Source of the DNA: a virus
Virus record (IMG/VR): IMGVR_UViG_3300048818_000054
Location: 20,451-84,450 of that record
Direction: 5' to 3' (one strand)
DNA: 64,000 bases
In this document: one piece after another, positions 1 to 64,000 of the stretch
Layout: each line of letters begins with the position of its first letter
How positions within the stretch are numbered: the stretch's first letter is position 1
Notes under the pieces: generated by a model
The model's database searches: none
Told to the model about the DNA's origin: nothing
The model's input: the letters and a program-made list of their open reading frames with translations, nothing else
Made by a program: the position numbers and the translations under genes

Positions 1-421
1 AAGCGTCCGCGATGTTGTTTGTCGCGCTTTCATAGCCCCAGCGCTTCAAAACTGACATCATCACCACGTCTTTCTGCGAATTGCCTTTGCCGGTGACGAA
101 TTTCTTCAATTCCGAGGCTTTTGGTTCGAACCAATTCAGGCCGTCGAGAGAGAACATTAGGCGCAACATGCCGCCGATCTCCACAAGGGGGATGACAGAA
201 TTGGCATTCCGCATGTTCAAGCTGTAGCCTTCGAGCACGATAACGTTTGGGCCAAATTTAGCAATGCGGAGCATCACTTCGCTGAGTATCGAGCGCTGGC
301 GTTGAAGGCCAATCAGCTTCTTGAAGGAAATCTCTTCCGCATGGATCAAGCTCGGCGTGGGCGTCTCTTCTGGTTGAAGCACGACTATGCCGGTCGCGGT
401 GACTGACAAGTCAATGCCCAT
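1..421 (-). CDS. ruvC: RuvC-like Holliday junction resolvase (3' end runs off the window)
   Basis: Manual translation, not in the track: MGIDLSVTATGIVV...VIVLEGY...ELKKFVTGKGNSQKDVVMMSV...NNIADA, matching the RuvC acidic motifs. Confidence 0.85.
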   Translation of the reverse strand, partial: MGIDLSVTATGIVVLQPEETPTPSLIHAEEISFKKLIGLQRQRSILSEVMLRIAKFGPNVIVLEGYSLNMRNANSVIPLVEIGGMLRLMFSLDGLNWFEPKASELKKFVTGKGNSQKDVVMMSVLKRWGYESATNNIADA

Positions 422-437
422 GGAAACGAAATGAGGG

Positions 438-683
438 TCAAACAAGGCCGCTGATCTCTCGCGACATTCGATAGATCGAATTGATAGTGTCCGCCCAGCA
501 ATCGAGCAGCATGTGCAATTCCTCACGCACGGCCTCGGCTGGCACGTACTGGCCCATCATGCAAAGCGAGCCGTAAATCGACATGCGCGCCTCAATGATC
601 TGCTTCTGGCCGGCAACCGAAGTCGCGGCGGCTTTAACGGCAAGCTGCTTCTCTTCGGCGGTCAAAGGAACGAGGTTGCTCAT
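438..683 (-). CDS. hypothetical protein
   Basis: 81-aa ORF coupled to the upstream gene by ATGA overlap. Confidence 0.6.
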   Translation of the reverse strand: MSNLVPLTAEEKQLAVKAAATSVAGQKQIIEARMSIYGSLCMMGQYVPAEAVREELHMLLDCWADTINSIYRMSREISGLV

Positions 684-1588
684 AGCGTGTCCTTCCAGTC
701 ATAAACCGGGGGATAGTCACCGCTGAAACAAACATCCTTTAGCGAGCAAACGCAAGCCCTTTTTGTGAGAGCGGTAGGGCAAATGCCCCGAGGCATTCCA
801 ACTTCGCCAGCGCGGAAGTCTTTGACCACTTTGGCGCGCGCGGACGGCGCTTCGGTATCGTTGTCATTGCGCTTGATGATGAACTCTTTGAACGGGCTGA
901 ACCTTTCCTTGATGCCCATCGGGGCGAGGTCTGGCGCGAGACAGCCGTAACCGCCTTTAGATATATATAGGACCAACGCAAGATCGGTGTCCACGCCTTC
1001 GACTTCGCTCTCTTCGATGATCCTAAGATAGAGGTTCGTTCGCAAGCGGTGCTCAGCGAGCGGGGCCACAAGCGCCTTATAAGGCTCCGGGGCGATGGTC
1101 TTGATCTCGACAGGACGGAGCTTGCCGCTGCCCAACTCGACCAGCATATCAACGCCGCATGACGCTCCGGTCACTTTCGATATGAAGCGCATTTCGATCG
1201 GCTTGAACGATTTACAATGGCAATCTGGCGTCTCGCAAACGAGCGGGCGCTTGCCGACGTAGGTTATATTCCCGCAACTGACGCATTCCCAATCGCATAC
1301 GGCTTTTCCCATGTCGGCAAATTGATGAACGATCCAATCCTGCATCCAGCGGCCGATCGCAAACGTCACGTTCATGGACGTGTCCAAGAACTCGGGCCAC
1401 TCTTTCGCTTGGGTAGTGTCGAGCAGCGCGTAATAGCGCGGGCAAAAGCCTTCGGGCTTCGTGAGCGATGACGCGTGAACAGGATCATTCGAGCGCGCGG
1501 GCTGTTGAATGTTCAGGTGATTGTGGAGCCAATAGCGCAAGCTGGCAGTAGGAACGGCTTTATCCGTCCGAACAAAAGTCATTGCCAT
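680..1588 (-). CDS. Cas4-like/RecB-family PD-(D/E)XK exonuclease with Fe-S cysteines and Zn-ribbon insert
   Basis: FCPR N-terminal Cys, GVD...EIKT nuclease motif, C-terminal Cys cluster (GICP...ACVCSLKDVC), internal CVSCG...CETPDC. Confidence 0.75.
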   Translation of the reverse strand: MAMTFVRTDKAVPTASLRYWLHNHLNIQQPARSNDPVHASSLTKPEGFCPRYYALLDTTQAKEWPEFLDTSMNVTFAIGRWMQDWIVHQFADMGKAVCDWECVSCGNITYVGKRPLVCETPDCHCKSFKPIEMRFISKVTGASCGVDMLVELGSGKLRPVEIKTIAPEPYKALVAPLAEHRLRTNLYLRIIEESEVEGVDTDLALVLYISKGGYGCLAPDLAPMGIKERFSPFKEFIIKRNDNDTEAPSARAKVVKDFRAGEVGMPRGICPTALTKRACVCSLKDVCFSGDYPPVYDWKDTL

Positions 1589-1737
1589 TATTTCTTGCTC
1601 GACTTTTTGCGATTGGCCTCGCGCACGGCGCGCTGGCGTTCCGCTTCAATGCGCTCTGACACTGAGCCGTGGACGCGCGCGCCTTTGTAGCGCTGGCGCA
1701 TTCTGTCACGGGCACGACGGCAATCAGCGACGCTCAT
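1588..1737 (-). CDS. small basic hypothetical protein (49 aa)
   Basis: Manual translation MSVADCRRARDRMRQ...KKSSKK; TAATG coupling to the downstream gene. Confidence 0.45.
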   Translation of the reverse strand: MSVADCRRARDRMRQRYKGARVHGSVSERIEAERQRAVREANRKKSSKK

Positions 1738-2050
1738 TCATCAACTCCAAGAAATCGGCCAATGGCACGCAAACCCAATCTCCACCGGGCCACGATGCGC
1801 CAGACATTTTCGTGAACGATATGCCGAGAGCAGGCTTCTTGCCGGCGCGCAACGCTTCGCCTTCGATCTTTGCCAGCCAAGCGAAGTGAACCGTCAGGCT
1901 GTCCGTGATGGTGGACTTAGCTTCCATCAAAACGTCGCCAAGGTCAATATCGCCTTTCGCGCCAGTCATCGCGCCGGACACGGGGCGCAGTCTCCCGCCC
2001 ATCTTCTTGCCAAGGCGTTTTTCTGATGCTCGGCCGGCGTCGCCAATCAT
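1724..2050 (-). CDS. Hjc-like PD-(D/E)XK Holliday junction resolvase
   Basis: GRASEKR...SGAMTGAKGDI...LMEAKST pattern. Confidence 0.7.
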   Translation of the reverse strand: MIGDAGRASEKRLGKKMGGRLRPVSGAMTGAKGDIDLGDVLMEAKSTITDSLTVHFAWLAKIEGEALRAGKKPALGISFTKMSGASWPGGDWVCVPLADFLELMNERR

Positions 2051-3135
2051 TCGTCAGCCTCTTCGTCTGGCGCTTGAAGGTTGCCGGTCAAAAGCAGTTC
2101 GTTGATGATGTTCTTGCGGAGATTGGCACCGTACGCCTTATTGGTCCGAATGTAGGCTTCGCACGCGTCTAGCGTCGGATACTCGGTGCCGCACATAACC
2201 CAGCCCTTTTTCTCGTGCCTCTTCAATTGACCAAGGTGCTTCATGTAAGCGGCAACAGTGTTCCAATCGTCGCAATCGCCAACATTCCAGCCGTTGTGAG
2301 CGACGGTCACCATCTTGTACATGCCTTCAATGCCGATGATCGGGCACTTGTTCTTGGGCAAGGTGAACGTGACCTCTTTTCCCACGGGCAGCACCTTCGA
2401 AACCTTCGGGTCTAGGATATTCTTGCCGTATACGCGTAGCCGTATCGAAGATTGAAACAACGGGGCGAAACCGCCCGGCGTCGTCTCAGGCGAGCCATAC
2501 ATGACGCCGATCTTGTGGCGAATTTGGTTGATGTAAAGCAGCGTCGGGAAGCGGCCTTCTTTCTCACATTCGTTCAGCGCAGAGCCGGTCTTACGGACAA
2601 GCGAGCCCACAACGTTTGCGGTGCGGCCGGGATTAGCGGATGAAGCGGACTTCTCAGCCTCTTGCGTCGATATCATGGCGGCTAGACTGTCGATCGCCAC
2701 GACGCCGCAATCCTCTGCAAGCAGGAATTTCTCGGCCATGTCCACAACTTCTTCGGCGTAGTGCGGCTGGACAACGATCACTTTGTCAGTATCGACGCCC
2801 ATCTTTCGCGCCCACGGTTCGTCAAACCCTTCAATCGAAATGAAGACGTTCGTTTTGTCCGGCCAAAGCAACTGGTGCATCTTGATTGCGGACAGGATGA
2901 CATTCGTTTTGTTCGAACTCTCAGGGCCGAACACGGTTGACGCCTTGCCGCGCGGGAAGCCGCCGCCCATGGCAAGGTCAAGAGGGAACAGGCCGGTAGG
3001 GCAGCGGTCGCCAACAGCGGTGTAACCGCCATAGTGACCAACACTATCGCCAAGCTCTTTCTTGAACTTGCCTAGGACGGATTTGGCGGACGTAGCGCCA
3101 GCGCCCGCCGGCGCTTTTTTGATCGTTAAAGCCAT
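2047..3135 (-). CDS. recA: RecA/UvsX-like recombinase
   Basis: TGLFPLDLAMGGG, GPESSNKT P-loop, VVAIDSLAA, YINQIRHKIG, TTPGG; start trimmed to MALTIKK (TAATG overlap). Confidence 0.92.
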   Translation of the reverse strand: MALTIKKAPAGAGATSAKSVLGKFKKELGDSVGHYGGYTAVGDRCPTGLFPLDLAMGGGFPRGKASTVFGPESSNKTNVILSAIKMHQLLWPDKTNVFISIEGFDEPWARKMGVDTDKVIVVQPHYAEEVVDMAEKFLLAEDCGVVAIDSLAAMISTQEAEKSASSANPGRTANVVGSLVRKTGSALNECEKEGRFPTLLYINQIRHKIGVMYGSPETTPGGFAPLFQSSIRLRVYGKNILDPKVSKVLPVGKEVTFTLPKNKCPIIGIEGMYKMVTVAHNGWNVGDCDDWNTVAAYMKHLGQLKRHEKKGWVMCGTEYPTLDACEAYIRTNKAYGANLRKNIINELLLTGNLQAPDEEADE

Positions 3136-3467
3136 TACGCGGGATGATCCGTTTGGAGTTGCAGGACGATCGGGTTTAGGCGCTCTTCCACCCACTTATC
3201 GGCGTACTGGTAGGTTTCGTCAATCTCGGCCGGCAAGCAGGGAAGTTTGATAGAAATCTCCTGCCGACACGATTTGAAATTGCCGAGGTTATGGGTGTAG
3301 GACGAAACGACCCCTACCTCCGCGTAGGGAGTGGGCGACGCGATAGGCGCCGCGCTAGTGTGGTCTTGCACTTCCAACGTCTTCGTCACTTCGCTATCTA
3401 CCACGCCCTTTGTCGATTGCGTGGTCGTCTGTTGCACGACGGGTTTCTTCTTCATTATCAGGGCCAT
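3135..3467 (-). CDS. hypothetical protein
   Basis: ORF coupled on both sides by TAATG overlaps. Confidence 0.65.
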   Translation of the reverse strand: MALIMKKKPVVQQTTTQSTKGVVDSEVTKTLEVQDHTSAAPIASPTPYAEVGVVSSYTHNLGNFKSCRQEISIKLPCLPAEIDETYQYADKWVEERLNPIVLQLQTDHPA

Positions 3468-4852
3468 TAGATTATGTCCTTCACTTCGCATCCAATTGAC
3501 TTATACCACTTAAGCCGGGAGGCTGCGTAACCGGCGAAAACTAGAGAGTCATTGTCCACCAAATCCACGACGACGGGATCGTGTTTGCCTTCGAATGAGC
3601 GGCGGATGCGCCCAACTGGCTGGGTGACGTTTGAGCGCGGCATGGCGAGGATTGCGGTATCAAGCCACGGAATGTCGGTCCCCTCGCCAAGCATGATATA
3701 TGTCGAGAACAGCACGTCTTTCTTGGCTTCCCGATCGCGATGCTCGATCTCTGATTTGCCAACTGCGCCAACGTAAAGCCCCATCTGTTTCATGCTGATT
3801 TTCAAAGCGGTGTTGCATATGCGGATGATCGCTTTCAAGTGCTCATGCTGCGTCGAGAACACCGCGATCTTGCGGCCTTTTAGCAAAGCCTCTTCAACCA
3901 TCGAAGCGATCAAGCGGTTGCGCTCCGGGTCGGCGGCGATGATGCGCTCGATATGCGCGGTCTTGCCGGCGTCGTGGGGCAGACGGATAAGCTCTTCGGT
4001 CACGGCAAGCGTCACCGGGTCTTTCAGCTTCTTATAGACTCGCGGGCAGGCCCATGACGACGCAAAGCGCAGCACGCGGGGGACCATAAGCTCTTCTGTC
4101 GATTGGGCGCGTACGGGGCCGATATGGGCTTGGATCACGATATCCTTGCCGTCCTTGCGCTTGGGCGTAGCAGACAGACCTATGCGATATTTCGCGGGCA
4201 GCATGAAAGCGGCGTTCGAAAACTTGTCGGCGGCCAAGCGGTGAACTTCATCGAACACGATGGTTCCGAATTGCCGTAGCAGCGTCAACACTTCGGCCGG
4301 ATATTTGTCGGCCTTGCTCAAACTCTGAATGTTGGCGATGACGATATCGGTATCGATGATCTGGCAATAATTGCCCTTGATGGCACCTATGCGGTGTTTA
4401 GGTACGCCCAAGAGCACATGAGCGCTCTCAGCCCATTGCGCGGCAACGTCGTCTTTGGTCACAACGATGATCGCTTTGCGTCCGATCAAGTGTATGGCGT
4501 AAAGGCCGAGCGGCGTCTTGCCCCAGCCCGTGTGAGCGCACACAACGCCGGACTGCCCGTTCAGCAAGAAATCTCGGACTTCATCGAACAGTTCGACTTG
4601 ATGCGAGCGCGGCTCCGGACATTTCTCAAATTCTACTTCGTCGCCAAGCGCGCGGTCGTCAACGCCAAGTGGGCAGACGGCGCGCGGCAACTGGATCAAG
4701 CCAAGGTCCGCACGGTAAAGCGGGATTGGCGTCGGGTCAAAATTCGACGTGAAAGTGAAGCGCTCGCGCAAAGCTTCGCTGTCGTGATAGATAGCCGAGG
4801 CCCCCGTTGATAGGGGAACCTCGACCATCGTAAGGTCGGAAAGCTTGGTCAC
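3467..4852 (-). CDS. SF2 DExH helicase (UvsW/XPB-like)
   Basis: HTGWGKT, FDEVH, GLSATP, LGEGTDIP, QPVGRIRR. Confidence 0.92.
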   Translation of the reverse strand: MTKLSDLTMVEVPLSTGASAIYHDSEALRERFTFTSNFDPTPIPLYRADLGLIQLPRAVCPLGVDDRALGDEVEFEKCPEPRSHQVELFDEVRDFLLNGQSGVVCAHTGWGKTPLGLYAIHLIGRKAIIVVTKDDVAAQWAESAHVLLGVPKHRIGAIKGNYCQIIDTDIVIANIQSLSKADKYPAEVLTLLRQFGTIVFDEVHRLAADKFSNAAFMLPAKYRIGLSATPKRKDGKDIVIQAHIGPVRAQSTEELMVPRVLRFASSWACPRVYKKLKDPVTLAVTEELIRLPHDAGKTAHIERIIAADPERNRLIASMVEEALLKGRKIAVFSTQHEHLKAIIRICNTALKISMKQMGLYVGAVGKSEIEHRDREAKKDVLFSTYIMLGEGTDIPWLDTAILAMPRSNVTQPVGRIRRSFEGKHDPVVVDLVDNDSLVFAGYAASRLKWYKSIGCEVKDII

Positions 4853-4867
4853 TGACTAAGTTCCTTG

Positions 4868-4881
4868 TGCAACTAGTTGCA
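4868..4881. repeat. palindrome TGCAACTAGTTGCA, copy 1
   Basis: Between SSB stop and helicase RBS. Confidence 0.9.
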
Positions 4882-4886
4882 CTAAA

Positions 4887-5672
4887 TCAAAGGTTGCTCT
4901 TCATTCCAGCGGTCGCTTTTTCGTGACCGATGCCTTTGACTGCCTTGCCGATGCCGAGCGTAATCAACTCGGCGGCCGGGCGGAACTTGATCTCTTCCTC
5001 GTAATTTGCTGGCGTAACGTCCTCGTCTTTGAGGCTGTATTTCGCGCAGAAATCGTCCCAATCGGTCCACTTGTATGTGGGCACGAACAGGCTGCCGACG
5101 CGCGGCGACTTCTTGCCGATACGCGACACGTCGAACGTCTGGCCGGCGAGACCGACAACTGGCTTCGAGAGCTTCGTCAACGCGGCGATGGTATCGCGCT
5201 TTCCGACGAACAGAGCCTTGCGATTGGTCAAGAGCTTGCCTTCATTCGGGCCGCTCTGAATTTCGTAAGGGGTGTGGTTGATGATCGTGGCGACCGCGAC
5301 GAAAGCCGGTTCGTCGCCGCCTTCGCACATGGGGCAAGGCTGCGTCGTGTCCAGTTCGGCGGTGCAGACGAAATTGTCGGGCTTGCCGTTAATCATGATC
5401 GTGTGCTCATGAAAACGTGGAAGGTCAAGAACTCCTTCATCGTCGAGAGCGCCATCAAGGAACGTGATCGAAGCCTCTTGGCCTTCCTTCAAATAGAAGC
5501 GGCGAAGGGAATTCATTTCCTCTTGACGAAGGGCGGCCTTAGCTTCGTTCTGCGCGATGGCAGTCTTAGCGGCGGCTCCTGTCTTCATCCATGAGAGGGT
5601 GCCGGCTTGCTTCGGTGCGGCGGCTTGGACTTCGGAAACAGCGGCGGGGTTTTTCTTGAACGTAAGTGCCAT
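4887..5672 (-). CDS. single-stranded DNA-binding protein (gp32-like, Zn-binding)
   Basis: HEH...FVC...CPMC motif; replication context; start trimmed to MALTFKK. Confidence 0.7.
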   Translation of the reverse strand: MALTFKKNPAAVSEVQAAAPKQAGTLSWMKTGAAAKTAIAQNEAKAALRQEEMNSLRRFYLKEGQEASITFLDGALDDEGVLDLPRFHEHTIMINGKPDNFVCTAELDTTQPCPMCEGGDEPAFVAVATIINHTPYEIQSGPNEGKLLTNRKALFVGKRDTIAALTKLSKPVVGLAGQTFDVSRIGKKSPRVGSLFVPTYKWTDWDDFCAKYSLKDEDVTPANYEEEIKFRPAAELITLGIGKAVKGIGHEKATAGMKSNL

Positions 5673-5721
5673 GATGAATGTACCTTCACAAAAGGCGGGT
5701 CTGACTCTCTGGTCGGCCGCC

Positions 5722-5749
5722 AAAATAGGCCATGCTAGGTAATTGTCAA
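5722..5749 (-). promoter_or_regulatory. sigma70-like promoter for SSB
   Basis: TTGACA-16-TATTTT. Confidence 0.55.
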
Positions 5750-6715
5750 GCTATACTTTCCGAGCAAAGCCACTAATTCTTGTTCGGTCATTTCTCCGGG
5801 GTCTTTGCGGTGAAGCGGGGGTTTCAAGTGCGTGATGACGTGATCTTGGCCGATCAATTGGCCGATCTTCTTACGCCCCGCATCGCCACCCTTTCCGCGA
5901 TCAAACAGCGTGAACCATTCGAGCGCGTCACCCATGCGTTTCAACTTTTCCTTGCTGGGCGTCGCGAATAGTGGACTGACGACATTATCATAAACTCGCG
6001 CACAAGAGAGCACGTCAAACGGACCTTCCACAACCAAGATAGGGCGGTCACGATCTACCCAACTTTCTCCGAACCAAACGATCGGATTGTTCTTCTCAGC
6101 ATGGGTGTACATGCGATAGCGGGGCTCCGTGGACGCGTCTACAGCGCGACCATGTAGGCCGACAAGCTGGCCTTCAAAGTCCCGTATGGGGAAGCATACG
6201 CGGCGCTGCGCGGTATCGGCTTTTATATCGAGCACGTCCGCTAGTTCGGGTGGCACGTTGCGCTCTTTTAGGTAGTCAACCGCGAACGGGACGTGCCGCC
6301 AGCCGGGGAAGCTGTAGAGCCACCATGTCGGAAAAACGTGTACACCCTTCGGACTGTGGAACAGCGTGTCTTCCTCAGTCGGATGATCGAAGCCTACGGA
6401 CACGGCGGCCTCGGCGTCGAGTATCAATTGAAGCGCTTGGCCCCAATGCACGTTGACATGTGCAGCCTTCTTGCTGCGGTAGCGCATGTCCAAAACAAGG
6501 TCGGTCATTGAGCCGTGCCAGTCGCACGCGAAGCAATCTGTGTGGGCGTCGCCGGGCTCTATCACGGCGGCGAAGGCCGGCTTCTTGTCGGTACCTTGAT
6601 CGTGCGTCCACGGCGCGAGCGGACAGGATGACACGATGCGACCGGGGCGCGTCTGCGTCTGAGGAACCTTCGCGCCAATGAACGCGAGGAAAACGCGCGT
6701 CTGCTCTTTGTTCAT
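5735..6715 (-). CDS. DNA primase (Zn-binding + TOPRIM)
   Basis: CPLAPWTH...CFAC zinc domain, YLKERN, FPIRD, GRA, VVEGPFD, LFDRG..G. Confidence 0.88.
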   Translation of the reverse strand: MNKEQTRVFLAFIGAKVPQTQTRPGRIVSSCPLAPWTHDQGTDKKPAFAAVIEPGDAHTDCFACDWHGSMTDLVLDMRYRSKKAAHVNVHWGQALQLILDAEAAVSVGFDHPTEEDTLFHSPKGVHVFPTWWLYSFPGWRHVPFAVDYLKERNVPPELADVLDIKADTAQRRVCFPIRDFEGQLVGLHGRAVDASTEPRYRMYTHAEKNNPIVWFGESWVDRDRPILVVEGPFDVLSCARVYDNVVSPLFATPSKEKLKRMGDALEWFTLFDRGKGGDAGRKKIGQLIGQDHVITHLKPPLHRKDPGEMTEQELVALLGKYSLTIT

Positions 6716-7176
6716 GCGGTGTCGGCAACAGCGCGACGTACGATTTTCATTGTGCGACCGGTGCGCGCCGTCGAGAGCACAAGCTCTTTTTGTGGCGGCG
6801 TCAGATAGTCGTCAAGGTTCTTGAGCGTGATCGTCGCCAGCTTCATGAACAGTTCGTTGCCCAGCATCTTCTTGGCTTCGGGCAGATTGGAAATAGAGCG
6901 CGACGTGGCTCGCTTGCCTGCCGTGAGGATGAAATACTCGCCAACCTCTTCGATCAAATCGTCATCGCCCCCAAGCGCATTGATCTTCGCCTGCAAATCG
7001 GTCTTGGCGTCTTTCAGCGGCTTCAACGTTTCGGTCAAGTCGGCAATCGCGGCCAACACCTGTACGGCGTTCATTTGAAGCGTGCCGACCAAATCGATGG
7101 CTTCGGCAAGTTCGGATAACGTATCGACCGCAATCGCTTCGACGGGGAGCGGCTTCTTTTTCAGGACCAGTTTCAT
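6712..7176 (-). CDS. hypothetical protein
   Basis: 154-aa ORF with RBS; ATGA overlap with primase. Confidence 0.65.
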   Translation of the reverse strand: MKLVLKKKPLPVEAIAVDTLSELAEAIDLVGTLQMNAVQVLAAIADLTETLKPLKDAKTDLQAKINALGGDDDLIEEVGEYFILTAGKRATSRSISNLPEAKKMLGNELFMKLATITLKNLDDYLTPPQKELVLSTARTGRTMKIVRRAVADTA

Positions 7177-7281
7177 GATGGCAACCTCTTGTTGCGGGCG
7201 GTCCCTCTGGCCTCCTATTCCACATGACCGTTTTACCGGGGTAGTGGATAATCACGCGCGGGAGCCGAGGGACCAAGGCGG

Positions 7282-7309
7282 ACGATAGGCGAAAGCCCGC
7301 CTCTGTCAA
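7282..7309 (-). promoter_or_regulatory. sigma70-like promoter
   Basis: TTGACA-16-TATCGT. Confidence 0.5.
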
Positions 7310-7909
7310 TCAAATCTTCTTGAAAATGGTTACCACCCGGAAACGGTGATTGGTCGAACGGACAACGCCGATGACAGCCTCGATCTTCCATTGATCCTTG
7401 CGATACATGGGGAGCACTTGGTCAAGCCAGACTAGGTGCGTCCCCACGACGGCGCGGGCGGCGAGCGCCTTGAGGACTAGGTTCCTCCGGACCATCGTAG
7501 TTCCGTAACGCATGGCGTCGTCTTGGCTGTAAGGCGGGTCAGCAAGGATGATATCGTAATTCCAAACCGGAACATTTTGCAGCGTCTGGGCGTCATCCAC
7601 GAATGTTGGATTGTTTTCTGGATTGAAGTCAACCGTGTCGCCGGGATAGGTTTCTGTATCGACCTTCCCACTGAAAAGGTGAAGCGTCCGTTGCTTTTCA
7701 GGGAATAGGGCGCGAATTCGTCTGAGGTATCCCGCAGGGTAGCCTCCATAGTACTTGGATTTGACACGATAATCATTCCCCAAAAGCCACGTTCCTACAA
7801 CGCGGCCGTCGCCGGCAATGAACAGCGCTTGCGGGAAACCGGTCTTCTCCGCGTAGTTTGCGAGGCGCTGCGGCCACGTCCAGCCGTGGATCATGGTCTG
7901 GGTTTTCAT
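7310..7909 (-). CDS. putative amino-(N6A/N4C) DNA methyltransferase-like protein
   Basis: HLFSG (SAM motif I-like) and IILADPPY (motif IV); start trimmed by ATGA overlap. Confidence 0.65.
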   Translation of the reverse strand: MKTQTMIHGWTWPQRLANYAEKTGFPQALFIAGDGRVVGTWLLGNDYRVKSKYYGGYPAGYLRRIRALFPEKQRTLHLFSGKVDTETYPGDTVDFNPENNPTFVDDAQTLQNVPVWNYDIILADPPYSQDDAMRYGTTMVRRNLVLKALAARAVVGTHLVWLDQVLPMYRKDQWKIEAVIGVVRSTNHRFRVVTIFKKI

Positions 7910-8322
7910 GCGCCGTCCGGCATGACGATACGGACCTTTTTGTTTTTCTTGATCGCGTAGCGGACGGTCGCCCACGTTCCCGATCGCAACTCTTCAGGGC
8001 CTTTCGGACAAGCGATCAAGAAATCGCATTCGTCCACCATCGCGTGATTGCGATCTAAATAGTCCAACGGCTGACGGTTCTCGTTGGCGCGCGGGCCGTT
8101 GCCGGCCGCCTTGGACCTGTTCAGCGGCGGATGCAGCACTTGATACAAGCCAATATTAGCCGCGATCTCGAAGGCTTGTGCGTCGGCCCCGATGCAATCT
8201 CCGGAATGGAACCTCTTCGGCATATACGAGCGTAATATGAGGCCGACCCGCGCGAACTGCCGAGGCGTCATGCCAATCTGCGTGCCGGTGAAGGCGATAG
8301 CGTTGTGACCTTCGTTTGTCAT
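7906..8322 (-). CDS. SLOG-superfamily (DprA/YspA-like) protein
   Basis: FTGTQ, HSGDCIGAD, RNHAMVD, SGTWATVRYA. Confidence 0.75.
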   Translation of the reverse strand: MTNEGHNAIAFTGTQIGMTPRQFARVGLILRSYMPKRFHSGDCIGADAQAFEIAANIGLYQVLHPPLNRSKAAGNGPRANENRQPLDYLDRNHAMVDECDFLIACPKGPEELRSGTWATVRYAIKKNKKVRIVMPDGA

Positions 8323-9590
8323 GGGTACTGCAATTCGTCCAGAGAAATTTCGGCTAGTTCTGAGAAATCCATGTTGACGAAATCCCACAAGACCTTGAAC
8401 TCGCCCACTTCGCCGTTGCGGCCTTTGAGCAGAGTGACAATCTTGTGCTTGATGCTGTCGATCGTGTCGCCTTGCATGAAGCCGAGCGCGAGCGATGAGT
8501 ACTGGGCGATGGCGTCGGAATATCCGATATCGTCCATGTTCACTTTGTCGCCGTGCTTTTTCTTCATCTTCTCGCTGGCGCTCTTCGCAAACTGCCAGCT
8601 AACGACGGTCGGGGCGATGTTGCACAACTCGCGCTTTATCAGGGGCACGTTCTTGGCGACACGCTTGTAGGGGTCGTGCTCATGCGGATGCGACAGAATA
8701 TAGCCGCCATCAACGAACATGGCGTCTGGCTTGAGTTGTCTCGCGAGCACCCAAATGTCTTCGACCGAGGCGGTTACATCGCCGTCCACCACCCAAAATG
8801 GTGCGCCGAAGCCTGCAACTTCGAGCAAGCCTTTTTTCAGTTTCTTGATACCGAACGTCGATAGCGTTCCGTTCTTTAGGTCGGATGAATTGACGCTTGC
8901 CACGATGGCGGCGAGGCGCTGTTCGATCGGTAGCGCCTTCATTTCCATGCTGACGAACATTCGGGATTGCGGATTGGCGCTTAGCGCGGTGCCTTGCCAC
9001 CCGAATAACGCGGTGTAGAGCATGAAAAACGTCTTTCCGTTTGCGGGTCTTCCGACAAACGAGACTAGATCGCCGGCAACCAAACCGCCAGTCATCTTGT
9101 CGAGATAGGGCCAACCGAGAAACAGAGAATTCGAATTGTCCTTCCCCAGCGCGTCGCCAAAGGTCGTCATGATGATCTCGTAGGCGTGCCGAAAGTCCAC
9201 CACGTTCTTGCCCATCTTGCGCTGGGCCAACATCATGATCGCGTTGGTCATCACCTTGAGCGCGCCGGGCACGTCCTTGGCGTTCGGGTCAAGCAGGGCG
9301 TTGATCTCTTTGCCGGCAAGCTTGAGCGTGTCTTCGATGAACCGGTTTTGGAGCAAGTCGAGATAGTAGGCGCTAGGTTCGGCTGCGGTGCCCACTGACT
9401 CGCCTGTATGGGCGAGGATGGTATTGGCAGTCGGGAGCGCGCCATACTGCTTGATGAAGCTGCGGATGAACTTGTAGGGGGCTTCCTCAGTGCCTTTGAA
9501 CAGGTGGTCGATTGGACCTTGGCCTATCAGGTCGGCGGCTCCGCCTTCCGCCAATAGCGCGGCCATGAACATTTTACCCAAAACGCTCAT
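8319..9590 (-). CDS. dnaB: DnaB-like replicative helicase
   Basis: GRPANGKT, FVSMEM, FVDGGY, SDAIAQ, KGRNGE. Confidence 0.9.
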   Translation of the reverse strand: MSVLGKMFMAALLAEGGAADLIGQGPIDHLFKGTEEAPYKFIRSFIKQYGALPTANTILAHTGESVGTAAEPSAYYLDLLQNRFIEDTLKLAGKEINALLDPNAKDVPGALKVMTNAIMMLAQRKMGKNVVDFRHAYEIIMTTFGDALGKDNSNSLFLGWPYLDKMTGGLVAGDLVSFVGRPANGKTFFMLYTALFGWQGTALSANPQSRMFVSMEMKALPIEQRLAAIVASVNSSDLKNGTLSTFGIKKLKKGLLEVAGFGAPFWVVDGDVTASVEDIWVLARQLKPDAMFVDGGYILSHPHEHDPYKRVAKNVPLIKRELCNIAPTVVSWQFAKSASEKMKKKHGDKVNMDDIGYSDAIAQYSSLALGFMQGDTIDSIKHKIVTLLKGRNGEVGEFKVLWDFVNMDFSELAEISLDELQYP

Positions 9591-9592
9591 GG

Positions 9593-10162
9593 TCAGGCTT
9601 TCACGATCTGAAAATTTTCGGTGATGAAGTCACAGAAAGCCGTCCCGTACTCGGCGTCTAGGCCGGTCCAACTTGAAACTGCGATGACGGTATGAAGGCC
9701 GTCCGCCTGTCGAGCGTAAAGCAAGTCAAGCAGCATTCCCGGATGCCACGCGGACATTGCCCCGCCTTCCTCTTTTTTGAAAAAGAAGTTCGGGATAAGC
9801 AAGCACGTCGCGTCTGGCTCTTCGCCGTACTTGAGAATTTCGAGCACAGTCGAGAGGGTCATCATGCGGGCGCGAATGAAGTTGCGGACCAAAGCAGCGG
9901 TCAAGGCCGACATGCGCTTGTCCACGGGAGCGACCAGCTTGGACTTGCCGAGGTAGCAAAGCCCACGCTTCTCCGTCTGGTTGAACTTCTTGAGGTAGGC
10001 GATCTCTTCCGGCGCGCAGAGCCCGATCATGGACGTACTGAGCCAATGAGGCTGAATGCCCGCGTCACGGGCAAAATGAGCCATGTCGGCAACCAGCCGC
10101 TCATGATGCGCTTCGACAAGCACTCCAGAGGTGTACGGGTCAGTCATCGTCATCAAGGTCAC
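9593..10162 (-). CDS. DnaC/IstB-like helicase loader (degenerate AAA+)
   Basis: Lies between initiator and DnaB; loader-like C-terminal layout (LLDLLYAR...TVI); no canonical Walker A. Confidence 0.55.
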   Translation of the reverse strand: MTLMTMTDPYTSGVLVEAHHERLVADMAHFARDAGIQPHWLSTSMIGLCAPEEIAYLKKFNQTEKRGLCYLGKSKLVAPVDKRMSALTAALVRNFIRARMMTLSTVLEILKYGEEPDATCLLIPNFFFKKEEGGAMSAWHPGMLLDLLYARQADGLHTVIAVSSWTGLDAEYGTAFCDFITENFQIVKA

Positions 10163-11072
10163 TGTTCGGGTCTAAAATCTGTGCCATCGTCAGCTTAGAC
10201 GGTTTCTTGAGATTTGCAACTAGTTGCACGGGGGGTGACGGCGCAGCTTCGATGACCGGCGTTGAGGCCGGGCCGGCATTCTCGCCATTCACGAATTTGA
10301 TGGCGTAATGGCGATATGTCGCGAGGAAGGCCACGGTCGGTTGCTGGGGGTAGGTTTTGAGCCCGGCCTGCTCTTTGACGAACTTTCCGAAGCTGATCCA
10401 TAAATCCATGACGTGTTTCAATGTGGTGGTCGCGGTGCCGACCGGGCAAGCGTCAAAGAACAATCGAAGCTGGGCGCTCTGCTTGGCGGTCATGCTCATG
10501 ATCGGAACATCGAACCAGTGCTTGATTTTTTCCAGCCACGTCAATTCGAGTAGCTTCGAAGGCTTCATCGGATTGTGCATTTTAGCCACAAGGGCAAGCA
10601 CGTCTTTGGTTGAATGTCCCACTTCAATCTCTCCGAGAGAATTCTCTGTTTCTGGTCCAGCCTCCGTTTGCGTGAGCAAGATTTCTTCTTGAATATCTTC
10701 TTGAATATCTTCTTGCTCTATGATTGGTCCCTTTAGGGCTATAGCGTTAGACCCTATAGGGCCTGCCTCATGTCCCTTTAGGGCCTCACGTGTACGCGAC
10801 GGAAGCGAATAATGGCCGATAGTTTTGTGGTTGAAAACGGCCATTTTCCAGTCGATATGGTTCTGCTCTCGTAGCAGCGAAACGGCCCGTTTGATCTGCT
10901 TCATCGAACACGCTGTCTCTTCCATCAAGTCGGTATGGGACTGCGGAGTGGTTGTCTTCCCGTATTTCAACGCGCCTTCGTAAAGGAATTGCAGACGCAA
11001 GAGGACGATCGCGGCTACAGGATCGCCGGTCAGGCGGTGTGCGCGGGCTAGGTAGTTGTCCACTCTTGGCAT
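10140..11072 (-). CDS. replication initiator protein (N-terminal wHTH; contains iterons)
   Basis: QSHTDLMEETACSMKQIKRAVSLL HTH-like segment; upstream of loader and DnaB; internal repeats as in lambda O-type genes. Confidence 0.7.
   Translation of the reverse strand: MPRVDNYLARAHRLTGDPVAAIVLLRLQFLYEGALKYGKTTTPQSHTDLMEETACSMKQIKRAVSLLREQNHIDWKMAVFNHKTIGHYSLPSRTREALKGHEAGPIGSNAIALKGPIIEQEDIQEDIQEEILLTQTEAGPETENSLGEIEVGHSTKDVLALVAKMHNPMKPSKLLELTWLEKIKHWFDVPIMSMTAKQSAQLRLFFDACPVGTATTTLKHVMDLWISFGKFVKEQAGLKTYPQQPTVAFLATYRHYAIKFVNGENAGPASTPVIEAAPSPPVQLVANLKKPSKLTMAQILDPNSDLDDDD
10215..10228. repeat. palindrome TGCAACTAGTTGCA, copy 2
   Basis: In the 3' end of the initiator, upstream of the loader. 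Confidence 0.85.
10729..10784. repeat. three iteron-like repeats CCCT(T/A)TAGGGC (putative replication origin)
   Basis: Copies at 10729, 10752 and 10774 (22-23 bp period) inside the initiator gene. Confidence 0.65.
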
Positions 11073-11320
11073 ACCAAATCCTTGAACGCGGAAACGCGGA
11101 CCGGGGCAAGCACACCCGATCCGCGCCACCGTAGCGAGCGCGTAGCATCGCTCGATTACCCGCTTAGAGCACCGGTCCCAATGCGACTTGGGGTAGTCGG
11201 CGCAACGGGATAAAGACGGCGCGCGCCAGTCAGGGAAAAACACGCGCCGTTTACGAAAGACGGGTCGGTCTGACTCAGGTTCCCTTAAGGGGGGCTGTCC
11301 AGACCTACCCTCGCGAGGGA

Positions 11321-12064
11321 TTAGTCTTCGGCGTCCGTGTCTTCGTCATCGCTGACAAGGCTGGACTGGTCTTCCTCGATATCTTCGGCCTCTTGACCCT
11401 TCTTGTTCTTGGGCAGGCTCTCGTAGACTTTGGCGAGGATGGCGCTTTCCATCCCGAAGGCGTCGATCATCGTTTCGGCCAGCGCTTCGACCACGGCCTT
11501 TGACGACGCGATGTTGTTTTGGGCGACTTCGAGGCCGGGAGCGAAAATGCTGTCGATCCATGACGCCATCTTGCGCGGCGTGATGACCAAGTTCTCCGCG
11601 CCCGCTAGCGTGACCAGATAGTCCGCCATCTTCTTCGCGACGGTTGCGGCATTGTCGATCAAAAGCTGCTGGCTCGCCACGTCCCCTTTCAGACTGCCTC
11701 GGATGAAGGCCGAAATGTTAGTCGAAGATCGGTCTTTTCCCTTATTGATCCAATCGACCTTCGGCCAAGCCGACCACGTATCTCCGTTCGGCTTTTTGAA
11801 CGCCACGACCTTTGCCGCCGCGTCCACGTCCTTGAACAGGTCGCCAGCCGGCGCGGAGCGCAGACGTGCGACAAAGTAGGTTGTTCCGGGAACGCCCTTG
11901 TGCTTGCCGTCAGCGAAGCCATAGGGCTTGATCCCGAGCGCAAGGTCGCCCGATCGTGCGAACACCAGATAATCCGGTGAGCCGCCCGATCCGAGCATAA
12001 AGGTGAGGGGTGATTTGGGGGCTTCTTCGCCGTCGCCCTTGGGTTGCTTTGCTTGTTTAGCCAA
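11321..12064 (-). CDS. hypothetical protein (early-type promoter, hairpin RBS)
   Basis: 247-aa ORF, TTG start 7 nt after AGGAG. Confidence 0.75.
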   Translation of the reverse strand: MAKQAKQPKGDGEEAPKSPLTFMLGSGGSPDYLVFARSGDLALGIKPYGFADGKHKGVPGTTYFVARLRSAPAGDLFKDVDAAAKVVAFKKPNGDTWSAWPKVDWINKGKDRSSTNISAFIRGSLKGDVASQQLLIDNAATVAKKMADYLVTLAGAENLVITPRKMASWIDSIFAPGLEVAQNNIASSKAVVEALAETMIDAFGMESAILAKVYESLPKNKKGQEAEDIEEDQSSLVSDDEDTDAED

Positions 12065-12065
12065 T

Positions 12066-12082
12066 GGAAACCTCCTGTTTCC
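12066..12082 (-). promoter_or_regulatory. hairpin RBS (CsrB-like loop)
   Basis: GGAAAC-AGGAG-GTTTCC. Confidence 0.7.
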
Positions 12083-12099
12083 GGGGTTACTATACTATG

Positions 12100-12127
12100 A
12101 ACATACGCTCTCGCGCGCCTATGTCAA
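12100..12127 (-). promoter_or_regulatory. sigma70-like promoter
   Basis: TTGACA-16-TATGTT. Confidence 0.6.
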
Positions 12128-13327
12128 GGATTGAAACTTCACATAATGCGTAACGGCCTCAGTCATTGAAGCATGGCTAACACGGGTGCCTTCGGCAAGG
12201 TTCGATTTGGCGAGAGCCATGGTTGCGATCTTGTCGGCGGCGACATTGTTCTTGGTCGTATTGTCGTGCCCGAACGTAAGCAACAGCGACACCGCGAAGT
12301 TCGCCGCTTCACTCTGATCCATCCCTTCGAAAACCATCACCTTGTCAATGCGGCCGGCGCGGTACAGTTCCTTGGGCAGCACCTTGTCATTGTTGGTCGT
12401 CATGAACGTCAGCACGCGGCTCTTGTGCTCGGCAAGCCACCAAAGCATTTGCGAGAGCATCCCGGCCGTGGTGCCCGAACTGTCATCGTGGCTCTGGCTG
12501 AACAGCTTTTCTACCTCGTCTAGTACGATCACGCATTCTGCCTCATTGTCGGCGCGCGCAAGGTTGATGGCGAGGTTGCCTTCGGACTGACCGACGAACT
12601 TCCCTTTCGTGCCCGCAACGTCGAGACGGAACAGGGGCACGCCCCAGCTTTCGGCAATGAACTTGGCAGCGGCGGTCTTGCCCACGCCGGGCGGACCGGT
12701 TGCCAAGATGCCGCGAGGGACCAACCGCGGGTCGGTCCCCGTGAGGAAAAACGGCTTCTCTCGCGCAGTCCAGCCTTGGAGGGCTAGAGAGGGCTCATAG
12801 AAGCCCTGCTTCGTTTCGACTTGTGTGAGCCCCTGACTGCCATGAAAGCACTCCTTGCGGGTCGCGCTGAGCCCTCCTACGGTCAAGCTGGCGTCGCGCG
12901 CCATAGTGAGGCGGACAAGCTCGGCCGTTTCCTTGATCGTGCAGCCGCCGAGGCCGCGCATGAGGGCAAGCGCCTTGGCGTTGTCCTTCGTGACGTGGTT
13001 GACGAATTGGCGTAGCAGCGGCTTGGGGACCGGGGCCTCTCCCGCGTCAAACATAGGCTCCATTATCTGGTCCGGATTGACCATTATGAGAGTGCAGCCC
13101 ATCTTGACCAGCCGGCTGTAAACCTCAATGAGGTTGAATACTTCCTTCGGCTTGCAGCGGTGCCAATAGAGCGCGTCTTGCTGATCTGGCAACGGCGTGT
13201 TGGGGGGCCAAAGCTTGGGCTTCTTGCCGGTGATCTCTTCGAGCACGGCCGAAAAGTTCATCGTGTCACGCGTGCTTGTCGCAATGATGGGGATTTGAGC
13301 CTTTACGGCCAGCGCGAGAATTTCCAT
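12119..13327 (-). CDS. AAA+ ATPase
   Basis: GPPGVGKT, IVLDEVEK, MTTN, RAGRID. Confidence 0.9.
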   Translation of the reverse strand: MEILALAVKAQIPIIATSTRDTMNFSAVLEEITGKKPKLWPPNTPLPDQQDALYWHRCKPKEVFNLIEVYSRLVKMGCTLIMVNPDQIMEPMFDAGEAPVPKPLLRQFVNHVTKDNAKALALMRGLGGCTIKETAELVRLTMARDASLTVGGLSATRKECFHGSQGLTQVETKQGFYEPSLALQGWTAREKPFFLTGTDPRLVPRGILATGPPGVGKTAAAKFIAESWGVPLFRLDVAGTKGKFVGQSEGNLAINLARADNEAECVIVLDEVEKLFSQSHDDSSGTTAGMLSQMLWWLAEHKSRVLTFMTTNNDKVLPKELYRAGRIDKVMVFEGMDQSEAANFAVSLLLTFGHDNTTKNNVAADKIATMALAKSNLAEGTRVSHASMTEAVTHYVKFQSLT

Positions 13328-13329
13328 GA

Positions 13330-13344
13330 GCAACCTCCTGTTGC
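13330..13344 (-). promoter_or_regulatory. hairpin RBS (CsrB-like loop)
   Basis: GCAAC-AGGAG-GTTGC. Confidence 0.7.
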
Positions 13345-13374
13345 ACGGCGCACGATAGACGAACGCCTGCCGAT

Positions 13375-13388
13375 TGCAACTAGTTGCA
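13375..13388. repeat. palindrome TGCAACTAGTTGCA, copy 3
   Basis: Upstream of the AAA ATPase. Confidence 0.9.
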
Positions 13389-13392
13389 CGGA

Positions 13393-13590
13393 TTATGCGA
13401 CGGCGGGCACGGCGGCGTAGGATTTTTCACGGAATATGGGGAAAGAGGACGCGCGACCGATAGCGTTCAATTCGAAGGCAAGTTCGATCGCCGCGCATTG
13501 TTCAACGGCAATCGGGCGCGTCGGGTTTATGTGGCTCCGCGCCAGATACTTGCGTGAAGGCGTGGTGACCTGAACATTGAACTTCGTCAT
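13393..13590 (-). CDS. small hypothetical protein
   Basis: ATG with AGGAG RBS, downstream of a promoter-like site. Confidence 0.45.
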   Translation of the reverse strand: MTKFNVQVTTPSRKYLARSHINPTRPIAVEQCAAIELAFELNAIGRASSFPIFREKSYAAVPAVA

Positions 13591-13623
13591 GTGGCAAGCT
13601 CCTGATTGTAGGGGGATAATCAG

Positions 13624-13651
13624 GACATATGCCCTTTCTGGCCTCTTGCAA
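13624..13651 (-). promoter_or_regulatory. sigma70-like promoter
   Basis: TTGCAA-16-TATGTC. Confidence 0.45.
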
Positions 13652-13738
13652 TAGGCGCTCTTCGTATTCGTGGCGAGTACCGGTGCGATCATGAGTCCAA
13701 CTCGATCTCGTCATCCTCGTCATCGGGCTCCGGTCCCA

Positions 13739-14035
13739 TCACTTGCTCGCCACAAGGTTAATGTTCACAAGGGTTTGCTTGATTATCCAGCCGCGAGGGA
13801 TGGTGATGCGATTGTTGGTTTCCATCTTCTCGCCGTTCATTCCCCATGTTCCGGCAACGACCAAGCAGTCGTCATCCTCAATCACGACCATGCCTATGGA
13901 CGTGCAGCGCTGGGGCAGGTCGGCCTCATGCTGCTCTTTCCAGCCCACATCGGCCACCGCATCGTCCCAAGTGACGATCACGACTTTGGCGCGAACGCTG
14001 ATCTTGGCGGGCTTGACGGGGGCTTTCTTGACCAT
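13739..14035 (-). CDS. conserved-looking phage hypothetical protein
   Basis: VIVTWDDA...SIGMVV...ITIPRGWI pattern. Confidence 0.65.
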   Translation of the reverse strand: MVKKAPVKPAKISVRAKVVIVTWDDAVADVGWKEQHEADLPQRCTSIGMVVIEDDDCLVVAGTWGMNGEKMETNNRITIPRGWIIKQTLVNINLVASK

Positions 14036-14039
14036 GGCG

Positions 14040-14480
14040 TCATTCCTTCGGCTTTGTCAGCTTGTGGATTAAGGCGGTAGCCGAGGCGGTCTTCTTCGGC
14101 CTGTCGTCTATAATCTTCCCCGTGGCGAAGGCGTCAATCAAAATCCCGCAGCACGCGCGTACTGAGGCCAAGTTCAATACCAGCGACCGGCTGTCAACGT
14201 CGATATCGTCGCCGCAAAACCATTGCATCAAATGGCGCATTGCTGCGTCATAATAGATGCTTGCGCGTATCGGCGTATCCAGCCAGTTATATGCTCCGTA
14301 CTTGGCGGCTCCGTCCGCCATAACGCGCCCTTCTTCAAGCAAGGCGACCGGGGGGATGTAACTGATCCCCGGTTTGAGCCGGCCGATTTTGTCTTTCGGG
14401 TTGCTTAGGTCGTGATCGGGCGGTAGCGCAGCGTCACCGGATGAATGAGCCACAGAGGCTTTTTTAACTCGCGAAACCAT
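14040..14480 (-). CDS. dATP/dGTP diphosphohydrolase-domain protein (DUF5664-like)
   Basis: NPKD...GAAKYGAYNW...YYDAAMRHL..W..G.DID.DS...LA...AC..IL. Confidence 0.8.
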   Translation of the reverse strand: MVSRVKKASVAHSSGDAALPPDHDLSNPKDKIGRLKPGISYIPPVALLEEGRVMADGAAKYGAYNWLDTPIRASIYYDAAMRHLMQWFCGDDIDVDSRSLVLNLASVRACCGILIDAFATGKIIDDRPKKTASATALIHKLTKPKE

Positions 14481-14803
14481 GCGATCTCCATTTGGACGCC
14501 CTTGCTGTCTTTCCAGCCGGGCATTTCAGCGATCAAGCCGCCGTATGAAACCTCGACCATGGGTTTGTCCAGCGGCATAAAGATCGCGTGGGAAAAGGGG
14601 TCGATCCCGGACGCAAGGGCGATGCCGTGCGTATGTGCGATCGGGCTAAAAGTTGGGACGCCCGCAAGGAACAGGCGGCCGGTCATTTTCTGCGCGAACG
14701 CGTTGGCGTCATTGATGCCGTGAGGCCACTTCGAATAGCAAGTCCCCAAGTACCAGTAACCTTTGTCCTTGGGAAGTTCGGTGATCTCATATTCGGTTCT
14801 CAC
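14405..14803 (-). CDS. DUF1937-family protein (nucleoside deoxyribosyltransferase-like fold)
   Basis: YLGTCYS, FSPIAHTH, PGWKDSKGVQMEI; GTGA overlap start. Confidence 0.75.
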   Translation of the reverse strand: MRTEYEITELPKDKGYWYLGTCYSKWPHGINDANAFAQKMTGRLFLAGVPTFSPIAHTHGIALASGIDPFSHAIFMPLDKPMVEVSYGGLIAEMPGWKDSKGVQMEIAWFRELKKPLWLIHPVTLRYRPITT

Positions 14804-16479
14804 GCTCGGTACCTTCCATCCGCCAATGTGACGATCGTGCGCTTGCCGCTCTGGTAAGTGACGATCTCCGCGTGATGCCACGCGCCCGGTCCCTTCGAGG
14901 CGTATCGAAGGTCAAGCCTTGAGGACGTGCCCGCGATATAGGCTCCGTCTCTGATTTGCGGCTCATGCGTGTGAGCGGTGTTCATGCGTTCGACAAGCTT
15001 TGCCATGCCCATGGGCGAGCCGCGCGTGCCACGCGGGCCTTTGTCGCCGTGCAGCCCACATTCGATTGGCGCGGTGTCCTGACAGACAAGATAGGAGTTG
15101 CCGGGGTTGAGGAAGCGGACGCCTTCGAGGTCGCTACCGGAGTTCCGCAGCCCGAAGATATGGGCTTGGAACTCTTCTCCGTCGCCGTCTTCAATCGCCT
15201 TAAACCACGCGGCGTTCAATTCGTGCCAAATGCGCGCGTTGCCGGGATCGTAATGGCCGGCCGTGTCCTTGAGCCACGTATCGAGCATGGCATTGTGGTT
15301 CGATGCGACGTGAACCGAAGTTGACCAGTCGCGCATGGTCGCGCGAAGGAAATGCGCCGTGTTGACGAACATGTTTCGAACGCTGTCCTGCTTCTCCGAT
15401 CGTATCAAGGCGTTTTCGTGCGGGTCGCGGATAGTGTGATGCCCGCGCGCCTTCATCGAAAAGCTGTCGTGAAAGAACTGGTGCTTGGGTTTCAAATCAT
15501 CGAGCATCGAGCTACCACCGGGACCGATACTTGGGCCGCACGCAACCGGCGTCCAACCCCACAGCACCTTGGCAACGTCCATGTCGAGTTCTTCGTAATG
15601 CACGTCGCCCCAAGTAATCGCTTCGACGGGCGGGCCGGGCATGACCTCGCCATCCTTCACGAACACGTCAAGGTCTTGGAATGAGCCGTCTTTGCCGAAA
15701 GATATCTGGCGCAGAAAGAACACGCCATCGGGCCGTATCTCCGCGATGGTCGCGCCGGGAGTGTGGTGGAACTCGGCCTTCTGGCCGGCATTCTTCTGGA
15801 CATAGTTCGGCTTCGTGATGACGCCTGTGGTCATGATTTGCTTGCCGGGCCGGCCGGGCATAACCGGGACGCTCTTCAAAGCGATCTTGGCATGTGGGAA
15901 CACGGCCCAATGGTCGCGGGTGTTGGTTTCCCAGCCGGTGAGGGGATCGACGGCGGTAGGAAGGATGTTCGCCTTGCCAAACCACGTCAGCTTGGGCGCG
16001 AGGTCCACCACTTCGGGGCGCAACAATTTCTCGATCCTTTGCGAGAAATGGCCGGTATCGACCATGTGCTCTTCGAAGAGGCCCTTCTGATAGGTGAAGC
16101 CGCCGACTATGACCTCTCCGTCGCGCTGGGCGGCGTATGCCTGTAGATTGTTCAGGGCGGCCTCATACGTGCCAGTTTCGTCTTGGGCGGCGGTCATCAA
16201 GACCACGCGTACTTTGGCTGGGCGGGCTTCTACGGTCATCTTTGGCAGCAAAATCTTGGTCTTGGTACCGGCCTTCAAGGCGTGAGCGTCTGCCGTGGTG
16301 GTTGCATCCTTCGGCGGGAGCAAGCCTTGCGCTCGCATCCTGACGACGTGCTGGAAAAACGTGGCGCGCTTGACGTGCATCAACTTGCTGGCAGCTTCGA
16401 CATTGCCCTTGGTTTTTGCCAAGTTTGCGCGGGCGCGTTCGACATATTCGGACGCGAAGACAATCAGGGAAGCGCTCAT
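14800..16479 (-). CDS. large phage metallophosphoesterase-like protein with N-terminal HTH-like segment
   Basis: WGDVH, HD, SNHN, LHGD, NTAHTH motifs. Confidence 0.7.
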   Translation of the reverse strand: MSASLIVFASEYVERARANLAKTKGNVEAASKLMHVKRATFFQHVVRMRAQGLLPPKDATTTADAHALKAGTKTKILLPKMTVEARPAKVRVVLMTAAQDETGTYEAALNNLQAYAAQRDGEVIVGGFTYQKGLFEEHMVDTGHFSQRIEKLLRPEVVDLAPKLTWFGKANILPTAVDPLTGWETNTRDHWAVFPHAKIALKSVPVMPGRPGKQIMTTGVITKPNYVQKNAGQKAEFHHTPGATIAEIRPDGVFFLRQISFGKDGSFQDLDVFVKDGEVMPGPPVEAITWGDVHYEELDMDVAKVLWGWTPVACGPSIGPGGSSMLDDLKPKHQFFHDSFSMKARGHHTIRDPHENALIRSEKQDSVRNMFVNTAHFLRATMRDWSTSVHVASNHNAMLDTWLKDTAGHYDPGNARIWHELNAAWFKAIEDGDGEEFQAHIFGLRNSGSDLEGVRFLNPGNSYLVCQDTAPIECGLHGDKGPRGTRGSPMGMAKLVERMNTAHTHEPQIRDGAYIAGTSSRLDLRYASKGPGAWHHAEIVTYQSGKRTIVTLADGRYRA

Positions 16480-16489
16480 GGGGAATGCC

Positions 16490-16924
16490 TCATGGTTCGC
16501 CGTGCTTTGAGCACAGTTCGGCACGCGCTTCGTCTCTACCTTGCTGTCGGGCGTGTTCCAACTCGATCCGATGTTCTGATCGAGCTAGGGTTTCGGCAAC
16601 ATTAGTGGCAAGGGCGCGCGCCGAGGCAGCTTCGGAAAGTATCTGATCCAGTCGAGCGGTAGCCCGCGTCTGCGCGCTGCTCATAAATTCCATCAACTCG
16701 CGAAGCCGGGAAAGGACTTCGGCAATTTGCGCGGCCATTAGGCCGAAGCCTGCGCTCTGAGCGGTCGGATCGACGGCAAGCGAAGTCGCTACCGCGCCAC
16801 GGATGCGCTTGTAATAGCCCCAAACTCCAACGGCGGTGACGGCAACAGCCATTCCGAAATTGGCATAGGCTTGAAGCGAGCCAGAAAACATATTTGCCAC
16901 GTCTGGCCCCGCGCCTTCCATCAT
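16490..16924 (-). CDS. single-TM membrane protein (lysis region)
   Basis: TM segment FGMAVAVTAVGVWGY followed by a coiled coil. Confidence 0.55.
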   Translation of the reverse strand: MMEGAGPDVANMFSGSLQAYANFGMAVAVTAVGVWGYYKRIRGAVATSLAVDPTAQSAGFGLMAAQIAEVLSRLRELMEFMSSAQTRATARLDQILSEAASARALATNVAETLARSEHRIELEHARQQGRDEARAELCSKHGEP

Positions 16925-17403
16925 TCACCTTCCGGTCGATCAATCTCCAAGGTCGCAATGTAAGTGTTCACCACGTCCAAGATGAATAGACCAACGTATA
17001 CGGGGGCAGCGAAGTTCCAGTGCGGTAAAGAGAACGCGCCGAAGATAAGCTGAAACCAGACGAAACAAGAGAGGAAGGAACAGGCCGCGCGAATGTGCGG
17101 GGATAGGGTAAATGTGGGGAATGTGCCGTTGATAATCAGCGCGAATAGGCGCCCGCCGCCGAGTAGCAGCATGACGTATAGCCAAAAGTCTTGCGACGCT
17201 AGACGCGTGAGATAGGCGTAAGTGTCAGCGTGCGGGTCATTCTCGAATAGGCCCTGATTTTGCATCATGACCAGTCCCATCCCGAACAGGATGCCCGATG
17301 CAACCCACGACCCGTAGCGCAAACGGAAATGCGCCATTGCTCCCCTGAACAAGGAATTGACCGGATTGTAGTTTGGGTTCCGCGCTATCGCCATTTCCAT
17401 CAC
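16921..17403 (-). CDS. multi-TM membrane protein (holin candidate)
   Basis: About 4 hydrophobic helices; adjacent to the spanins. Confidence 0.5.
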   Translation of the reverse strand: MMEMAIARNPNYNPVNSLFRGAMAHFRLRYGSWVASGILFGMGLVMMQNQGLFENDPHADTYAYLTRLASQDFWLYVMLLLGGGRLFALIINGTFPTFTLSPHIRAACSFLSCFVWFQLIFGAFSLPHWNFAAPVYVGLFILDVVNTYIATLEIDRPEGE

Positions 17404-17882
17404 GGCCTCTTGACGCCGGCTCGAAGGTGTTGAAGCACCTTATGCCAGAAAGGGTGCCATACGACCGGAGCCGGCGCGGGAACAGGCGGCGTCGCTGTCG
17501 CAATTCCTGGTACGACAGCGGCGGGGGCCGGAACGGGGGGTGTAGGGACAGCGGCGGGAATTTCGACCTTCGTTCCGACCTTGGGGGCGAACCAGCCTAG
17601 GTAGGAATGCGTGGGCACAACGGCGGTGATCTGGCGGCCAACACGCGTGACCACGACGGGCGGGTCTTGCGCGGCGGCTAGGTTGCTCACGCGGGTCCAA
17701 CAGCCGGCCGAAACGCCGCGCTCGAAGTGGGCCGACAGACGCATTTCCCCGACCTTCGTTGTCGAGTGGACGTTCTGCAAACTGTCAACGATGACACCGC
17801 AAGGCTTGTCAACTGGCAGGCTTGATACACACCCCGTTGTCGCGATCCCAATTGCCACCAGCGGTAAAGCAATCTTCAACAT
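17400..17882 (-). CDS. o-spanin-like lipoprotein (Rz1-like)
   Basis: Signal peptide with lipobox-like ATTGC; Pro-rich tail; overlaps the i-spanin 3' end. Confidence 0.65.
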   Translation of the reverse strand: MLKIALPLVAIGIATTGCVSSLPVDKPCGVIVDSLQNVHSTTKVGEMRLSAHFERGVSAGCWTRVSNLAAAQDPPVVVTRVGRQITAVVPTHSYLGWFAPKVGTKVEIPAAVPTPPVPAPAAVVPGIATATPPVPAPAPVVWHPFWHKVLQHLRAGVKRP

Positions 17883-18081
17883 TTTTCTGTCCCTTTGCAG
17901 CTTCCGCCTGCGACTTCGCATTGGCGGTCTGAATATCGGTTATCGCGGCAGCGTAGCCTTCGTCATAGACCTTGTGGTGCTCATAGGCGAGGAAGCCCGC
18001 CGCGCCAGCCACGATGACGCCATAGAAAGCGTAACGTAGCAAGGCGGGAAGGCCGATGTTCGTAATGAGGAAGGCGAGCAT
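17809..18081 (-). CDS. i-spanin-like protein (Rz-like)
   Basis: N-terminal TM, periplasmic helix, two Cys; downstream of the endolysin. Confidence 0.6.
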   Translation of the reverse strand: MLAFLITNIGLPALLRYAFYGVIVAGAAGFLAYEHHKVYDEGYAAAITDIQTANAKSQAEAAKGQKNVEDCFTAGGNWDRDNGVCIKPAS

Positions 18082-18234
18082 TCACTTGACCCCGGACGGG
18101 TGAGGAAGGTGTGACGGTTTGGTCGGCCGTAACGGCGGCATACGGTGAACCGGTGCCGTCGCCATCACATGCGGAATAGGCTTTGCCGACGCGCGGGCTT
18201 GCGCTTGAATATGAGCGATAGGCTCGATTTTCAT
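18082..18234 (-). CDS. small Pro-rich hypothetical protein (50 aa)
   Basis: Manual translation MKIEPIAH...PSGVK; TGATG coupling to the endolysin stop. Confidence 0.35.
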   Translation of the reverse strand: MKIEPIAHIQAQARASAKPIPHVMATAPVHRMPPLRPTKPSHLPHPSGVK

Positions 18235-19157
18235 CATGCAGCCTTTGCGAGTGGAACTACAGGCGTCGGCGGGACGTTATCATTAACGGCCACAATTGGG
18301 AAGGGTCCATCGGCGTCAGGGTTAACAGGCTTCTTGAGCGCGCCCGCAGCGGCAGCGGCCGTCGCATCTGACCCGTATTTGAAGATGAAGCCGGCAATCG
18401 CTCCAAGCATCGTAAGCCCTACTAGAATATAGGTAATCCAGTGATGGTCGCCGCCGATAGACTGCAATTGCGGAACGGTTGCGGTGACGATTGTGCCCAC
18501 CGATCCCGAGGCGGTGACAACGTGCGTGACAATCGGATTGACGGCGGGTTGGACCATATTATCGTCCACTTCCGCCTTCTGATGACCGCCTGCCGAGGTA
18601 ACGTCAACTGGCATTGGCGCTGTCGCGGCGTTCGACCAAGCGTCGGCAGTCTTCTTGCCGTTGGCGATGCGTGCGGCCCAGCCCTTGCCGAACTCTGGCC
18701 ATGTGGCAAGGCGCTCAAGCGTGCCAAGGCGGTGCTGACAAAAGCTGTCGATCAAGCCGTCGATATCGTTGACGGCGGCGAGCGCGGCCATGGTCTTCGG
18801 ACCAAGATCGCCGTCCGCCTGACCGGTGTAGCCGTCCATCGCCTGTTGAAGCCATATGGTAGCGCGGCCGACGCCCGAGTTGACCGAGGCGTCAAAGAAC
18901 GCAAAGTCGAGCCCGATCGGGAAAGCATCGCATTGCCCACGGTCCCAATACTGCGTCTTGTAAATCTCCGCGACCTCGGCGTCCGTGATCGAATAAACGT
19001 CGATCAAAGCCTCGTCGCGCTGCTGCCGCCAAGAATTGTAAGTGCGCTGCGTGATGCCATTGTTCGTCCGACCGCCGGGGTCTTTCGGGTTGTCAACCTT
19101 GCCTCCCTCGTAAACGAGAATGCGGGGCAATGATCGAACAAAATCAGCTTGGGACAC
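18234..19157 (-). CDS. endolysin, glycoside hydrolase family 108 with PG-binding domain and C-terminal TM
   Basis: EGGKVDNPKDPGGRTNNGIT, FDASVNSG, FGKGWAARI; GTG start after AAGGAGG. Confidence 0.92.
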   Translation of the reverse strand: MSQADFVRSLPRILVYEGGKVDNPKDPGGRTNNGITQRTYNSWRQQRDEALIDVYSITDAEVAEIYKTQYWDRGQCDAFPIGLDFAFFDASVNSGVGRATIWLQQAMDGYTGQADGDLGPKTMAALAAVNDIDGLIDSFCQHRLGTLERLATWPEFGKGWAARIANGKKTADAWSNAATAPMPVDVTSAGGHQKAEVDDNMVQPAVNPIVTHVVTASGSVGTIVTATVPQLQSIGGDHHWITYILVGLTMLGAIAGFIFKYGSDATAAAAAGALKKPVNPDADGPFPIVAVNDNVPPTPVVPLAKAA

Positions 19158-19176
19158 GGGGCCCCTCCTTGGCGTG

Positions 19177-19190
19177 TGCAACTAGTTGCA
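19177..19190. repeat. palindrome TGCAACTAGTTGCA, copy 4
   Basis: Upstream of the endolysin. Confidence 0.9.
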
Positions 19191-19202
19191 ATCTTCTCTA
19201 GC

Positions 19203-20798
19203 TCAAATTCCGAGGTAAGGCAACCTTGGGATGACAGTATAGCCGGACGGGATAACCCCGGCAAAGGCCGTGTCACCGAAGTTCATGGTGATGGCACCGC
19301 CAGATGCCGTAAAGCCGGCCACGACCTTCCACGGTATCCCTTCGTCGAAGCCCGACATGCTGTAACCGCCGACTTCCGCGACAGGATCGGGTGGCGCGCT
19401 GCCATTCCAATCCGTGGCCTGCGTAATGTCCTTGTACCAAGCAAGACTGTTGACTACATCGATAGCGACTCCGAACCAGTCACCAGAGGTCGGAACAAAC
19501 GCGAACGCGTTGAACGCCGGACCCTTACTGCCGGCGTTCTCCACGACGTTATTGGTATTGTCGGCTGCTTCCGACTGATAGCTGTCCCAACCGGGCGCGC
19601 TCGCTGTCGAGAAAGCCGACGCGGCGAAACCAACGGCCGTGAGCGTGGCGGCCGTGCTTGCAAACGTCATCTTGAACTCGAAATAATACTTGCCACCCGC
19701 GAGGGATGGGGTGCCAAGAACGCTGCCCGTGAGAGAGGCCGTAGCAATCAAGTCGCCGCCGCTCAGAGTGACGTTCGTTGATTTGTTGGCCGGATCAAGG
19801 GTGATGGGGGCAGGCGTCGAGTAAGCCGGCGCGTCGAACGTCTGAGCGCTGCCAGACGTGTAATTGACGCCGCTGTTCGCGTGCCAAGCCGTCGTGTAAT
19901 GCACGCCATCATCTGAGGATTGCACATAGAAATTATTCGGACATTGCGGATAGTTGCCGCCGTCCGAGCGCGACGTAAGGACCACGCTAGAGCACTCAAC
20001 CGGGCTCCCGCCATAGTTGATGCCGAGCACCTGACCGGTGTTGCCGTCCGAGGCGGACCATAGCGTTCCGCTGTTGCCGTCGAAAGCTTGATCGGCGTCA
20101 TAGGTCGGCGTCGCGTAGGCTTCGGTAGAAAAGTGAGTTCCAACGCCCGTGCTCGTATCGGTGACGCCAGAATAGAACTGAATTTCTTGGAACGCGAAGG
20201 CGGTGTTGCCTTGGTTTTGCAGCATGGCGATTTGCCAATACTGATGCGAGCCCCAAGGCGATACGGACCAAGCAGGGAAGCTCCACGCCACATTGGAGAA
20301 TTGTTGGATATGCGTGGCCTTGGCCCACGGGATGTAAGTCACCGCCGACCAAGCGTTGGTCCAAGACGATCCGTCATCCGACCATTCGACTTCGAAGCCG
20401 GTCGGCATTCCGGAGTAATTGTTATAGTCCGCGCAAAGCGTAACCACGTCCACGATGGCGGTCTTACCGGACCCGCAGTCTATGCCGAGCCACGCGCCGG
20501 AAACCGCGACCTCCCACGGATTGCTGATCGCGCTATCGTAATTGCCATCGAAAGCGAGAGAGCCGACATTGCTGCCGACGTGGCTGCTTTCCAGATAGGT
20601 GCCACCCGGCCCGGAAACCGTGTCCGCCAGATTGACGGCGTTGAACGATCCGTACGGGCCGACAAACTCGGCCTGCTTGATATAGAAGTCCCCGCCCGAA
20701 CCAGCGCCGACAAAGTTCGCGATGCGCCAATAACGATGCCCCGTGGGCGCGCCGCCGCCTGAAGACTTGTGCGCGATGCACGCTAGCAGTTGCTTCAT
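19203..20798 (-). CDS. tail fibre/receptor-binding protein (two discoidin F5/8-like modules + SPRY/ConA-like domain)
   Basis: Repeated AFDG...W...L.I...P..F.V..SDDG..W; TLDP...LSGGDL...GKYYFE...GVAID. Confidence 0.7.
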   Translation of the reverse strand: MKQLLACIAHKSSGGGAPTGHRYWRIANFVGAGSGGDFYIKQAEFVGPYGSFNAVNLADTVSGPGGTYLESSHVGSNVGSLAFDGNYDSAISNPWEVAVSGAWLGIDCGSGKTAIVDVVTLCADYNNYSGMPTGFEVEWSDDGSSWTNAWSAVTYIPWAKATHIQQFSNVAWSFPAWSVSPWGSHQYWQIAMLQNQGNTAFAFQEIQFYSGVTDTSTGVGTHFSTEAYATPTYDADQAFDGNSGTLWSASDGNTGQVLGINYGGSPVECSSVVLTSRSDGGNYPQCPNNFYVQSSDDGVHYTTAWHANSGVNYTSGSAQTFDAPAYSTPAPITLDPANKSTNVTLSGGDLIATASLTGSVLGTPSLAGGKYYFEFKMTFASTAATLTAVGFAASAFSTASAPGWDSYQSEAADNTNNVVENAGSKGPAFNAFAFVPTSGDWFGVAIDVVNSLAWYKDITQATDWNGSAPPDPVAEVGGYSMSGFDEGIPWKVVAGFTASGGAITMNFGDTAFAGVIPSGYTVIPRLPYLGI

Positions 20799-20800
20799 AA

Positions 20801-22819
20801 TCACGCGGCGTCTCCCGTCAAAATCCACTCATCCGTGCCCATCTTCGTGAGCGCGAGCACGGAGAATTGCGCGCGGGTGTTCAGCGAAGTCAAGGCATTA
20901 TCGATCGTCACGCCGATGCCCGCCGCAACCGAAAGCTGCCCCACACCCATCTGGTCCACGATGATTGAGCAGCCAATGTCAAAAGCGACCGAGCTATTGG
21001 GCGGGACGGTGAAGGTCAAAGCCGTCGCCTTATTGCCGCGAACCCACGTATTCTCGTCTCCAAGGACGAAGATGTAGTTGGCCGTCTGCGACGTGATGGT
21101 GACGTTCGCGCTGGGTAGAGCCTTCGCTTCCCATTTCGTCGCACCGTTATTCCAGTAGAGCACGAAACCATCAATGCCCGAGCCGGGCGTAACCGACACG
21201 TCGAAGAGATATTGAAGACCGGGAGTACCGGCAACCCATTTCGAAGTTCCATTGTTCCATTGGAGGAAATCGCCGTTGATGCCCGATCCTTCCGTGACAT
21301 TCACGTCGATAAGAGCGGCAAGGGTGGTGACCAGCGTAGGCTTGCCGGTCAAATCCGAATAGGCCCCCGTGATGGCGACGGTCGCTAACGTTGGCACCGT
21401 TAGCGTGCAATCCCATGTGTCCGTCCCGGATTTTATGAGGCGTGCGATCGTGTAGCGCGCGAGCATCACAAGCCCGGCCGGCGCGTTGATGGTGACGCCG
21501 CCAGTCGCAACGATGGTGGTTATGCCGGCCCCGATTTGCTGCACGTCGATAACCGTGCCGATGGGATATGGGACCGAAGAGTTCAGGGGGACCGTGAGGT
21601 TGTTTGCCGAGGCGTTGCTCATGGTGATAAGCGCGCCTTCGTCAGCAATGACGGTCGTGTAGCTTACGGTCTGGGCATTGACGCTGGTATAAACCGGGCC
21701 TTCGTCCGCACCGCTTGCGCCCGACAAAGTGGCCTGCCAAACGTTCGTCCCGACCTTGAACAAGGTGGCGACCGAATATTGACCGCCAAAGGTCAAGTCG
21801 CTGTCCTCTGAGTGAATAGTCACGCCCACGCCGGCCACAAGCGTTGTGACGCCAGCCCCGGACTGCCCGACGTAAAGTATGGTCCCAATCGGGAAGGCGA
21901 CCGAGCTATTCGGGGGAACCACGCAATTGTTGGCGCTCGCGTCGAACATGTCCACGAAGGTTGAAGCGTCGCTAATCGCCAACGTGTAATTCGAGGTTTG
22001 TTGATTGTAGCCGAGGATGCCGGGGATCGTGGGAGCCCACGCCGCGCCGTTCCACGCAAGCACCTTGCCGGTAGCGAGGCCGGTATAGGTCACGTCGGCA
22101 ACGGAGGACAGCGCCGCCACGACCACGGACGGGCTCTTGGCCTCCCATTTCGAGGCTCCGTTGTTCCAATAGAGCACGTACCCGTCGATCCCGGCACCTT
22201 CCGTCACGGTCACGTCGGTAAGAGCGGCGAGCGTCGTTATGAGGGCTTTCGCCTCCCACGTTGAGGCTCCATTATTCCAGTAGAGCACCTTGCCGTCGAT
22301 ACCCGCTCCTTCGGTCACCGTAACGTCGGTCAAAGCCGCAAGCGTGGTGGTGGCCGAGGGCAGCGTCTCAGGCGTCCATTTGGACGTTCCGCTCTCCCAC
22401 ATGAGGACTTGCCCATTGGTAGGCGAGGTCGCGGCAACATTCGTCAAGTCGTCAAGCACGGTCGGCGTGCCGCTCGCGTCCGTGGTCCAATAGCCGCCAC
22501 CCGAGCCCTGATAGGTGATGAAGGTGCTCGTATAGGCGTCATACATGCGGAGCTTGAGCGGCGGCGTGACGAACTGCCAACCGTTGTAATAGAACGTCAA
22601 GGTGCCCTGAAGCTGCCCAGCCCACGCGCCAGTAGGAGAAGACCCTATAATGTAGGCGTCCCCTTCGGCCGGCGAGCCGGGCGGCGTGTTCATACCGTTT
22701 TCCAGCACCGATCCACGGAACACCGCGTCGATCAAAACCATGGCGGTGTTGAAGACGGCTTCCTTCTGCGCTTGGCTTGTCGTCATCAAGCCGATGCCTA
22801 GGATAGGAGTAAAGCTCAT
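20801..22819 (-). CDS. tail fibre protein with DUF2793-like N-terminus and internal repeats
   Basis: QAQKEAVFN..M...PPGSPAEGDAYII...GAWAG; repeats DVTVTEGAGIDG.VLYWNNGASxW and TVP.NSSV.FPIG. Confidence 0.8.
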   Translation of the reverse strand: MSFTPILGIGLMTTSQAQKEAVFNTAMVLIDAVFRGSVLENGMNTPPGSPAEGDAYIIGSSPTGAWAGQLQGTLTFYYNGWQFVTPPLKLRMYDAYTSTFITYQGSGGGYWTTDASGTPTVLDDLTNVAATSPTNGQVLMWESGTSKWTPETLPSATTTLAALTDVTVTEGAGIDGKVLYWNNGASTWEAKALITTLAALTDVTVTEGAGIDGYVLYWNNGASKWEAKSPSVVVAALSSVADVTYTGLATGKVLAWNGAAWAPTIPGILGYNQQTSNYTLAISDASTFVDMFDASANNCVVPPNSSVAFPIGTILYVGQSGAGVTTLVAGVGVTIHSEDSDLTFGGQYSVATLFKVGTNVWQATLSGASGADEGPVYTSVNAQTVSYTTVIADEGALITMSNASANNLTVPLNSSVPYPIGTVIDVQQIGAGITTIVATGGVTINAPAGLVMLARYTIARLIKSGTDTWDCTLTVPTLATVAITGAYSDLTGKPTLVTTLAALIDVNVTEGSGINGDFLQWNNGTSKWVAGTPGLQYLFDVSVTPGSGIDGFVLYWNNGATKWEAKALPSANVTITSQTANYIFVLGDENTWVRGNKATALTFTVPPNSSVAFDIGCSIIVDQMGVGQLSVAAGIGVTIDNALTSLNTRAQFSVLALTKMGTDEWILTGDAA

Positions 22820-25494
22820 GGCACTTGTATCCCGATTGGAAAGCCTCGACCGACTTTCTGGCTGATCTGGTAAATCACAAGGTAGACTTCGGCGGGCGGG
22901 CTGACGACGCTATAGTCAGCCTCCTGATCCGCATGGGTGTAATCCCAAGTGTAGCCGAGCGCGCCGACCGATGGCACAAGCGGATAGGTGTTTAGCACGG
23001 TACCGTTGGGCGCGGATAGCACGTCCACCGAATAGGTCTCCGGAAGGTCATTGGCCGGCAAGGTGATATCCCCACCCGACAGCCATTGTCCGTTCTGGCG
23101 CGTGCGCGGAACCCAAGCCACCGTGATATCGCCGTTGGTAGCCCTGAATTTTTGCGTCACATGGACCGTATAGGGCCTGAAGCTGTTGCCGGTATCGCTG
23201 AAGGTGAAGCTGATCTGGTCGGCCGCGTTCGAATTGATCGAAACGTCGTGGAACGTATCGGTCTGATTGAGGTCGGCAAGCGTCGTGATGACCCGATTAT
23301 ATCCCTCGGTGACGCGAACGAAGTCCTCGCCCGTTACGTGCGTGTCCATCAAGCGCTCGGTGCCGCGCAGTCCGCGCATGAAGGTCGTCAGACGAAACAG
23401 GCCGTTTCCTAGATTTTGGGCGTTGGCGAACTGGACAAGCTCTTGGCCTATGAAGGTCACGTTCAGAGCTTGGAAAAGAAGATCGCTTTCGGTAGCAGAA
23501 ACCAAACCCATCCCGTTGATAATGCGGACAACAATGCTGCTCTCACGGTCCCAATAGCAAGGGTTCATGCCGGGCGCTAGGGCGTCCAAGGCGACACCGT
23601 GGGGAACATTGACTTGAGACGTGGCAATGCCCTGCCACGCGGAGCCTGACGAAGGATTGATTATGTCCTGACCATAGGCTTGCGAGACGGACGGCGCGGC
23701 AGCGTCAACGAACAGCGTCCCGCCCTGCCACTGAATGCGTGAACCGGCGAGGATGACGTAAAATCCCGGAACGTCGGCGTCTGAGTCAGTCAGCAACGGG
23801 CAGTCATAGAGGTAGCTAAAGGTTGACGACGTGCCGGGGAGCACGGTCGCTCCAGCGCCCGATCCTGACGATATATCGACGCCCACGGTCTGCGACGGGT
23901 TGACGGACGGGTCCACATAATAGTGGTCCACGAACTGCGCCTTTATCAGGCCGTTAGCCCCCACTTCAAGTTGCGTGCAAAGGTACTCGTCGAACAATTC
24001 CGTGTTGTACTTGTTCTGAACTTTCACAACGTCGGTAGGCTCCAACGTGATGTATTTGCGAGGCAATTGAATGCTGATGATCTTACGCGCGAACATGCGA
24101 TTGGCGAGCATTTGAATAACAGCGCCTTGCGCGTCAGCACGATCAAGAGCTATCGTCAAATCCACCTTTTCGATCAAGGTTGAAGGCGTATTGTAGCGCG
24201 CGGCGTAGAGTTCGTTGGGCGAGTAATTCCGCGCTGGCTCCTGATATTTCAAATCTATGCGCTGCGGAAGGTCATAGTCCGACGTGCGCTGAATTTGCTC
24301 GCGGACCGGCAACGGGTCGGTATCGGCGTGCGCGCCAAAGTCGCCTCGCTGAAGGATTTGCGACGCACGGACATTGACCTCTCCAAACACGATTTTATAG
24401 CCGCTCTCCGCGCCATTGATCGGGAAAACCTTCTGAAGGTCTTGCAGGATTTGGCGGGCGCTCGTAACCGTGGTCACGCAAAAGCCGGGGAAAATCGTGT
24501 CCGTAAAGTTGAATTGGAACTGCTCGACCGTGAGGCCGGCCTGAAGGCAAATGCCCTGCATAACGTCAATGAGCGTGGTCGTGCCGCCCGGCGTGGTTTG
24601 GACTTCGGCCGTGATGCTTGGGACGTTGTTTCCGAAGTCCATAAGCTGAAGGTTCGTGATGACGAAATAGCAGCAATTGCGGAAGGCGGGCGCATTGCCC
24701 GCGCCGAGATAGCCTTCGAGCAAGCCGTTGGGGGCCTGTTCGTCATCGCCAAGGTAGACCTCGATAAGGTCGAACCGGTTGATTTGCTGCTCGTACTGAT
24801 CCTGATTGTTCAGTCCGGAATAAAGCTGAGAGATAACATTCGTCACGCCAGCGCTGTCCGGGTAGAGGATGGCGTCAAAAATGCCCCCAGGGTCGGCCGG
24901 GGCTTCATCCACGATCGGATGCGCCATGATGTAGCCCACGGCGTCGGCCGGCGAAGAAAGCGTAACTTCGGTCGTGTCGAAATTGTTGAACGCGAACACG
25001 AAAGCACTCGCGGCGGCATAGTCCAGCGACACACCTTCTTCGTCAATTAGACGGGTCGCTTCGGACTGATAGGCGGCGTCGAAAGCTTGGTTCGAAGTAG
25101 CGGCCACGATCGGATTGACATAGAGCAGCTTTTGGTTAGCCCAGACGCGGTTCAACTGGTAAACCGGTCCGGCGCAGACGCCCCAAGCGCCGTCAACCGA
25201 GTACGTGAAGGTGTAGTTCTTGACGGCGTTGCCCGTCAGCATTCCCTTGCCGCCCCCGCCCTTCTTGCTGGCCTGATGGGTGTGCATGGTCTCGATAAGC
25301 TCTGACGCGAAGATCATTTGCGTGGGGAGCTTCATGGTGCCCCACACCTGAATAATCGGCTGGCCGGGCGATACCGACGTGACGTTGATATCGGACAGGC
25401 GCGAGCCATAGGTGTCCGGCTTCTTCGGCGTGAAAAGCGCCGTAAGCAACATCCCGCCAAGACTGACGACAAGGCCGACAAGGAGCATAGCCAT
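22816..25494 (-). CDS. tail tip / host-specificity protein (GTA/lambda J-like central fibre)
   Basis: YGSRL...PGQPI..VWGTM, APAFR..CY.VI..LQL.DFGN.VP, RGLRGTE, W.PR.R. Confidence 0.85.
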   Translation of the reverse strand: MAMLLVGLVVSLGGMLLTALFTPKKPDTYGSRLSDINVTSVSPGQPIIQVWGTMKLPTQMIFASELIETMHTHQASKKGGGGKGMLTGNAVKNYTFTYSVDGAWGVCAGPVYQLNRVWANQKLLYVNPIVAATSNQAFDAAYQSEATRLIDEEGVSLDYAAASAFVFAFNNFDTTEVTLSSPADAVGYIMAHPIVDEAPADPGGIFDAILYPDSAGVTNVISQLYSGLNNQDQYEQQINRFDLIEVYLGDDEQAPNGLLEGYLGAGNAPAFRNCCYFVITNLQLMDFGNNVPSITAEVQTTPGGTTTLIDVMQGICLQAGLTVEQFQFNFTDTIFPGFCVTTVTSARQILQDLQKVFPINGAESGYKIVFGEVNVRASQILQRGDFGAHADTDPLPVREQIQRTSDYDLPQRIDLKYQEPARNYSPNELYAARYNTPSTLIEKVDLTIALDRADAQGAVIQMLANRMFARKIISIQLPRKYITLEPTDVVKVQNKYNTELFDEYLCTQLEVGANGLIKAQFVDHYYVDPSVNPSQTVGVDISSGSGAGATVLPGTSSTFSYLYDCPLLTDSDADVPGFYVILAGSRIQWQGGTLFVDAAAPSVSQAYGQDIINPSSGSAWQGIATSQVNVPHGVALDALAPGMNPCYWDRESSIVVRIINGMGLVSATESDLLFQALNVTFIGQELVQFANAQNLGNGLFRLTTFMRGLRGTERLMDTHVTGEDFVRVTEGYNRVITTLADLNQTDTFHDVSINSNAADQISFTFSDTGNSFRPYTVHVTQKFRATNGDITVAWVPRTRQNGQWLSGGDITLPANDLPETYSVDVLSAPNGTVLNTYPLVPSVGALGYTWDYTHADQEADYSVVSPPAEVYLVIYQISQKVGRGFPIGIQVP

Positions 25495-25959
25495 TTAGTA
25501 GGTTTCCTCCGTGCCCGGCAGATTGTAGAGGCAATGGAATTTCTGAACCCAGATGCGATTGTAGCTCTGCTCTACCACCTTTTGGAATTTGCTGAAGGAA
25601 TGAATGACGGTCAGCCTGCCGCTGATCTCTCCGATGAAAGCGAAATGCTGCGGTTCGGACGGATGCCAGCCCCAATAGACGCATAGATCGCCGGGGATGG
25701 GCACTTGGCGGGCCGGCTTCCATAGTTGAGCGTCACATGGCGTGAGCAACTGATGCCCCTGTGGCATAGAGCTATAGGCGTGTGGCGCGTCCACCGGATG
25801 GCCCATGTCTTTGCAGACCTCGATAAGGAGCCCGACGCAATCTATGCCCTTCCTGCCCCTTCCTTGATGAAGGTAAGGCGCGCCTACCCAATTGCGCGCG
25901 GCGGCGACGATCGCTCTGCGCTTCAAAACGTAGTCCACCGGTAGCTGTTCGGGCGTCAT
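25495..25959 (-). CDS. NlpC/P60 tail-tip peptidase
   Basis: AR.WVGAPYLHQGR..KGIDCVGL...H; start by ATGA overlap. Confidence 0.9.
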   Translation of the reverse strand: MTPEQLPVDYVLKRRAIVAAARNWVGAPYLHQGRGRKGIDCVGLLIEVCKDMGHPVDAPHAYSSMPQGHQLLTPCDAQLWKPARQVPIPGDLCVYWGWHPSEPQHFAFIGEISGRLTVIHSFSKFQKVVEQSYNRIWVQKFHCLYNLPGTEETY

Positions 25960-26528
25960 TTGGTTTGCCTCGGAGCGTAGCCTTGCGAGGAAATGTTCGG
26001 CGTAGCCAATGCCCTCTCTTCGGTCGGCATGTCCGGGAACGCACGATGGTTGTCCAAATTGTTGAATTGCTGACACGAAAGCCTGATCTTGGCGCAGCCC
26101 ACGGTAGCTTCGAACGTGTCACCGGGCAGGATAGCGTTGGGGAACTTTTCGAGACAGAAAATGTACGGAATTCCGGCTGACGCGCCCAAGCTGTCACGCA
26201 CGGCGGACGAAAGCCCGGTGTTCCCTCCCGTCAACCAAGTAATGGTGCCGTACTGGAAATAGTGATCTGGATAATCGACCAAGCCGTGCTGGAATATCGC
26301 GGAATTTATCATGCCGAGCGGGTTGACGGTGCCAACCACAGTGCGGGCGAATATCGCGGTCCAAACCATCCCACCGTCAGTCACGGTTGCGTATTCTGTC
26401 GTGGGCCACGACGGTTCGCTACCGCCACTCTCAGCGGTCACGGCAATGTAATTCGGGGGGTCGGCCACAACTGCGCCTATCCCGCCTTGCAGCGGGTTAA
26501 ACGGGCCGTATGAGTTCTTGCCACCCAT
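25956..26528 (-). CDS. tail hub protein, C-terminal (BR0599-like) part
   Basis: YFQYG.ITWLTGGN.G, GCAK..LSC..FNN..N.RAFPDMP. Confidence 0.75.
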   Translation of the reverse strand: MGGKNSYGPFNPLQGGIGAVVADPPNYIAVTAESGGSEPSWPTTEYATVTDGGMVWTAIFARTVVGTVNPLGMINSAIFQHGLVDYPDHYFQYGTITWLTGGNTGLSSAVRDSLGASAGIPYIFCLEKFPNAILPGDTFEATVGCAKIRLSCQQFNNLDNHRAFPDMPTEERALATPNISSQGYAPRQTK

Positions 26529-27466
26529 TAGATTTTGATCCCGAAGATATCGACTGGCTCGCCCACATAGACGAACTCTTGAAGGTTATCGAAGGCCGGT
26601 CCTACTGCAATTTGCGTGTTGTCGTTTGGCCCGAGGTCATCGTTTGACGATAAGCCTTGTCCCGGCACCGTTGGCGCGCGCTCGGCCGAGGCGTCATAGG
26701 TCGTCAACGGCGTCACGGGGGTTGCTTCGGTCGATCCGCCGACATACTCGTCTCCGGTTAGCCACACGATGCCGTCGCCTTGAGAAACCGAACTAGCCGC
26801 CACACCGGTAGCAAGAGAGGGTCCGCGCGTCGTGTACTGGGCGACATACCAGAAATTCTTCGACGCCGGGTGTGCAGTCTGATGTGCGGCCGATGCCTGA
26901 ACTATGTCCCCAATGCCAGCGTCCGTGAGCAGGCCGAGCCGGTAGGTGTGGTTGGCCTGCCAAGCCGGGACAGCAAGCTTGACCTTGCACCGAGCGTCGC
27001 CAAGCTGCGCCCCGCATTGCAGCGTGTAGAAATAGCCGAACGGTTGCTGAAGCTGTTGAAATAGTGAGCGAAGCTGCGTGGTCCATTGGCCGTCTTTGAT
27101 GATGATCTCGCCAAGAATGCCGCCGCGCAGCGGAACCACGCCCCACTCAGGATGGTAGCGACAAATCCAGAAAACTTGCACGACCGCGCTGTCCCATACG
27201 CCGCTCGCCAAATCCTGCTCGGTTATCAGTTCGTTGTCGAGCGCTTGGCATTCGAGGTTGTCCACCGAGAAATCGGCCTTGCTCATGATGGCGGACGGGT
27301 TGAAGCCGTTCGTCGGGGTGTAAACGTCCACGCCATACGTGAACGGAATGTCTGAAGACGTGAAACCGAAGCGCTGCCCGTCTTTCCGCACGATTAGCCA
27401 GCCGGTATCGATCCGGGCAGTCTGGCTCTTCAGTTCGTTGAACAGGGGAGCGGGGATGCCTCTCAT
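26528..27466 (-). CDS. tail hub protein, N-terminal (DUF2163-like) part
   Basis: RKDG..FGFT..D, SVDNLE, DL.SG.WD.A, CGAQLGDARCKV. Confidence 0.8.
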   Translation of the reverse strand: MRGIPAPLFNELKSQTARIDTGWLIVRKDGQRFGFTSSDIPFTYGVDVYTPTNGFNPSAIMSKADFSVDNLECQALDNELITEQDLASGVWDSAVVQVFWICRYHPEWGVVPLRGGILGEIIIKDGQWTTQLRSLFQQLQQPFGYFYTLQCGAQLGDARCKVKLAVPAWQANHTYRLGLLTDAGIGDIVQASAAHQTAHPASKNFWYVAQYTTRGPSLATGVAASSVSQGDGIVWLTGDEYVGGSTEATPVTPLTTYDASAERAPTVPGQGLSSNDDLGPNDNTQIAVGPAFDNLQEFVYVGEPVDIFGIKI

Positions 27467-28719
27467 GACGGGTCAGAACTCCGAACCTCTATCAGCTTGA
27501 CGCTGTTCGCTCCGCCGACGCCGTAATCCTCAATGGTGGTCGCGAGCGTGTCCGTGTCGAAGCGCACCGGGACGTAAAACCAGAAACCGGCCGTAATCAC
27601 CACGTCATTGAGCGGGGCCGCGCCGATGGCGATATTGATACCCACAACGGCGCTCTCGATCGGGTTGCCGTAGCCGGCCGGATACTGGATCACGCAAGAG
27701 CTTCCGTCGCCGGCCACGCTCTCCAAGATGCACGGGACGGGCGGCGTCGGCGGGTCATTGATGGCGACATTGTTCAGCGGGTTTGCCCATCCTAGCACCG
27801 AGCATGGGCGGCCAGTGAAGGTGGCAAGCGGGCTGAAGTCGCCGGCTAAGCCGGTGATAGTGGCGTTGGACGATCCCTCACTGACGCCATTCAGGGCATC
27901 CTTGGCGCAGCCGTGGCCCGAGATATCGACGGACGCGGGCGGCGTGAAGGTGACTATGCCCGTCTCTTCGTCCACCGTCCAATAGACGTAGGGGACGCCG
28001 TTCAAAGCAATGATGGTCGTGCCGGGTTGAGGGCGCGTGATCGGGCGCACGTTCGATGACGAATTGGTCGCGTACACCTTGATAAGCTGGAAATCGACAA
28101 GCACGCCGTTTCCCACTCCAATGGTCTGATCCATGTTCGTGATCGGCGCAGCGGAACGCGCCTCGAAGGCTAGCGCGTAGCTGGACGTGTAGTCCACATT
28201 ATCCTGATAATTGAAGCCGTAAAGCCGGCCCTTCATGGCGCGGAAAAACGCGATCAAGCCGGTAAGGTCTTCCATGGTCCTGACGCCGTACGCCACGTCA
28301 TATTCCTGAAGCGGCTGGTCCCATCGGCCGACGCGCTGGTCATCGCCCGAGTCAACGATAATTACGTCGGTCGCGAAACGGACGCTGGCGACGGAATTGT
28401 AGCTTATATCTTTGGGGAAAACGTCTGTGAAAATCACTTGCGTAAATCCATAGAGAGGGGTGTGAGTGCAGAGCACGCGAAGCTCTACACGGCTGATGTA
28501 CAGGTGCGACGGCGGCGGCTTCGACAGGACCATAAGCGTCGCCTGCGTGGCCCTGACGCTCGGCGTGGCCGAGTAACCCAATACCCGCAATTCCTCACGC
28601 GTGACGCGCAAGTTCGGCGGGGCGACCTTCCCAAGTACCGAAAGGCTTTGCGTAGTCGAACGAAGGCTCATGGGATCAAGAACCCGATGTAGGCGGCTTG
28701 AACGTTGCCCGTGGTCCAA
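27463..28719 (-). CDS. distal tail protein (DUF2460/TIGR02217-like) with N-terminal extension
   Basis: FP.DISY...F.T..., FF.AMKGRL.GF, GF.FYVPVRFDTD. Confidence 0.85.
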   Translation of the reverse strand: MDHGQRSSRLHRVLDPMSLRSTTQSLSVLGKVAPPNLRVTREELRVLGYSATPSVRATQATLMVLSKPPPSHLYISRVELRVLCTHTPLYGFTQVIFTDVFPKDISYNSVASVRFATDVIIVDSGDDQRVGRWDQPLQEYDVAYGVRTMEDLTGLIAFFRAMKGRLYGFNYQDNVDYTSSYALAFEARSAAPITNMDQTIGVGNGVLVDFQLIKVYATNSSSNVRPITRPQPGTTIIALNGVPYVYWTVDEETGIVTFTPPASVDISGHGCAKDALNGVSEGSSNATITGLAGDFSPLATFTGRPCSVLGWANPLNNVAINDPPTPPVPCILESVAGDGSSCVIQYPAGYGNPIESAVVGINIAIGAAPLNDVVITAGFWFYVPVRFDTDTLATTIEDYGVGGANSVKLIEVRSSDPS

Positions 28720-30131
28720 GCTCCCCCAGCGGGCGGCGACGTAATCAGGAATTGCGAAGTCTGATAACTGGTCGAAACGCCGACCACGGGGCCGTCAGCC
28801 TCGGTCGCACTTGCCACGAAGCAAGGCTGATACGAGGCGACGCCGGCCGCATCTTTGCGCGCGCGGACGCAAACCGCCACGGCCAGAATATCGATAATGT
28901 CGGCCGGCAAGGTGCTGACCGTGTAAAGCTCCTTGTGGCCCGCCGCGCCGGTAACAAGAGCGGCAGAGCCGAACGCGCCGGCCGCCGTGCCAGACGCCGT
29001 GTAGACTGAGGGGTAGGAGTTGCCCACCGTGCCCGGCAAGAGCGCCGTGAAGACGCCAGTGGTGGCGAAGGCGACGGCCGAGACTTCGGTGTTGGCGGTC
29101 ATGAGAGCAGCGTATAGCGAGCCAGCACCGGACCCTAGATTGACGGCGTTGCACAGATTGACCATCGAAGCCGTGAAGCTCGTGCCAAGCGTCACGTCGC
29201 CATCGGTGTTCGTGTAACTCGTTTTGAACGTGTAGGTTTTCGAACCGATTTGAACGGTGTCTCCGTTCAAGAAATTGTTCGTGCTCGTTTCGGTGAAGGT
29301 GACGACGGCATAGGCCGAGCCCGTATCGTCCGCGAGATATGACGTGTCGTCATCGGGCGTCTGCTCATTGACCGACGTGAAGTGGCCCGAGCTTCCGCCA
29401 ACTTGCGTGACGAATTGGTTCGGGCTTTCGTCCGACGCCGGGAAAATCGAATGGACAACCACGTCGCCAAGGAACGTGTTGAAGGCCGCCCCGGTCTGAT
29501 CGCAAAGGTAGAAATCGTCATAGTAAGCGCCGACGCATCCCGAAAGGTTCGGACCCTCAGAGACCGAAATGTTGGACGAAAAGTTGCCCAACTTGATCTG
29601 ATTGCAGGAATTCGGCGCGCCAGACTTGCCGATCTTGATGCCGCTTAGGGTGATGACGGTTGAACCGTCCACCTTGACCTGAAGCGAGCCGGACGTAGCC
29701 GAGGGCGAATAGAGAATTTCGAGGTACTGCCACGTTCCGGGGAACAGCACGTTCGGCGGCGACGCGCCGACAAGATCGCCGTCGCCAGACGTGATGCTAA
29801 CGCCAGCCTCTCCGTCAGCATAAAGAACAAGCTGCGGCGTGATGAAGCCGAGCAGATTGTTGTACATGACCTCGGCAATGATGCCTGTCGTGCCCTGAAG
29901 GTTGACGGCAAAGCCGGCCACGATCGATGGTGACGTGGTGAACGAAACGATAAGCTCCGATCCTTCGTTGATATTCAGTGAATAGCCAACGCTGGTCCGC
30001 GTGTTCGAACTGGTCTTCATGTTGCCAGAGCCTTGGGCGATGTAGCCCGAGGTAGACAAAATGCCGTTCGTTTCAACGTCGGTATTGTTCACCCCGTAGG
30101 CGTCGAAACCGTCGATCAAAAGAAGTGCCAC
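28668..30131 (-). CDS. virion tail structural protein (ConA/LamG-like N-terminus)
   Basis: MALLLIDGFD start, WQYLE...VKVDG, YDDFY; follows the tape measure gene. Confidence 0.7.
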   Translation of the reverse strand: MALLLIDGFDAYGVNNTDVETNGILSTSGYIAQGSGNMKTSSNTRTSVGYSLNINEGSELIVSFTTSPSIVAGFAVNLQGTTGIIAEVMYNNLLGFITPQLVLYADGEAGVSITSGDGDLVGASPPNVLFPGTWQYLEILYSPSATSGSLQVKVDGSTVITLSGIKIGKSGAPNSCNQIKLGNFSSNISVSEGPNLSGCVGAYYDDFYLCDQTGAAFNTFLGDVVVHSIFPASDESPNQFVTQVGGSSGHFTSVNEQTPDDDTSYLADDTGSAYAVVTFTETSTNNFLNGDTVQIGSKTYTFKTSYTNTDGDVTLGTSFTASMVNLCNAVNLGSGAGSLYAALMTANTEVSAVAFATTGVFTALLPGTVGNSYPSVYTASGTAAGAFGSAALVTGAAGHKELYTVSTLPADIIDILAVAVCVRARKDAAGVASYQPCFVASATEADGPVVGVSTSYQTSQFLITSPPAGGAWTTGNVQAAYIGFLIP

Positions 30132-30141
30132 TGTCGTTTCC

Positions 30142-33100
30142 TCAGTTGTGCTTCGCGCCGGCCCGCGCCATCGAGGCGTGAGTCTGGGCGAGGATTTGGG
30201 AATGTGAAGACCGGAAGCTGTCTGCGTCGCGGGTCATAACGGTCATATTGACGCGCGTGTCGCCACGGCGCGTATCTTGGCGCTCGGTACCGGCCGGCGT
30301 GGAACGGTTCTGAACGGCGTCGGCAAGGCGGTTCATGGCGGCGCTGTTGCGCGCGTCCTGATTGGCCGTGAGGACACGCTCGCCCCGCTGAAGCACGGCG
30401 GGGAATTCATCGTCTCCCATGCCATCATGGAAGCGAGGCGCGCCGATGAAGGCCAACGGGGAAATGTTGCGGGTGAAGGAACGATCGCGGCCGACTATGC
30501 CGCCCGAGTGCATTCCGCCGATGCCGCCCATGAGCATCTTGATAAGGCTCATGCCGCCGCCGAGCATTTCCGACGTGCCAGCGCCCATTTGGCCGGCCGG
30601 GGCGACTCCGGGGCCAAGCGCGGCAGTCTGTGAAAACAGCCCGGCGAACGGGCTCGCGCCGGTCCCCAAGCCACCAGTAGACGCGTCGAGACCCCCGCCG
30701 CCAAAGACCGGAATATTCGGCGCGGTTAGAGGGACGCCGGCTTGACTGTGCAAGTTCACGTCCACCGGGGCCTTGTTCATATTCTGGCTATCGAAGCCGC
30801 CCTGACCAAACACGAAGGCGTCGCGCCCAGCCGCGCCCATGGGTTGAGGACCACCGCCGCCAACGCCGAAGCCGATGTTACCACCGCTGAAGCCGCTGCC
30901 CTCAAACGAGATACCGGAGGACGGCCCACGCAAGTTGCCTAGACCGAAATTCGGGTCGCTGGGACTTCCTGTAGCGGGGCCGATGTTGATGCCAGTGGAC
31001 GGGCCGCGCAAGTTGCCGATGCCAAAATTCGGGTCGCTGAGACTGCCCTTGGCAGCCCCAATGTTGATGCCAGTGGACGGGCCACCACCGGGAAGGTTGA
31101 GACCGTATGGCGAGACAGGCTGATCGTTCCCGGCCACGCCAAAATATTCTGTGTTTTGGCCCCTGCCTGACACCTGACCAGCCGCGCGAGCGCGCGCTTG
31201 AAAAGCATCGCCGCCCCAACCATCGCCGCGACCGTTCGCGCCCGAGTAGAGCGGATTGAGATAGGAAGTGCCGCCGTGCGTCGGGTCTGATCCAGAAAGC
31301 GACGCTCGCGCTTCGGCAAGTTGCGCTTCCGTAGGCATAGGACGATCGGCAAGAGACGTGCCCGTACCGTGCGGGCCATTGATGCTTGAGAACTGAATTT
31401 TGGCGCTTAGCTGGCTTTCTATCGTCGAGCCATAACCGCGATAATTCGATTGGGCGCGGTTCATCGCCGTCCAGTTGGTCATGGACATTTGGTTCGCACG
31501 GTCACCACCTTTAGTGACCTCCCCCGCGTTCATTTTCGCAAGGTTAACAATGTCATCTTGGCTCACGTCGCGACCAACGTTGGCGGGCGGACGAAGGCCA
31601 GTAGGGTTGTTTGCGTCAGGATGGGTAGCAGCCGCGACGGCCGAGGTCGCCGCCGATACTGCTCCGGGTGGCACAGTATTTGCGTTCGGCGCGCCGCCTA
31701 GTCCGGATAGAGCAGCGGCAGCGTGCGGGCCTAGCACCGAACCCATAGGAGCGGCGGCAGAGCCAGAGCCACCGCTTACAGCGCCCAGAGCCGTGCGTGC
31801 GGCCCCTGCGGCTGCGCCTGCGGCGGCGAGTTCAGGCGGAGCGCCAGCGACCGGGGCTGATATGGCGGCCGTGGCCGGCGACACGGCTCCGGGCTGAACT
31901 GTGTTCGGATTTGACGTGGCCGGCGAGCCAACGCCGTCCGTAACCCCCGGCACCGATCCGGCAGCGGAAGGTGTGACGCCGCCAGCGGGAGCCGCGCCGG
32001 CCGCGCCGGCAGGGGCAGCGCCACCCGAGCCGCCCGTGACATAGACGTTCGTGGCGTTGACGGACATTTGCTGATAGCTCTTCAGCGCGTCGCCGGTCTG
32101 ACCCGACGCCTTGTTCGCCGCGTCCAGAGCAGCATTGGCCGACTTCACCTTATCTGCCGCGCCGCCGAGCGTGCCGAGACCGGAAATCTGATCGAGACCG
32201 GTCGCCTGCATCCCGCCCTTCATGAGCATATCGACGCCGCCCTTGACCATGCTCTCGCCAATGGACTTGCCCATGGCGGCGAAGGGGTAGCGCTGGCCGT
32301 TCAAGGCCCCGATGATACCCGAGGAAAGGCCGCTCGACACGCTGGACGCAAGGTTCTGCTCCATCTTGCCGATCTGGTCATTCATCGTGCCGATGCTATT
32401 CGCCCAACCGGCAAAGCCCGTCGTCTGCGCTTTGTTGGCGTCTGAAAGCGCGCGGTTCACGTCCTGAAGAGCGGCCTTCTGGGCCTCCGTGACTTGTACG
32501 CCCTTCTCTTCGAGAGCCTGAATTTGCTTAAGGGTTTCAACGTCTTCCTTGCGATAGTCGCCGCCGATCTTCAACTGAGCGACAAGCTGGTCATTCAGCG
32601 TGACGATATGGCCCATCGGGTCGCGCGCGGCTTCGGTGTCCTTCGTAAGCTGCGCCATGCCGGCCGTGTCGCCAATGGACGATAGAGCCTTCATCTTGTC
32701 GTTATAGTCGGAAATCGCCTTGCCCTGAGAATGCGTCTCTCCAACGGCAGCCATCACGTCTTTAAGCTCGTACGCGACCTTCAATTCGGCCGTGAGGTTG
32801 TCCACTTCGCTCTTGGTCCAACCGGCGTTTTTCTCCTTGAAGTCGGAAATGGTCTTCTCAACCGACGCGCTCTCTTTCTGAGCCGCCGTGATGGCGCTGG
32901 TCGCCGCGATCTCCTGTTGAAGGGAGCGCATTTGGTCGGCGTAAGCCTTCGCCGTGTCGGCCGCAGCTTTGGCGTTCATGCCCGCGCTGATGGCCTGATG
33001 CTCGGCGTCGTCTTGCGTGCCGGCGTGAAGCTCCCCGCCCTGCTCCATGTCGCGGAGCTTGGTCTTGATCTCAAGCTGGGTTTGCTGCTCTTTCGTGATG

Positions 33101-35055
33101 GCTTTCGCTTTGTCGATCTGATCGTTCAAGGTCTGCATTTCGACCTGAACAGGCGTCATCTTCTTCTTGGCGAGAATTTGATCGGCTTCGTCCAACTGGA
33201 CCTTATTGTCCTGTTGCTGATTGAGGGTCATTTGGCCGCGTGCAGTCGCGATCTTTTCCTCAAGGTCTTTCACTTCCTCAAGCTTCTTCACCCAAGGAAC
33301 GAACGAAGCGATGGTGGTCTCGATATCTTGCTGGCCCATGCCGCCGCCCGAGCCGCTTTCGGCGGCTTTGTGGGCGTCCTGAAGGCTGGCCGACGCTTGA
33401 TGGTCGGCATAATTCGAACCGCCGCGCGCGCGCTGCCGCTGCGTTTCGGATGAAGACTGGTTCTCCATGCCGTCCCAAGCGGTGTTGTGCGGGCGGAACT
33501 TGCCGGCCTCGTACTCTCCCTGCTTGCGCTTTTGCAGGGCGTCCGTGTTCCCGACAACAGCGTCCCAATCGTCTTGAAGGCCCCACCCCTGCTTGCGGCG
33601 GTCGCCAGCGTCATTGATCGCCCCGCCGACCACGCGGCCTGCTTCATAGGCCCCAAGAGCGGCCACCGCGAGGAACAGCGCACTGGTCAATCTCGACACG
33701 CCCCGAGCCATAATGCCAAGGCCCGCGCCTTCAGCCGCCCCGAGAGAACCGAGGCCGGTTATAGCGGTGCGGAACAGGCCAACAGCTTTCACGACACCCA
33801 GAATACCGGGGGCGAACAGCGCAAAGTCAATTAGGATTTTCCCGGCCGGGCCGAGGTCTTTGAGCGTCTCAGCGGTTGTATGAATGACGCCGGCCAGCGC
33901 TTGGAAAGCGACCGTCAAAATCGGGATAGCGTCAGCACCTATCTCCGTCTTGAACTCGGTCCAAGCCGTTGACATTTCGTTCAAAGCTCGGTCGAACTCC
34001 GACTTCATGTCGTGAGACATTTTGTCGGCCGCGCCGTCCGAATGGTCCGAAACCGTCAGTTGCTTATCGAGGTCTTTGATGCGCGACGCGAGCGCCTCGA
34101 TCGTACGGACCTCGCGCGCGGCGCTGATCCCCAAGTTCTTGAGGAAGGTGGTATCGTCGCCGCCCGAGTTCTTGATGGCGTTGACGGCCTCCAAGACCTT
34201 CTCGAACGCCTCTTCCGGATGCTGCTCGACAAGCTTCTTGGCTTCGTCGGTCGTCATACGCATGTGCTCGGCAAGAGAGCGCAGCCCCGCGCCGCCCTGC
34301 TCGGCCTTCTGGTGCATCTGCGTGAGGACCATGCTGAACTGCATGGCGGTACGCATCGGGTTGCCGCCTAGGTTGTCGAACTCGCGAGCGAAGGCGGCAA
34401 GGTGTTCGGCGCTGATGCCCATGCCTTGCGTTAGGCCGGCGAGGCGGCCGGTCATTTCGGTGATGCCCTCTATCCCAGAGCGCGCGCCTTTCGAGAGGCC
34501 GGCGAGCGCGTCGGCAAAATGGCCCACGTCATCAACGCCTTGGTCGGTAGCGAGTAGGATTTTGGCGACGCCGTTGGCGACCTGTTCAAGGTTGCCATCG
34601 TCAGTGATCTTGGACAAGGCGACCGAGAATTTCACTATATCCTCGCCGTGCGCGCCCATCTTCGAGGCGGCGACGGCAAGCTTGTCCATCTGTTGAACGG
34701 TGGCGTCGCCATTCTTCATGGAAATGTTCGCAAGCTCTTCGTGCAGAGCCATCACGCTTTCGCGCGACATGTCGGCGTTTCGGCCGATCTCGCGAACGGC
34801 GCGGTCCATTTCCTGATAAGCGTCTACTGCGCCACGGATCATTTCGTTGGACGCGTACATGGCGATCAAGGACTCGGCCGCGCCCTTGGCAGCCTCCATG
34901 ACGCCCTTGATGCTATCGGCGGCCTCCTTGTGAGCGGCGGCCATGCCACGGGCTTGGTTGCCCGCCCCCTGAAGCGCAGCCGCGTGCGCCTGCAAGATAG
35001 ACGACGCCTCGTCTCGCATTCGCAAGATGAAATTAAGCTCGTTGCTGTCGCTCAT
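30142..35055 (-). CDS. tail tape measure protein with SleB-like cell-wall hydrolase domain
   Basis: 1637 aa, helical Ala-rich; C-terminal HSGGIVG...APRFH..DEFPAVLQRGERVL; internal LAKMNAGE...NR...QFS...DPTHGG.SYLNP. Confidence 0.93.
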   Translation of the reverse strand: MSDSNELNFILRMRDEASSILQAHAAALQGAGNQARGMAAAHKEAADSIKGVMEAAKGAAESLIAMYASNEMIRGAVDAYQEMDRAVREIGRNADMSRESVMALHEELANISMKNGDATVQQMDKLAVAASKMGAHGEDIVKFSVALSKITDDGNLEQVANGVAKILLATDQGVDDVGHFADALAGLSKGARSGIEGITEMTGRLAGLTQGMGISAEHLAAFAREFDNLGGNPMRTAMQFSMVLTQMHQKAEQGGAGLRSLAEHMRMTTDEAKKLVEQHPEEAFEKVLEAVNAIKNSGGDDTTFLKNLGISAAREVRTIEALASRIKDLDKQLTVSDHSDGAADKMSHDMKSEFDRALNEMSTAWTEFKTEIGADAIPILTVAFQALAGVIHTTAETLKDLGPAGKILIDFALFAPGILGVVKAVGLFRTAITGLGSLGAAEGAGLGIMARGVSRLTSALFLAVAALGAYEAGRVVGGAINDAGDRRKQGWGLQDDWDAVVGNTDALQKRKQGEYEAGKFRPHNTAWDGMENQSSSETQRQRARGGSNYADHQASASLQDAHKAAESGSGGGMGQQDIETTIASFVPWVKKLEEVKDLEEKIATARGQMTLNQQQDNKVQLDEADQILAKKKMTPVQVEMQTLNDQIDKAKAITKEQQTQLEIKTKLRDMEQGGELHAGTQDDAEHQAISAGMNAKAAADTAKAYADQMRSLQQEIAATSAITAAQKESASVEKTISDFKEKNAGWTKSEVDNLTAELKVAYELKDVMAAVGETHSQGKAISDYNDKMKALSSIGDTAGMAQLTKDTEAARDPMGHIVTLNDQLVAQLKIGGDYRKEDVETLKQIQALEEKGVQVTEAQKAALQDVNRALSDANKAQTTGFAGWANSIGTMNDQIGKMEQNLASSVSSGLSSGIIGALNGQRYPFAAMGKSIGESMVKGGVDMLMKGGMQATGLDQISGLGTLGGAADKVKSANAALDAANKASGQTGDALKSYQQMSVNATNVYVTGGSGGAAPAGAAGAAPAGGVTPSAAGSVPGVTDGVGSPATSNPNTVQPGAVSPATAAISAPVAGAPPELAAAGAAAGAARTALGAVSGGSGSAAAPMGSVLGPHAAAALSGLGGAPNANTVPPGAVSAATSAVAAATHPDANNPTGLRPPANVGRDVSQDDIVNLAKMNAGEVTKGGDRANQMSMTNWTAMNRAQSNYRGYGSTIESQLSAKIQFSSINGPHGTGTSLADRPMPTEAQLAEARASLSGSDPTHGGTSYLNPLYSGANGRGDGWGGDAFQARARAAGQVSGRGQNTEYFGVAGNDQPVSPYGLNLPGGGPSTGINIGAAKGSLSDPNFGIGNLRGPSTGINIGPATGSPSDPNFGLGNLRGPSSGISFEGSGFSGGNIGFGVGGGGPQPMGAAGRDAFVFGQGGFDSQNMNKAPVDVNLHSQAGVPLTAPNIPVFGGGGLDASTGGLGTGASPFAGLFSQTAALGPGVAPAGQMGAGTSEMLGGGMSLIKMLMGGIGGMHSGGIVGRDRSFTRNISPLAFIGAPRFHDGMGDDEFPAVLQRGERVLTANQDARNSAAMNRLADAVQNRSTPAGTERQDTRRGDTRVNMTVMTRDADSFRSSHSQILAQTHASMARAGAKHN

Positions 35056-35471
35056 AGCCTTGGGCGTGCCTTCGGTATCGCGGCCTCGGCCGCAGCCTTT
35101 CGTTTTGCGTCCTCATTCCCGGCGTTATCACATTCCGCGTTCACCGCGTCTATGATCCGAAAAAGCTCGGCCGCCTTGTTCGACTGATCCATCACCGAGC
35201 CGATTTGCGGAAGGTGACCCGATTTATAGAACCCGTAATACAAGAACATCTGATGCCATTGCATCGGACGTGCCTTGAGGTCTTGGCGAGGGCACGCATA
35301 AGTGTCCTCTCCATCGATCTTGACCGGAAGGAAGGCTGGATTTACCCAGCCAACCCATCCGCCTTTTCCGTCCGGCCTAGCGCCATCGTCACCCTTTTTG
35401 AGAGGGTAGCTGTAGGCGGTGCAGCCCCATTCCTTTTGGCGCGTGCAGCCGTTGCATTGCCGTTCCGGCAT
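35052..35471 (-). CDS. tail assembly chaperone, frameshift-extension (GT-like) ORF
   Basis: Directly upstream of the tape measure gene; in the -1 frame of the upstream slippery site. Confidence 0.7.
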   Translation of the reverse strand: MPERQCNGCTRQKEWGCTAYSYPLKKGDDGARPDGKGGWVGWVNPAFLPVKIDGEDTYACPRQDLKARPMQWHQMFLYYGFYKSGHLPQIGSVMDQSNKAAELFRIIDAVNAECDNAGNEDAKRKAAAEAAIPKARPRL

Positions 35472-35986
35472 TAAGCGGATGGCGGCGATGCCTCGACGGA
35501 TTTTTTTTCTTCAGCGGCGGTGACCTCGCTGATGTTTTTGATTTGCTGGGCAAGCTCCTGAATGAGGCGCACGCCCATCGTGTTCATGATCGCATCGGCC
35601 ACCACGTCATAAGGCCGGCCGTTGACGACGGCGCGCTGAGTGGAGAACGAAAGAGCGTTGCCCTTGGCGTCGGCAAAGTTCGTGAAGCCGATCAAGCCAT
35701 GGCGAACGGCTTCGATGTTCGTCTGATTGACCTTGGTATGAATTCCATATTCGGTCGATCCCTCTTTGCCCGAAAGCGTTGAGGCGTTATCGTAAATCAG
35801 GCCCATCAAGAACACGTCAAGGCCGCGCAGCTTGAAGCTGGTCGCGCCTTCTTTGATCTCCACATGCTCTGTGAAGCCCTTCGTGCTGTCGGCCGGATCG
35901 TTGGGGGTTTTCGTCTTGACCTTGGACGGGTCCATATCGGAAACATAGTCCAAGCTGTCGGCGGTTGTCATCGCAATTAGGGCCAC
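35471..35986 (-). CDS. tail assembly chaperone (G-like)
   Basis: Lies between tail tube and tape measure; ends with GAA AAA AAA slippery run. Confidence 0.75.
   Translation of the reverse strand: MALIAMTTADSLDYVSDMDPSKVKTKTPNDPADSTKGFTEHVEIKEGATSFKLRGLDVFLMGLIYDNASTLSGKEGSTEYGIHTKVNQTNIEAVRHGLIGFTNFADAKGNALSFSTQRAVVNGRPYDVVADAIMNTMGVRLIQELAQQIKNISEVTAAEEKKSVEASPPSA
35501..35507 (-). other. programmed -1 frameshift heptamer A AAA AAA
   Basis: The -1 frame reads IRRGIAAIRL with no stop into the ATG at 35471. Confidence 0.75.
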
Positions 35987-36037
35987 GGCTGCCTCCTTGG
36001 CTGTATGGCGTTATCGATCCCGGACGCTCGCACTTTG

Positions 36038-36051
36038 TGCAACTAGTTGCA
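36038..36051. repeat. palindrome TGCAACTAGTTGCA, copy 5
   Basis: Upstream of the tail chaperone. Confidence 0.9.
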
Positions 36052-36052
36052 A

Positions 36053-36271
36053 TCAGTGTGGCCCATCCATAGGACCAACCTTATCGGCATGGGGACCGTT
36101 TATAAGGTGCGTCTTATCGGCAAGGACCATGGTGACCTTGGCCGGCGCGTAGCGCACGGCAAGCGCTTGGGCGGCTTCGAAGGTGAGCTTGACCGCCAGC
36201 ACGTCGCCATAGAGGTTGCCCTCGCGATCGGCTTTCTGGACAACGTAAACGCGGGCGACGAATTTCGACAT
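36053..36271 (-). CDS. small hypothetical protein
   Basis: 72-aa ORF between tail tube and chaperone. Confidence 0.55.
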   Translation of the reverse strand: MSKFVARVYVVQKADREGNLYGDVLAVKLTFEAAQALAVRYAPAKVTMVLADKTHLINGPHADKVGPMDGPH

Positions 36272-36299
36272 GACGTTGGCGGGGCCGAAGCCCCGCTCC

Positions 36300-37922
36300 T
36301 TACATCATGAAGATGAAAAATTCGTCGTTACCCAGCGAGCGCGCGAAGCGCATTCCAGCCTGATAGGCCAAGATGCCCGAGCGGTCCTGATACGTGAGGC
36401 CCGAGTACTGGGTGTTCGGCGCGAGCATCCAAATCGTGTTGCCAGCGGACGTGCCGCAACGCATCTGGAAAGGCATTTCCTCGGCGGCGGCGAAGTGTCC
36501 CCAGAAATCTTGGTTCGCAACGGCGTCGGCTTCGGGGTCGATCCCACCTTCGGGCTTGCGCGACGTGATACGCACGCCGTTATAGCCATCGGACGAAGAC
36601 ACGTCGGGACGAATGACGATATCGTTCATCTGGTTGAAGGTGAACTTCTCCACGATCGCGTTGAACTGGTTGATCCACAAGCGGGCCAACTGGACCTGAG
36701 AGGGCAGTTCGGTCTCGAATACCGGCGTCGGATTGGGATCGTCAACCGCCGCGTCATAGGTGCCCGTGAAGGTCCACTTGATGGTGGCGAAGTTGCCGGC
36801 CGCAGCCGTAATGTCGAACGTGCCGTAAGAGCCCGGCATTTCGTGCAAAACGTTGTCCTTGTGCATGTAGAGCGAAATGGACTGGAAATTCTGCGAAACC
36901 GGCGTGAGCAGCAAGCCGGCCGGCAGCAACCAAACCACCCATTGCATGGTGGTCACAAGGTTGCCGGTCCAAGTCGGCGTGATGGTCAGACCCTTCGTGC
37001 CCATGGCAAAGGGGCTGCCCGAGGTCACGACCGCAGCCGCGTCTCCTTCGCCAAGCACGTCCGAGGTCACGGTGATCTCGGCCACCCCGGAAGCGCCGGG
37101 GGTAGTGACCGAGAGATAGTAGCAAATGAGGTCGGTATTGGTCGCCTCATTGAGGCCGCCAACCAGAGTGGCATGGGCGAACACGCCAGCCGCCGTACCG
37201 CTGGCAGTATAGACCGAAACAAGCGAGTTGCCGTCCGTGCCGGGCTGAAGCGCCGTGAAGGTGATAGTGGTCGCAAACACGGCTGAGACTTCCGTGTTCG
37301 TTACCGTGGGCGCTCCGTAACCGGTGCCGCGCGCCGAAGCGCCCGTGCCGGTGCCCATGATGGCGGCGACCAAGTTGGCGACGGACAGCGCGAAGCTGGC
37401 TCCGAGAACCACAAGGTTTGCCGTGCTCGCATAGGACGTGGCGAAGGTGTAGGTCTGTCCGCCAATGTCGATCGTGTCCCCGACCAAGAAATTGTTGGTC
37501 GAAGTTTCGGTGAAGACGACGGCGGCTTTGACCTGAGTGGCGTCTACCCAAGAGACGGGAACGTTCTGGTTGCCGACGATAAAGGGACCGAGCGTGCTCG
37601 GCATGTCGCTGCCCGAGAGCGCGTAACCGCACGCCTGAAACAGGCGGCAGATGACGGGCGCATTGGCGAGCAGACCCGAGTTCTGAGCCCCGTTGCCGCG
37701 CAATTCCGTCTCGAAGGTCATCGAGGCGATCTTGCGGCCGATAATCACCGGCATGGGCGAGAGGTCGTTTCGAACGAAGTTTCGCTCAAGCACGTTCGGC
37801 TTGATGGCGAACTGCGGGTTGCTGACAAGGAAGCCATCGTTCACGCCGACCGCGACCGGCGTATTGTAGGTGACTTCAAGGGCTCCCTGAAGCACCGCGA
37901 GGCGAGTAAGAAGGACGGTCAT
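36300..37922 (-). CDS. major tail tube protein with inserted accessory module
   Basis: LLTRLAVL...E.TY, FETELRG, F.FTG.Y, SDG..GVRIT.R.P.G.IDPE. Confidence 0.8.
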   Translation of the reverse strand: MTVLLTRLAVLQGALEVTYNTPVAVGVNDGFLVSNPQFAIKPNVLERNFVRNDLSPMPVIIGRKIASMTFETELRGNGAQNSGLLANAPVICRLFQACGYALSGSDMPSTLGPFIVGNQNVPVSWVDATQVKAAVVFTETSTNNFLVGDTIDIGGQTYTFATSYASTANLVVLGASFALSVANLVAAIMGTGTGASARGTGYGAPTVTNTEVSAVFATTITFTALQPGTDGNSLVSVYTASGTAAGVFAHATLVGGLNEATNTDLICYYLSVTTPGASGVAEITVTSDVLGEGDAAAVVTSGSPFAMGTKGLTITPTWTGNLVTTMQWVVWLLPAGLLLTPVSQNFQSISLYMHKDNVLHEMPGSYGTFDITAAAGNFATIKWTFTGTYDAAVDDPNPTPVFETELPSQVQLARLWINQFNAIVEKFTFNQMNDIVIRPDVSSSDGYNGVRITSRKPEGGIDPEADAVANQDFWGHFAAAEEMPFQMRCGTSAGNTIWMLAPNTQYSGLTYQDRSGILAYQAGMRFARSLGNDEFFIFMM

Positions 37923-37961
37923 GGTTCAATTCCCTTGTTTTGGTTTCACCGATGACCGGCC

Positions 37962-39794
37962 TTAGAACTGCGACGCGACAACGTGAAGGCCCGTGCCCCA
38001 AGTGTCGCCCGCCAGAGCGGTGACGCGCGCGGCCAAGGTCGCCATGGCATTCGAGATTGCCACTTGGATAGTCGCGGCCAAGGTGTTCTGAACGCCACTC
38101 GCGCCGGTCGCGCCGGGATTGGTCGCGGCTACGGCGGCGTTGTCGGTCGTCACAACGTCGTGGATGGCGACAGTCGCGGCCGGCAAGACGCCGCCCGAGT
38201 TGTCGATCAAAGGCTGCAAGCCCGTGGTGCCGCCCACGTCGCCAAGGACAGCGTTCAACTGAGAGGCCATATAGGCGATGTTCGCCGTAACGGCCGCCAG
38301 AGTGGCGTTCCAAGTCGTGAGCGAAGCGCCGAGGGCAGCCGCGCCAGTCGTGGTCCCGCCGAGCACGCCCGAGCCGTCGAACACTTCCGAGTGCGTAGAC
38401 GTGTTCGTGAAGACCAGCGAGTTGCCGCCGACGCCATCGACCAAGGCCGTGACGCTGAAGGTCGCGCCGCCACCCGCGTTCGGGACAAGCGAGGCAACCA
38501 CCGTGTCTGGAACCGCCGTGTTCGGGACATAGACGCCCGCGCTGATGCCCGCCAAGCCGCGAACGGTCGAGGCCATCGAGGCGATAACGTCGGCCATGGT
38601 GGCAGCGAAGCCGGCCGCCGTGTTGGCGCGCACCTGAATTTGGCCGGGCGTGGTGCCAAGCGTCGTGATGAAGCTGAACGATTGATTGCCAATCGTCATA
38701 ATGTCGCCGTTGATGAAGTTGGTAGTGGTGGCTTCCGTGATGGTGCCCACGGCCTTGATGCCGGCCGCAACCGCGACCGTGGAGGCTTCGGACGCAAGCG
38801 TGGTCGAAACCGTCCCGCCGATGTTGTCCACCAGCGCGGCGAGATCGTTCTTCTCGCGATAGAGGTTGATCTTGGCGAGGATCGAAGAAAGCGCGTTCTG
38901 GTAGGCGTCAATGAGCGTGTTCGTGCCCGCCGTGGGGAGCGAAGCGCCGGACACGTCCTGATAGCCGACCGGAGCCACAACCGCGACCTCGGCGATGGTG
39001 AGGACGCCCGAAGCGCCGCCCGTGCTGTCGGTGAGGGTGCCGGGCGTCGCGCCTTGCGTGAAGAATTCATTGTAGGCGCTGGCGAGAGAGGCGAAGTTAT
39101 TCGCGACGGCGGCCAAGAACGCGGTGCCATCGGCCAAGAGAACCGAGTCCGAACCGGTCGCGCTGTCCACGGCGGCGGGGATAAGCCCGATGACCTTGGA
39201 GAGGTTCACTTCGCTGCCGAACGCATTGGCGATGACGGGCGCGCCGATGGCGGCCAAGCACTGGTTCATGCCGAACATGAGGTTGTACTGCGCGTTCATG
39301 ATCGCATCGGCCTGCGCCACATACGAGGCGTAGCTGACGGCCAGAGCGCCCGCGCCGGTCGTGCAGGACAAGTCCTGAGCAACGATGGTCCCGAAGGTGC
39401 CGAGCGAGCCTTCCGCGTACTGAAGGTTCGCGACGCCGAGGCGGGCCAGCATGTTATTGATGACCGAAACCCAGCCCTGAATGGCGTTGCGCGTCTTGGC
39501 AACGGAGGTCGTGAGGGCCGTGGTAAGGACGCCGCCCGCCGACACGGCGTTATAGACGCCCGTGGGGGCAATGAGGTTGACCAGCGGTAGCGCGCCGTCG
39601 CCGCCCATGGTGGGGGGGATGGCTGCGGTGCCCGTCGTGCTGTCGGTCACGGCGCTGACGGCGGCGACCTGAAGTTTGGCAATGGCGTTGTCGATCGCGA
39701 GGCCACGGACAATGGCGGCAAGACCGTCAACCTCTCGGCTGGCGACTTTGGACTCGCCCGAGAACTGGGCGCGCTTGACAAAAACTGCGGTCAT
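37962..39794 (-). CDS. large Ala/Thr/Gly-rich putative virion protein
   Basis: About 610 aa between neck and tail tube genes; shares a module with tail proteins. Confidence 0.6.
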   Translation of the reverse strand: MTAVFVKRAQFSGESKVASREVDGLAAIVRGLAIDNAIAKLQVAAVSAVTDSTTGTAAIPPTMGGDGALPLVNLIAPTGVYNAVSAGGVLTTALTTSVAKTRNAIQGWVSVINNMLARLGVANLQYAEGSLGTFGTIVAQDLSCTTGAGALAVSYASYVAQADAIMNAQYNLMFGMNQCLAAIGAPVIANAFGSEVNLSKVIGLIPAAVDSATGSDSVLLADGTAFLAAVANNFASLASAYNEFFTQGATPGTLTDSTGGASGVLTIAEVAVVAPVGYQDVSGASLPTAGTNTLIDAYQNALSSILAKINLYREKNDLAALVDNIGGTVSTTLASEASTVAVAAGIKAVGTITEATTTNFINGDIMTIGNQSFSFITTLGTTPGQIQVRANTAAGFAATMADVIASMASTVRGLAGISAGVYVPNTAVPDTVVASLVPNAGGGATFSVTALVDGVGGNSLVFTNTSTHSEVFDGSGVLGGTTTGAAALGASLTTWNATLAAVTANIAYMASQLNAVLGDVGGTTGLQPLIDNSGGVLPAATVAIHDVVTTDNAAVAATNPGATGASGVQNTLAATIQVAISNAMATLAARVTALAGDTWGTGLHVVASQF

Positions 39795-39842
39795 GATGGT
39801 ATTCCTCTGGTACGTGCCGGGGATGCCGACTTGTGGTTCTGC

Positions 39843-39856
39843 TGCAACTAGTTGCA
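39843..39856. repeat. palindrome TGCAACTAGTTGCA, copy 6
   Basis: Upstream of the 37962..39794 gene. Confidence 0.9.
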
Positions 39857-39900
39857 CAAACTATTTAAGGCCACAATGGCCCGGTCTCATTCATGGCCCA

Positions 39901-40395
39901 TCAAAACGGCGGTGTAGCCGTCGCGCGCGGGTCGGCGTAGTTGTATCGGTATTGGATTTGCGCGATGCAAACGCCCATGGCGGCTCGGTCCGCATAGGTT
40001 ATGAGGTCCACTTCAGACCCGATGATCTTGGTATCTATGGCCCTTCCGCCCCATGTGCGGTCGGTAGTCATAGCGCGCTTCACGACGGTCAAAAGCTGTT
40101 CGATCAAGACGCCGGGGTCCGGATCGCCACGGTTTACGGTCGCCCGAAACTCGATATTCACTTCCATGAAGCACATGACGTATGGCATTTGGAACTTCTC
40201 AGCCTCCTTCCCGGCGACGATACCGAGTGAGTACTGCTTCTTCTGATCGTTCTTGGTCAAAGGGCCAATCTCAACCGTCGAAAAATTGAAGCCGAACGGG
40301 TCACCGATCGGCAACGCGTCGGTCACAAGGGTCCGAAAATAGGTCTCGATTGCCTGAATGATGGACAAGCGGACGCTGGTTACATTGGCGGTCAT
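39901..40395 (-). CDS. tail terminator/completion protein
   Basis: Position; VRLSIIQAI...DRTWGG.AID pattern. Confidence 0.65.
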   Translation of the reverse strand: MTANVTSVRLSIIQAIETYFRTLVTDALPIGDPFGFNFSTVEIGPLTKNDQKKQYSLGIVAGKEAEKFQMPYVMCFMEVNIEFRATVNRGDPDPGVLIEQLLTVVKRAMTTDRTWGGRAIDTKIIGSEVDLITYADRAAMGVCIAQIQYRYNYADPRATATPPF

Positions 40396-41045
40396 GACGA
40401 AGCTCCTGCGGTCATCGCCTGAACGATGGCGTCGGCGGCGCGCGATTGAAAGTAGCCCAAGCCTGCGTCAATCGTGGTTCGCAAGCCGAGGCGAGGCGGA
40501 ATGGTCACTGAGGTCTTTAGCACGTAAAGGGGGACGATGCTGGTCCCCCGGCGCTGGAAAATTATGAGGTTCCCGGCCTTTGACTTGGCAACGAAGGTGT
40601 TCGGCCACGCGCGCGGCCCCATCATGAGCGGCACCCCTTGAGCGTCCAGCGCGGGCGGCAATGGGATGGCGAGGAATTGCGCGTTCTTAGCGTGGATCGT
40701 GCCACCGTATTCTTGAATGGCGGCGTAGGGCACGTCCGATCCTATCGAACCCATGATGGCGTCGAAGGTCTCACCGGTAACATTGACGGAGGCGGCAATG
40801 GACGCGATCAAGGCCCCGGTACGCTTGCTCAGGGACGTTTCTGTCGTGCCGCCCGGCCACGCGCCGCCGTGGCGCTGCGCGAGCGCGGTCGATACTTGGT
40901 TGAGAAATTCTCGAAGCTCTTGAGAAAGCACGCGGGCAGAGCCGTCCCAATCTGACTTCAGAGCTTTGCCAAAAGCGGTCAAGCCGGCCGATATTGAGTC
41001 GAACCGCTGATCTCGGAAGTTGACTTCGATATCGAAGGTAGCCAC
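40392..41045 (-). CDS. neck/tail-completion protein (HK97 gp10-like)
   Basis: RTGAL..SI, YAAIQEYGG.I, IPPR. Confidence 0.75.
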   Translation of the reverse strand: MATFDIEVNFRDQRFDSISAGLTAFGKALKSDWDGSARVLSQELREFLNQVSTALAQRHGGAWPGGTTETSLSKRTGALIASIAASVNVTGETFDAIMGSIGSDVPYAAIQEYGGTIHAKNAQFLAIPLPPALDAQGVPLMMGPRAWPNTFVAKSKAGNLIIFQRRGTSIVPLYVLKTSVTIPPRLGLRTTIDAGLGYFQSRAADAIVQAMTAGASS

Positions 41046-41052
41046 GGCAGCC

Positions 41053-41679
41053 TCAGAGCGGCAGTAGGGCTAGGGGAGCGTAGCGAAGGTGTTTGGATAG
41101 CAGGGAATTGAGTTGTGGCTGTAGCACCTTCGGCTCTAGCTTGATTTGCGCTTCCGAAAGCGACGCATCGTCCACCAAACCGAGCAAAGTCTTGATCTTG
41201 CACGCCTGTTGAAGCCAATCCGGAACCTCGGCCAACGAATAGCTCCCAACGATCGGGGGCGATGATGCGTCGGGATCAAAGCCGGCGACGTAAACGATCT
41301 GAACGTACTGGCGGGAATAGCGATTGGCTACGTCCTTCACCAAGCCCTTGCCCGAGTGCAGAATGACGGTAGGCGTGTAATCGAGCAGCACGCTTCCATC
41401 GGTGAAGTTCGCATATTCGTAAGCCACCTTGACCGACGTAATGCTCGCGATAAGCCCGCGCGTAAGGCGGAACTCGGTAGCAAAAGCCTGACCCTCAATC
41501 ACGGTCGGCTCGTCCACATAGAACGTGTCCGTGAACGTGCCCCGGTCAAAGTCGGTATTGAGCAACCCGGCAAGCTGCGGCTCCGCAGCGTCCATCGCCA
41601 TGGTGACGGCAAACGTAATGTCCGTCATCGCGTCAAAACCTAGGCGCTCGACAACTTCCGTGACCGAGGCAAGCAACAT
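41053..41679 (-). CDS. head-tail connector/adaptor
   Basis: LASV.EV..RLG, V.YVAGF, VPDWLQQAC. Confidence 0.75.
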   Translation of the reverse strand: MLLASVTEVVERLGFDAMTDITFAVTMAMDAAEPQLAGLLNTDFDRGTFTDTFYVDEPTVIEGQAFATEFRLTRGLIASITSVKVAYEYANFTDGSVLLDYTPTVILHSGKGLVKDVANRYSRQYVQIVYVAGFDPDASSPPIVGSYSLAEVPDWLQQACKIKTLLGLVDDASLSEAQIKLEPKVLQPQLNSLLSKHLRYAPLALLPL

Positions 41680-41689
41680 GGCGTGGTCC

Positions 41690-42187
41690 TCACTTCATCT
41701 GAACGGCGACTTCGGGCTTTCCAGAGGCTTTGAAGACGCGCGGCTTGGTATTGTCCGTGGTGACCGTCCCGTCCGCCGCGTCCAAGCGACCTTCGGTGGC
41801 CGGGCGCATGGGCGAGCGATTGGGCTCGTCCGGAGGATTGAGGACTTGCATGGCGCGGTCGCGCTCGGCAACAGAAATCGGATATTTCAGCAATTCCGAC
41901 AGGGCGTAATGGCTCGGCTTGCCTGAACGATCGAACTTCGTATCGTCGGGGGTTTCGAGCATACCCATCTTTTCGATGATATCTTCGATCAAAGCCTCGC
42001 CCTTGGGGCGATTGGCGAGGGCGTCGGCTTCGTATTCCTCTCGGCCGAATATGCCCTTGACGCGGAAGCGAGGATCGCTGTCAAGCAGCTTAGCCTCGTC
42101 GGAATTTACGTCCACTTCCTCGTCTTTGATGTAAATCCGGCCCCGGATGTTCAGACGGCGCGGACCAATGAGTTTTGCGGTAGGCAT
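41690..42187 (-). CDS. hypothetical protein downstream of the major capsid gene
   Basis: ORF with plausible start MPTAKLIG. Confidence 0.6.
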   Translation of the reverse strand: MPTAKLIGPRRLNIRGRIYIKDEEVDVNSDEAKLLDSDPRFRVKGIFGREEYEADALANRPKGEALIEDIIEKMGMLETPDDTKFDRSGKPSHYALSELLKYPISVAERDRAMQVLNPPDEPNRSPMRPATEGRLDAADGTVTTDNTKPRVFKASGKPEVAVQMK

Positions 42188-42245
42188 GACATTCTCCATT
42201 CGGGGCAGCTTTCGCCAGCCCATCTTCGGCCCGGTATTGGGCGAC

Positions 42246-42274
42246 AAAAGGGCGCAGCCGTTAAGCTACGCCCT
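42246..42274 (-). terminator. Rho-independent terminator after the major capsid gene
   Basis: AGGGCGTAGC-TTAACG-GCTGCGCCCT followed by TTTG. Confidence 0.75.
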
Positions 42275-42300
42275 CATGTTCGGTCAAGCCGCGGTACAGA

Positions 42301-43302
42301 TCAAACCGTGGCGATGTTCTCGTACTGCACGATGGCGTCGCTCTCTTCGATATTGAAGGCGATACGCGCCGTCAACACGATGATGTAAACGCGCTCCGTG
42401 ATATCCTTGTCGAATTCCATGGACACCTGACGCTGAATGCCGAAAATCAGGTTCAGCGGGTCGGTGAACAGGCCCTCGGACTCAGGCATAAGAGCGACCG
42501 GGACCACGGGCGAACCGTAGGCGAAGGTCGGGCTCGTGCCCTGCGTCATCTGGTCGCCCAGCGCCGTTGCGCGGTCGGACAGCGTGTCGCGGTATTCCGT
42601 CTCGTTATTGACCGAGACGAAATGGTTCAGCGCGGGCTTGTTGCGCTGATACTGCGACGGCATGGTCTTCAAGCCCTGCTTGAAGATGGCCTTGCTGATC
42701 GACTGGCTGTTGGCGTTGAACACGTTGCCGGACGTGCTGGCGATATTGAGCCAGCCGGCGAACTGGCTGAGATAAGCCTGATCGTCTGTATCGGCGGCGT
42801 TCGTGTAGGCGGTATACGCAAGCAGGCCAAGCTCTTCCATGTCCAGCGCGGCGCGCTCGGCAATCAAGTCAATGATCGTCTGGCGCAGCCCGGCCGGGCC
42901 GGTGTTGGGCAATTCGTTCGTCGCCGTCGTGGCGCGCTCGATATTGTCCTCCATCACGTCGTACGGGATGTTGACCTGAGCGATCTGCTCCTTGGTCGTC
43001 AACTCGATCTGCGACGTGGTGGGCTTGGCGCGGCCGTCGAGAGCCGTGCTGTTGGAACCGTTCGCCGTAAGAGCAACGGCCGACGTGGCGGCGCGCAAGA
43101 TGCGCGAGCCGAAGCCGATCTTGTTGATCTTGCGGATGGGAGCAACCATTTCGACCACGCGGCAGAGCCGAATGAGCGTGGGCTGCTTGATAAGTTTGCG
43201 GATGAAGGCCGCGCCCTGTTCGGGGCTCAGTTCACCGCCGTTGCTGGCGAGGTCCGCGATGGCGAGATCGGCCTTGCGGAGCAGGCTGCTGTTGCTGGAC
43301 AT
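42301..43302 (-). CDS. major capsid protein (HK97 fold)
   Basis: LLRKADL...GGELSPEQ...FI, DVMEDNIE, NLIFGIQR...EFDKDI. Confidence 0.9.
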   Translation of the reverse strand: MSSNSSLLRKADLAIADLASNGGELSPEQGAAFIRKLIKQPTLIRLCRVVEMVAPIRKINKIGFGSRILRAATSAVALTANGSNSTALDGRAKPTTSQIELTTKEQIAQVNIPYDVMEDNIERATTATNELPNTGPAGLRQTIIDLIAERAALDMEELGLLAYTAYTNAADTDDQAYLSQFAGWLNIASTSGNVFNANSQSISKAIFKQGLKTMPSQYQRNKPALNHFVSVNNETEYRDTLSDRATALGDQMTQGTSPTFAYGSPVVPVALMPESEGLFTDPLNLIFGIQRQVSMEFDKDITERVYIIVLTARIAFNIEESDAIVQYENIATV

Positions 43303-43343
43303 TTTCGTTCACTCCAAGTTTCTGTTGCAGTTGCTATCCGCGA

Positions 43344-45293
43344 TCACGCGCGGCGGGAAAATCCCGTATCCATGAGGGGCGGAGCGTTGTCGGCGGTCTT
43401 GGCGAAAGCCACAACCACGTCATCGTTCGCCTCCCCGAACACGGTCCCGAGTAGGGCCGCGTCGTGTTTCTTCACCGAGCCGACCACTTCGTCCACCCGG
43501 CTTCCTAGGGCCGATACGTCCTTCTTCACGCCAGCCAGACCGTCTTTCACGTCCTTGCTGAGCGCGGCGACGGCCTGCATGATCGCGCCGTTCTCTGACT
43601 TGAGGGTCTGAACGTCGTTTTCCTGCGCGCCTGCGCCAGACAACCCGTCTGAGAGTTGCTGTTCTTTGTTCTTTCCCTTCTTGCCGGCGTCATCGTCGCC
43701 CGCGTTCTTGGTCGTCGGGGAAAGCATCTTCGCGGGAATGCCAGCGGTATCGAGCGTGGCTCCCTTGACTTTGCCGGTGACTTTGCCGCCAGCGTTCTTG
43801 GCGTCGTCAGCCGTGGCGCGCGCCTGAGCCGCGAGGCTATCTTCGTCCGTGCTGGTCCCGGCACCCGCGCCATCGGCACCTTCGCCGGTGACAAGAATGC
43901 TCGTAACATCAACGGTATGCGCGTCCTTGACGACTACCGTGTTCTTGACGGCCGCGAGGTCGAGTTCGGCTTTGGTAAGCGCGGCCTTGGCCTCTTCAAC
44001 CTTCTGGGTGGAAGCCATCAACTTGGGATTGAGGCCCGTGGTCGCGCCGATCGTGCGAGCGTCGCCATCGTCGGCGTTCTCATTGCGGTTCGTCGCGGCG
44101 CGCGCGGCGTCATTGGCGTCTTTCCAGACCTTCACGTCGGCGGCGCTCTTGGCGAGGATCGCCTTGACCGCATCATAAATGCCCTGCGCGAGGTCGGTCT
44201 TGCCGACCGCAACCAAGTCGGCAGCGGTCTTGCACATGGCGGTCGCCTCTACTTCGGCTTTCTGCGTGGAGGCCATAAGCTCGGCGGGCATCCCGGTATC
44301 GGTGCCCGAGGTCTTGCCCCCTAACTTGCCGCCCGGAATGGCGTTGATGGCGGTGTTCGACGCATCGTCGGCGGTCGCCGCAGCGTTCGTCTCCGTGCCA
44401 GCGCCGAGTTCCGCGCCAGCGCCCGTGCCGTTCAGGCCGGCGTCGGCCTTCGCAACTTGGGTATTGCCGGGGGTCTTCTCCGGGATAAGCGGGTCTTTGC
44501 CGGCAACGGCCGTAGCCATGTCGCCGCCGCCGAGGTCGCCTTCACCCTTCGCGATCTTGCCCTTCTCAAACTTACCGGGGCCGGTCTCCTGATCGCCGCC
44601 AGCCCCGCCTTCGGCGTTGCCGGTGCCGGTCTTCTTGAGTTCGGCCTTGCGAAGCGCTTGGTCGAACTTGAAGGCCGAGACGGGAACCGCCTTGGTCAGG
44701 GTCATGATGTAGGCTTTGAAGTCGTCAACGGCCTTCGAAATGCCGACTGCGGCGGCGGTCGGGTCGGCCGCGTCCTGAAGCACGTTGCTGACCACCGATC
44801 CGAGGGCCTGAGCCGCGCCGGACAGCGACATGACATACGAGCTTGTAGCGACGTTTTCGCCAAAGTCGGACGAATTGAAATCGTACTCGCAAAAGCCTTT
44901 CTTGAGGCCCGAAATCCCGAGCGCCACGTCCTTGCTGACCTTCAGCATCATCGTGTCTGCCGGGTTGACGCCGCTCTTCAGCGTATAGACCGTCATGCCC
45001 TTGATCTCGCCCTTCAGAAGGGGCTCGAAGTCAACGCCGGCCGCCTTCAGCATGGCGATGATGGCGTCCTCATTGGCGGCCTTCGTCATGTAGACGCCGA
45101 CCACGGCGGGAGCAACCACGGTGCCACCGTCGCCCTTGAGAACGGTCTTCTTGAGCAAGCTATAGAGGTCCATGTCTGCGTCCTCGCTTTTGGTCAATCG
45201 AAACGGTATGCGGTTCGCACCCCGTTTGACCAACGCAATGAAATTCACGTCCGTATCGGTCAGTTCTGTCGCGTTAATTTCGAACTTGGGCAT
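43344..45293 (-). CDS. scaffold/internal core protein
   Basis: Between protease and MCP; VNFIALVKRGANRIPFRLTK N-terminus; low-complexity repeats. Confidence 0.65.
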   Translation of the reverse strand: MPKFEINATELTDTDVNFIALVKRGANRIPFRLTKSEDADMDLYSLLKKTVLKGDGGTVVAPAVVGVYMTKAANEDAIIAMLKAAGVDFEPLLKGEIKGMTVYTLKSGVNPADTMMLKVSKDVALGISGLKKGFCEYDFNSSDFGENVATSSYVMSLSGAAQALGSVVSNVLQDAADPTAAAVGISKAVDDFKAYIMTLTKAVPVSAFKFDQALRKAELKKTGTGNAEGGAGGDQETGPGKFEKGKIAKGEGDLGGGDMATAVAGKDPLIPEKTPGNTQVAKADAGLNGTGAGAELGAGTETNAAATADDASNTAINAIPGGKLGGKTSGTDTGMPAELMASTQKAEVEATAMCKTAADLVAVGKTDLAQGIYDAVKAILAKSAADVKVWKDANDAARAATNRNENADDGDARTIGATTGLNPKLMASTQKVEEAKAALTKAELDLAAVKNTVVVKDAHTVDVTSILVTGEGADGAGAGTSTDEDSLAAQARATADDAKNAGGKVTGKVKGATLDTAGIPAKMLSPTTKNAGDDDAGKKGKNKEQQLSDGLSGAGAQENDVQTLKSENGAIMQAVAALSKDVKDGLAGVKKDVSALGSRVDEVVGSVKKHDAALLGTVFGEANDDVVVAFAKTADNAPPLMDTGFSRRA

Positions 45294-46008
45294 CCAAAAT
45301 TCCCTCGACAAACGAGAACCGGTGACAATGCGGCGGGTTGCCCGCCATTTCCGTTACCGTCCCGCGCTCGATCTTGTGAATGTGGCCGTCGCGAGCGTTG
45401 CCCGTCTTGCCACCAAGAAAGAACCCGGTCGGGTCATACTTGACGAAAAACTGGTGCCGGTGCCCTTGCACTTCGTCAGTCTCGCCTTTGAGCAAATCCG
45501 GCATTTCGATCGAAAACACGGTGTCTGTTCGGACACCCATGCCATCAAGCGAAAAACCGTTCAACTCGCCCGACTTGACCATTTTCCAAATGGCGGCGTC
45601 GGGAACGTGCGCTCCAATCACCCAGCTATCGGCTAGGAAAATCGGGTCGCCTTCGCGAGCGATGAAGCTTTCGACGATGCACGAACCGGACGGCACCTGA
45701 GAATGGTTCACGTCCACATTCTTCAAAAGGCCCTTGGACATGAAGTTGTACGCCATCTTCTTGACTTGCACGGCGGACATGAAGTCCCCTTGCGAGTCCG
45801 GAAAACCCGGCGCGTAAACCTCGCCAAAGACGGTCTGCTCTTCGTCATCTAGCTTCTTGATAAGGATTTGATTGATTTCCGGCACTGTTTTGAGGACGCG
45901 GCTTGCCATGAACGATAGATCGTCCGTCGCCAGCTTCATCAACCTAACTCGGTCGGCCACCACTTTATCCTCACCACTGGTCACCCAGCGAATGATGAAG
46001 ATTGGCAC
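45274..46008 (-). CDS. XkdF-like prohead serine protease
   Basis: VFGEVYAP..PDSQGD, DVNH, IVESFI, GELNGFS. Confidence 0.85.
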   Translation of the reverse strand: MPIFIIRWVTSGEDKVVADRVRLMKLATDDLSFMASRVLKTVPEINQILIKKLDDEEQTVFGEVYAPGFPDSQGDFMSAVQVKKMAYNFMSKGLLKNVDVNHSQVPSGSCIVESFIAREGDPIFLADSWVIGAHVPDAAIWKMVKSGELNGFSLDGMGVRTDTVFSIEMPDLLKGETDEVQGHRHQFFVKYDPTGFFLGGKTGNARDGHIHKIERGTVTEMAGNPPHCHRFSFVEGILDAQVRN

Positions 46009-46034
46009 GCGCGAGAGTTTGGATCAATCCTCTG

Positions 46035-46048
46035 TGCAACTAGTTGCA
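46035..46048. repeat. palindrome TGCAACTAGTTGCA, copy 7
   Basis: Upstream of the prohead protease. Confidence 0.9.
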
Positions 46049-46049
46049 C

Positions 46050-46071
46050 AAAATGGCCCAAGTGATGGGCC
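46050..46071 (-). terminator. possible terminator after the MuF gene
   Basis: GGCCCA-TCACT-TGGGCC followed by ATTTT. Confidence 0.45.
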
Positions 46072-46077
46072 GCCAAA

Positions 46078-48054
46078 TCAAATTCGATCTATGGGTGCTC
46101 CGTCGTCATTCACGTTCTGAATGTCCGATATCGGGTTGCTTGAGTCAGGCTTTATGTCGTCATAGTCCTGCGAAAGCTGGCCTGCCGCGCTCTGCCTCTT
46201 GCCCTTCTTCTTGGGAGCATTCGGGGAACGGTCATCGTCGGACGGGTCTTCTTTCTCAACATTCTTGTCCTTGAAGTCATCAACGATCTTCTGAGCCTTG
46301 TCATAATCGCCAGCGGTGAAAGCGTCGTCAGCCTCCTTGAACATGGACGGGTCGGTTATCTCGAAGCGTGCCCACATGAGCGTGTCAATCTCGCTTTCGC
46401 TCCAATCTTTCGCTGTTTCAGCATCCGTTGAAATGGCGTCATCTGGTGAAGTCTCCGCGATGGCGAGCGCTGCATCGTAATCGCCGTCGTCATAGGCGGA
46501 CTGCGCGCTGTCCTTCAAATCCCCGTCGTCAAGGTCTTCAATCGCGCCTTGCAGAGCTTCGGTCTTCGCGTCATCGTCCCACCCGGCTAGGTCTTCGGCG
46601 TCAACTTCATCGCCTTCGACACCCAATGCAGCAACTCCATCCAGCAAATCACTAACAAGGTCTTCTCCCTCTTCGGAAAGCTCACCGGGCTCTTTCGTGC
46701 TGGCCGGAACCAACATGCCACGGCAGTTCGGGTGATAGGGCGGCGAGCCGTAGCCGGCCGCCTGTAGTTCATCTGGCGTCATGCCGGCGAGGTCTTCGAG
46801 GTCAGGCCATGGTGCCATGGACGCCAACTCGTCGGGGTCGGACGTGCCCAACGTTTGCATGAGCCGGCCGCTCTGCTCGGCAACGTCGAACTGCATCCCG
46901 TCCATGTACTGGCAAACGTCGCACGTCTTGTCGTCAAGAATTTCGCTGACCTCATAGGTGGTTGAGCCTTCGTCCGACGCCTGAGACAGGAAGCCCAGCG
47001 ATATGAGACGCGAGGTAGTGAGACCGGCCTGCGTGTCGATTGGCACGGTCCCGCCGCTGGCTACAGCCGCATTAAGCTGGTCTGCAAGCGTCTCAAGTGC
47101 CGCCTCGGCCTTAATCAAGTCCTCTTCACGCACCTGATAAGTGCCGTTGTAATTGCGGACCATGCGGACAGGTAGCAATCGATATAGGGTCGCAATGTCG
47201 CGGTTGCGGAGCGCCTGTAAGGCGTACTCTTTGTCTGACTGGTCACGGATGCGATCGATGGCGTCGTGCCACGCGAGCACTTCGGCCGAGGTCATGCCTT
47301 CGTTGTCTTCGTCCTCGGCCTTCAGCACGTCCTCTTCAAGGTCATCCTGCCAGTCTGTATTGATCTCTTGGAAAATCTCAGGGCCGAATTCGAGCGGGCC
47401 GTCATAAGCCTTGATGGCGGACAGGTCCAAGTCTTCAGGCGCAGCATAGGTGATGGTGACGTGGGACTGGTAAGGTACGAAGCTATGATGGCAGCCCAGC
47501 ACGCGCAGATACGAATGCCGCCTAATCAGGTCCGCGTTTTGGAACGTCATCACGACCGCATCCCCGAACTGCTCAATGGTTCGGTTTTCCGTGTCATAGG
47601 CGAACAGGTGACCTGAGCCGCCCTCGCCCATGTTCTCCCAATCCACCGGGTCTTTCGAATAGACGACGGTGACGTGCATGTCATCGGCGGGGAGCGTGCT
47701 CGTAAATCCAGCCTCTTTCGCCCAAGCAAGCAGAGGTTCTGTGTTCACAAGGTCTCGACGGATGTAAAGCGTCTTGTCAAATTTCTTGAGCTTGCGCTTC
47801 CGCTTGTAGGGGGCCTGCTTCTGCTCGGGCTCGGCAAGGCCGCCCGTCACCGCTAGCGACACCGAGCTTATGTCATCTTTTTTGAGTTCTTTTTTTTTAG
47901 CTTTGGGCATGTCGGGAAGGCGCGCGAGCGCGGCCGATGAAGTGTCTTCGGTTTTGTCGAGCAGACGACGGTATTCAACGGCCGCAGCCGTCTGAACCGG
48001 GTCATCCTTCAGTTTTGACAAAATCGCCGCGATTTCCACGTTTCCATACCTCAC
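46078..48054 (-). CDS. fusion: Acb1-like 2H phosphoesterase + MuF/gp7-like head morphogenesis domain
   Basis: TLYIRR...MHVTVVYS...SHVTITY...FGPEIF (two HxT motifs); LDDKTCDVC...PPYHPNCRG (MuF). Confidence 0.85.
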   Translation of the reverse strand: MRYGNVEIAAILSKLKDDPVQTAAAVEYRRLLDKTEDTSSAALARLPDMPKAKKKELKKDDISSVSLAVTGGLAEPEQKQAPYKRKRKLKKFDKTLYIRRDLVNTEPLLAWAKEAGFTSTLPADDMHVTVVYSKDPVDWENMGEGGSGHLFAYDTENRTIEQFGDAVVMTFQNADLIRRHSYLRVLGCHHSFVPYQSHVTITYAAPEDLDLSAIKAYDGPLEFGPEIFQEINTDWQDDLEEDVLKAEDEDNEGMTSAEVLAWHDAIDRIRDQSDKEYALQALRNRDIATLYRLLPVRMVRNYNGTYQVREEDLIKAEAALETLADQLNAAVASGGTVPIDTQAGLTTSRLISLGFLSQASDEGSTTYEVSEILDDKTCDVCQYMDGMQFDVAEQSGRLMQTLGTSDPDELASMAPWPDLEDLAGMTPDELQAAGYGSPPYHPNCRGMLVPASTKEPGELSEEGEDLVSDLLDGVAALGVEGDEVDAEDLAGWDDDAKTEALQGAIEDLDDGDLKDSAQSAYDDGDYDAALAIAETSPDDAISTDAETAKDWSESEIDTLMWARFEITDPSMFKEADDAFTAGDYDKAQKIVDDFKDKNVEKEDPSDDDRSPNAPKKKGKRQSAAGQLSQDYDDIKPDSSNPISDIQNVNDDGAPIDRI

Positions 48055-49180
48055 TCGAAGCCGTCATCCCGGACTTCGCCAGACCGTCAAACGCCGCACG
48101 GGGCTTGTCCCCATAGGCAGCAACCACATTGGGCGGGATGTAGCGCCCGGTCGCGAAATAGCGCTCTATGACCGAAGTTGCCGACGTTGCGTGTGACACG
48201 TCAATCAATTTCACATGGACGGTGTAGCCCTGACTAACCAATTTCTGGGTGTCCTGCAACACCTTCTCCGGGCTGTCAATTCTGGGCCATACGATGTTAT
48301 CGCCGTTCGCCGTAGCGCGCGCAAGCACGTCGTCAGTGATCGCGCCGGCCTCTTCATGAACTGCCCGCGCGCCGAGGCCGCCAGAGAATTCCGGAAGCTT
48401 CTCCTTGGCAAGATCGTTGTCTATTTCGAGCGTGCCGGCCAAACGCAACGGTTCTGAGAACGTGCTCTTCCCAGCCCCCGGCAAGCCTAGGATGATGGTG
48501 GCCTCATGGCCTTGCACCCTGATCCCAATATCCTTGTTATAGAGGTCATCGGCTATGCTCTTCCGCAAACCTACGCGATCTTCGGTCGCCAGCAAGTAAG
48601 TCTCCGGAATGGCGTCGGCCAAGGTTTGCGCTCGCGTCAGACCAGCAACGATCTCTTCGTTGGTCATTTTGTCGGTGAAGGGGGTATAACTCTTCGCTTT
48701 CGGCGCAGCCGTCGCGCTCGCGCTGGCAAAGCGCCCACGTTCGTCATGGTTGCCGTTGAACTTCTGAAGCCGGGTGTGCCGCTCCGATTGGGCCGTGATG
48801 AAGTCGTGCAACTTCCGTGCCAGATAATCCCGTCCCTTGACCTCAACCGCATGGACAAGCTGGTCGATCGCGTTGTGAAGCTCTTGCGGAAGGGCCTTAC
48901 CTTTGGCGTATACCGTCGTCAGCAAGTCGCCGGTTTGATGGTGGGCTCCGAATAGCAACGCCGCCGTGGCAAGCTCTTCGATCTTAGGGCGCACGTTCGA
49001 CACAATGCCGACCAGCGACATACGCGCAACAATGCCTTGCGCCTCTGCGAATTTGCCTGCGCGTAGGAGAGGGTGAAGGTCTCCGACGATGCTGCGCGCC
49101 ACCTTGTCCCATTGCGCGCGCATCGCGGCGGCCATGGTCCGCTCGATAGCGAGGTAAGCTTGGGGCGCGGCGGTGCTCAC
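48002..49180 (-). CDS. fusion: MuF N-terminal-like helical region + zeta-toxin-like P-loop kinase
   Basis: GLPGAGKST, IDND.AK, VHEEA, GY.V.V..I.V...S..RYF.TGR.IP. Confidence 0.75.
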   Translation of the reverse strand: MSTAAPQAYLAIERTMAAAMRAQWDKVARSIVGDLHPLLRAGKFAEAQGIVARMSLVGIVSNVRPKIEELATAALLFGAHHQTGDLLTTVYAKGKALPQELHNAIDQLVHAVEVKGRDYLARKLHDFITAQSERHTRLQKFNGNHDERGRFASASATAAPKAKSYTPFTDKMTNEEIVAGLTRAQTLADAIPETYLLATEDRVGLRKSIADDLYNKDIGIRVQGHEATIILGLPGAGKSTFSEPLRLAGTLEIDNDLAKEKLPEFSGGLGARAVHEEAGAITDDVLARATANGDNIVWPRIDSPEKVLQDTQKLVSQGYTVHVKLIDVSHATSATSVIERYFATGRYIPPNVVAAYGDKPRAAFDGLAKSGMTASSEVWKRGNRGDFVKTEG

Positions 49181-50022
49181 GCCTTGGCTCGCAGCCGGTC
49201 CCGCGCATAGCGGATCGAAGCGGAGTCATTCGCTTGGTCAAGGTATTTGAGTTCGGCCCGACCGCCCGGATTGGCGCTCGCGGCGGCGTGCGCGTCGCGC
49301 CCTATGTACGTGAGTTCGGCGTCTGTCTTGTCATGGTAGGGGTGGTCATAGAGCAATCCAGACTGCTTGACCTTCGACTCCACCGTTTGCGTCTCCGATG
49401 AAAAACGGCCGTCCGGACCATGATTGTCATTGGACTTGCTAACCCCGGAGTTGGCTTGGCCGTAATTGAACTTGTCCTTCGGGGCGAAGGTGAAATTCTC
49501 GTCGTCTTCTAGGGACTGGCGCAGTTGCTCGGCCGCCAAATCCGCGTCTGATGCGGTTGTCCCATTGCCTACCGCGAAGCGCCCGCGTTCGTCGCGCGGC
49601 TGATCTTCGCTGCCTTTTTCCAGCTTGCCCTTGGCGTTGAAGCCGTCTGTCGCCTTCGAGCGGGTGTTGGCGTCCTTCGCCATATCGACGGCAGCGTTAT
49701 AGGACGCCTTGGCGGGCTCCGTCGCGCCGTTGCGGGCATGGTCACCGGCTCGGCTGAACGTGTCGGCGGCGACGCGCGCCGCGATCGACGCTGAGTGGTG
49801 AAGCGCGGCCACGTCGCTTGTCGGGTCATTGGCATAAATGGCGTTGCCTTGATTGGCGTGCCAGACGGCCATTTGCCCGTAGCGCTCGGCAGCCGCGTCG
49901 GCGCGGTCAGCCGTGGTATGCAACGGCTCTTCGTCCGTGCTCGGCATCGTGTACATGCCCTTGCCGGCCGCGAACGGGTTTGCGGCCTTGAACATGGGGA
50001 CCAAGCGGTTGAAGTAAGCCAT
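49177..50022 (-). CDS. putative virion internal protein with RDERGRF / NHGPDGRF motifs
   Basis: GAGG RBS before MAYFNRL. Confidence 0.65.
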   Translation of the reverse strand: MAYFNRLVPMFKAANPFAAGKGMYTMPSTDEEPLHTTADRADAAAERYGQMAVWHANQGNAIYANDPTSDVAALHHSASIAARVAADTFSRAGDHARNGATEPAKASYNAAVDMAKDANTRSKATDGFNAKGKLEKGSEDQPRDERGRFAVGNGTTASDADLAAEQLRQSLEDDENFTFAPKDKFNYGQANSGVSKSNDNHGPDGRFSSETQTVESKVKQSGLLYDHPYHDKTDAELTYIGRDAHAAASANPGGRAELKYLDQANDSASIRYARDRLRAKA

Positions 50023-50032
50023 GGCCGTTTCC

Positions 50033-50431
50033 TCAGAGCGCCTTCGTATTCTTGTCGGCGGTGTTCGCCCAGCCCCGCGCGGACTTGACGTATTCGCCAG
50101 CGGTCTTCGTGTCGCCGGCCAGCGTGGCCTTCGAGGCTTCTCCGAAGTAGCTCGCGGCCTGCTTGTGAGCGCCGGCAAGCACGGCGTGATCCTGCGCCGG
50201 ACCCTGCATCCCGCCCTTGGTCATGGCACCGTTGATCTGGTCGTGGAGGTCGGCCTGCGCGGCGTGGGCCTTCCCGCAATTGGCCTGCATGGCGGCTCCG
50301 CCGCAATCGGCGCTTCCGTCATCGCCTGACTGGAAAGTCGAGGTTGCGGCGGCGGCCTTCGCCAGCCCAACCTTTTCATCCTCAAGCTCGGCGTCGGTCT
50401 TTATGACCGGGTGTTTCGTGAAAAAAGCCAT
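50033..50431 (-). CDS. putative virion internal protein (Ala-rich helical)
   Basis: GAGG RBS before MAFFTKH. Confidence 0.6.
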   Translation of the reverse strand: MAFFTKHPVIKTDAELEDEKVGLAKAAAATSTFQSGDDGSADCGGAAMQANCGKAHAAQADLHDQINGAMTKGGMQGPAQDHAVLAGAHKQAASYFGEASKATLAGDTKTAGEYVKSARGWANTADKNTKAL

Positions 50432-50441
50432 GGTCCTGTCC

Positions 50442-51182
50442 TCACTGGTTCGTGTTGTCTTCATTGGCGGAATTCCCGCCCGAATTGTTGTACCCGGCCT
50501 GAGCCTCTGCAACGGCAGACGCGGCCTGCTCCTTCTGCGGATAAGAGCCGGTCACTTTCCCGGTCGGAAGGTGATGCGCGGCGAAGCCACCGGCCGGCAT
50601 GGCGACAACGTGGCCCACGGTCTTGCCGGTCTTCTTGTCCTGCATTTCGTTGACGTGTGGGTTGTCCTTGGGGTCTTTCATGGTCATTTGCGAGCGCATG
50701 TCCGCGCCCGACACCTGAGCGCCACTGTTATTCTGGCCGCCCGCGCCAGAGGTCGTGTCCTGAGAACTGGCCGCTGCCGTCTCGCCGCCATTGTTCATGG
50801 GCTCACCCTTTTTCACGCTCCAGTACTTCTCAGGGTCGGAGCCGGCCGCCACAAACTTTTCATGAATGCTGGCTAGCTTGCTCTGGGCGTCTTCTTTGCT
50901 TGGGAGTTGGGTAGCCATGGAGCCAGTTTTGTCGTGAGAGGCCATCCACTTACCAGACGGCAGCTTAGACACGTCGCCTACGCGCTTGCCGTCGCCGTCA
51001 TAGGAGCGGTGCGTCTCAACCGGGTTAGGATTGGCATCTGTCACCTTCGCGGTAACATCCTTCGACGTGAGCCCGCCACCGCTGCCCGAGCTAAAATTCC
51101 CGTCCGGGCCATGGTTTTCGTTGCCCTTCACCAAAGTTTCTTCGGCGGTCTTAACGAGGGCGATGCGATGAAGGAACGTCAT
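50442..51182 (-). CDS. putative virion internal protein with NHGPDGNF motif
   Basis: GAGG RBS before MTFLHRI. Confidence 0.6.
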   Translation of the reverse strand: MTFLHRIALVKTAEETLVKGNENHGPDGNFSSGSGGGLTSKDVTAKVTDANPNPVETHRSYDGDGKRVGDVSKLPSGKWMASHDKTGSMATQLPSKEDAQSKLASIHEKFVAAGSDPEKYWSVKKGEPMNNGGETAAASSQDTTSGAGGQNNSGAQVSGADMRSQMTMKDPKDNPHVNEMQDKKTGKTVGHVVAMPAGGFAAHHLPTGKVTGSYPQKEQAASAVAEAQAGYNNSGGNSANEDNTNQ

Positions 51183-51192
51183 GGCGGTATCC

Positions 51193-53268
51193 TCAATGCG
51201 TGTGATGGCCCAGCACGTCGAACGTGCAGGCGGTAAGCTCAGCAAGGCCGTCCGGGTCAAGGGACGGATCGACAAACATCAACTCGGTAGCCATCGCCAT
51301 GATACGGGCTTGTGACTCGCCGTCCATGCGCTGGAAATAGCCCATGGACTTGTTCAGTTGGACAAAATCACGTTTCCGAAGCGACTTCAATAGATCGTGG
51401 GCAAGCTCTAGGCCGGTAGCGGGCATTCCGTCGTCAGCCTTCTTGGCGTTTGACGCGGCGCTGGCATTGTTCCCGGCCGGCGTCTTGACCTTCGGTACCG
51501 GGATGGGGCCGGGCGACTTGCCGTTCTTACCGGGCGCGCCGGGCAGACGGCCCGCGCCGAGAGCCGGCGACACGGGTTGCGGGTTGATGGGTTTGATGGG
51601 CTGCTTGCCGGCCGCGCCGGCAGGACCGGCCGCTGCGCCCATGGGGCCTGCCGCTGCACCGCCAGCGCCCGCGACGGCAACGGCCGCCTTGACGCCACCC
51701 GGAATTTCCTTGATCTGCCCCGTGTCCGGATCGACGGCATGAGTGGTGCCGGGGGGAATGGGTTGCGGAGCGGGCGGCTGTATCTGGTCGGACAGCGTTT
51801 GCGCGTCCGGCGACACCTTCATCTTGATCCCGACGATCTCGTTGATGACCTCGATAATATCGGCCGGCTCGACTTGCTGCATGGTCGAAATGATCTCAAC
51901 GCCCTGAAGCTTGAGGGTCGCGTCTTCGATGACCAGAGGCTTCGATCGCAAGCAAAAGTCGTTAAACTTCATCGCCTTGAGCAACTTCATGGTGATGATC
52001 GTGTCGAAGTCATCGCGCTCCGGTTTGAACACCTGAGCCTCGGCAACCACGTACGAAGCGAAGGCGGTCGCGAAATTGTAGCTCTCGGCCTGCCCCATGA
52101 AGATGGGCGGCATACGGAAGGCGCGCAGCACGCGCTCAGTGCAGCGCTTGTCATAGTCCTCAAACATGCTGTCCTTGGTCCTGTCGCCACCGAAGCGCTC
52201 GACGGTGACGGTCGCCTTGGGCGGCCCGCCATCGGTTGAGCCGCCCGTGGGCTCGACCTCTAGGACTTGGACATGGTTGTTCTTGGCGGCCGATCCGGCA
52301 TTCATGCGCTGGATCGCCGCGCGGGTCTCGGCCTGAAGTGAGCCGCCCTGAAGGATAATCATGACCGGTGGAACGCCGCCGCGATTGAAGAATTCTAGGT
52401 TGAACTCTTCGGCCTTGCGCGAGCCGAGCACCGAGGGAAGCTGCGCTATCCAGCGCGGGATACCGTAGGGCGTATGGGAGTCCAAGATCACAATGAAGTG
52501 CATAATCTCCGTCGCGCGCATGTTCGCGGGAAGCTGTTGCCCCATGGGAGCCCAAACGGCGGTCTTCTTGTGTAGGTCACGGACCGAGCCGAAGTCCTTG
52601 AAATACATGAGCGACACGCCGTTCACAAGCTGGCAATACCGACGCTCGCGGGTCATAACATTCAGTGTCGTTTCCTTGCCTCCCCGGAAAACCTTCTGAG
52701 GAATAGACACGGCGTCATCAAGGCGCAGCATACGCATCATCTTGGCGTCAACGCGGCGAAACATGACAATTTCGTTCGACGCGTTTCGCAACACTTCAAT
52801 GAACCCGTTGCCGGTACGCTCAAGATCGCGGCGGAGCAAAGCGCGTATCTGGCGGAATGAAACGCCCGGCCACGGTTCGTCAAAGAATTCGTTCAGGGCG
52901 TCAATCTGCGTATCGTCGGCGTCATCGTCCGTCGTGTCGTCATCCTTGCTCTCGAAGGTGTAGCCGGTGCCTTCGCAATTGGTCACCATGGCCTCAATGC
53001 AAGGCGATAGGGTATTGTTTTCCTGACTCAATCGGTCAAGCGTGCGGAGCGAGAACGGAGGCTGGATAATGCCTTGGTCACGGGTCGCGCCGACGTAAAG
53101 TTGCTGGTATTCGTCTTCCGGCTCGAAGGCATTCGGCTGAACCGCGCCATCGGGATTGTTGCCACCATTCGGCCCCAAATCCTTGAGGATTTGCGTCGAG
53201 CGGTCCGCAGAGACCAAGCGAAAGATTTGAGCGGACGGTTTCGCGTCCTTCTTGATCTCGTCAACCAT
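51193..53268 (-). CDS. portal protein (PBSX-like) with long Pro/Ala/Gly-rich C-terminal extension
   Basis: PPFSL..L, RDLE.TGNGF.EV.RN, YGIPRW, FF.RGGVP, RAFRMPP..MG...YN.ATA. Confidence 0.92.
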   Translation of the reverse strand: MVDEIKKDAKPSAQIFRLVSADRSTQILKDLGPNGGNNPDGAVQPNAFEPEDEYQQLYVGATRDQGIIQPPFSLRTLDRLSQENNTLSPCIEAMVTNCEGTGYTFESKDDDTTDDDADDTQIDALNEFFDEPWPGVSFRQIRALLRRDLERTGNGFIEVLRNASNEIVMFRRVDAKMMRMLRLDDAVSIPQKVFRGGKETTLNVMTRERRYCQLVNGVSLMYFKDFGSVRDLHKKTAVWAPMGQQLPANMRATEIMHFIVILDSHTPYGIPRWIAQLPSVLGSRKAEEFNLEFFNRGGVPPVMIILQGGSLQAETRAAIQRMNAGSAAKNNHVQVLEVEPTGGSTDGGPPKATVTVERFGGDRTKDSMFEDYDKRCTERVLRAFRMPPIFMGQAESYNFATAFASYVVAEAQVFKPERDDFDTIITMKLLKAMKFNDFCLRSKPLVIEDATLKLQGVEIISTMQQVEPADIIEVINEIVGIKMKVSPDAQTLSDQIQPPAPQPIPPGTTHAVDPDTGQIKEIPGGVKAAVAVAGAGGAAAGPMGAAAGPAGAAGKQPIKPINPQPVSPALGAGRLPGAPGKNGKSPGPIPVPKVKTPAGNNASAASNAKKADDGMPATGLELAHDLLKSLRKRDFVQLNKSMGYFQRMDGESQARIMAMATELMFVDPSLDPDGLAELTACTFDVLGHHTH

Positions 53269-53308
53269 GGCTTCCTCGTCTTCGAAAACCAAATCTCAGA
53301 CCAAAGAT

Positions 53309-53322
53309 TGCAACTAGTTGCA
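53309..53322. repeat. palindrome TGCAACTAGTTGCA, copy 8
   Basis: Between DNA polymerase stop and portal start. Confidence 0.9.
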
Positions 53323-53327
53323 CAAAC

Positions 53328-55721
53328 TCAGGCGGCGAGCTTCAGTTTCTTCAGGCTTGCGAGGTTCGGGCCGGCCTCCGCGTCCACAGTAAACTGTAGC
53401 TGCGGCTTCCAACCTACCTCATGAAGCGGTAGGTTTGCCATAATCTGAGCGGCCCGTCCAGCCCATAATTCGAAGTTGTCTTCCGGGACGTACGCGATCA
53501 AGGCGTCATGGATCATGGCGACGACCTCAATCTCCCCGTTCGGATAGGCTTGGTCGATAAGTGCGATGGCCCAGACCATCATATCGGTCAAGGTGCTCTG
53601 GACAGGGGCGTTGATGCCTTGGCGCTCGGCTTTGGCTCGTATCTCGCGATCCCATGATCGGATATGGGGCAAATGCCTGATACGGCCCAGCGGGCTTCTT
53701 ACGGCCTCGTGGGCGTTGACGATCGCCTTCTGGTCGTTATGGAACTCTAGCAGGCCGGGGTAAAGCTCAAAAAAGGCGTCCCGCATCTGCGTCGCCTCGG
53801 CAAGGGACAGGCGGATACCGTAGTTCGCCCAGCTATACGCCTGAAACCCTCCTGCCGACATGCCATAAATCAGGCCAAAATTTGCCGGCTTGGCATTGCC
53901 ACGGTGCTTGTCGAAAAGATCGGCTAAGGCTTTGTCTTCGTTGTCCTTCCACGTTAAGAATTCATGCAATGGCGTCTTGCTCAGCTTGGCCCCGGTGACG
54001 GCGTGAAGGTCCAGCCCGTCAAGGTAAGATTGCAGCATGGTCGGCTCGGGCGCGAGACACGCGACGATCTTCAACTCGCCTTGGCTATAGTCGATCGACA
54101 CGATGACCTTGCCGGGGGGAGCCGGATAGCAGGCGCGTATCTTCTTGGCCCACTTCGTCTTCTTCGGCATGATCTGGATTGCGGGCTCTTTGGCGCTCAA
54201 CCGCCCCGTCGTGGTGCCGCTCTCGTCGTCTTCGTCATCGTTCAGCCCGCCGTGGAAAAGCATATAGGTGGGGTGAAGCCTACCGTCCGGACGAAGGTGC
54301 TTGAGGAAACCCTCTACAAAGGTCGATAGCGTCTTGCCGGCCGTGTCCATGGTGGTTAGGGCGGTCACCATCGCAACGGCAGCGGGCACGTCTGCGAACT
54401 GGCGCAAATGGGACTTCGCCATCGATGGCACCTTCGCGCCGTTCTTGTCCGGCTTGGGCGTGAACTCTCGCGGCTTGAGGTTGAGGCCGTCCGTGGTAAA
54501 AAAGTAATCCTTGAGGATCGACGGTAGGAGCGGGCTCTTGCCATCCTCGATCTGATCGACAATGCGATCACGGAATTTCGTCAGCATCTTTTGCGGCAAC
54601 AGTTCCATCGCCGTCTTCTGCGCCTCGGCAATCACGACTCGAAGCTCGGAAGCCAGTTCCTTCGATTTTTCAACGTCAACGCACACCCCGCGCCGCTCGA
54701 CCTTTTCAAAGGCGCGCGCGCCGGGGTGAAGGATGGTGATATAGAACCTAGTCAGAGCGGCGTCGTCTGCTAGGTTATCTCGCAGCACGTCAGCGACCTG
54801 TTGCGCGGCGTCAGTATCTCCCCCGGCGTAACCCAAAAGCTTGTCGGTCGGCACGTCCTCCATGTGGGCTTTGTCGGTCGTCTTGTTGAACACGTCGTCA
54901 TAACCGCCCATGTCCGTATAAACCTTGGCGTGCAAGTTCAGGCTGTTGGACCGGTTTTCGTCAAGCAGCGTCCCGACCAAGAGATTGTCGAATTTGAAGT
55001 TCGTACAGGCGATCCCCCACTTCTCAAAAATCCAGTTCAAATCGAATTTCAGGTTCGACCCGCGAAGCTTCACCATGGGGCTCGTAAGCAGAAATTCTAT
55101 ATGACCGAGCGAAGGCGCCTTGATACGCGGCGTCCCCGGCTGCTTCCCAAGATAGAGCAAGTGAGCGGTGCGGGGCTTGGCTGTAAAACTGATCGAAAGA
55201 ATGTCTTTGTCGGGATACCATGGGTAAAGCCCCATCGTCTCCAAATCCATCGAAACGTCTACAGGTTTGTGCGTCCCGGCATGAGTGTGAATTACATAGT
55301 CCACAACTTCTTGAAGATCGGCTGCCCACTTGTAATCTCCTAGGCTAGGTTCAAACGAGCAGGTACGGAGAAACCGGACGGCAAGGCGCACGTCCCATTC
55401 GATCAATTCTCGCGTCGAAAAAACAGTCTGCGTCAAGCCGGGGTCGAACGTCACAAGGTAAGTCCCGCCGCCCGGCGAGGCTATCGGCACCCCGCGCATT
55501 GACGTGACGGTCTTGTTCTTGGGGACCAAGCCGGCGAGGCGCAGCACGTTCAGGCAATGGTTACCGCATACAAGCACAACTTCAAGCGTTGCCGGATTTG
55601 GCAGGCTCTCGTCAAACTCTATGAAGTGGTGAGGGGGAACGTCAGGCCGGTAGTTCTTTAGAATAGGCCCGAAAACTTTCTGCACCGTGGGCGATGCAGC
55701 CGAAGTCCAAATCTTTAGCAA
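53328..55721 (-). CDS. DNA polymerase family A with 3'-5' exonuclease and degenerate UDG-like N-terminal domain
   Basis: MDLET, YAGGD, TGRLSAKEPAIQ, IDYSQGELK, AKPANFGLIYG, IHDAL. Confidence 0.95.
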   Translation of the reverse strand: MLKIWTSAASPTVQKVFGPILKNYRPDVPPHHFIEFDESLPNPATLEVVLVCGNHCLNVLRLAGLVPKNKTVTSMRGVPIASPGGGTYLVTFDPGLTQTVFSTRELIEWDVRLAVRFLRTCSFEPSLGDYKWAADLQEVVDYVIHTHAGTHKPVDVSMDLETMGLYPWYPDKDILSISFTAKPRTAHLLYLGKQPGTPRIKAPSLGHIEFLLTSPMVKLRGSNLKFDLNWIFEKWGIACTNFKFDNLLVGTLLDENRSNSLNLHAKVYTDMGGYDDVFNKTTDKAHMEDVPTDKLLGYAGGDTDAAQQVADVLRDNLADDAALTRFYITILHPGARAFEKVERRGVCVDVEKSKELASELRVVIAEAQKTAMELLPQKMLTKFRDRIVDQIEDGKSPLLPSILKDYFFTTDGLNLKPREFTPKPDKNGAKVPSMAKSHLRQFADVPAAVAMVTALTTMDTAGKTLSTFVEGFLKHLRPDGRLHPTYMLFHGGLNDDEDDESGTTTGRLSAKEPAIQIMPKKTKWAKKIRACYPAPPGKVIVSIDYSQGELKIVACLAPEPTMLQSYLDGLDLHAVTGAKLSKTPLHEFLTWKDNEDKALADLFDKHRGNAKPANFGLIYGMSAGGFQAYSWANYGIRLSLAEATQMRDAFFELYPGLLEFHNDQKAIVNAHEAVRSPLGRIRHLPHIRSWDREIRAKAERQGINAPVQSTLTDMMVWAIALIDQAYPNGEIEVVAMIHDALIAYVPEDNFELWAGRAAQIMANLPLHEVGWKPQLQFTVDAEAGPNLASLKKLKLAA

Positions 55722-55741
55722 GGCGTGCTCCTAGGCGAGCG

Positions 55742-56143
55742 TCAAGCTGCCAGAGCCCACACGTCATCGCGGCCCTTATAGAAGCTGCGTGAGACGCCTT
55801 TGTCAAGCGCGGCGAGCGCTACTTCGAGACTTTCTGGACGATGCTTTTCCAACCAACCGTTGAACTGCTCCATCTTCGCCAGATTAAGCGCATGGATCGA
55901 AATTTCTACTCCGTTCACCGCGACAAGAAACCCAAGGTTGCCGAGCACGCTCACGATAACCATCGTGCAGCCTTTCGCGACGTGGGAACTCTTGACCTTC
56001 ATGGTGAGGCGGACAGGAAGGTCGCCAAGCACGACCTCTCGCGAAACCTCGCCCGTTACCATGCCGGTGTTGCGATTGTGAAACACCTTCATGGCGAGCG
56101 CATCCGCGATGGCGTATATCGAATGCTGGTTCACAACTTCCAT
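55742..56143 (-). CDS. hypothetical protein
   Basis: ORF with plausible RBS. Confidence 0.55.
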   Translation of the reverse strand: MEVVNQHSIYAIADALAMKVFHNRNTGMVTGEVSREVVLGDLPVRLTMKVKSSHVAKGCTMVIVSVLGNLGFLVAVNGVEISIHALNLAKMEQFNGWLEKHRPESLEVALAALDKGVSRSFYKGRDDVWALAA

Positions 56144-56337
56144 TTGATTGATCCCTTGTAGTTGGCGGCTGACCATTTACCGAGCGTCGCGCCAAGATAG
56201 GTCACGACAAAATCAGCCGTAACGCCCACTTGTGCGGTGCAGAGCAGCTTGACCGGTTCGTCCGTTAGGGCAGGGAAGGGCGACGGCGTTTCCAGCCTAT
56301 CGCCAACTTTGAGGCTATTGAAAAACGAAACGTCCAA
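56131..56337 (-). CDS. hypothetical protein
   Basis: 68-aa ORF with GGAG RBS. Confidence 0.55.
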   Translation of the reverse strand: MDVSFFNSLKVGDRLETPSPFPALTDEPVKLLCTAQVGVTADFVVTYLGATLGKWSAANYKGSIKWKL

Positions 56338-56346
56338 AGGGGGCTC

Positions 56347-57246
56347 CTACTGCTTGAGGGCGATCTTGGCAAAGTCGGGGAACGGCGTGTCAATCGCGAT
56401 GCCGAGGCCCATAAGGATTGCGCCGAGCGTCTTGCGCGCGAGCGGTATATCGTTGGCGATGCCCAAATGAAGGCTGGCGTAATCTGGCTTGAAGGTATCG
56501 AACCCGACGCCGATAATTGCGTTCTTGTGGGCGAGCAGCTTCGGACCCTCGATCCGGATTGAAAGCTGAGCGCCGTTATACTTGACCGCGACGTTCACGC
56601 CCTCGCCTCTCGCAACCACGAAATATCGCGAGCCGGCCGAAGTGCCATGGACAGGCTGGTAAAGGTGCTCCGCGCTCTTGAGATTAATCGTTGGTCCGTT
56701 CATTATGTCGCCTTCCTTAGTCGCATATTTCATCGGGGCGGTGCTGGTCGCTTGGAACGTCTTGCTGGTCCCGAGCGGCATCGGCTTTTTGAGGAACGAT
56801 AAGTCCTGAGCGTCGAATACTTCGGCTGCATCGTCGGCCGTCAAATCGATGGGCTGAGACTTCAATTTCGGCAAGGTGCTGAGAATGCTTCCGGGGGCAG
56901 CCGGCTTAGCGAACAGTTCGTGAGCCTTTTCCATCTGCGCCTTGGCAACCGTATGGGCCTTGATCGCATAGGAGATTGACTCTTTCACGTAAGCGGCTAG
57001 AGACGTGTTCTTGACTATGGGAAGCTTATTCTTGGTATCCGCTTGCAGATGGGGCGATATTTCCGCTGCATGGACCAAGAGGCCGTTCGTGCGGTCGCAA
57101 AACCACAAGCCGCTCGGCTTCCAAAAGACAGCCAGACCGACCGCCCACATTTGCTTCAAATCTTTGTCGCTACCCGTGAGCCACTGGATATCGTTCCAAG
57201 CGGACTTTAGTTTCGTGGGAGCGTCTTTCTTAATGAACAAAGCCAC
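56347..57246 (-). CDS. hypothetical protein (own promoter, hairpin RBS)
   Basis: GTG start 7 nt after AGGAG. Confidence 0.75.
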   Translation of the reverse strand: MALFIKKDAPTKLKSAWNDIQWLTGSDKDLKQMWAVGLAVFWKPSGLWFCDRTNGLLVHAAEISPHLQADTKNKLPIVKNTSLAAYVKESISYAIKAHTVAKAQMEKAHELFAKPAAPGSILSTLPKLKSQPIDLTADDAAEVFDAQDLSFLKKPMPLGTSKTFQATSTAPMKYATKEGDIMNGPTINLKSAEHLYQPVHGTSAGSRYFVVARGEGVNVAVKYNGAQLSIRIEGPKLLAHKNAIIGVGFDTFKPDYASLHLGIANDIPLARKTLGAILMGLGIAIDTPFPDFAKIALKQ

Positions 57247-57247
57247 C

Positions 57248-57264
57248 AAAAACCTCCTGTTTCT
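57248..57264 (-). promoter_or_regulatory. hairpin RBS (CsrB-like loop)
   Basis: AGAAAC-AGGAG-GTTTTT (one G-U pair). Confidence 0.65.
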
Positions 57265-57278
57265 ATTGGCTTATTTAC

Positions 57279-57307
57279 AATATAGGCGTGATCCGAAGCG
57301 GTATCAA
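57279..57307 (-). promoter_or_regulatory. sigma70-like promoter
   Basis: TTGATA-17-TATATT. Confidence 0.65.
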
Positions 57308-57337
57308 GTAGCATTTGGGGGAATGGTGAACAGATCG

Positions 57338-58168
57338 TTAAGCCCCCCAAATATTGCTCTTGGACGTGACCGGGCAATAGCTGTCGATCACCCCATGTGA
57401 CGTGTCATAGCTGGTCTTGGACCCTGCGGAGTAGTTGTTGCCGGTGTATGGGGTAACTTCATTCTTCCCGGACTTGGCGGTCGTCTTGTAGCCCTTGTGC
57501 TTCAACTTCTTGCAACCAAACTCCTTGACCAGAAAATCGACTTGCGACGTGCTCTCTACCGCCGTCTTGCAGTAGTTCGTGCGGACATACTCGATAGCGT
57601 CGCTCTCTCCGTAGCGGGTGACCAGCGCGGCAAGGAACATACCGGTCCGCCCGTGTCCGCCCATGCAACCGCAATGGACTTTTCGGCCGGCGTCGATCTG
57701 CTTTTTGGTCCAGTCCACCAGCTTGTTGAATTCTTCCGGCTTGTCCGGGATGCCCATGTCGGGAATGCGGAACAGGACTTCATCGCCCTTCTTCCAAGGC
57801 CAATTGCGTTGCGTGAACCGCATGTCATAGGCGAAGCCGATATACACGTCGGCGTCTTGGACGATCGGCTCGGAGCACGACCCGCCATAGATCACCTTGT
57901 CGGTCCCCGGCAACGGCATAGCCGGATGCTTATGGTAGCAGCGGGAAAAGATGCCGGCGTAATTGTGAGACTGATACTTTGTGCCGGTGCCGCTGACGCC
58001 GTGATGCTTGGCAGACGCCAGTTCGAATTTCGAATAACGCTGTTCCGCGCCAGAGCGCCACGGTAGCACGCCTTGCGCGCTGTAAGCCGGGTCGTGGCTG
58101 TCTTGCGGACCTAGGCCACCGTCACGGTGCTTTTCAAATTCGTCCCATGTATCCAGATACTTTGCCAT
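57338..58168 (-). CDS. Cys-based (PTP/dual-specificity-like) phosphatase with N-terminal extension
   Basis: VHCGCMGGHGRTG (CX5R); TAATG-coupled start. Confidence 0.85.
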   Translation of the reverse strand: MAKYLDTWDEFEKHRDGGLGPQDSHDPAYSAQGVLPWRSGAEQRYSKFELASAKHHGVSGTGTKYQSHNYAGIFSRCYHKHPAMPLPGTDKVIYGGSCSEPIVQDADVYIGFAYDMRFTQRNWPWKKGDEVLFRIPDMGIPDKPEEFNKLVDWTKKQIDAGRKVHCGCMGGHGRTGMFLAALVTRYGESDAIEYVRTNYCKTAVESTSQVDFLVKEFGCKKLKHKGYKTTAKSGKNEVTPYTGNNYSAGSKTSYDTSHGVIDSYCPVTSKSNIWGA

Positions 58169-59256
58169 TATGCCGCTTCCTTTCGAATGATCTTCTTGAC
58201 GTAAACCGGACCGGCCTTGCCGGGCATAACCAGCAAGTGTTCCTTGATGAAATTCTTCTTGTCGAGCGCGACCTGCGCGGCGAAAGCTTCGGCCTTGGCC
58301 TTGGCGGCGGCGATGGCGGCCTTTGTTTCCGGCGTCATGCCATAGATTAAGGTCTGTTTCTTTATTTCGTTCGGATATTTTTGGACTGAGCCTTTCGCTT
58401 CCACCGTGTTCCAATCGACATAGGGGCCGATCGCGCCGGGGAAGTAATCGCGAACCCAAGCGGCCATCCCGGTCATTTCCGGGTTGACGTAGTGAGCCAT
58501 TTCCGGGTCGTGAAGGATGGTCTCAATCATCTGTCCGGAGCGCTGCAAATCGAGCAGCCGAACAATGTAACTTCCGTTATGGCCGAACAGCTTACCAGGC
58601 TTGTTAAAGATGGGAGCGCAATTGTGCGAGAGGGTCCAAATGGTATCGAGCATGATCTCTGCCGTAAACTCGCCGTTCACAAAACGGCCCATGCAATCGG
58701 CAATGTTGCCCCACTTAGGACCGCCGTAAGCGCCGCCCCAGATTGAATGATAGTAAGACCAGCGAAGCGCGTCGCATAGCGTCCCGATCGAACAATCCAG
58801 CGTGTTCTTGAGCAGGCGGTTGATAATGTCTTCCTCGCCGCCAGAGGCGGTAAGGAAGTTGGCGACCGGCGCTCCGAATTTTTCGGTTAGCTTCGGTCCA
58901 TCGGTCTGCTTCGAATGACTGTGGCGGGCCTCGCGAACGCATATGGAAAGCAAGTAATAAAACGAGCGGCGGGCCTTCTCGCCCATCATCGCATGGTAGC
59001 GCTGAACGAAGTCCAATTCGGCGGCCGGCAGCGGCTCCAACGGATGGCGCTTGGCCGAGATTAACGCCATGCCATGGTTCATGCCGTAAAACCAAAGGGC
59101 TTCACGTTCAGGGCTGGCAAGAGGCGTCTTGTCTTGAGAATGAAATTGCTTGTAGGCGGGGATCACCGAGGAAACGGGAACTGCCGACATATCGGCCGGT
59201 CGCGTCAAAGCGCGTGAATTGTGATAGGCCAAAGTGTTTTGTGGGTCTGTGAGCAC
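58168..59256 (-). CDS. uncharacterised helical protein in the PPDK/phosphatase cluster
   Basis: 362 aa; own promoter; motifs CVREARH, YGGPKW..IA, HNCAPIFNK. Confidence 0.75.
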   Translation of the reverse strand: MLTDPQNTLAYHNSRALTRPADMSAVPVSSVIPAYKQFHSQDKTPLASPEREALWFYGMNHGMALISAKRHPLEPLPAAELDFVQRYHAMMGEKARRSFYYLLSICVREARHSHSKQTDGPKLTEKFGAPVANFLTASGGEEDIINRLLKNTLDCSIGTLCDALRWSYYHSIWGGAYGGPKWGNIADCMGRFVNGEFTAEIMLDTIWTLSHNCAPIFNKPGKLFGHNGSYIVRLLDLQRSGQMIETILHDPEMAHYVNPEMTGMAAWVRDYFPGAIGPYVDWNTVEAKGSVQKYPNEIKKQTLIYGMTPETKAAIAAAKAKAEAFAAQVALDKKNFIKEHLLVMPGKAGPVYVKKIIRKEAA

Positions 59257-59263
59257 GCCGGAA

Positions 59264-59276
59264 AAACCTCCTGTTT
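59264..59276 (-). promoter_or_regulatory. hairpin RBS (CsrB-like loop)
   Basis: AAAC-AGGAG-GTTT. Confidence 0.6.
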
Positions 59277-59289
59277 ATCAGGCATTTAG

Positions 59290-59318
59290 AACATAGCATC
59301 TAGGAGGGTCGCGTTCAA
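59290..59318 (-). promoter_or_regulatory. sigma70-like promoter
   Basis: TTGAAC-17-TATGTT. Confidence 0.6.
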
Positions 59319-59337
59319 GCGGTAGTTTCTGCGATGG

Positions 59338-59835
59338 TTAAGAAAGTCCTAAAAACCATCCGAAGCGCTTGCGCCACGCCGCCCAGAAAAACCAACGCTG
59401 GATTTCTTCAACGGGGAAGGCGGCTACGTAATCGATCTGCTCTTCTGTCTCGCACGACCGGTCATCGTAATGCCAGCGGACGTAGCCGACCGGATTTCCA
59501 ATCCCGGCGACCTTGGCTAGGAGCGCAAGGAACAGACCGGTGCGGCCGATGCCGCCCATGCAGCCGACGTAAACTTTCTTGCCGTCCAGCATGGCTCGGA
59601 GCGCTTTCTTGAGGACCGAGACGACGGCTGACGTGTCCTGCGGAACCTGAAAGTCCTTGATTGGCAACCACGCATGGACGCCTTCGAACGGGACGCGCTC
59701 GGAGCGAACGCAAACGTTGAAGGTTCCGCCGACCGGGCGCGCGTCAAACGGGCCACCGTCGATATCGAAACGATACCAACCGCCGTCCCATTGAAAATAG
59801 AGAGGCATTGAATTTGTCAGTCTCTTATGAAGCAC
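59338..59835 (-). CDS. Cys-based (PTP/dual-specificity-like) phosphatase
   Basis: VYVGCMGGIGRTG; LPIKDFQVP; ET.EQ. Confidence 0.85.
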   Translation of the reverse strand: MLHKRLTNSMPLYFQWDGGWYRFDIDGGPFDARPVGGTFNVCVRSERVPFEGVHAWLPIKDFQVPQDTSAVVSVLKKALRAMLDGKKVYVGCMGGIGRTGLFLALLAKVAGIGNPVGYVRWHYDDRSCETEEQIDYVAAFPVEEIQRWFFWAAWRKRFGWFLGLS

Positions 59836-59836
59836 G

Positions 59837-59853
59837 CGAAACCTCCTGTTTCG
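59837..59853 (-). promoter_or_regulatory. hairpin RBS (CsrB-like loop)
   Basis: CGAAAC-AGGAG-GTTTCG. Confidence 0.7.
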
Positions 59854-59857
59854 TCAA

Positions 59858-60070
59858 TCACTTATAGCACATTTTGACAGCATCGCAAATGATATCGCCG
59901 TCAATGGTTAAGAGCCAATCCCTGAACCGCCAGTTCCCATATTCGCTTGTGACTGGCGAGGCGCGCCGTCCCATGGCGGCGAGGGTACGGGCGAACATGC
60001 CGCGCATCCCATCTTCCTTGGCGTGAGCGATGGCGTTATCCGACACGCGGTACACCCTGAACCTTGTCAT
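59858..60070 (-). CDS. hypothetical protein
   Basis: 70-aa ORF overlapping the CsrA-like gene end. Confidence 0.5.
   Translation of the reverse strand: MTRFRVYRVSDNAIAHAKEDGMRGMFARTLAAMGRRASPVTSEYGNWRFRDWLLTIDGDIICDAVKMCYK
59861..59888 (-). promoter_or_regulatory. sigma70-like promoter
   Basis: TTGCGA-16-TATAAG with TG extended -10. Confidence 0.5.
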
Positions 60071-60341
60071 AGCCGTTTTCCTCGCGCCATCTGTCGCCCT
60101 TTAAGATACGCATGGATTTGGGCGCGTCAATAACGACTCTCGCAATGCCGTGTTGCGGGCGGTCCCCGGACGAAATGAACACGTCAGGCATAATCTCTGT
60201 CGCCTCTTCCTCTCCGATCTTGAACATCTGGTCGCCGGCCGCGAGGGTGAAGGTGAAGCGTCCGGAGCGATACGCCACGAAAACCTGCTTGTCGGCAACA
60301 TAGAAATCGTCGCCTTCTCTGAGGCTGAGGGTGAGGGGCAT
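60036..60341 (-). CDS. CsrA/RsmA-like RNA-binding protein (with insertion)
   Basis: LTLSLREGDDFYVAD ~ CsrA LILTRRVGETLMIGD; ARVVIDAPKSMRILKGD ~ VRIGVNAPKEVSVHREE. Confidence 0.55.
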   Translation of the reverse strand: MPLTLSLREGDDFYVADKQVFVAYRSGRFTFTLAAGDQMFKIGEEEATEIMPDVFISSGDRPQHGIARVVIDAPKSMRILKGDRWREENGYDKVQGVPRVG

Positions 60342-60345
60342 GAGG

Positions 60346-62325
60346 CTAGGCTCCTAAGACAGAGAACACGGCATATTCAGCGGGCATAGCCTTGGGCGCT
60401 GCCGTATGGCCGTCGTGGTCGATAATCAGACCCGCCAGAGCCTTACCACGGATTTTGATCGCGTTCTGTAAAACCTTGACGAACGGGTCGGTCTTGACAG
60501 TCAGGTTGCCGAAAGTCTCGCGTAGCGTGTCGTCAGCTTCGTTCAGGAAAGCCTTGGGCGGGCGAACGTCAAGGGTGACGTGCATACGCATCGGCAGAGC
60601 CGCGAGGCCGTCCAACACCGCCGTCATGACCTCTTCCGAACCCCACCACTGAGAGGCCATGATCCGATGGGGCTTGGCCGCTCCCATGTCGCACGGGACA
60701 GGCGGGCAAGTGCCGAGCATTTCGAAAGACCAATCGATCACGTTCTGGACCGCCTTGTCATCCGAGGCGTCGATCACCGGAACCTCTTGATTGATCCAAA
60801 CCCGGCCGGTCGAACCGTCGATCGTAACGGTTTTCCACTTGCCGGCGTTGTCCAGCATATGCGGCCCGACGCCAACCACGCAAGTCTTGTCCATTGCGCG
60901 GGCGACCACGGCGGCGTGACTGGTAGCACCGCCCATGGCGGTTAGAATGCCCTTGGCCTTCGCCATCCCGGCGATATCGTTAGGGCTGGTTTCGTGCGTC
61001 ACCAGAATGCAATCGAACTTGGCGGCGACCGCATCGGCCGAGCTAAACACCGGCTGCGCGGTCACGACGCCGGGGCAACCGGGGATGCCGGTGAAATCTG
61101 GCTTGACCTTGTAATCGGGATCAATCTGCGGGCGGCGCAGCGTCTTGAACTGTTCGCTCGAAAGTTTCTTGAAAGCGTCAAGGCGGGTCCACTCGCCAGC
61201 GCCCACCTTGTCTACCGCGATGCGGAAGGCCGCGCGCGCCGAGCGCTTTCCAGAGCGGCTTTGCAGGATATAAAGCTTGCCCTGCTGAACCGTAAACTCA
61301 ATGTCCACCATGTCATTATAGATGGTTTCCAGCTTCGAGCAGAGCGCCAAAAGCTGGGCGTGAACGTCGGGCCAAGTAAAGTCGAGGCCGTTCGTGTTAT
61401 AATTCCACTTGCCGATCATGCCTTCAACGGGATGCGGGGTCCGGATGCCGGCCACCACGTCTTCACCTTGGGCGTTCTCCAAAAACTCTCCGAACATGCC
61501 GGGCTCGCCAGTTGACGGGTTGCGAGTGAAAAGGACGCCGGTTCCGCTCGACTTGCCCATGTTGCCGAACACCATCGCCTGTATGGTAACGGCGGTGCCC
61601 ATGTCATCGGGGATGCTATTCAGCTTGCGATACTCAATGGCGCGGGGGCTCTCCCAGCTATCGAACACGGCCAAGATGGCGGCAGCTAACTGCGCCCCCA
61701 AAGTATTGGGGAATTCCTTCTGCGTCGCGGCCTGAAACTTCTGTGTCATCAAAAAGCTGACCGCCTTCAAAGCGCCAACGGTCAGGTCGGTATCGAGCAC
61801 CGCTTTATCGAGCACCTTCATTGCGGCCAACTCGCCGTCAAACACGGCCATCGGAACACCGAACGCCGTTGCGCCGAGCATCGTTATCAAGCGACGGTAG
61901 CTGTCGAACGCGGCGCGCTCGCCAATCTTATCCCCCCAGCTATCGACGTTGCTTGTCGTGAGGCCGACGTTCAAAATCGTGTCCATCATGCCGGGCATAG
62001 AAACTGGCGCGCCAGAGCGGACCGAAACGAGAGGCATGAAGCCGAACTTCTTTTCGAGGGTCGCCATGTGCTCCATGGTCTTTGCGACCAAACCATCAAT
62101 GAAAGACACGTCAGCCGTCGTCACGCCGGCCTTCTTCATTACGCGGAACTTATTGCAAACGTCCGTCGTGATGGTGAAACCAGGAGGAACCGGCATTCCA
62201 TCATTGACCATCCTCACAAGGCCGGCACCCTTGCCGCCAAGGACGCGCTTCGTTTCCGAAGCGTCCGACGATTGCCACTGGCAACCGGTGTCCGAAAAAT
62301 CATACATGGGAAGGTAGTCGGTCAT
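60346..62325 (-). CDS. PPDK-like dikinase: ATP-grasp + phospho-His swivel domains, lacking the PEP/pyruvate barrel
   Basis: LGGKGAGL, PVPPGFTITT, LVSVRSGAPVSMPGMMDTILNVG, NAQGEDVVAG, GGATSHAAVVAR; only 659 aa. Confidence 0.9.
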   Translation of the reverse strand: MTDYLPMYDFSDTGCQWQSSDASETKRVLGGKGAGLVRMVNDGMPVPPGFTITTDVCNKFRVMKKAGVTTADVSFIDGLVAKTMEHMATLEKKFGFMPLVSVRSGAPVSMPGMMDTILNVGLTTSNVDSWGDKIGERAAFDSYRRLITMLGATAFGVPMAVFDGELAAMKVLDKAVLDTDLTVGALKAVSFLMTQKFQAATQKEFPNTLGAQLAAAILAVFDSWESPRAIEYRKLNSIPDDMGTAVTIQAMVFGNMGKSSGTGVLFTRNPSTGEPGMFGEFLENAQGEDVVAGIRTPHPVEGMIGKWNYNTNGLDFTWPDVHAQLLALCSKLETIYNDMVDIEFTVQQGKLYILQSRSGKRSARAAFRIAVDKVGAGEWTRLDAFKKLSSEQFKTLRRPQIDPDYKVKPDFTGIPGCPGVVTAQPVFSSADAVAAKFDCILVTHETSPNDIAGMAKAKGILTAMGGATSHAAVVARAMDKTCVVGVGPHMLDNAGKWKTVTIDGSTGRVWINQEVPVIDASDDKAVQNVIDWSFEMLGTCPPVPCDMGAAKPHRIMASQWWGSEEVMTAVLDGLAALPMRMHVTLDVRPPKAFLNEADDTLRETFGNLTVKTDPFVKVLQNAIKIRGKALAGLIIDHDGHTAAPKAMPAEYAVFSVLGA

Positions 62326-62327
62326 CG

Positions 62328-62344
62328 TTGAACTTCCTGTTCAA
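62328..62344 (-). promoter_or_regulatory. hairpin RBS (CsrB-like loop)
   Basis: TTGAAC-AGGAA-GTTCAA. Confidence 0.7.
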
Positions 62345-62360
62345 TCACGGTGTTGATTAG

Positions 62361-62388
62361 AACATAGCACGCCGTACGGCTCTTGCAA
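62361..62388 (-). promoter_or_regulatory. sigma70-like promoter for the PPDK-like gene
   Basis: TTGCAA-16-TATGTT with TG extended -10. Confidence 0.55.
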
Positions 62389-62418
62389 GTACGACGTGCC
62401 ATGATGGTTAAAAATCAG

Positions 62419-62652
62419 TTAAGCGACGACTGGACGTTCGGCCTGAAAATGGTCGATCGTCTTTCCGTCATCGTTCATCACCCAAGCGTCACCGGACACC
62501 GGATACGTAGAGCAGCCTTTGCCTTCGCGCCATACGGTGCAAATCAACGGCGTATCCTGTTCCTTGTCGGTATGGAAGTCCACGCCGGTTATGTCGTGTC
62601 CTCCGATGATCGAAAACAACTGTGGTTTCGGATCGTAAATCTTGATGAACAT
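62419..62652 (-). CDS. hypothetical protein
   Basis: Start MFIKIYD with AGGA RBS. Confidence 0.5.
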   Translation of the reverse strand: MFIKIYDPKPQLFSIIGGHDITGVDFHTDKEQDTPLICTVWREGKGCSTYPVSGDAWVMNDDGKTIDHFQAERPVVA

Positions 62653-62716
62653 ATCTGTCTTCCTATCTGTCTCTTCGACGGTGCGCCGTCCCGATCCGTT
62701 CAACGAACGAATTTCG

Positions 62717-63229
62717 TCAATGCACTGAACGCGTGTAGAGCCCTTGAAGCTGGGCGCGCGTGATAAGATAGCCGGCTTCCTTGCGCCACAACCTTTCGTT
62801 AACTGACCACACCGGCCTGAGACCGTCAACGTCAGGGTCATCGTTCTTGGCGTCTTCCATGAGCAGCAAAGCGACAAGCACGGCTTGGCACGTCTTATCG
62901 TCCAAGAGGCCCTCGTCCACTAGGAGCAGGGGGAACATGGCGCACACGTACAGGGCGTGCCTCGGCTCTCCCGCTGCTAGGTCGCGCATCATGGAAACTG
63001 CCGTCCCCTCCACTCTGGCCGCGAGACGTGCGACGTTGAACATGTCCAGACTTGCTAACGGTTTGACCGATGCGACAGACAAATGGTGCAATACGTCCGC
63101 CCTGATCGTAAAGCCTGTCTTCTGGCATTCCTCGATAGCCAATATCAGCATGTGCGCGGGCAGACACATTTCCAATATCTTCGAGTCCCGCACCTGAAAG
63201 GCCCGAGGTTCCAACACCTGAACGCTCAT
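62717..63229 (-). CDS. hypothetical protein
   Basis: Start MSVQVLE with GGAG RBS. Confidence 0.6.
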   Translation of the reverse strand: MSVQVLEPRAFQVRDSKILEMCLPAHMLILAIEECQKTGFTIRADVLHHLSVASVKPLASLDMFNVARLAARVEGTAVSMMRDLAAGEPRHALYVCAMFPLLLVDEGLLDDKTCQAVLVALLLMEDAKNDDPDVDGLRPVWSVNERLWRKEAGYLITRAQLQGLYTRSVH

Positions 63230-63398
63230 TTTCCGTCTCCAATTGCCCGCCGTTCTGATTGGCGAGTGTTTCAAAAGTGGGGTCTTCGAACGCTGGCGTA
63301 ACGACGTAGCCGTTGTCCGTATAGGGGACTTTGCGCTTGTCTAGCGCAGCACAAAACACGGCTTGCCCCGTGTCATTGAAAAATCGAAAATCACTCAT
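62895..63398 (-). CDS. possible small protein coupled to TerL (only the first ~55 codons look genuine)
   Basis: ATG overlaps the TerL stop; the remainder overlaps the next gene out of frame. Confidence 0.3.
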   Translation of the reverse strand: MSDFRFFNDTGQAVFCAALDKRKVPYTDNGYVVTPAFEDPTFETLANQNGGQLETENERSGVGTSGLSGAGLEDIGNVSARAHADIGYRGMPEDRLYDQGGRIAPFVCRIGQTVSKSGHVQRRTSRGQSGGDGSFHDARPSSGRAEARPVRVRHVPPAPSGRGPLGR

Positions 63399-64000
63399 CT
63401 TCCGACCGCATGGTGACTAAGCCCTTTTGCGTGCGGAGGCGGTCGATATACGGCATAGCCATCAACTCCTCCTTCTCGCGCGCAGCGATATCGTTCTTGC
63501 CGCGCGGCTCAGTCAAGAACGTCGGAATTCGGTTGCCCGGTATCCCGTGCTTGGTCCAGCTATCGCGCATCCTCATGAGGCCGAGCACAACGCCGGCCAT
63601 GGCGTCTGCAACGTCCTTCGATCCTTTCGGAGGATGGTCGATCTTCTGCTTCTTTACGTCAAGTTCCAAGCTCACCATTTCCTTCTGGGCCTTGGCATGG
63701 ACCGGCGCGAGTATGCGACCATCATAAAACGCCTGCTTAGTGAGGTCATATCCGAACGTGTCGCTGTCCACCGTAGCCTTGCCGCAAATGAAACCTTCGC
63801 GCTGCAATATCTGCCGGCTATCGTCAGACTGGTACTGATCGAACGTCACCCATTTGATGTTGATTTTCAACGTGTCACGGACGAAATAAATCAAGCTACG
63901 AATGTCCGCGAACACGATCTCCCCGCCCTTTGGCGGCGGCACTTCAAGGACAAAATCAAAACGGATGATCGGCAAGTCTTCCGCGTAATCCCCACGCTTC
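63391..64000 (-). CDS. terL: terminase large subunit, C-terminal nuclease domain (5' part outside the window)
   Basis: VTFDQYQS, KIDHPPKGSKDVADAMAGVV. Confidence 0.9.
   Translation of the reverse strand, partial: KRGDYAEDLPIIRFDFVLEVPPPKGGEIVFADIRSLIYFVRDTLKINIKWVTFDQYQSDDSRQILQREGFICGKATVDSDTFGYDLTKQAFYDGRILAPVHAKAQKEMVSLELDVKKQKIDHPPKGSKDVADAMAGVVLGLMRMRDSWTKHGIPGNRIPTFLTEPRGKNDIAAREKEELMAMPYIDRLRTQKGLVTMRSEDE

Follow-up and report, generated by a model that had tools for sequence, protein, structure and literature searches.

A fixed block of genes adjoins the DNA polymerase gene of a soil phage and is common to ~100 related phage sequences. The window, by which we mean the whole 64,000-nt stretch of DNA that was analysed, contains all seven ORFs of the original prediction at 56347..62325, all on the minus strand (Table 1). 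The prediction drew the module too small, as the conserved unit continues through orf68, orf144 and PolA to 53328. Writing K for the dikinase, c for the CsrA-like protein, s for orf70, P for the phosphatases, X for ORF362, Y for ORF300 and u/v for orf68/orf144, the order K-c-s-P-X-P-Y-u-v-PolA-portal was found in 84 loci, IMG/VR contigs and phage records among them, and the same K-to-PolA-portal order recurs in nine of 10 additional loci from GTDB genomes.

Of the 94 related loci compared, 93 have identical gene order, wherever the flank is long enough and down to ~30% identity. Lack of conserved co-occurrence across phages would have spoken against the prediction, and the set is found together at every related locus with sufficient flank. 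Since the loci are drawn from one lineage with fixed synteny, the co-occurrence reflects shared descent and retention rather than independent association. Within this lineage, a large group of 80-120-kb siphophages, the block belongs to the vertically inherited core and is not a mobile accessory cassette. PolA stands apart from the other replication genes and is always linked to the dikinase-phosphatase block. The combination had been thought not to be a described system, and we found no paper describing it as one; in the literature its parts go by other names, namely auxiliary metabolic PPDK, thymidylate synthase and, for relatives of ORF300, transporter.

Table 1. Features of the conserved block, in coordinates of the window
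Feature	Position	Strand	Remarks
DNA polymerase I (PolA; family A, with 3'-5' exonuclease)	53328..55721	-	invariant downstream neighbour, then portal gene
orf144, conserved block protein	55742..56176	-	74 loci
orf68, conserved small block protein	56131..56337	-	63 loci
ORF300	56347..57249	-	variable N-terminal half, conserved alpha/beta C-terminal domain ~180-300
RBS leader hairpin, ORF300	57240..57272	-	loop AGGAG; -12.5 kcal/mol, z -4.05, 1/200 shuffles as stable
sigma70-like promoter, ORF300	57275..57307	-	TTGATA, 17 nt, TATATT, then GTAA; 10/12 matches
phosphatase 2, 276 aa	57338..58168	-	PTP domain ~105-225, GCMGGHGRTG, acid loop IPDMGIP, extra N-/C-terminal parts
ORF362, all-alpha, predicted acceptor-side subunit	58168..59256	-	AF2 and predicted complex
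RBS leader hairpin, ORF362	59255..59285	-	loop CAGGA; -10.2 kcal/mol, z -1.1
sigma70-like promoter, ORF362	59286..59318	-	TTGAAC, 17 nt, TATGTT, then CTAA
phosphatase 1, minimal Cys-based PTP/DSP	59338..59835	-	GCMGGIGRTG; acid loop IKDFQVP
RBS leader hairpin, phosphatase 1	59837..59853	-	loop AGGAG; -5.7 kcal/mol, individually not distinct from shuffles
promoter-like site, phosphatase 1	59861..59888	-	TTGCGA, 16 nt, TATAAG; inside orf70 end
orf70, conserved small protein	59858..60070	-	same-position homologues in 71 loci
CsrA-like protein (orf101), 101 aa	60036..60341	-	~35-aa insertion; present in 81 loci
truncated PPDK-type dikinase, 659 aa, proposed donor subunit	60346..62325	-	ATP-grasp, swivel domain, variable tail
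RBS leader hairpin, dikinase gene	62328..62344	-	loop AGGAA; -7.6 kcal/mol, z -1.1
sigma70-like promoter, dikinase gene	62357..62388	-	TTGCAA, 16 nt, TATGTT, then CTAA

Phosphatases, small proteins and expression signals

The two CX5R phosphatases are both intact, as had been claimed: each has a GCMGG(I/H)GRTG signature with an upstream I-x-D-x-x-x-P acid loop, and the catalytic Cys, Arg and Asp are retained. Phosphatase 1 scores 29.0 bits on Pfam Tc-R-P and 28.0 bits on PTP-SAK (cut-off 27), among solved chains it comes closest to minimal archaeal PTPs (E 1.5e-4), and its signature is conserved in 77 of 81 homologues. Phosphatase 2 matches solved minimal PTPs at E 9e-7, with GCIGGHGRTG in 73 of 86 homologues. 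The thymidylate synthase label that PHROG gives the phosphatase 2 family is an annotation error. The proposed coupling of ORF362 to phosphatase 2 is seen in the TAATG overlap of their stop and start. ORF300, with homologues in 78 loci, has invariant L190, Y209, R232, S259 and H261; its C-terminal domain is modelled by AF2 at pLDDT >90 and its fold matches are weak (Z<=5.5). Family searches with orf70 returned no match.

By its sequence, the protein of 101 aa is truly related to CsrA. Searched against the PDB, the family profile (A4) picks up CsrA/Rsm chains and nothing else (E 0.002-0.6), and the homologue in Vibrio phage VH2_2019 reaches 28.2 bits where the Pfam CsrA cut-off is 27, so that the earlier assignment stands. 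Like the CsrA/RsmE repressors (PDB 1y00, 2jpp), the protein has the N-terminal strand and the C-terminal A-P-[KR]-x-[IV]-x-[IV]-x-R motif, and its candidate targets here present GGA in the loops of hairpins that cover the Shine-Dalgarno sequence. Unlike them, it carries the insertion, and the copy in the window has Lys where the family has a near-invariant Arg and no Pfam match of its own.

Four units had been credited with their own sigma70-like promoters and hairpin RBSs. The pattern TTGnnn-N16-18-TAT[AG]TT[CG]TAA occurs at exactly three sites in the 99,945-bp genome, upstream of PPDK, ORF362 and ORF300; the site before phosphatase 1 is a variant of this shared motif and is therefore weaker evidence than the other three. 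A generic promoter scan found the ORF300 site alone. Promoter-like sites also lie at the corresponding position before the dikinase gene in DLP5, RHph_TM16 and VH2_2019. All four leaders follow one design, in which a small hairpin exposes AGGA(G/A) in its loop of 5 nt, and the ORF300 hairpin alone stands out individually from shuffles. The strong, early expression first read from these signals is a prediction.

The dikinase and its predicted partner

Residues 20-533 of the dikinase match solved PPDKs at their residues ~12-528 (PDB search, E 2e-114). Its Pfam matches are PPDK_N and PEP-utilizers only, with none to PEP-utilizers_C: the ATP-grasp domain and the swivel domain, which holds the catalytic His470 in TSHAAVVAR, are kept, as originally described, while the PEP/pyruvate barrel is absent and a variable tail of ~130 aa stands instead. 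Across 55 homologues His470 is invariant and the C-terminal tail unconserved. Could this be an ordinary auxiliary metabolic gene, a pyruvate phosphate dikinase boosting host glycolysis or gluconeogenesis as in the phage literature? The sequence similarity to PPDK is strong and papers use the label, but with the barrel missing the known pyruvate/PEP site is unavailable to the enzyme. Moreover, it scores 524 bits on TIGR01828, far under the PPDK equivalog cut-off of 843, and its best 120 relatives all share the identical truncation. Its domain content contradicts a glycolytic identity, and we regard this explanation as scarcely credible.

Three groups of proteins invite comparison. With PPDK (EC 2.7.9.1; PDB 5jvn, 1kbl, 1dik, 1vbg) the phage enzyme shares the ATP-grasp nucleotide and swivel phosphohistidine domains over ~510 aligned residues, including the TSH motif; it differs in exchanging the TIM barrel for the tail, and its acceptor side is predicted to reside in another polypeptide, unrelated in fold. 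The same two domains, again with no barrel, make up the short PPDK-like proteins (NCBIfam NF004531 / PRK05878, 534 positions), and the phage dikinase scores 415 bits on that model, below its cut-off of 456. The extra tail and the invariable ORF362/phosphatase/PolA context set the phage proteins apart. In rifampin phosphotransferase (RPH), the prodigiosin ligases PigC and RedH, and glucan-water dikinase, ATP-grasp and swivel His likewise phosphorylate or activate a non-pyruvate substrate in a dedicated domain, and the dikinase weakly matches the NCBIfam models of RPH, PigC and RedH. Their substrate domains are fused in-chain and have other folds, whereas here a separate gene product is proposed.

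Where, then, is the acceptor side of the phage enzyme? ORF362 is confidently modelled as an all-alpha fold (AF2 pLDDT 95.2) that has no match in the PDB by Foldseek or VIA (Z<5); an aGPT-Pplase-like glycosylase fold was ruled out by fold comparison. Its family comprises 834 cluster representatives at E<=1e-3, the invariant residues include R108, E109, R111, D204, H211, N212, K219, D236, Q238 and R358, and H112 is kept in at least 90% of homologues. A complex of ORF362 with dikinase residues 380-658 was predicted at ipSAE 0.82, against 0.00 for the best control. Repeated runs (0.82, 0.83, 0.72) had at least 89% of contacts in common and partner pLDDT of at least 82. In a benchmark 58 of 80 solved complexes, but two of 110 mismatched pairs, attained the ipSAE mark, counts that are rough because our own alignments were used. 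The predicted interface involves dikinase residues 464-479 (with His470), 590-608 and 646-658, and ORF362 residues 57-61, 196-212 and 238-243, which contain the conserved N60, H61, D204, N212, Q238 and R239. The prediction thus places ORF362 against both the loop of the catalytic His and the variable tail, an arrangement suggestive of a dikinase split over two proteins. No other part of the dikinase is as free of conservation as this tail, which is what one would expect of a co-evolving partner-binding piece. This modelled complex supports the suggestion, made in a companion to the original prediction, that ORF362 takes the place of the missing barrel.

Proposed function and competing explanations

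We tentatively propose, at somewhat less than an even chance, that the block is a core enzyme module centred on a split dikinase, with ORF362 as the in-trans acceptor side, an anionic acceptor and tuning by the CsrA-like protein. The PPDK-derived protein would move phosphate from ATP to swivel His470, and ORF362 would substitute in trans for the lost barrel, held by the variable tail and turning conserved basic and acidic residues of its own towards the His loop. ORF362 may bind the true acceptor, most likely a deoxynucleotide or DNA, and the module might thereby feed or modify the product of the adjacent polymerase. The two Cys phosphatases could act at a later step of the pathway, stripping off the activating phosphate, or could degrade a competing nucleotide by hydrolysis; a writer/eraser pair acting on one substrate, as first envisaged, is possible, and these roles fit equally. 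The CsrA-like protein would bind the leader AGGA loops and so tune translation of three or four short transcription units.

Nucleotide or DNA is our best guess for the target because of the polymerase linkage and the restriction-resistant DNA of two relatives, DLP5, cut by four of 36 enzymes (PMC5834331), and DLP3, cut by none of 15 (PMC7326821). That resistance could instead come from their glycosyltransferase and sugar-nucleotide genes. A tblastn comparison of the RcZahn sugar and glycosyltransferase genes with this phage gave no match. The genome also encodes dCTP deaminase/dUTPase-like and ThyX proteins, and a search of this phage for a hydroxymethylase or Tet/JBP oxygenase found none. If the target is DNA, the module would resemble thymidine hypermodification (5-hmdU DNA kinase with aGPT-Pplase/AADT; PMC8989533), in which ATP-dependent phosphorylation activates a group for later chemistry and which is encoded by phages with restriction-resistant DNA. 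There, however, the kinase is a P-loop enzyme and the transferase has a helix-hairpin-helix glycosylase-like fold, neither of which matches here, and no 5-hmdU source was found in this phage.

An RNA target would also fit the CsrA-like partner and the PTP-SAK-type phosphatases. The dikinase-ORF362 pair and the phosphatases would then remodel RNA ends, whether the 5'-phosphorylation state or the repair of cleaved tRNA or mRNA, with the CsrA-like protein as specificity factor. The block invariably includes an RNA binder of the CsrA type, PTP-SAK, which is among the best Pfam matches of the phosphatases, takes its name from the predicted 'Swiss Army Knife' proteins of RNA repair, whose phosphatase domain it is, and the Cys phosphatases baculovirus BVP and PIR1 work on RNA 5' ends. 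We nevertheless consider this quite unlikely: the block holds no RNA ligase or other repair enzyme, a DNA polymerase is what invariably adjoins it, the phosphatases have generic minimal PTPs as their closest solved relatives, and the CsrA-like protein is more simply a regulator of the GGA-loop leaders. Host takeover, as originally predicted, would mean that early in infection the dikinase phosphorylates a protein of the host or a signal in its defence and that the phosphatases remove phospho-marks of either host or phage. The block's own sigma70-like promoters, which the host polymerase reads, its kinase and phosphatase content and the further counter-defence candidates reported in the same phage speak for it, but counter-defence genes usually vary among relatives, while this block is a fixed core beside PolA in ~100 divergent loci. 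A PADLOC search gave no match, no action on proteins is known for the PPDK/PEPS family except via an EI-type PTS relay, for which no HPr-like partner was seen, and the conserved ORF362 residues resemble a site for a small molecule or phosphate. Neither host takeover nor signalling that targets a defence protein of the host gained specific support, and this reading appears unlikely. To our knowledge, starch/glycogen is the one well-known natural case in which DSP-type phosphatases accompany a PPDK-type His-swivel dikinase, and by analogy with plant glucan-water dikinase, SEX4 and laforin the module might phosphorylate and dephosphorylate a polysaccharide of the host, for instance glycogen or a capsule/LPS precursor. 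Several relatives do have sugar-nucleotide and glycosyltransferase genes. This role seems improbable, as no carbohydrate-binding module was detected in any block member, and the block is intact in this phage despite the lack of matches to the RcZahn sugar genes and is linked to PolA rather than to sugar genes.

Lineage and conservation of the block

What kind of phage carries this block? The record of 99,945 bp, of which the window covers bases 20451-84450, is rated complete, has a GC content of 0.58 and carries nearly all of its genes on the minus strand, and the phage turns up in metagenomes from permafrost and peat. Its gene content and order place it in a lineage with Rhodobacter phage RcZahn, Rhizobium phages RHph_TM16 and Y1_11, Stenotrophomonas phages DLP5, DLP3 and Summit, and the VHS1/SIO-2-like Vibrio siphophages. 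Megablast of the region found nothing in the phage collection.

The original prediction described a phospho-signalling and host-takeover module built on a writer dikinase and eraser phosphatases. All the elements it listed are found in the sequence, and as an observation it is both confirmed and extended, whereas its interpretation is partly supported: the module is real and conserved, and its published labels are wrong. Using iterated profiles, one per window protein, we searched 80 IMG/VR loci with their flanks and 10 loci from GTDB genomes. The order dikinase, CsrA-like protein, orf70, phosphatase 1, ORF362, phosphatase 2, ORF300, orf68, orf144, PolA, portal is kept in essentially every adequately flanked locus, down to about 30% ORF362 identity. 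The dikinase was found wherever a locus extended beyond 5 kb on the upstream side of ORF362, and the split block was the only form found among the GTDB loci. The sole exception to the order is L095, a rearranged and apparently incomplete copy on a bacterial chromosome. In this 4.65-Mb Thalassobaculaceae MAG chromosome the block ends after ORF362 and a PolA gene is encoded on the other strand; this could be a prophage copy that has been rearranged or is decaying.

Because the order holds at adequately flanked loci, the co-occurrence across phages on which the original prediction hung is conserved in related loci. This conservation shows one lineage with frozen synteny, that is, long retention under selection and not repeated independent association. 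The conserved unit exceeds the module as originally delimited and takes in PolA, which sits between terminase and portal, apart from the helicase, primase and recombination genes. At many related loci (L013, L014, L031, L034, L039, L047, L053, L058, L064 and L076) the PolA frame runs to 1040-1620 aa against the usual ~795 aa, which suggests the insertion of inteins, homing endonucleases or additional domains. The block belongs to the core of a phage lineage that is widespread, with hosts ranging from Vibrio, Stenotrophomonas, Rhizobium and Rhodobacter to MAGs of Acidobacteriaceae and Helicobacteraceae, and phage therapy or aquaculture use has been proposed for several of its members.

Coordinates of the features discussed in the text
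Feature	Sequence	Position
Phosphatase 2	window	57338-58168
Phosphatase 2 homologue	L003 (related locus)	13607-14395
ThyX	genome	91860-92729
ACAGGAGGT ribosome-site core	window	12070-12078
ACAGGAGGT ribosome-site core	window	13333-13341
ACAGGAGGT ribosome-site core	genome	96431-96439
Overlap of CsrA-like ORF and orf70 (35 nt)	window	60036-60070
Range of exact metatranscriptome contigs	window	53000-63500
78-nt skip within the dikinase gene	window	61476-61555
881-aa PPDK	L007 ('Enterococcus/Listeria phage' record)	7989-10634
323-aa ParB neighbour (outside the window)	genome	87262-88233
DruA-domain protein	L011 (Nitratireductor record)	1853-2686

The dikinase and its predicted partner ORF362

Solved PPDKs align with the dikinase (659 aa) over their first ~528 residues (E 2e-114), where the alignments end. 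The ATP-grasp nucleotide-binding domain (Pfam PPDK_N, PF01326, E 2.1e-46) and the swivel phosphohistidine domain (Pfam PEP-utilizers, PF00391, E 4.1e-23) are both present, and all 55 homologues compared keep the catalytic His470 (TSHAAVVAR). Past residue ~516 the homologue alignment is unconserved, and a Pfam search at E<=0.1 found no PEP-utilizers_C match that would mark the PEP/pyruvate TIM barrel. An atlas feature match between the tail (520-659) and a PEP-binding fragment was too low (0.75) and was left unused. The protein scores 524.3 bits against the PPDK equivalog cut-off of 843.45 (NCBIfam TIGR01828), and its best 120 relatives are all phage-type proteins of 459-752 aa. Since it lacks the barrel and falls short of the TIGR01828 score, two defining features, the dikinase is not a member of the PPDK equivalog, and the missing barrel contradicts its published reading as an auxiliary metabolic PPDK. 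In dozens of papers on phage genomes and of database records, the dikinase appears as a glycolytic auxiliary metabolic gene and its neighbours as a thymidylate synthase, a signalling tyrosine phosphatase or a transporter. Judged by domain content, these labels are wrong. A full-length PPDK of 881 aa in unverified 'Enterococcus/Listeria phage' records, as at L007, is an ordinary PPDK outside the dikinase family, and these contigs look like bacterial sequence.

The dikinase is predicted to work like other His-swivel dikinases, and its nearest group is PRK05878, made up of short PPDK-like proteins (415 bits versus a cut-off of 456). The same chassis serves other acceptors in rifampin phosphotransferase, PigC/RedH and glucan-water dikinase, all of which have their acceptor domain fused, whereas in the block it is predicted to be a separate subunit, ORF362.

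Why look to ORF362 for this role? The family is large (834 cluster representatives at E<=1e-3) and has a set of invariant or near-invariant polar residues: R108, E109, R111, H112, D204, H211, N212, K219, D236, Q238, R239 and R358. Its AlphaFold2 model is all-alpha and confident (pLDDT 95.2). This model matched nothing in the PDB by Foldseek at E<=0.001, stayed at Z<5 against 48,161 chains by VIA and found nothing in the ESM atlas by shape or by features; on these empty searches an aGPT-Pplase or other known fold was rejected. From AFDB came only a protein named DUF5636, with 46% identity, and four that are uncharacterised, and the one paper that mentions DUF5636 merely lists it beside the T6SS protein VgrG. 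Searches of Pfam, NCBIfam and PADLOC gave no family match, the only one being PHROG phrog_20946 (unknown function), and the longer homologues, considered as informative fusions, carried no Pfam domains.

We predicted the complex of dikinase residues 380-658 with ORF362 in three runs, alongside three controls. The prediction reached an ipSAE of 0.82 (runs 0.82, 0.83 and 0.72) versus 0.00 for the best control, with at least 89% of contacts in common among runs and a partner pLDDT of at least 82. Of 80 solved complexes, 58 attained this mark, as did 2 of 110 mismatched pairs; both counts are only approximate because our own alignments were used. In the predicted interface, the His470 loop (464-479) packs against ORF362 residues 57-61, 196-212 and 238-243, stretches that bear conserved residues, while the variable dikinase tail (590-608, 646-658) lies against ORF362 helices. 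The model supports, but does not show, a replacement of the lost barrel in trans by ORF362 with the dikinase tail as anchor. The enzyme would then be a split dikinase, with ORF362 as a separate acceptor side held by the C-terminal tail. If true, this would be a new His-swivel enzyme architecture with its acceptor domain in trans, and would pair a protein fold without a solved relative with a defined question: which acceptor takes the phosphate?

Phosphatases, CsrA-like protein and remaining members

Both phosphatases have the phosphate-binding loop C-x5-R-[ST] (GCMGGIGRTG in phosphatase 1 and GCMGGHGRTG in phosphatase 2), retained as C-x5-R-T-G in nearly all homologues (n=81 and n=86, respectively), and a general-acid Asp ~30 residues upstream of the Cys (IKDFQVP and IPDMGIP, respectively). 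Among the 86 phosphatase-2 homologues, only 3 gave no I-x-D-M-x-x-P acid loop, and a simple pattern finds an acid loop in about half of the phosphatase-1 homologues. Phosphatase 1 exceeds the Pfam cut-off of 27 bits (Tc-R-P 29.0, PTP-SAK 28.0); phosphatase 2 falls below it at 23.1 bits, yet matched solved minimal PTPs at E 9e-7. Minimal archaeal PTPs are the nearest solved relatives of both. The stop codon of ORF362 and the start codon of phosphatase 2 overlap as TAATG. PHROGs (phrog_17568) names the phosphatase-2 family 'thymidylate synthase', and the records of DLP5 and DLP3 have it as 'thymidylate synthase thyX'. We rejected this assignment for the window protein and its L003 homologue, which are without ThyX similarity; the phage encodes a real ThyX elsewhere.

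The window copy of the CsrA-like protein has no Pfam match. Homologues score 28.2 bits against Pfam CsrA in VH2_2019, a related Vibrio phage (cut-off 27), and 20.7 bits in RcZahn gp7, and a family profile of 39 homologues (A4), searched against the PDB, matched CsrA/Rsm chains and no others (best E 0.002). In the alignment, the first strand of CsrA and an A-P-K-E-V-x-V-x-R-type C-terminal motif flank an insertion of ~35 aa. Family position R81 is near-invariant and is Lys in the window copy (ILKGDRW); judged by eye, it may correspond to the RNA-contacting Arg44 in the C-terminal strand of E. coli CsrA. The CsrA-like ORF and orf70 overlap in different frames, and both appear real because both are conserved in relatives.

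Four leaders in the block each fold as a short hairpin over the Shine-Dalgarno sequence with AGGA(G/A) in its 5-nt loop, making them candidate CsrA-type sites; compared with shuffles, only the ORF300 hairpin is distinct on its own. CsrA classically targets a GGA that a hairpin over the ribosome-binding site displays in its loop, so the simplest reading is that the CsrA-like protein would regulate translation of its own block. The ACAGGAGGT ribosome-site core also precedes a few other phage genes, which could be further targets. The promoter pattern TTGnnn, 16-18 nt, TAT[AG]TT[CG]TAA has three occurrences genome-wide, one each before PPDK, ORF362 and ORF300; phosphatase 1 has a looser version of it, and distant relatives have promoter-like sites at the same three positions. 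Three peat metatranscriptome assemblies contain exact contigs of 150-520 nt scattered over the block, PolA and the terminase side. They hint at expression in nature, weakly so since DNA carry-over is possible. One contig in each of two runs has a 78-nt skip within the dikinase gene, with short sides (23 nt).

In ORF300 the N-terminal half varies and the alpha/beta C-terminal domain (pLDDT >90) is conserved. The ORF300 profile matched nothing in the PDB, and its fold matches, to the T4 MotA C-terminal domain, T3SS-chaperone/YbjN folds and, for the N-terminal part, T7 Gp1.2, are so weak (all Z<=5.5) that we drew no function from them. Vibrio phage papers name its relatives 'transporter'. No family matches were found for the conserved orf70, orf68 and orf144, and PADLOC matched no block protein.

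The target of phosphorylation

What does the module act on? A possible, if doubtful, answer is an undescribed nucleotide or DNA modification route. The His-swivel dikinase and its separate acceptor subunit would activate a base or deoxynucleotide by phosphorylation, the two Cys phosphatases would finish the pathway or police it, and the product would be used by the dedicated PolA alongside. We lean towards this target because the PolA linkage is invariant, the conserved residues of ORF362 are basic and acidic, and DLP5 and DLP3 DNA resists restriction enzymes. Only 4 of 36 enzymes cut DLP5 DNA (PMC5834331) and 0 of 15 cut DLP3 DNA (PMC7326821), the modification being unidentified in both. The route, if true, would explain this heavy modification and would give phage DNA modification a third kinase chemistry in addition to P-loop DNA kinases and dNMP kinases. 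However, caution is called for because relatives have sugar genes, the genome has no Tet/JBP oxygenase, and ORF362 is not of aGPT-Pplase-type fold. DLP3, DLP5, RcZahn, TM16 and VH2_2019 all have sugar-nucleotide and glycosyltransferase genes, which could account for the resistance of DLP3 and DLP5; the RcZahn genes found no match in the window phage.

An RNA target also fits, given the CsrA-like member of the block and the PTP-SAK-type phosphatase matches. There is less support for a protein target, as host takeover would imply, and for a glycan target, suggested by analogy with glucan-water dikinase and laforin/SEX4; no CBM family, the carbohydrate-binding module of such systems, is among the Pfam matches of the block proteins. 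Culturable members with restriction-resistant DNA make the phosphate-acceptor question directly testable.

How does the block compare with known modification systems? Thymidine hypermodification combines 5-HMUDK with aGPT-Pplase/AADT, aGPT-Pplase being a helix-hairpin-helix glycosylase-like transferase (PMC8989533). No block protein has a Pfam match to aGPT-Pplase or to a P-loop kinase, and neither the ORF362 nor the ORF300 model matches a glycosylase-like fold. As to a source of 5-hmdU, Tet_JBP is unmatched across the whole genome at E<=10, and the sole thymidylate-synthase relative found is of ThyX type; the genome also encodes a dCTP deaminase/dUTPase-like protein. In the literature we found neither a dikinase-based phage modification or counter-defence nor the combination of a separate acceptor subunit, a Cys phosphatase pair and a CsrA-type regulator. 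The module is possibly the core of a new pathway.

ParB-dependent T-dioxygenase systems place a Tet/JBP oxygenase beside ParB (PMC13229309). We rejected this assignment for the phage, whose genome has no such oxygenase; its 323-aa ParB neighbour has no family match. At L011, a DruA-domain (PF14236) protein lies beside a ParB-like gene, upstream of the terminase.

What the first reader, a model, noticed from the sequence alone, without database searches (positions are those of the whole stretch)
60036..60341. Phage-encoded CsrA-like protein next to its candidate targets
Seen: both ends of the protein align by eye to CsrA (beta1 LTLSLREGDDFYV; beta4-5 ARVVIDAPKSMRILKG), separated by a ~30-aa insertion that may be a partial duplication. 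The RNA-contacting Arg44 position appears to be Lys. The gene is directly downstream of the PPDK-like gene, which carries a hairpin RBS, and amid three more such genes. Inference: a feedback repressor that shuts off early genes, analogous in role to T4 RegA but with a CsrA fold. Chromosomal csrA is generally reported as rare in Alphaproteobacteria, so a phage-supplied regulator would be self-contained.
Basis: partly seen in the sequence, partly recalled or inferred. Interest (0 to 1): 0.85.

Follow-up and report, generated by a model that had tools for sequence, protein, structure and literature searches.

The report
Single-chain CsrA-like phage RNA regulator
This phage gene encodes a divergent, probably one-sited relative of the bacterial translation repressor CsrA that always travels with a small RelE-toxin-like partner and sits among phage genes whose ribosome-binding sites are displayed in CsrA-style GGA hairpin loops, so it most likely lets the phage control translation of its own messages, although no binding has been tested.

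Summary
ORF 60036-60341 (minus strand, 101 aa) is a real, conserved gene. It has no Pfam hit on its own. Its family has 261 representative clusters, almost all 85-118 aa, and is a divergent branch of CsrA: 89 of 115 members hit Pfam CsrA, and the profile's 11 best solved-structure matches are all CsrA/Rsm proteins.

The "insertion" is four extra beta-strands. In the confident model, whole CsrA chains superpose on residues 36-92, and RsmN/RsmF chains span 1-85. This suggests a single-chain pseudo-dimer that keeps one RNA site. The Arg44 position is Lys here and Arg in 103 of 115 relatives.

New here: a 70-aa RelE/DUF4258-fold gene follows it in all 15 loci examined and is fused to it in 8 representative clusters.

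Hairpins that display the Shine-Dalgarno sequence in the loop are real: 38 of 140 ribosome-site-like sequences have them, against 6.6 expected.

The repressor role is plausible but untested. The "host lacks CsrA" argument is weakened, because Stenotrophomonas and Vibrio phages carry the family too.

Phage CsrA homologues are already published, and some members are auto-annotated as CsrA. This scan has noted phage CsrA-plus-leader-hairpin cases on other DNA before. I rate it a new variant of a known kind.

The parts
60036..60341 (-). CsrA-like gene (101 aa). Predicted strands 3-7, 12-15, 18-25, 31-35, 38-42, 48-51, 54-58, 66-72 and 79-81, helix 82-89, disordered tail 90-101.
59858..60070 (-). 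Partner gene (70 aa) with its own GAGGAA ribosome site. It overlaps the last 35 nt of the CsrA-like gene and has a RelE/ParE/DUF4258-like fold.
60346..62325 (-). PPDK-like swivel-His kinase (PPDK_N plus the PEP-utilizers mobile domain; no PEP/pyruvate barrel). It is the first gene of the tightly packed kinase / CsrA-like / partner unit.
62328..62344 (-). Hairpin ribosome site of the kinase gene: 6-bp stem, AGGAA loop, 9 nt before the ATG.
   Evidence: not the minimum-free-energy fold of the 46-nt leader
59837..59853 (-). Hairpin ribosome site of phosphatase 1 (59338-59835): 6-bp stem, AGGAG loop.
59262..59278 (-). Hairpin ribosome site of ORF362 (58168-59256): 4-bp stem, AGGAG loop.
57248..57264 (-). 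Hairpin ribosome site of ORF300 (56347-57249): 7-bp stem, AGGAG loop. A promoter-like site (10 of 12 matches) lies at 57307-57279.
   Evidence: (z -2.6)
13329..13345 (-). Hairpin ribosome site of the AAA ATPase gene (12119-13327): 5-bp stem, AGGAG loop.
12066..12082 (-). Hairpin ribosome site of ORF247 (11321-12064): 6-bp stem, AGGAG loop.

Best explanation
The gene encodes a divergent CsrA-superfamily RNA-binding protein built as a single-chain pseudo-dimer.

Residues 36-92 form a complete CsrA-type chain (five strands plus a helix). Residues 1-35 supply four strands that in CsrA come from the second subunit. Only one of the two CsrA RNA sites is kept. It is formed by the N-terminal strand (L3, L5, R8) next to the last strand and helix (I79, K81 at the Arg44 position). 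This explains why only the two ends of the protein still look like CsrA.

Inferred function: it binds the A(N)GGA(G) loop of the short hairpins that display the Shine-Dalgarno sequence in the leaders of about ten promoter-proximal, non-structural phage genes. These include the kinase gene that heads its own operon. Binding would lower their translation, giving feedback or temporal control.

It acts together with the translationally linked RelE/DUF4258-fold partner, whose role is open.

Shown: homology, conservation, gene linkage and fusion, and the existence and enrichment of the hairpins. Inferred: the pseudo-dimer topology (from a model), RNA binding, the choice of targets, and the direction of regulation.
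For: Homology:
- 261 representative relatives, nearly all full-length and 85-118 aa.
- 89 of 115 hit Pfam CsrA. A 53%-identical relative passes the gathering score, 29.1 against 27 bits.
- The profile's 11 best matches among solved structures are all CsrA/Rsm proteins, in two segments.
- Predicted-structure libraries return 100-130-aa proteins named carbon storage regulator (AlphaFold DB E 1e-5, TM 0.63-0.72; BFVD; ESM Atlas).

Architecture:
- AlphaFold2 model with pLDDT 91.8 and pTM 0.80 as a monomer.
- Whole CsrA/RsmA chains superpose on residues 36-92: 5z38_H 56 of 56 residues at rmsd 2.3; 7yr6_B 55 of 55; 1vpz_A 56 of 57.
- RsmN/RsmF chains, in which one chain makes one RNA site, superpose on residues 1-85 at rmsd 2.0-2.1 and 28-30% identity. 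The sheet orders used for this argument come from PMC3791407.

Site conservation: L3 in 115 of 115; Arg44 column R in 103 of 115; A36-P37 in 112-114 of 115; V40 and V42 columns hydrophobic.

Candidate targets:
- 38 of 140 ribosome-site-like sequences in this genome and 11 related loci have a stem of 4 bp or more closing a 5-6-nt loop. Permuting the 3' flanks gives 6.6 +/- 2.4, with a maximum of 15 in 2000 permutations.
- Orthologous genes keep the hairpin with different stems, and the loops AAGGAG, ACGGAG and AGGAG fit the published ANGGA loop motif.
- In three relatives the CsrA-like gene itself has such a hairpin.
- The kinase, the CsrA-like gene and the partner are packed with a 4-nt gap and a 35-nt overlap.
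Against: - No experiment exists, and the window protein alone has no significant family hit.
- The CsrA Arg6 position is hydrophobic in the family, and Arg44 is Lys in this copy.
- A single site should bind more weakly than dimeric CsrA (my recollection of single-site heterodimer work, not checked here).
- Any Shine-Dalgarno sequence contains GGA, so GGA in the loop is not in itself specific.
- The hairpins are weak. Only one of six leaders folds significantly better than shuffles, and the kinase hairpin is not in the minimum-free-energy fold.
- They lie close behind -10-like elements, so they could instead be 5' stabilisers or devices that present the ribosome site.
- The gene pair also occurs where the kinase/phosphatase genes are absent, and in Vibrio phages with a degenerate RNA-site motif.
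- The topology is read from the aligned ranges of a predicted model, not from coordinates.
Confidence: 0.45

Rival explanations
1. RegB-like two-part nuclease. The CsrA-like protein is the specificity subunit. It docks on GGA loops at ribosome sites and hands them to the RelE-fold partner, which cuts the mRNA in or near the Shine-Dalgarno sequence. This would inactivate early phage and/or host messages rather than merely masking them.
For: - The partner gene follows the CsrA-like gene in 15 of 15 loci and is fused to it in 8 representative clusters (E 1e-25 to 6e-9). A fusion of an RNA-binding domain with a nuclease-fold domain is what a targeted RNase would look like.
- The partner model (pLDDT 91) matches almost only RelE, ParE, MqsR, YoeB, HigB, BrnT, colicin D/E5 and CdiA toxins (Z 3-5.4). 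It has TM 0.80 to a DUF4258 cluster.
- T4 RegB has a RelE/YoeB-like fold, cuts inside GGAG at Shine-Dalgarno sites, and needs the RNA-binding protein S1 (PMC3014915; PMC1702504).
Against: - The fold matches are weak (no Z >= 8, Foldseek E > 0.6).
- No catalytic residues could be assigned. Only G21 and N46 are invariant, and the Arg after N46 is Trp in this phage.
- ParE-type members of this fold are not nucleases.
- Complex prediction gave no answer.
Confidence: 0.15
2. Toxin-antitoxin-like or addiction/exclusion cassette. The RelE/ParE-fold protein is a toxin, and the upstream CsrA-fold protein neutralises or regulates it by protein-protein contact, as CsrA is bound by FliW or CesT. RNA hairpins would play no part.
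For: - The gene order (small upstream gene overlapping a downstream RelE-fold gene) is the classic type II layout.
- The pair moves as a unit into an integrative element, next to a cI-like repressor and a serine recombinase.
- That element carries a second, free-standing CsrA-like copy beside the fused one.
Against: - Conservation in the CsrA-like protein is concentrated exactly on the CsrA RNA-contact residues.
- Covalent fusion of toxin and antitoxin is unusual.
- There are no PADLOC or NCBIfam toxin-antitoxin hits.
- The position is fixed in the replication-proximal module of a lytic-type 100-kb phage lineage.
Confidence: 0.12
3. Host-directed CsrA mimic. The protein binds host mRNAs or sRNAs carrying GGA motifs to reprogramme host physiology or defence, as proposed for canonical phage CsrA/RsmA homologues. 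The phage's own hairpins would be unrelated 5' stabilisers or devices that present the ribosome site.
For: - Published proposal for phage RsmA (PMC8450108; PMC7366521).
- The family also occurs in phages of hosts with their own CsrA/RsmA (Vibrio and Stenotrophomonas phages).
- The hairpins sit right after -10-like elements.
Against: - Rhizobial-type hosts have no Csr regulon to hijack (PMC7143759).
- A one-site protein is poorly suited to the two-site bridging typical of many CsrA targets.
- The enrichment and conservation of GGA-loop hairpins on the phage's own genes next to the regulator would then be a coincidence.
Confidence: 0.13

Closest known systems
CsrA / RsmA / RsmE (Pfam PF02599)
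   Same: Homologous sequence at strands 1-2 and strand 4 / strand 5 / helix. The A-P-K/R motif and the Arg44 column are conserved. A whole CsrA chain superposes on residues 36-92. Candidate operators are GGA loops over Shine-Dalgarno sequences.
   Different: - About 95-100 aa instead of about 60.
- Predicted to fold alone, with four extra strands replacing the partner subunit.
- One conserved RNA site instead of two.
- The Arg6 position is hydrophobic.
- No CsrB-type decoy RNA was found.
- This protein scores below the Pfam and NCBIfam thresholds.
RsmN / RsmF of Pseudomonas aeruginosa
   Same: A precedent for an insertion after strand 2 that redirects the chain so that strand 1 and strand 5 of one chain form one RNA site. 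It is the best structural match with real identity (28-30%, rmsd 2.0-2.1).
   Different: RsmN inserts one helix and still forms a docked dimer with two sites. Here the insert is four strands, and a monomeric pseudo-dimer is predicted.
Canonical phage- and plasmid-borne CsrA/RsmA homologues (Burkholderia phage DC1, Pseudomonas phage RsmM type; PMC8450108, PMC7366521)
   Same: A CsrA-family gene carried by phages, including phages of hosts that lack chromosomal csrA.
   Different: Those are short, canonical proteins found with full-length profile coverage. This long family would mostly fail the 50% model-coverage filter used in PMC8450108. It also has an obligate RelE-fold partner.
ORF99 'sRNA-binding CsrA' of Vibrio phage vB_VneS_J26 (PMC12038007)
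   Same: Same genomic slot between the PPDK-like kinase and the phosphatase. Its N-terminal 91 aa match this family (E 1.2e-5). It is already annotated as CsrA.
   Different: It is 160 aa, apparently the fused form. The A-P-R / Arg44 motif is degenerate. The annotation was not analysed further in the paper.
T4 RegB endoribonuclease with ribosomal protein S1
   Same: A phage system that inactivates early messages at GGAG Shine-Dalgarno sites using a RelE/YoeB-fold protein plus an RNA-binding helper.
   Different: There is no sequence homology. Nuclease activity of the partner here is unproven, and the helper would be phage-encoded and of CsrA type.
T4 RegA translational repressor
   Different: The fold is unrelated, and RegA sites are AU-rich and unstructured (PMC3014915).

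Membership tests
CsrA/RsmA (PF02599) | Sequence matches the family profile at the curated threshold | tested here: inconclusive
   The window protein has no Pfam or NCBIfam hit. Relative P0003 scores 29.1 bits against the 27-bit cut-off. 89 of 115 family members reach E<=0.01. The family profile finds only CsrA/Rsm proteins among its 11 best solved-structure matches.
CsrA/RsmA (PF02599) | Chain of five beta-strands followed by a C-terminal helix | tested here: met
   Model residues 36-92 superpose on entire CsrA/RsmA chains: 56 of 56 and 55 of 55 residues, rmsd 2.3-2.6, Z 3.6-4.6. This is a predicted model, not an experimental structure.
CsrA/RsmA (PF02599) | Domain-swapped homodimer with two symmetric RNA-binding surfaces | tested here: not met
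   The monomer model is self-contained (pTM 0.80). The N-terminal 35 residues occupy the partner-subunit strands, and only one surface keeps CsrA-like residues. The oligomeric state was not measured.
CsrA/RsmA (PF02599) | RNA-contact residues (E. coli L2, L4, R6, V40, V42, R44) | tested here: inconclusive
   L2, L4, V40 and V42 are kept. R44 is R in 103 of 115 sequences but K in this protein. R6 is replaced by a hydrophobic residue in the family.
CsrA/RsmA (PF02599) | Binds GGA in hairpin loops and represses translation | not testable with these tools
   Only candidate sites could be shown.
CsrA/RsmA (PF02599) | Antagonist: CsrB/RsmZ-type decoy RNA or FliW | tested here: not met
   No Rfam family is found in the window. 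There is no non-coding cluster of GGA hairpins in the genome. The neighbouring partner has a RelE-like fold, not a FliW-like one.
RsmN/RsmF subgroup | Insertion between strands 2 and 3 so that one chain builds one RNA site | tested here: inconclusive
   RsmN/RsmF chains align across model residues 1-85 (rmsd 2.0-2.1, 28-30% identity). However, the insert here is four strands, not the defining helix.
RelE/ParE superfamily (partner protein) | Two helices packed on a four-stranded antiparallel sheet | tested here: inconclusive
   The model has pLDDT 91. The match list is dominated by RelE, ParE, MqsR, YoeB, HigB and colicin D/E5, but at Z 3-5.4. TM is 0.80 to a DUF4258 cluster, 0.73 to a RelE-superfamily toxin cluster and 0.61 to a ParE_toxin cluster. 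There is no sequence-profile hit.
RelE/ParE superfamily (partner protein) | Catalytic or toxic activity with a cognate antitoxin | not testable with these tools
   The only invariant residues are G21 and N46. There are no PADLOC or NCBIfam hits.

The most novel reading that the evidence does not exclude
The CsrA-like protein and its RelE-fold partner form a phage-encoded endoribonuclease specific for Shine-Dalgarno loops; in some lineages the two are a single fused polypeptide. The one-sited CsrA module reads the A(N)GGAG loop, and the RelE-fold module cuts the message. This would be a functional analogue of T4 RegB plus S1, assembled from two unrelated bacterial building blocks, and the first CsrA-family protein used as a nuclease guide.
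Probability: 0.15. Interest if true: 0.8.

Novelty: new variant of a known kind. Interest (0 to 1): 0.58.

Why it matters
CsrA is regarded as an obligate domain-swapped dimer whose two sites clamp RNA. A widespread, mostly viral branch (hundreds of sequence clusters) that folds the same sandwich from one chain and keeps one site would be a natural single-site CsrA. It would show how the fold can be rebuilt.

Its strict linkage and occasional fusion to a RelE-fold protein points to a two-component RNA-control device that has not, to my knowledge, been described.

The covarying Shine-Dalgarno-loop leaders give a concrete, small set of RNAs to test. Because the same module is present in the cultivable Rhodobacter phage RcZahn (genes 6-8), the idea is directly testable in a host group that has no Csr system of its own.

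Tried and rejected
- Complex prediction of the CsrA-like protein with the partner gave no answer. It is not evidence either way.
- An internal sequence repeat between residues 1-37 and 38-92 was sought with hhalign and not found (probability 0.5%). A duplication origin is therefore only a structural suggestion.
- Foldseek against solved structures gave no significant hit for either model. The top-Z rows of the wide structural search for the CsrA-like model are viral fusion-protein domain I and cytochrome-c lyase sandwiches (Z 6-7). I treat these as generic beta-sandwich resemblance.
- A CsrB-like decoy RNA was sought with Rfam and by clustering GGA hairpins. The densest cluster lies in coding sequence.
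- PADLOC and NCBIfam gave nothing useful.
- A scan of species genomes with the Nitratireductor relative found nothing.
- I could not get a bacterial genome handle. CsrA absence in alphaproteobacterial hosts therefore rests on the literature, not on a search here.
- The covariation count on pre-selected hairpins is circular by construction. I rely on the unselected permutation test instead.
- The third protein search, with the partner alignment, added no new members.

Full report
**The gene.** The window belongs to a 99,945-bp uncultured virus record. ORF 60036-60341 on the minus strand encodes 101 aa. It starts 4 nt after the stop of a 659-aa PPDK-like gene, and a 70-aa ORF (59858-60070) overlaps its last 35 nt. 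It is a real gene:
- tblastn finds it in Rhodobacter phage RcZahn and Rhizobium phages RHph_TM16 and RHph_Y1_11 at 33-40% identity.
- An exhaustive HMMER search finds 261 representative clusters at E<=1e-3. Nearly all are 85-118 aa and align over residues 1-87.
- In 12 loci the gene order is conserved: terminase, small genes, kinase, this gene, small gene, phosphatase, ORF362, phosphatase, ORF300, DNA polymerase.

**Is it CsrA-like?** Alone, the protein has no Pfam hit, only a PHROG 'CsrA-like regulator' hit at E 0.2, and no PDB sequence hit. At family level the answer is clear:
- A 53%-identical relative passes the Pfam CsrA gathering score, 29.1 against 27 bits.
- 89 of 115 aligned members hit PF02599 at E<=0.01.
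- The 11 best matches of the family profile among all solved-structure sequences are CsrA, RsmA, RsmE, RsmF and RsmN. Two segments align: positions 3-21 with CsrA 2-20, and positions 65-93 with CsrA 26-54.
- hhalign against E. coli CsrA gives E 2.4e-5.
- Predicted-structure libraries return 100-130-aa proteins named carbon storage regulator.
- One public source already names a 53%-identical cluster 'sRNA-binding carbon storage regulator CsrA'.

So is the Lys at the Arg44 position: A73-P74-K75 aligns with CsrA A36-P37-K38, giving K81. That column is Arg in 103 of 115 relatives and Lys in 3.

**What the 'insertion' is.** AlphaFold2 with the 115-sequence alignment gives a confident monomer (pLDDT 91.8, pTM 0.80). 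It has nine strands and one helix. The middle part forms four strands at 31-35, 38-42, 48-51 and 54-58. Structural alignment shows two complementary things:
- Entire canonical CsrA/RsmA chains superpose on residues 36-92: 5z38_H 56 of 56 residues at rmsd 2.3; 7yr6_B 55 of 55; 1vpz_A 56 of 57. The offset to CsrA numbering is an exact, gap-free 37.
- RsmN/RsmF chains superpose across residues 1-85 with 28-30% identity at rmsd 2.0-2.1.

Morris et al. (PMC3791407) give the sheet orders. In RsmA each sheet mixes strands of both subunits. In RsmN an insert after strand 2 redirects the chain, so that one chain contacts one RNA.

Combining these, residues 36-92 act as one complete 'subunit'. Residues 1-35 provide strands 1-4 of a second, truncated one. 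The N-terminal strand lies beside the last strand and helix, as in a CsrA RNA site. Only that site is conserved, which is why only the two ends resemble CsrA. The second site would need a strand that does not exist.

This topology is inferred from aligned ranges of a model. I had no coordinates. No internal sequence repeat is detectable, so a tandem-duplication origin is possible but unproven.

**The partner (new here).** The overlapping 70-aa gene has a homologue directly downstream of the CsrA-like gene in every locus examined, 15 of 15. These include Stenotrophomonas phage DLP_5 (genes 139 and 140, the latter annotated 'transcriptional repressor') and an integrative element.
- All eight long (166-208 aa) members among the representatives carry this protein as a C-terminal domain (E 1e-25 to 6e-9). 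One such fusion sits in the same genomic slot, with no separate small gene.
- Its model (pLDDT 91) has the two-helix plus sheet layout of RelE.
- The exhaustive structural search lists almost only RelE, ParE, MqsR, YoeB, HigB, BrnT, colicin D/E5 and CdiA toxin domains, but at a low Z of 3-5.4.
- The ESM Atlas structure search gives TM 0.80 to a DUF4258 cluster, 0.73 to a RelE-superfamily toxin cluster and 0.61 to a ParE_toxin cluster.
- Sequence profiles find nothing, and complex prediction gave no answer.

**Candidate targets.** In this genome at least ten genes on the coding strand have their Shine-Dalgarno sequence in the 5-nt loop AGGAG (AGGAA for the kinase) of a 4-7-bp hairpin, 7-12 nt before the start codon. 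They are the kinase, phosphatase 1, ORF362, ORF300, an AAA ATPase, ORF247 and four outside the window.
- The core 11-mer occurs 8 times with at most 1 mismatch, against 0.51 expected.
- In relatives the orthologous genes carry AAGGAG, ACGGAG or AGGAG loops on quite different stems. In three relatives the CsrA-like gene itself carries one.
- An unselected test took all 140 GGAG/GGAA ribosome-site-like sequences before ORFs in this genome and 11 loci. 38 have stems of 4 bp or more, against 6.6 +/- 2.4 (maximum 15) when the 3' flanks are permuted.
- The loops fit the published ANGGA loop motif.

Caveats:
- Any Shine-Dalgarno sequence contains GGA.
- The hairpins are weak, and only one leader beats its shuffles.
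- They follow -10-like elements closely, so they could be leader stabilisers.
- The hairpin genes are non-structural (kinase, phosphatases, ATPase), which fits early or middle expression. Timing is not known.

**Range and prior knowledge.**
- Phage CsrA/RsmA homologues are published (PMC8450108; PMC7366521).
- Rhizobia are reported to lack CsrA (PMC7143759), and S. meliloti is reported to lack a chromosomal csrA.
- The kinase-bearing phage supergroup extends to Stenotrophomonas and Vibrio phages.
- DLP_5 has the intact pair. Vibrio phage J26 ORF99, published as 'CsrA' (PMC12038007), is a 160-aa, apparently fused and degenerate member.
- The fused form also occurs next to a cI-like repressor and a serine recombinase, without kinase or phosphatases, together with a second free-standing copy.

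The pair, rather than the kinase module, is therefore the unit. Absence of host CsrA cannot be the general reason for carrying it.

This scan has also reported phage CsrA genes with GGA-loop leaders on other DNA (e1-3298143, e1-3600432). I treat those as leads only.

**Mechanism and verdict.** Most likely (0.45) the protein is a one-sited CsrA-type RNA binder. It would occupy the Shine-Dalgarno loops of a small regulon of phage leaders, including its own operon, and dampen translation, with the partner modulating this.

Rivals:
- A RegB-like guided nuclease, 0.15. T4 RegB is RelE-like, cuts GGAG and needs S1.
- A toxin-antitoxin-like cassette, 0.12.
- A host-directed CsrA mimic, 0.13.

It is a homologue of CsrA but not a canonical member. 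The domain-swapped two-site dimer is not met in the model, the curated thresholds are not met by this copy, and no decoy RNA or FliW is present. I class it as a new variant of a known kind, of moderate to good interest, with clear experiments available in RcZahn.

Noticed in passing
window 60346-62325 (-): The 'pyruvate phosphate dikinase' has only the nucleotide-binding domain and the swivel phospho-His domain, with no PEP/pyruvate barrel. Homologues occur in 57 phage records, mainly Vibrio and Stenotrophomonas siphophages but also Listeria, Enterococcus and Bacillus phage G. The 'auxiliary metabolic gene' label is doubtful.
   Followed up: partly
window 59338-59835 and about 57338-58150 (-): Both phosphatase genes hit the Pfam DSP-PTPase families, but their PHROG (phrog_17568) is labelled 'thymidylate synthase'. 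The DLP_5 orthologue is deposited as 'thymidylate synthase thyX'. This looks like a propagated mis-annotation.
   Followed up: partly
L018:5857-7594 (ENA metagenome contig, 36 kb): An integrative element with a serine recombinase and a cI-like HTH repressor carries two CsrA-like copies, one free-standing (89 aa) and one fused to the RelE-fold domain (197 aa). A 6-bp hairpin with a TAGGAT loop lies in the leader of that operon.
   Followed up: partly
L014 (Nitratireductor sp. OM-1 chromosome record, first 11.4 kb): The whole ParB / terminase / kinase / CsrA-like / partner / phosphatase module lies at the very start of a 3.98-Mb chromosome record. This could be a prophage, a pseudolysogen or an assembly join. 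The species-genome scan found no other bacterial copy.
   Followed up: no
L010:6276-6680 and L016:6694-7089 (DLP_5 gene 140): In some lineages the RelE-fold partner carries a C-terminal extension with paired CxxC motifs (zinc-ribbon-like). The DLP_5 copy is annotated 'transcriptional repressor'.
   Followed up: no
window 7183-7193 (-): A seventh copy of the leader motif reads AACAAGAGGTT. The stem arms are kept but the loop GGA is lost. It lies before a 154-aa gene and could serve as a natural negative control for binding tests.
   Followed up: no
window 62350-62400, 59860-59880, 59280-59295, 57279-57307 (-): Each hairpin leader is preceded at about 8-25 nt by a -10-like hexamer (TATGTT, TATAAG, TATATT). 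The 5' UTRs are therefore probably only about 20-30 nt and consist mainly of the hairpin.
   Followed up: partly
L016 (Stenotrophomonas phage DLP_5), gene starts at 2109, 3983, 7082, 7594: Four genes, including the kinase, phosphatase and ORF362 orthologues, share the ribosome-site motif AATGGAGTG. This is an ANGGA-type motif with little or no stem.
   Followed up: no

Follow-up and report, generated by a model that had tools for sequence, protein, structure and literature searches.

The analysed window, a 64,000-nucleotide stretch of viral DNA, encodes on its minus strand a 659-residue dikinase (P0001, 60346..62325) that is apparently derived from PPDK and is barrel-less. Its nucleotide-binding ATP-grasp domain (about residues 1-395, 61141..62325; Pfam PPDK_N, E 2e-46) is followed by a swivel phospho-His domain (about residues 396-517, 60775..61140; PEP-utilizers mobile domain at residues 438-507, E 4e-23), within which lies the codon of the putative catalytic His470 (60916-60918), and then by a linker helix and an orphan alpha/beta tail (residues 518-659, 60349..60774). 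Alignment to PPDK shows that all eight ATP/Pi-site residues compared in the nucleotide-binding domain (K22, R92, G101, R135, D321, E323, Q335 and R337 of PPDK) are kept, as K32, R103, G112, R145, D341, E343, Q355 and R357, and that T468-S469-H470 matches T453/H455. The swivel motif of PPDK, G-G-x-T-S-H-A-A-V-V-A-R, is represented by GGATSHAAVVAR (residues 465-476), which contains His470. With both an ATP-grasp and a mobile phospho-His domain, the protein falls within the broad superfamily of swivel-His dikinases and PEP-utilising enzymes. The first-pass annotation had described the nucleotide-binding domain and the phospho-His motif as intact and had pointed to IDGSTG and VIDWS motifs; the Pfam matches and the retained catalytic residues bear this out, and the motifs are located at residues 501-510 (TIDGSTGRVW) and 528-533 (NVIDWS). 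The short dikinase is not a truncation artefact, since over 100 proteins in the databases, 640-750 residues long, share its two-domain architecture and carry a tail homologous to its own. Within this family the swivel domain is the best-conserved part (mean pairwise identity 0.69), and the ATP-grasp domain has a mean pairwise identity of 0.59.

All of the neighbouring genes described here are likewise on the minus strand. Beginning 4 nt past the dikinase stop codon is ORF101 (60036..60341), a small CsrA-like protein with homologues at the same position in 46 of 85 loci; Pfam CsrA is matched at E<=0.5 by nine of ten members of the family; E is below 0.01 for seven of these, two pass the gathering score, and the copy in the window itself has no Pfam CsrA match. 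ORF70 (59858..60070), a small conserved protein, has homologues at the same position in 22 loci. PTP1 (59338..59835, 165 residues) is a CX5R cysteine phosphatase of the dual-specificity type (Pfam Tc-R-P, PTP-SAK and Y_phosphatase), in which D61, C92, R98 and T99 are invariant across 36 homologues and whose closest solved relatives are small DSP/PTPs (SsoPTP, DUSP23 and a Thermococcus PTP). Three PTP1 relatives lie on contigs that are short or unrelated. Next are ORF362 (58168..59256, phrog_20946), an orphan enzyme-like protein and the predicted partner of the dikinase, and PTP2 (57338..58168, 276 residues), a second CX5R phosphatase (Pfam Tc-R-P and PTP-SAK). The ATG of PTP2 at 58168 overlaps the ORF362 stop codon and is preceded by GAAAGGAAG; the mechanically called reading frame (373 residues) is over-extended, homology to 55 relatives beginning near its residue 170. 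ORF300 (56347..57249, phrog_25950) has a variable N-terminus and a conserved C-terminal domain of ~110 residues; homologues occupy the same position in 53 loci, conservation is restricted to residues ~185-297, PDB and Pfam give no match, and NCBIfam and the ESM Atlas likewise yielded no function. ORF144 (55742..56176) is a small protein kept in closer relatives (homologues in 13 loci), and DNA polymerase A (53328..55721; Pfam DNA_pol_A and 3'-5' exonuclease) forms the downstream boundary of the module. A scan for promoters and terminators returned nothing above shuffled expectation, and operon boundaries are therefore undefined.

The window has the gene order that defines the module (phrog_18609, phrog_20946 and phrog_17568), upstream of PolA. 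Among 80 viral loci from IMG/VR, the short dikinase, wherever enough downstream DNA is available, is always followed by PTP1, an ORF362-like protein (~360 residues), PTP2, an ORF300-like protein (~290 residues) and PolA, whereas none of 11 long, true PPDKs in IMG/VR has any of these neighbours. The order is repeated at over 50 loci and in five named phages; it holds in named phages that infect Rhizobium, Rhodobacter, Vibrio and Stenotrophomonas, and also in a prophage of Hyphomicrobium. Situated between terminase and DNA polymerase, the block belongs to the core of one large siphophage lineage with genomes of 80-100 kb; as this single lineage also keeps the order of terminase, polymerase and portal, the synteny could reflect descent instead of functional coupling. 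An independent pairing of dikinase and phosphatase in cellular genomes was considered and rejected: of 29 loci recovered with the PTP1 profile, the five that contain a dikinase and other module genes seem to be prophages or phage contigs from this one lineage, and in another 23 no dikinase occurs within 8 kb. One of the 29 is a 1.7-kb fragment with only the phosphatase and the start of an ORF362-like gene. A distant homologue of the ORF362 core adjoins a PTP-like gene in contigs of Actinomycetota, with no dikinase within 8 kb, which indicates that ORF362-type proteins do not always need a dikinase. Bacillus phage G encodes a fragment-like dikinase homologue of 365 residues among unrelated genes. 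In the literature on the phage dikinase family, only "PPDK" annotations were found, with no described function.

The PEP/pyruvate barrel is evidently missing. The first-pass annotation had read the protein as lacking it, and the domain scan agrees: PEP-utilizers_C is absent from the dikinase even at E<=1. A barrel encoded elsewhere in the genome, a contingency raised in that annotation, was also sought, and PF02896 was found in none of the six frames of the complete 99,945-bp phage genome, although all 14 control genomes matched. Homology of the dikinase to solved PPDKs ends at about residue 540, its pairwise alignment with a true PPDK ends at residue 533, and the PEP-site residues R561, R617, E745, D769 and C831 of PPDK have no counterpart in that alignment. 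The dikinase scores 524.3 bits against the PPDK equivalog TIGR01828 (cut-off 843.45), covering only model positions 10-523 of 865; 415.3 bits against NF004531 (cut-off 456), its second-best NCBIfam match; and 46.6 bits, through the His domain only, against the rifampin phosphotransferase model NF041857 (cut-off 999). Sequence comparison thus confirms that the dikinase keeps only what corresponds to the ATP-driven, phosphate-carrying half of PPDK. Because there is no barrel in protein or genome, no counterpart of the PEP/pyruvate ligands and a score under both PPDK equivalog cut-offs, the earlier proposal that this is not a metabolic PPDK is strongly supported, and so is the view that the phage gene labelled PPDK in the literature is not a glycolytic helper.

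In place of the barrel stands a tail that is divergent, as had been noted at first, and somewhat longer than the ~110 residues then given, nearer 125-140, a difference judged small enough. The 142-residue segment is modelled with confidence (pLDDT 92.6) as a small alpha/beta domain with only 3-4 strands in about 110 residues, and it gives only weak matches to fragments of the barrel. When the profile of the tail was compared with those of true PPDKs (hhalign), nothing matched; homology of the tail to the PPDK barrel at the sequence level was accordingly rejected, and only by eye do its first strand and its C-terminal VP..YAAF helix look similar to PPDK. The tail is the fastest-evolving part of the dikinase (identity 0.35, versus 0.59-0.69 for the other domains), can no longer be recognised in two sublineages, those of the Vibrio phages and DLP5, and has invariant positions that are almost all hydrophobic, with few polar ones. 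No other part is so poorly conserved, and the predicted interface with ORF362 does not include the tail, which is therefore probably left over from the barrel (the first beta/alpha units and the last helix) rather than a new substrate domain. It is nevertheless retained and confidently modelled as folded, and must have some role beyond the model of a split dikinase set out below.

ORF362 has no sequence match in Pfam, NCBIfam or PDB, and its ESM Atlas model is poor and returned no function; the idea that it is a diverged PEP barrel was rejected, hhalign against PPDK being empty. The family has 21 invariant columns, including R108, E109, R111, H112, D204, H211, N212, K219, D236 and Q238, which form an enzyme-like set (Arg, His, Asp, Asn, Lys). 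Structure prediction of a complex between residues 395-659 of the dikinase and residues 23-362 of ORF362 gave an ipSAE of 0.70 (0.68-0.73 in three runs) versus 0.00 for the best of three controls, ipSAE being the model's own confidence. Among solved complexes 58 of 80 attain this ipSAE mark, as against 2 of 110 mismatched pairs, a calibration that is only roughly valid here because unpaired in-house alignments were used. The runs have at least 61% of contacts in common, with a partner pLDDT of at least 74. In the predicted interface the His loop of the dikinase (464-478) faces ORF362 residues 57-72, 184-212, 238-243 and 287-289, among them the invariants Y57, E200, D204, L209, N212, Q238, R239, G241 and G289 (enrichment p=0.005). 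The separate acceptor subunit that the first-pass annotation had put forward as a possibility has thereby gained support in silico, in the form of a His470 loop docked on the conserved face of ORF362, and the modelled complex suggests that phosphate is probably passed to its target via this neighbouring orphan protein.

Several characterized systems invite comparison. PPDK itself (EC 2.7.9.1; TIGR01828; C. symbiosum 1KBL/1DIK, Flaveria 5JVN) has a PEP/pyruvate TIM barrel of ~340 residues where the phage dikinase has a variable alpha/beta region, a putative remnant, of 110-140 residues, and its genomic partners are different. The split or re-targeted swivel-His dikinases considered were phenylphosphate synthase, HpeHI (PDB 9goj), rifampin phosphotransferase (5HV1) and glucan-water dikinase. 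Known split dikinases are cut between the ATP-grasp domain and the part bearing the His and the substrate site; in the phage dikinase, by contrast, ATP-grasp and His domains are fused and the acceptor part would be a separate protein. Rifampin phosphotransferase is 12% identical to the dikinase in Foldseek alignments and 24-26% identical in VIA-align alignments, and its domains are ordered ATP-grasp, substrate-binding, C-terminal His, whereas the His domain of the phage protein is followed by the tail. The mobile His domain of PTS Enzyme I is homologous to that of the dikinase (E 1e-7 to 1e-9) and its His loop docks on a separate protein, HPr, for phosphate handover, resembling the docking predicted for dikinase and ORF362; however, Enzyme I is charged from PEP via a barrel and the phage enzyme is predicted to be charged from ATP, and ORF362 is unrelated to HPr.

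The closest precedent is VadK of M. tuberculosis (Rv1127c; NF004531/PRK05878), a PPDK-derived protein that has kept the ATP-binding and phospho-His domains without a working pyruvate domain, undergoes ATP- and Mg-dependent autophosphorylation on its catalytic His, and works via protein partners (Pascoe et al., EMBO Rep 2026, PMC13400623). Its catalytic His is equivalent to His470, and the two proteins are alike in having ATP-binding and phospho-His domains without a pyruvate domain. VadK, however, has about 490 residues and no tail, compared with 659 residues and an extra conserved tail of 140 residues in the phage protein, and it is an actinobacterial protein that adjoins methylcitrate-cycle genes without the CX5R phosphatases or the ORF362-like neighbour that accompany the phage dikinase.

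The reading that we favour, with a confidence slightly better than even, is that of a PPDK-derived split dikinase that has lost its barrel, with ORF362 as the acceptor site and the flanking phosphatases reversing or editing the modification. Judging from the conserved catalytic residues and the biochemistry of PPDK and VadK, the ATP-grasp domain would pyrophosphorylate His470 of the swivel from ATP, and the gamma-phosphate would then pass to Pi (or water), leaving His470~P. The swivel would next dock on the conserved face of ORF362, the product of a separate gene, instead of on a barrel in cis, as the controlled structure prediction indicates, and ORF362 would give the acceptor site, either catalysing transfer to a further substrate or becoming phosphorylated itself. 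Reversal or editing of the phosphorylation by the two CX5R phosphatases is suggested by the fixed synteny only.

That the gene might instead encode a genuine PPDK, serving as an auxiliary metabolic gene with its short C-terminal region as a minimal barrel, follows the paper on Vibrio phage J26, in which a four-stranded PEP-binding 'TIM barrel' was proposed for that region of the J26 homologue. This is extremely improbable, given the lack of PEP-utilizers_C signal in dikinase or genome, the empty profile-profile comparison with true PPDKs, the five PEP-site residues without counterpart, the presence of just 3-4 strands in a poorly conserved tail of about 110 residues with few polar invariants, and a score far under the TIGR01828 cut-off; the J26 paper itself limits the overlap with 1GGO to residues 1-527. 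A regulatory histidine kinase of the VadK type would autophosphorylate and act directly on host or phage proteins, such as metabolic enzymes or RNA polymerase, with the variable tail recognising the target, the CX5R phosphatases stripping phosphates from proteins, and ORF362 not being an acceptor. The autophosphorylation of VadK, a truncated PPDK, on His422 and its binding to methylcitrate-cycle enzymes (PMC13400623) accord with such a role, as do the rank of the short PPDK-like model NF004531 as second-best NCBIfam match, the protein Tyr/dual-specificity phosphatases that are the closest solved relatives of PTP1, and a fast-evolving tail that would suit host-specific recognition. We consider it unlikely, because the dikinase falls under the NF004531 cut-off and has a domain absent from VadK, few polar residues of the tail are conserved, and the complex prediction, with clean controls, brings the His loop against ORF362 residues that are conserved.

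Two further proposals concern the substrate. The module may modify phage DNA or nucleotides, with phosphoryl groups placed on a base, sugar or nucleotide precursor and intermediates trimmed by the phosphatases, which bears on the final substrate and is compatible with ORF362 as partner. The block always adjoins DNA polymerase A, and glucan-water dikinase, which phosphorylates a polymer, is a precedent for such activity in this enzyme class. The DNA of the related phage DLP3 resists 15 restriction enzymes (PMC7326821), but its arabinosylated 5-hydroxycytosine has been assigned to another cluster, comprising a thymidylate-synthase homologue, glycosyltransferases, sugar-nucleotide enzymes and a dNMP kinase, in a paper in which the word 'dikinase' is absent (PMC13326640). 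As the present phage keeps the module without any thymidylate-synthase homologue, and as its conservation is just as strong in Vibrio phages, modification of DNA or nucleotides is rather improbable. A specific role in thymidine or cytidine hypermodification was rejected, since the genome is without a thymidylate-synthase homologue and the DLP3 pathway consists of other genes. Alternatively, a host glycan (glycogen, capsule or cell wall) may be phosphorylated and dephosphorylated in a cycle like that of plants, in which SEX4 and LSF2, glucan phosphatases of the dual-specificity type, act together with glucan-water dikinase. The module combines the same classes of enzyme, a swivel-His dikinase and two DSP-type CX5R phosphatases, and one metagenomic protein with three PTP1-like repeats adjoins a CBM_2 carbohydrate-binding protein. 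This analogy, based on the plant system and one anecdotal neighbour, is very unlikely to hold: no module protein gives a signal for a carbohydrate-binding module or glycoside hydrolase, and the domain order of the dikinase is that of PPDK, not GWD.

If the favoured reading of a split dikinase is extended to the whole block, the module might constitute a hitherto undescribed three-part phosphoryl-transfer system that is a core function for this large lineage of phages, in which an ATP-charged His docks in trans on an acceptor enzyme of orphan fold, the ORF362 family, that phosphorylates a new class of target, with two dedicated cysteine phosphatases completing the cycle; this fuller proposal is tentative, and we hold it to be possible rather than probable. 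The gene is called a glycolytic auxiliary metabolic gene in dozens of published phage genomes, as well as in at least one paper devoted to it, a label that the evidence indicates to be wrong. Should the split-dikinase model be true, the entry point would be the docking of His470 on ORF362 at R239, D204, E200 and N212, and a phosphorylation chemistry as conserved as polymerase and portal would be present in a lineage that infects Vibrio, Stenotrophomonas, Rhizobium, Rhodobacter and relatives, several phages of which are under development for phage therapy or aquaculture. The model would likewise add to the recent finding made with VadK, that PPDK engines have been repeatedly re-targeted. If the three-part system is real, these phages would possess a machine for reversible phosphorylation that is unrelated to Ser/Thr/Tyr kinases or two-component systems.

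The virus record is complete (99,945 bp, the window being its bases 20451-84450) and encodes, at 60346-62325 on the minus strand, a 659-aa protein resembling pyruvate phosphate dikinase (PPDK), in whose translation the motifs quoted in the first-pass annotation are found. This protein, hereafter the dikinase, had been described there as a PPDK-like enzyme without the pyruvate/PEP domain, and this is confirmed: its Pfam matches are the ATP-grasp domain of PPDK (PF01326, E 2e-46) and, at residues 438-507, the mobile phospho-His domain (PF00391, E 4e-23), with no third domain even at E<=1. The PEP/pyruvate barrel (PF02896) is absent from the whole genome in a six-frame search that was positive in 14 of 14 control genomes; thus, PPDK cannot be rebuilt from a separate barrel gene, a possibility also raised in the annotation. 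The profile of the dikinase family matches solved PPDKs (E 1e-170 to 1e-180) over positions 4-543 only, and a pairwise alignment of the dikinase with a true PPDK of 875 aa goes no further than residue 533. All eight nucleotide/Pi-site residues of PPDK (K22, R92, G101, R135, D321, E323, Q335 and R337) are retained (as K32, R103, G112, R145, D341, E343, Q355 and R357, respectively), as is the T453/H455 motif (T468 and H470, the latter being the catalytic His of the swivel domain); the ATP-driven engine of the dikinase is that of PPDK. None of the five pyruvate/PEP-site residues (R561, R617, E745, D769 and C831) has a counterpart in the pairwise alignment.

Modelled alone, the tail of the dikinase (residues 518-659, pLDDT 92.6) consists of a linker helix and a small, three- or four-stranded alpha/beta domain. 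A PDB sequence search with the tail gave no match at E<=10, and profile-profile comparison revealed no similarity to true PPDKs. Superposition of the whole chain on PPDK 1kbl aligns 617 of the 659 dikinase residues, and because it extends to residue 870, the tail takes the position of the barrel, overlaying pieces of it. By eye, the first strand of the tail (RIMAS) resembles the first strand of the PPDK barrel, and its C-terminal VP..YAAF..L helix resembles the last helix. The tail is probably what an internal deletion has left of the barrel, and it cannot function as a PEP site. It is the fastest-evolving part of the family (mean pairwise identity 0.35; ATP-grasp domain 0.59, His domain 0.69), its conserved positions are nearly all hydrophobic, and it is unrecognisable in the Vibrio and DLP5 sublineages.

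The build of PF01326 and PF00391 alone recurs in more than 100 database proteins of 640-750 aa, and relatives in records of Vibrio, Stenotrophomonas, Rhizobium and Rhodobacter phages are labelled 'pyruvate phosphate dikinase'. The relative in Vibrio phage J26 has been assigned a four-stranded 'TIM barrel' PEP-binding domain, into which PEP was docked (PMC12038007), but that region carries no PEP-site residues in the dikinase family. With no barrel in protein or genome, no profile similarity in the tail, no counterpart of any PEP-site residue, and 524 bits against the PPDK equivalog TIGR01828 (NCBIfam curated cut-off 843), a true PPDK is essentially excluded; the score against the short PPDK-like model NF004531 (415 bits) is likewise under its cut-off of 456. 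The J26 paper also names two further genes, 'membrane protein' (position of ORF362, 58168..59256, minus strand) and 'pyruvate decarboxylase' (position of ORF300, 56347..57249, minus strand) (PMC12038007). Neither label found support when the window's families of ORF362 and ORF300 were searched against Pfam, NCBIfam and PDB sequences.

The ORFs of 80 viral loci were compared with those of the window. The short forms (636-750 aa) with enough downstream DNA are all followed, in this order, by a CX5R phosphatase, an ORF362-like gene, a second CX5R phosphatase, an ORF300-like gene and DNA polymerase A, whereas not one of these neighbours accompanies the 11 long forms (875-908 aa), true PPDKs from mis-binned contigs. 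Gene order is identical in RHph_TM16, RcZahn, J26, SIO-2, DLP3 and a Hyphomicrobium prophage. Synteny alone cannot prove functional coupling, because this is one phage lineage in which the order of terminase, polymerase and portal is likewise kept. The ORF at 63391-63999, cut by the end of the window, matches the terminase genes (620-700 aa) that lie upstream of the dikinase in related loci, and so encodes the C-terminal portion of the large terminase. This places the module between terminase and DNA polymerase/portal, with all these genes on the same strand. In the Hyphomicrobium prophage, the gene after portal (L086:20837-21974, counterpart of window ~46078-48054) has a Pfam Acb1 match, in agreement with the annotation's Acb1-like anti-CBASS domain fused to the MuF head protein of the lineage.

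Both phosphatases, PTP1 (59338..59835) and PTP2 (57338..58168), on the minus strand, have an intact catalytic set, with D61, C92, R98 and T99 of PTP1 invariant in 36 homologues. The mechanically called PTP2 ORF (57338-58459, 373 aa) is too long; translation probably begins at the ATG at 58168 (276 aa), which follows GAAAGGAAG and overlaps the stop codon of ORF362, an arrangement suggesting that the two genes are translationally coupled. A metagenome contig (L087:3478-7048) encodes, outside phage context, a 527-aa protein of three tandem PTP1-like domains adjoining a CBM_2 carbohydrate-binding protein. In the ORF300 family the N-terminus is variable, and a C-terminal domain of ~110 aa, without assigned function, is the sole conserved part; in three members the variable part includes a ribosomal L7/L12 C-terminal-like domain. 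The small gene that follows the dikinase at a distance of 4 nt (60036-60341) is CsrA-like in most relatives: of ten family members, nine align with the C-terminal half of Pfam CsrA at E<=0.5, including seven at E<0.01 and two above the gathering score, and the window copy has no Pfam CsrA match.

ORF362 (phrog_20946) has no match in Pfam, NCBIfam or PDB searches and about 150 homologues, none annotated; its invariant polar residues (R108, E109, R111, H112, D204, H211, N212, K219, D236 and Q238) form an enzyme-like set. The annotation's suggestion of a separate acceptor subunit is supported, for ORF362, by complex prediction (dikinase 395-659 with ORF362 23-362, analyst-supplied alignments, three controls), which gave an ipSAE, a model confidence and not a measurement, of 0.70 (runs 0.68-0.73) versus 0.00 for the best control. 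In the tool's calibration, only rough for supplied alignments, 58 of 80 solved complexes reached this mark, as did 2 of 110 mismatched pairs. At least 61% of contacts are common to the runs, with partner pLDDT at least 74. On the dikinase side the predicted interface comprises the catalytic His loop (464-470, 472-478), 415-418 and 445-455, the face that visits two active sites in PPDK, and excludes the tail. On the ORF362 side (57-72, 184-212, 238-243, 287-289) it includes nine conserved positions (Y57, E200, D204, L209, N212, Q238, R239, G241 and G289; enrichment, Fisher p=0.005). The model pairs His470 with R239 and D204; a phosphoryl-transfer site would require an Arg and acidic residues opposite the phospho-His.

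The closest functional precedent is VadK (Rv1127c), a truncated PPDK of Mycobacterium tuberculosis (EMBO Rep 2026), and a VadK-like regulatory kinase working directly on proteins is plausible, the nearest solved relatives of both phosphatases being small dual-specificity/Tyr phosphatases. A role in DNA or nucleotide modification is weakened: a separate gene cluster accounts for the hypermodification of DLP3, according to a paper whose text does not contain 'dikinase' (PMC13326640), and the phage keeps the module though its genome has no thymidylate-synthase homologue. A glycan cycle like that of glucan-water dikinase and SEX4 is no more than an analogy, the one neighbour in its favour, the CBM_2 protein beside the PTP1-like repeats of L087, being anecdotal. 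Phenylphosphate synthase, HpeHI, rifampin phosphotransferase and glucan-water dikinase illustrate the principle of split or re-targeted dikinases; no description was found in the literature of a fused ATP-grasp and His protein with a separately encoded acceptor between two CX5R phosphatases.

A distant homologue of the ORF362 core (GG..W...D...L.HN.G..FNK; 242 aa, hhalign probability 97%, E 5e-11) is encoded immediately upstream of a PTP1/PTP2-like gene on an Actinomycetota MAG contig (L117:6943-8287; also L113:4018-4970), with a DNA polymerase III beta gene nearby. No PPDK-like gene is found within 8 kb, and therefore the ORF362-type/phosphatase pair may occur independently of the dikinase. 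With ORF362 as the acceptor, ATP-dependent formation of His470~P, as in the biochemistry of PPDK and VadK, would be followed by delivery of the phosphate at the conserved face predicted to dock, where ORF362 may serve either as a catalytic acceptor subunit or as a phospho-carrier.
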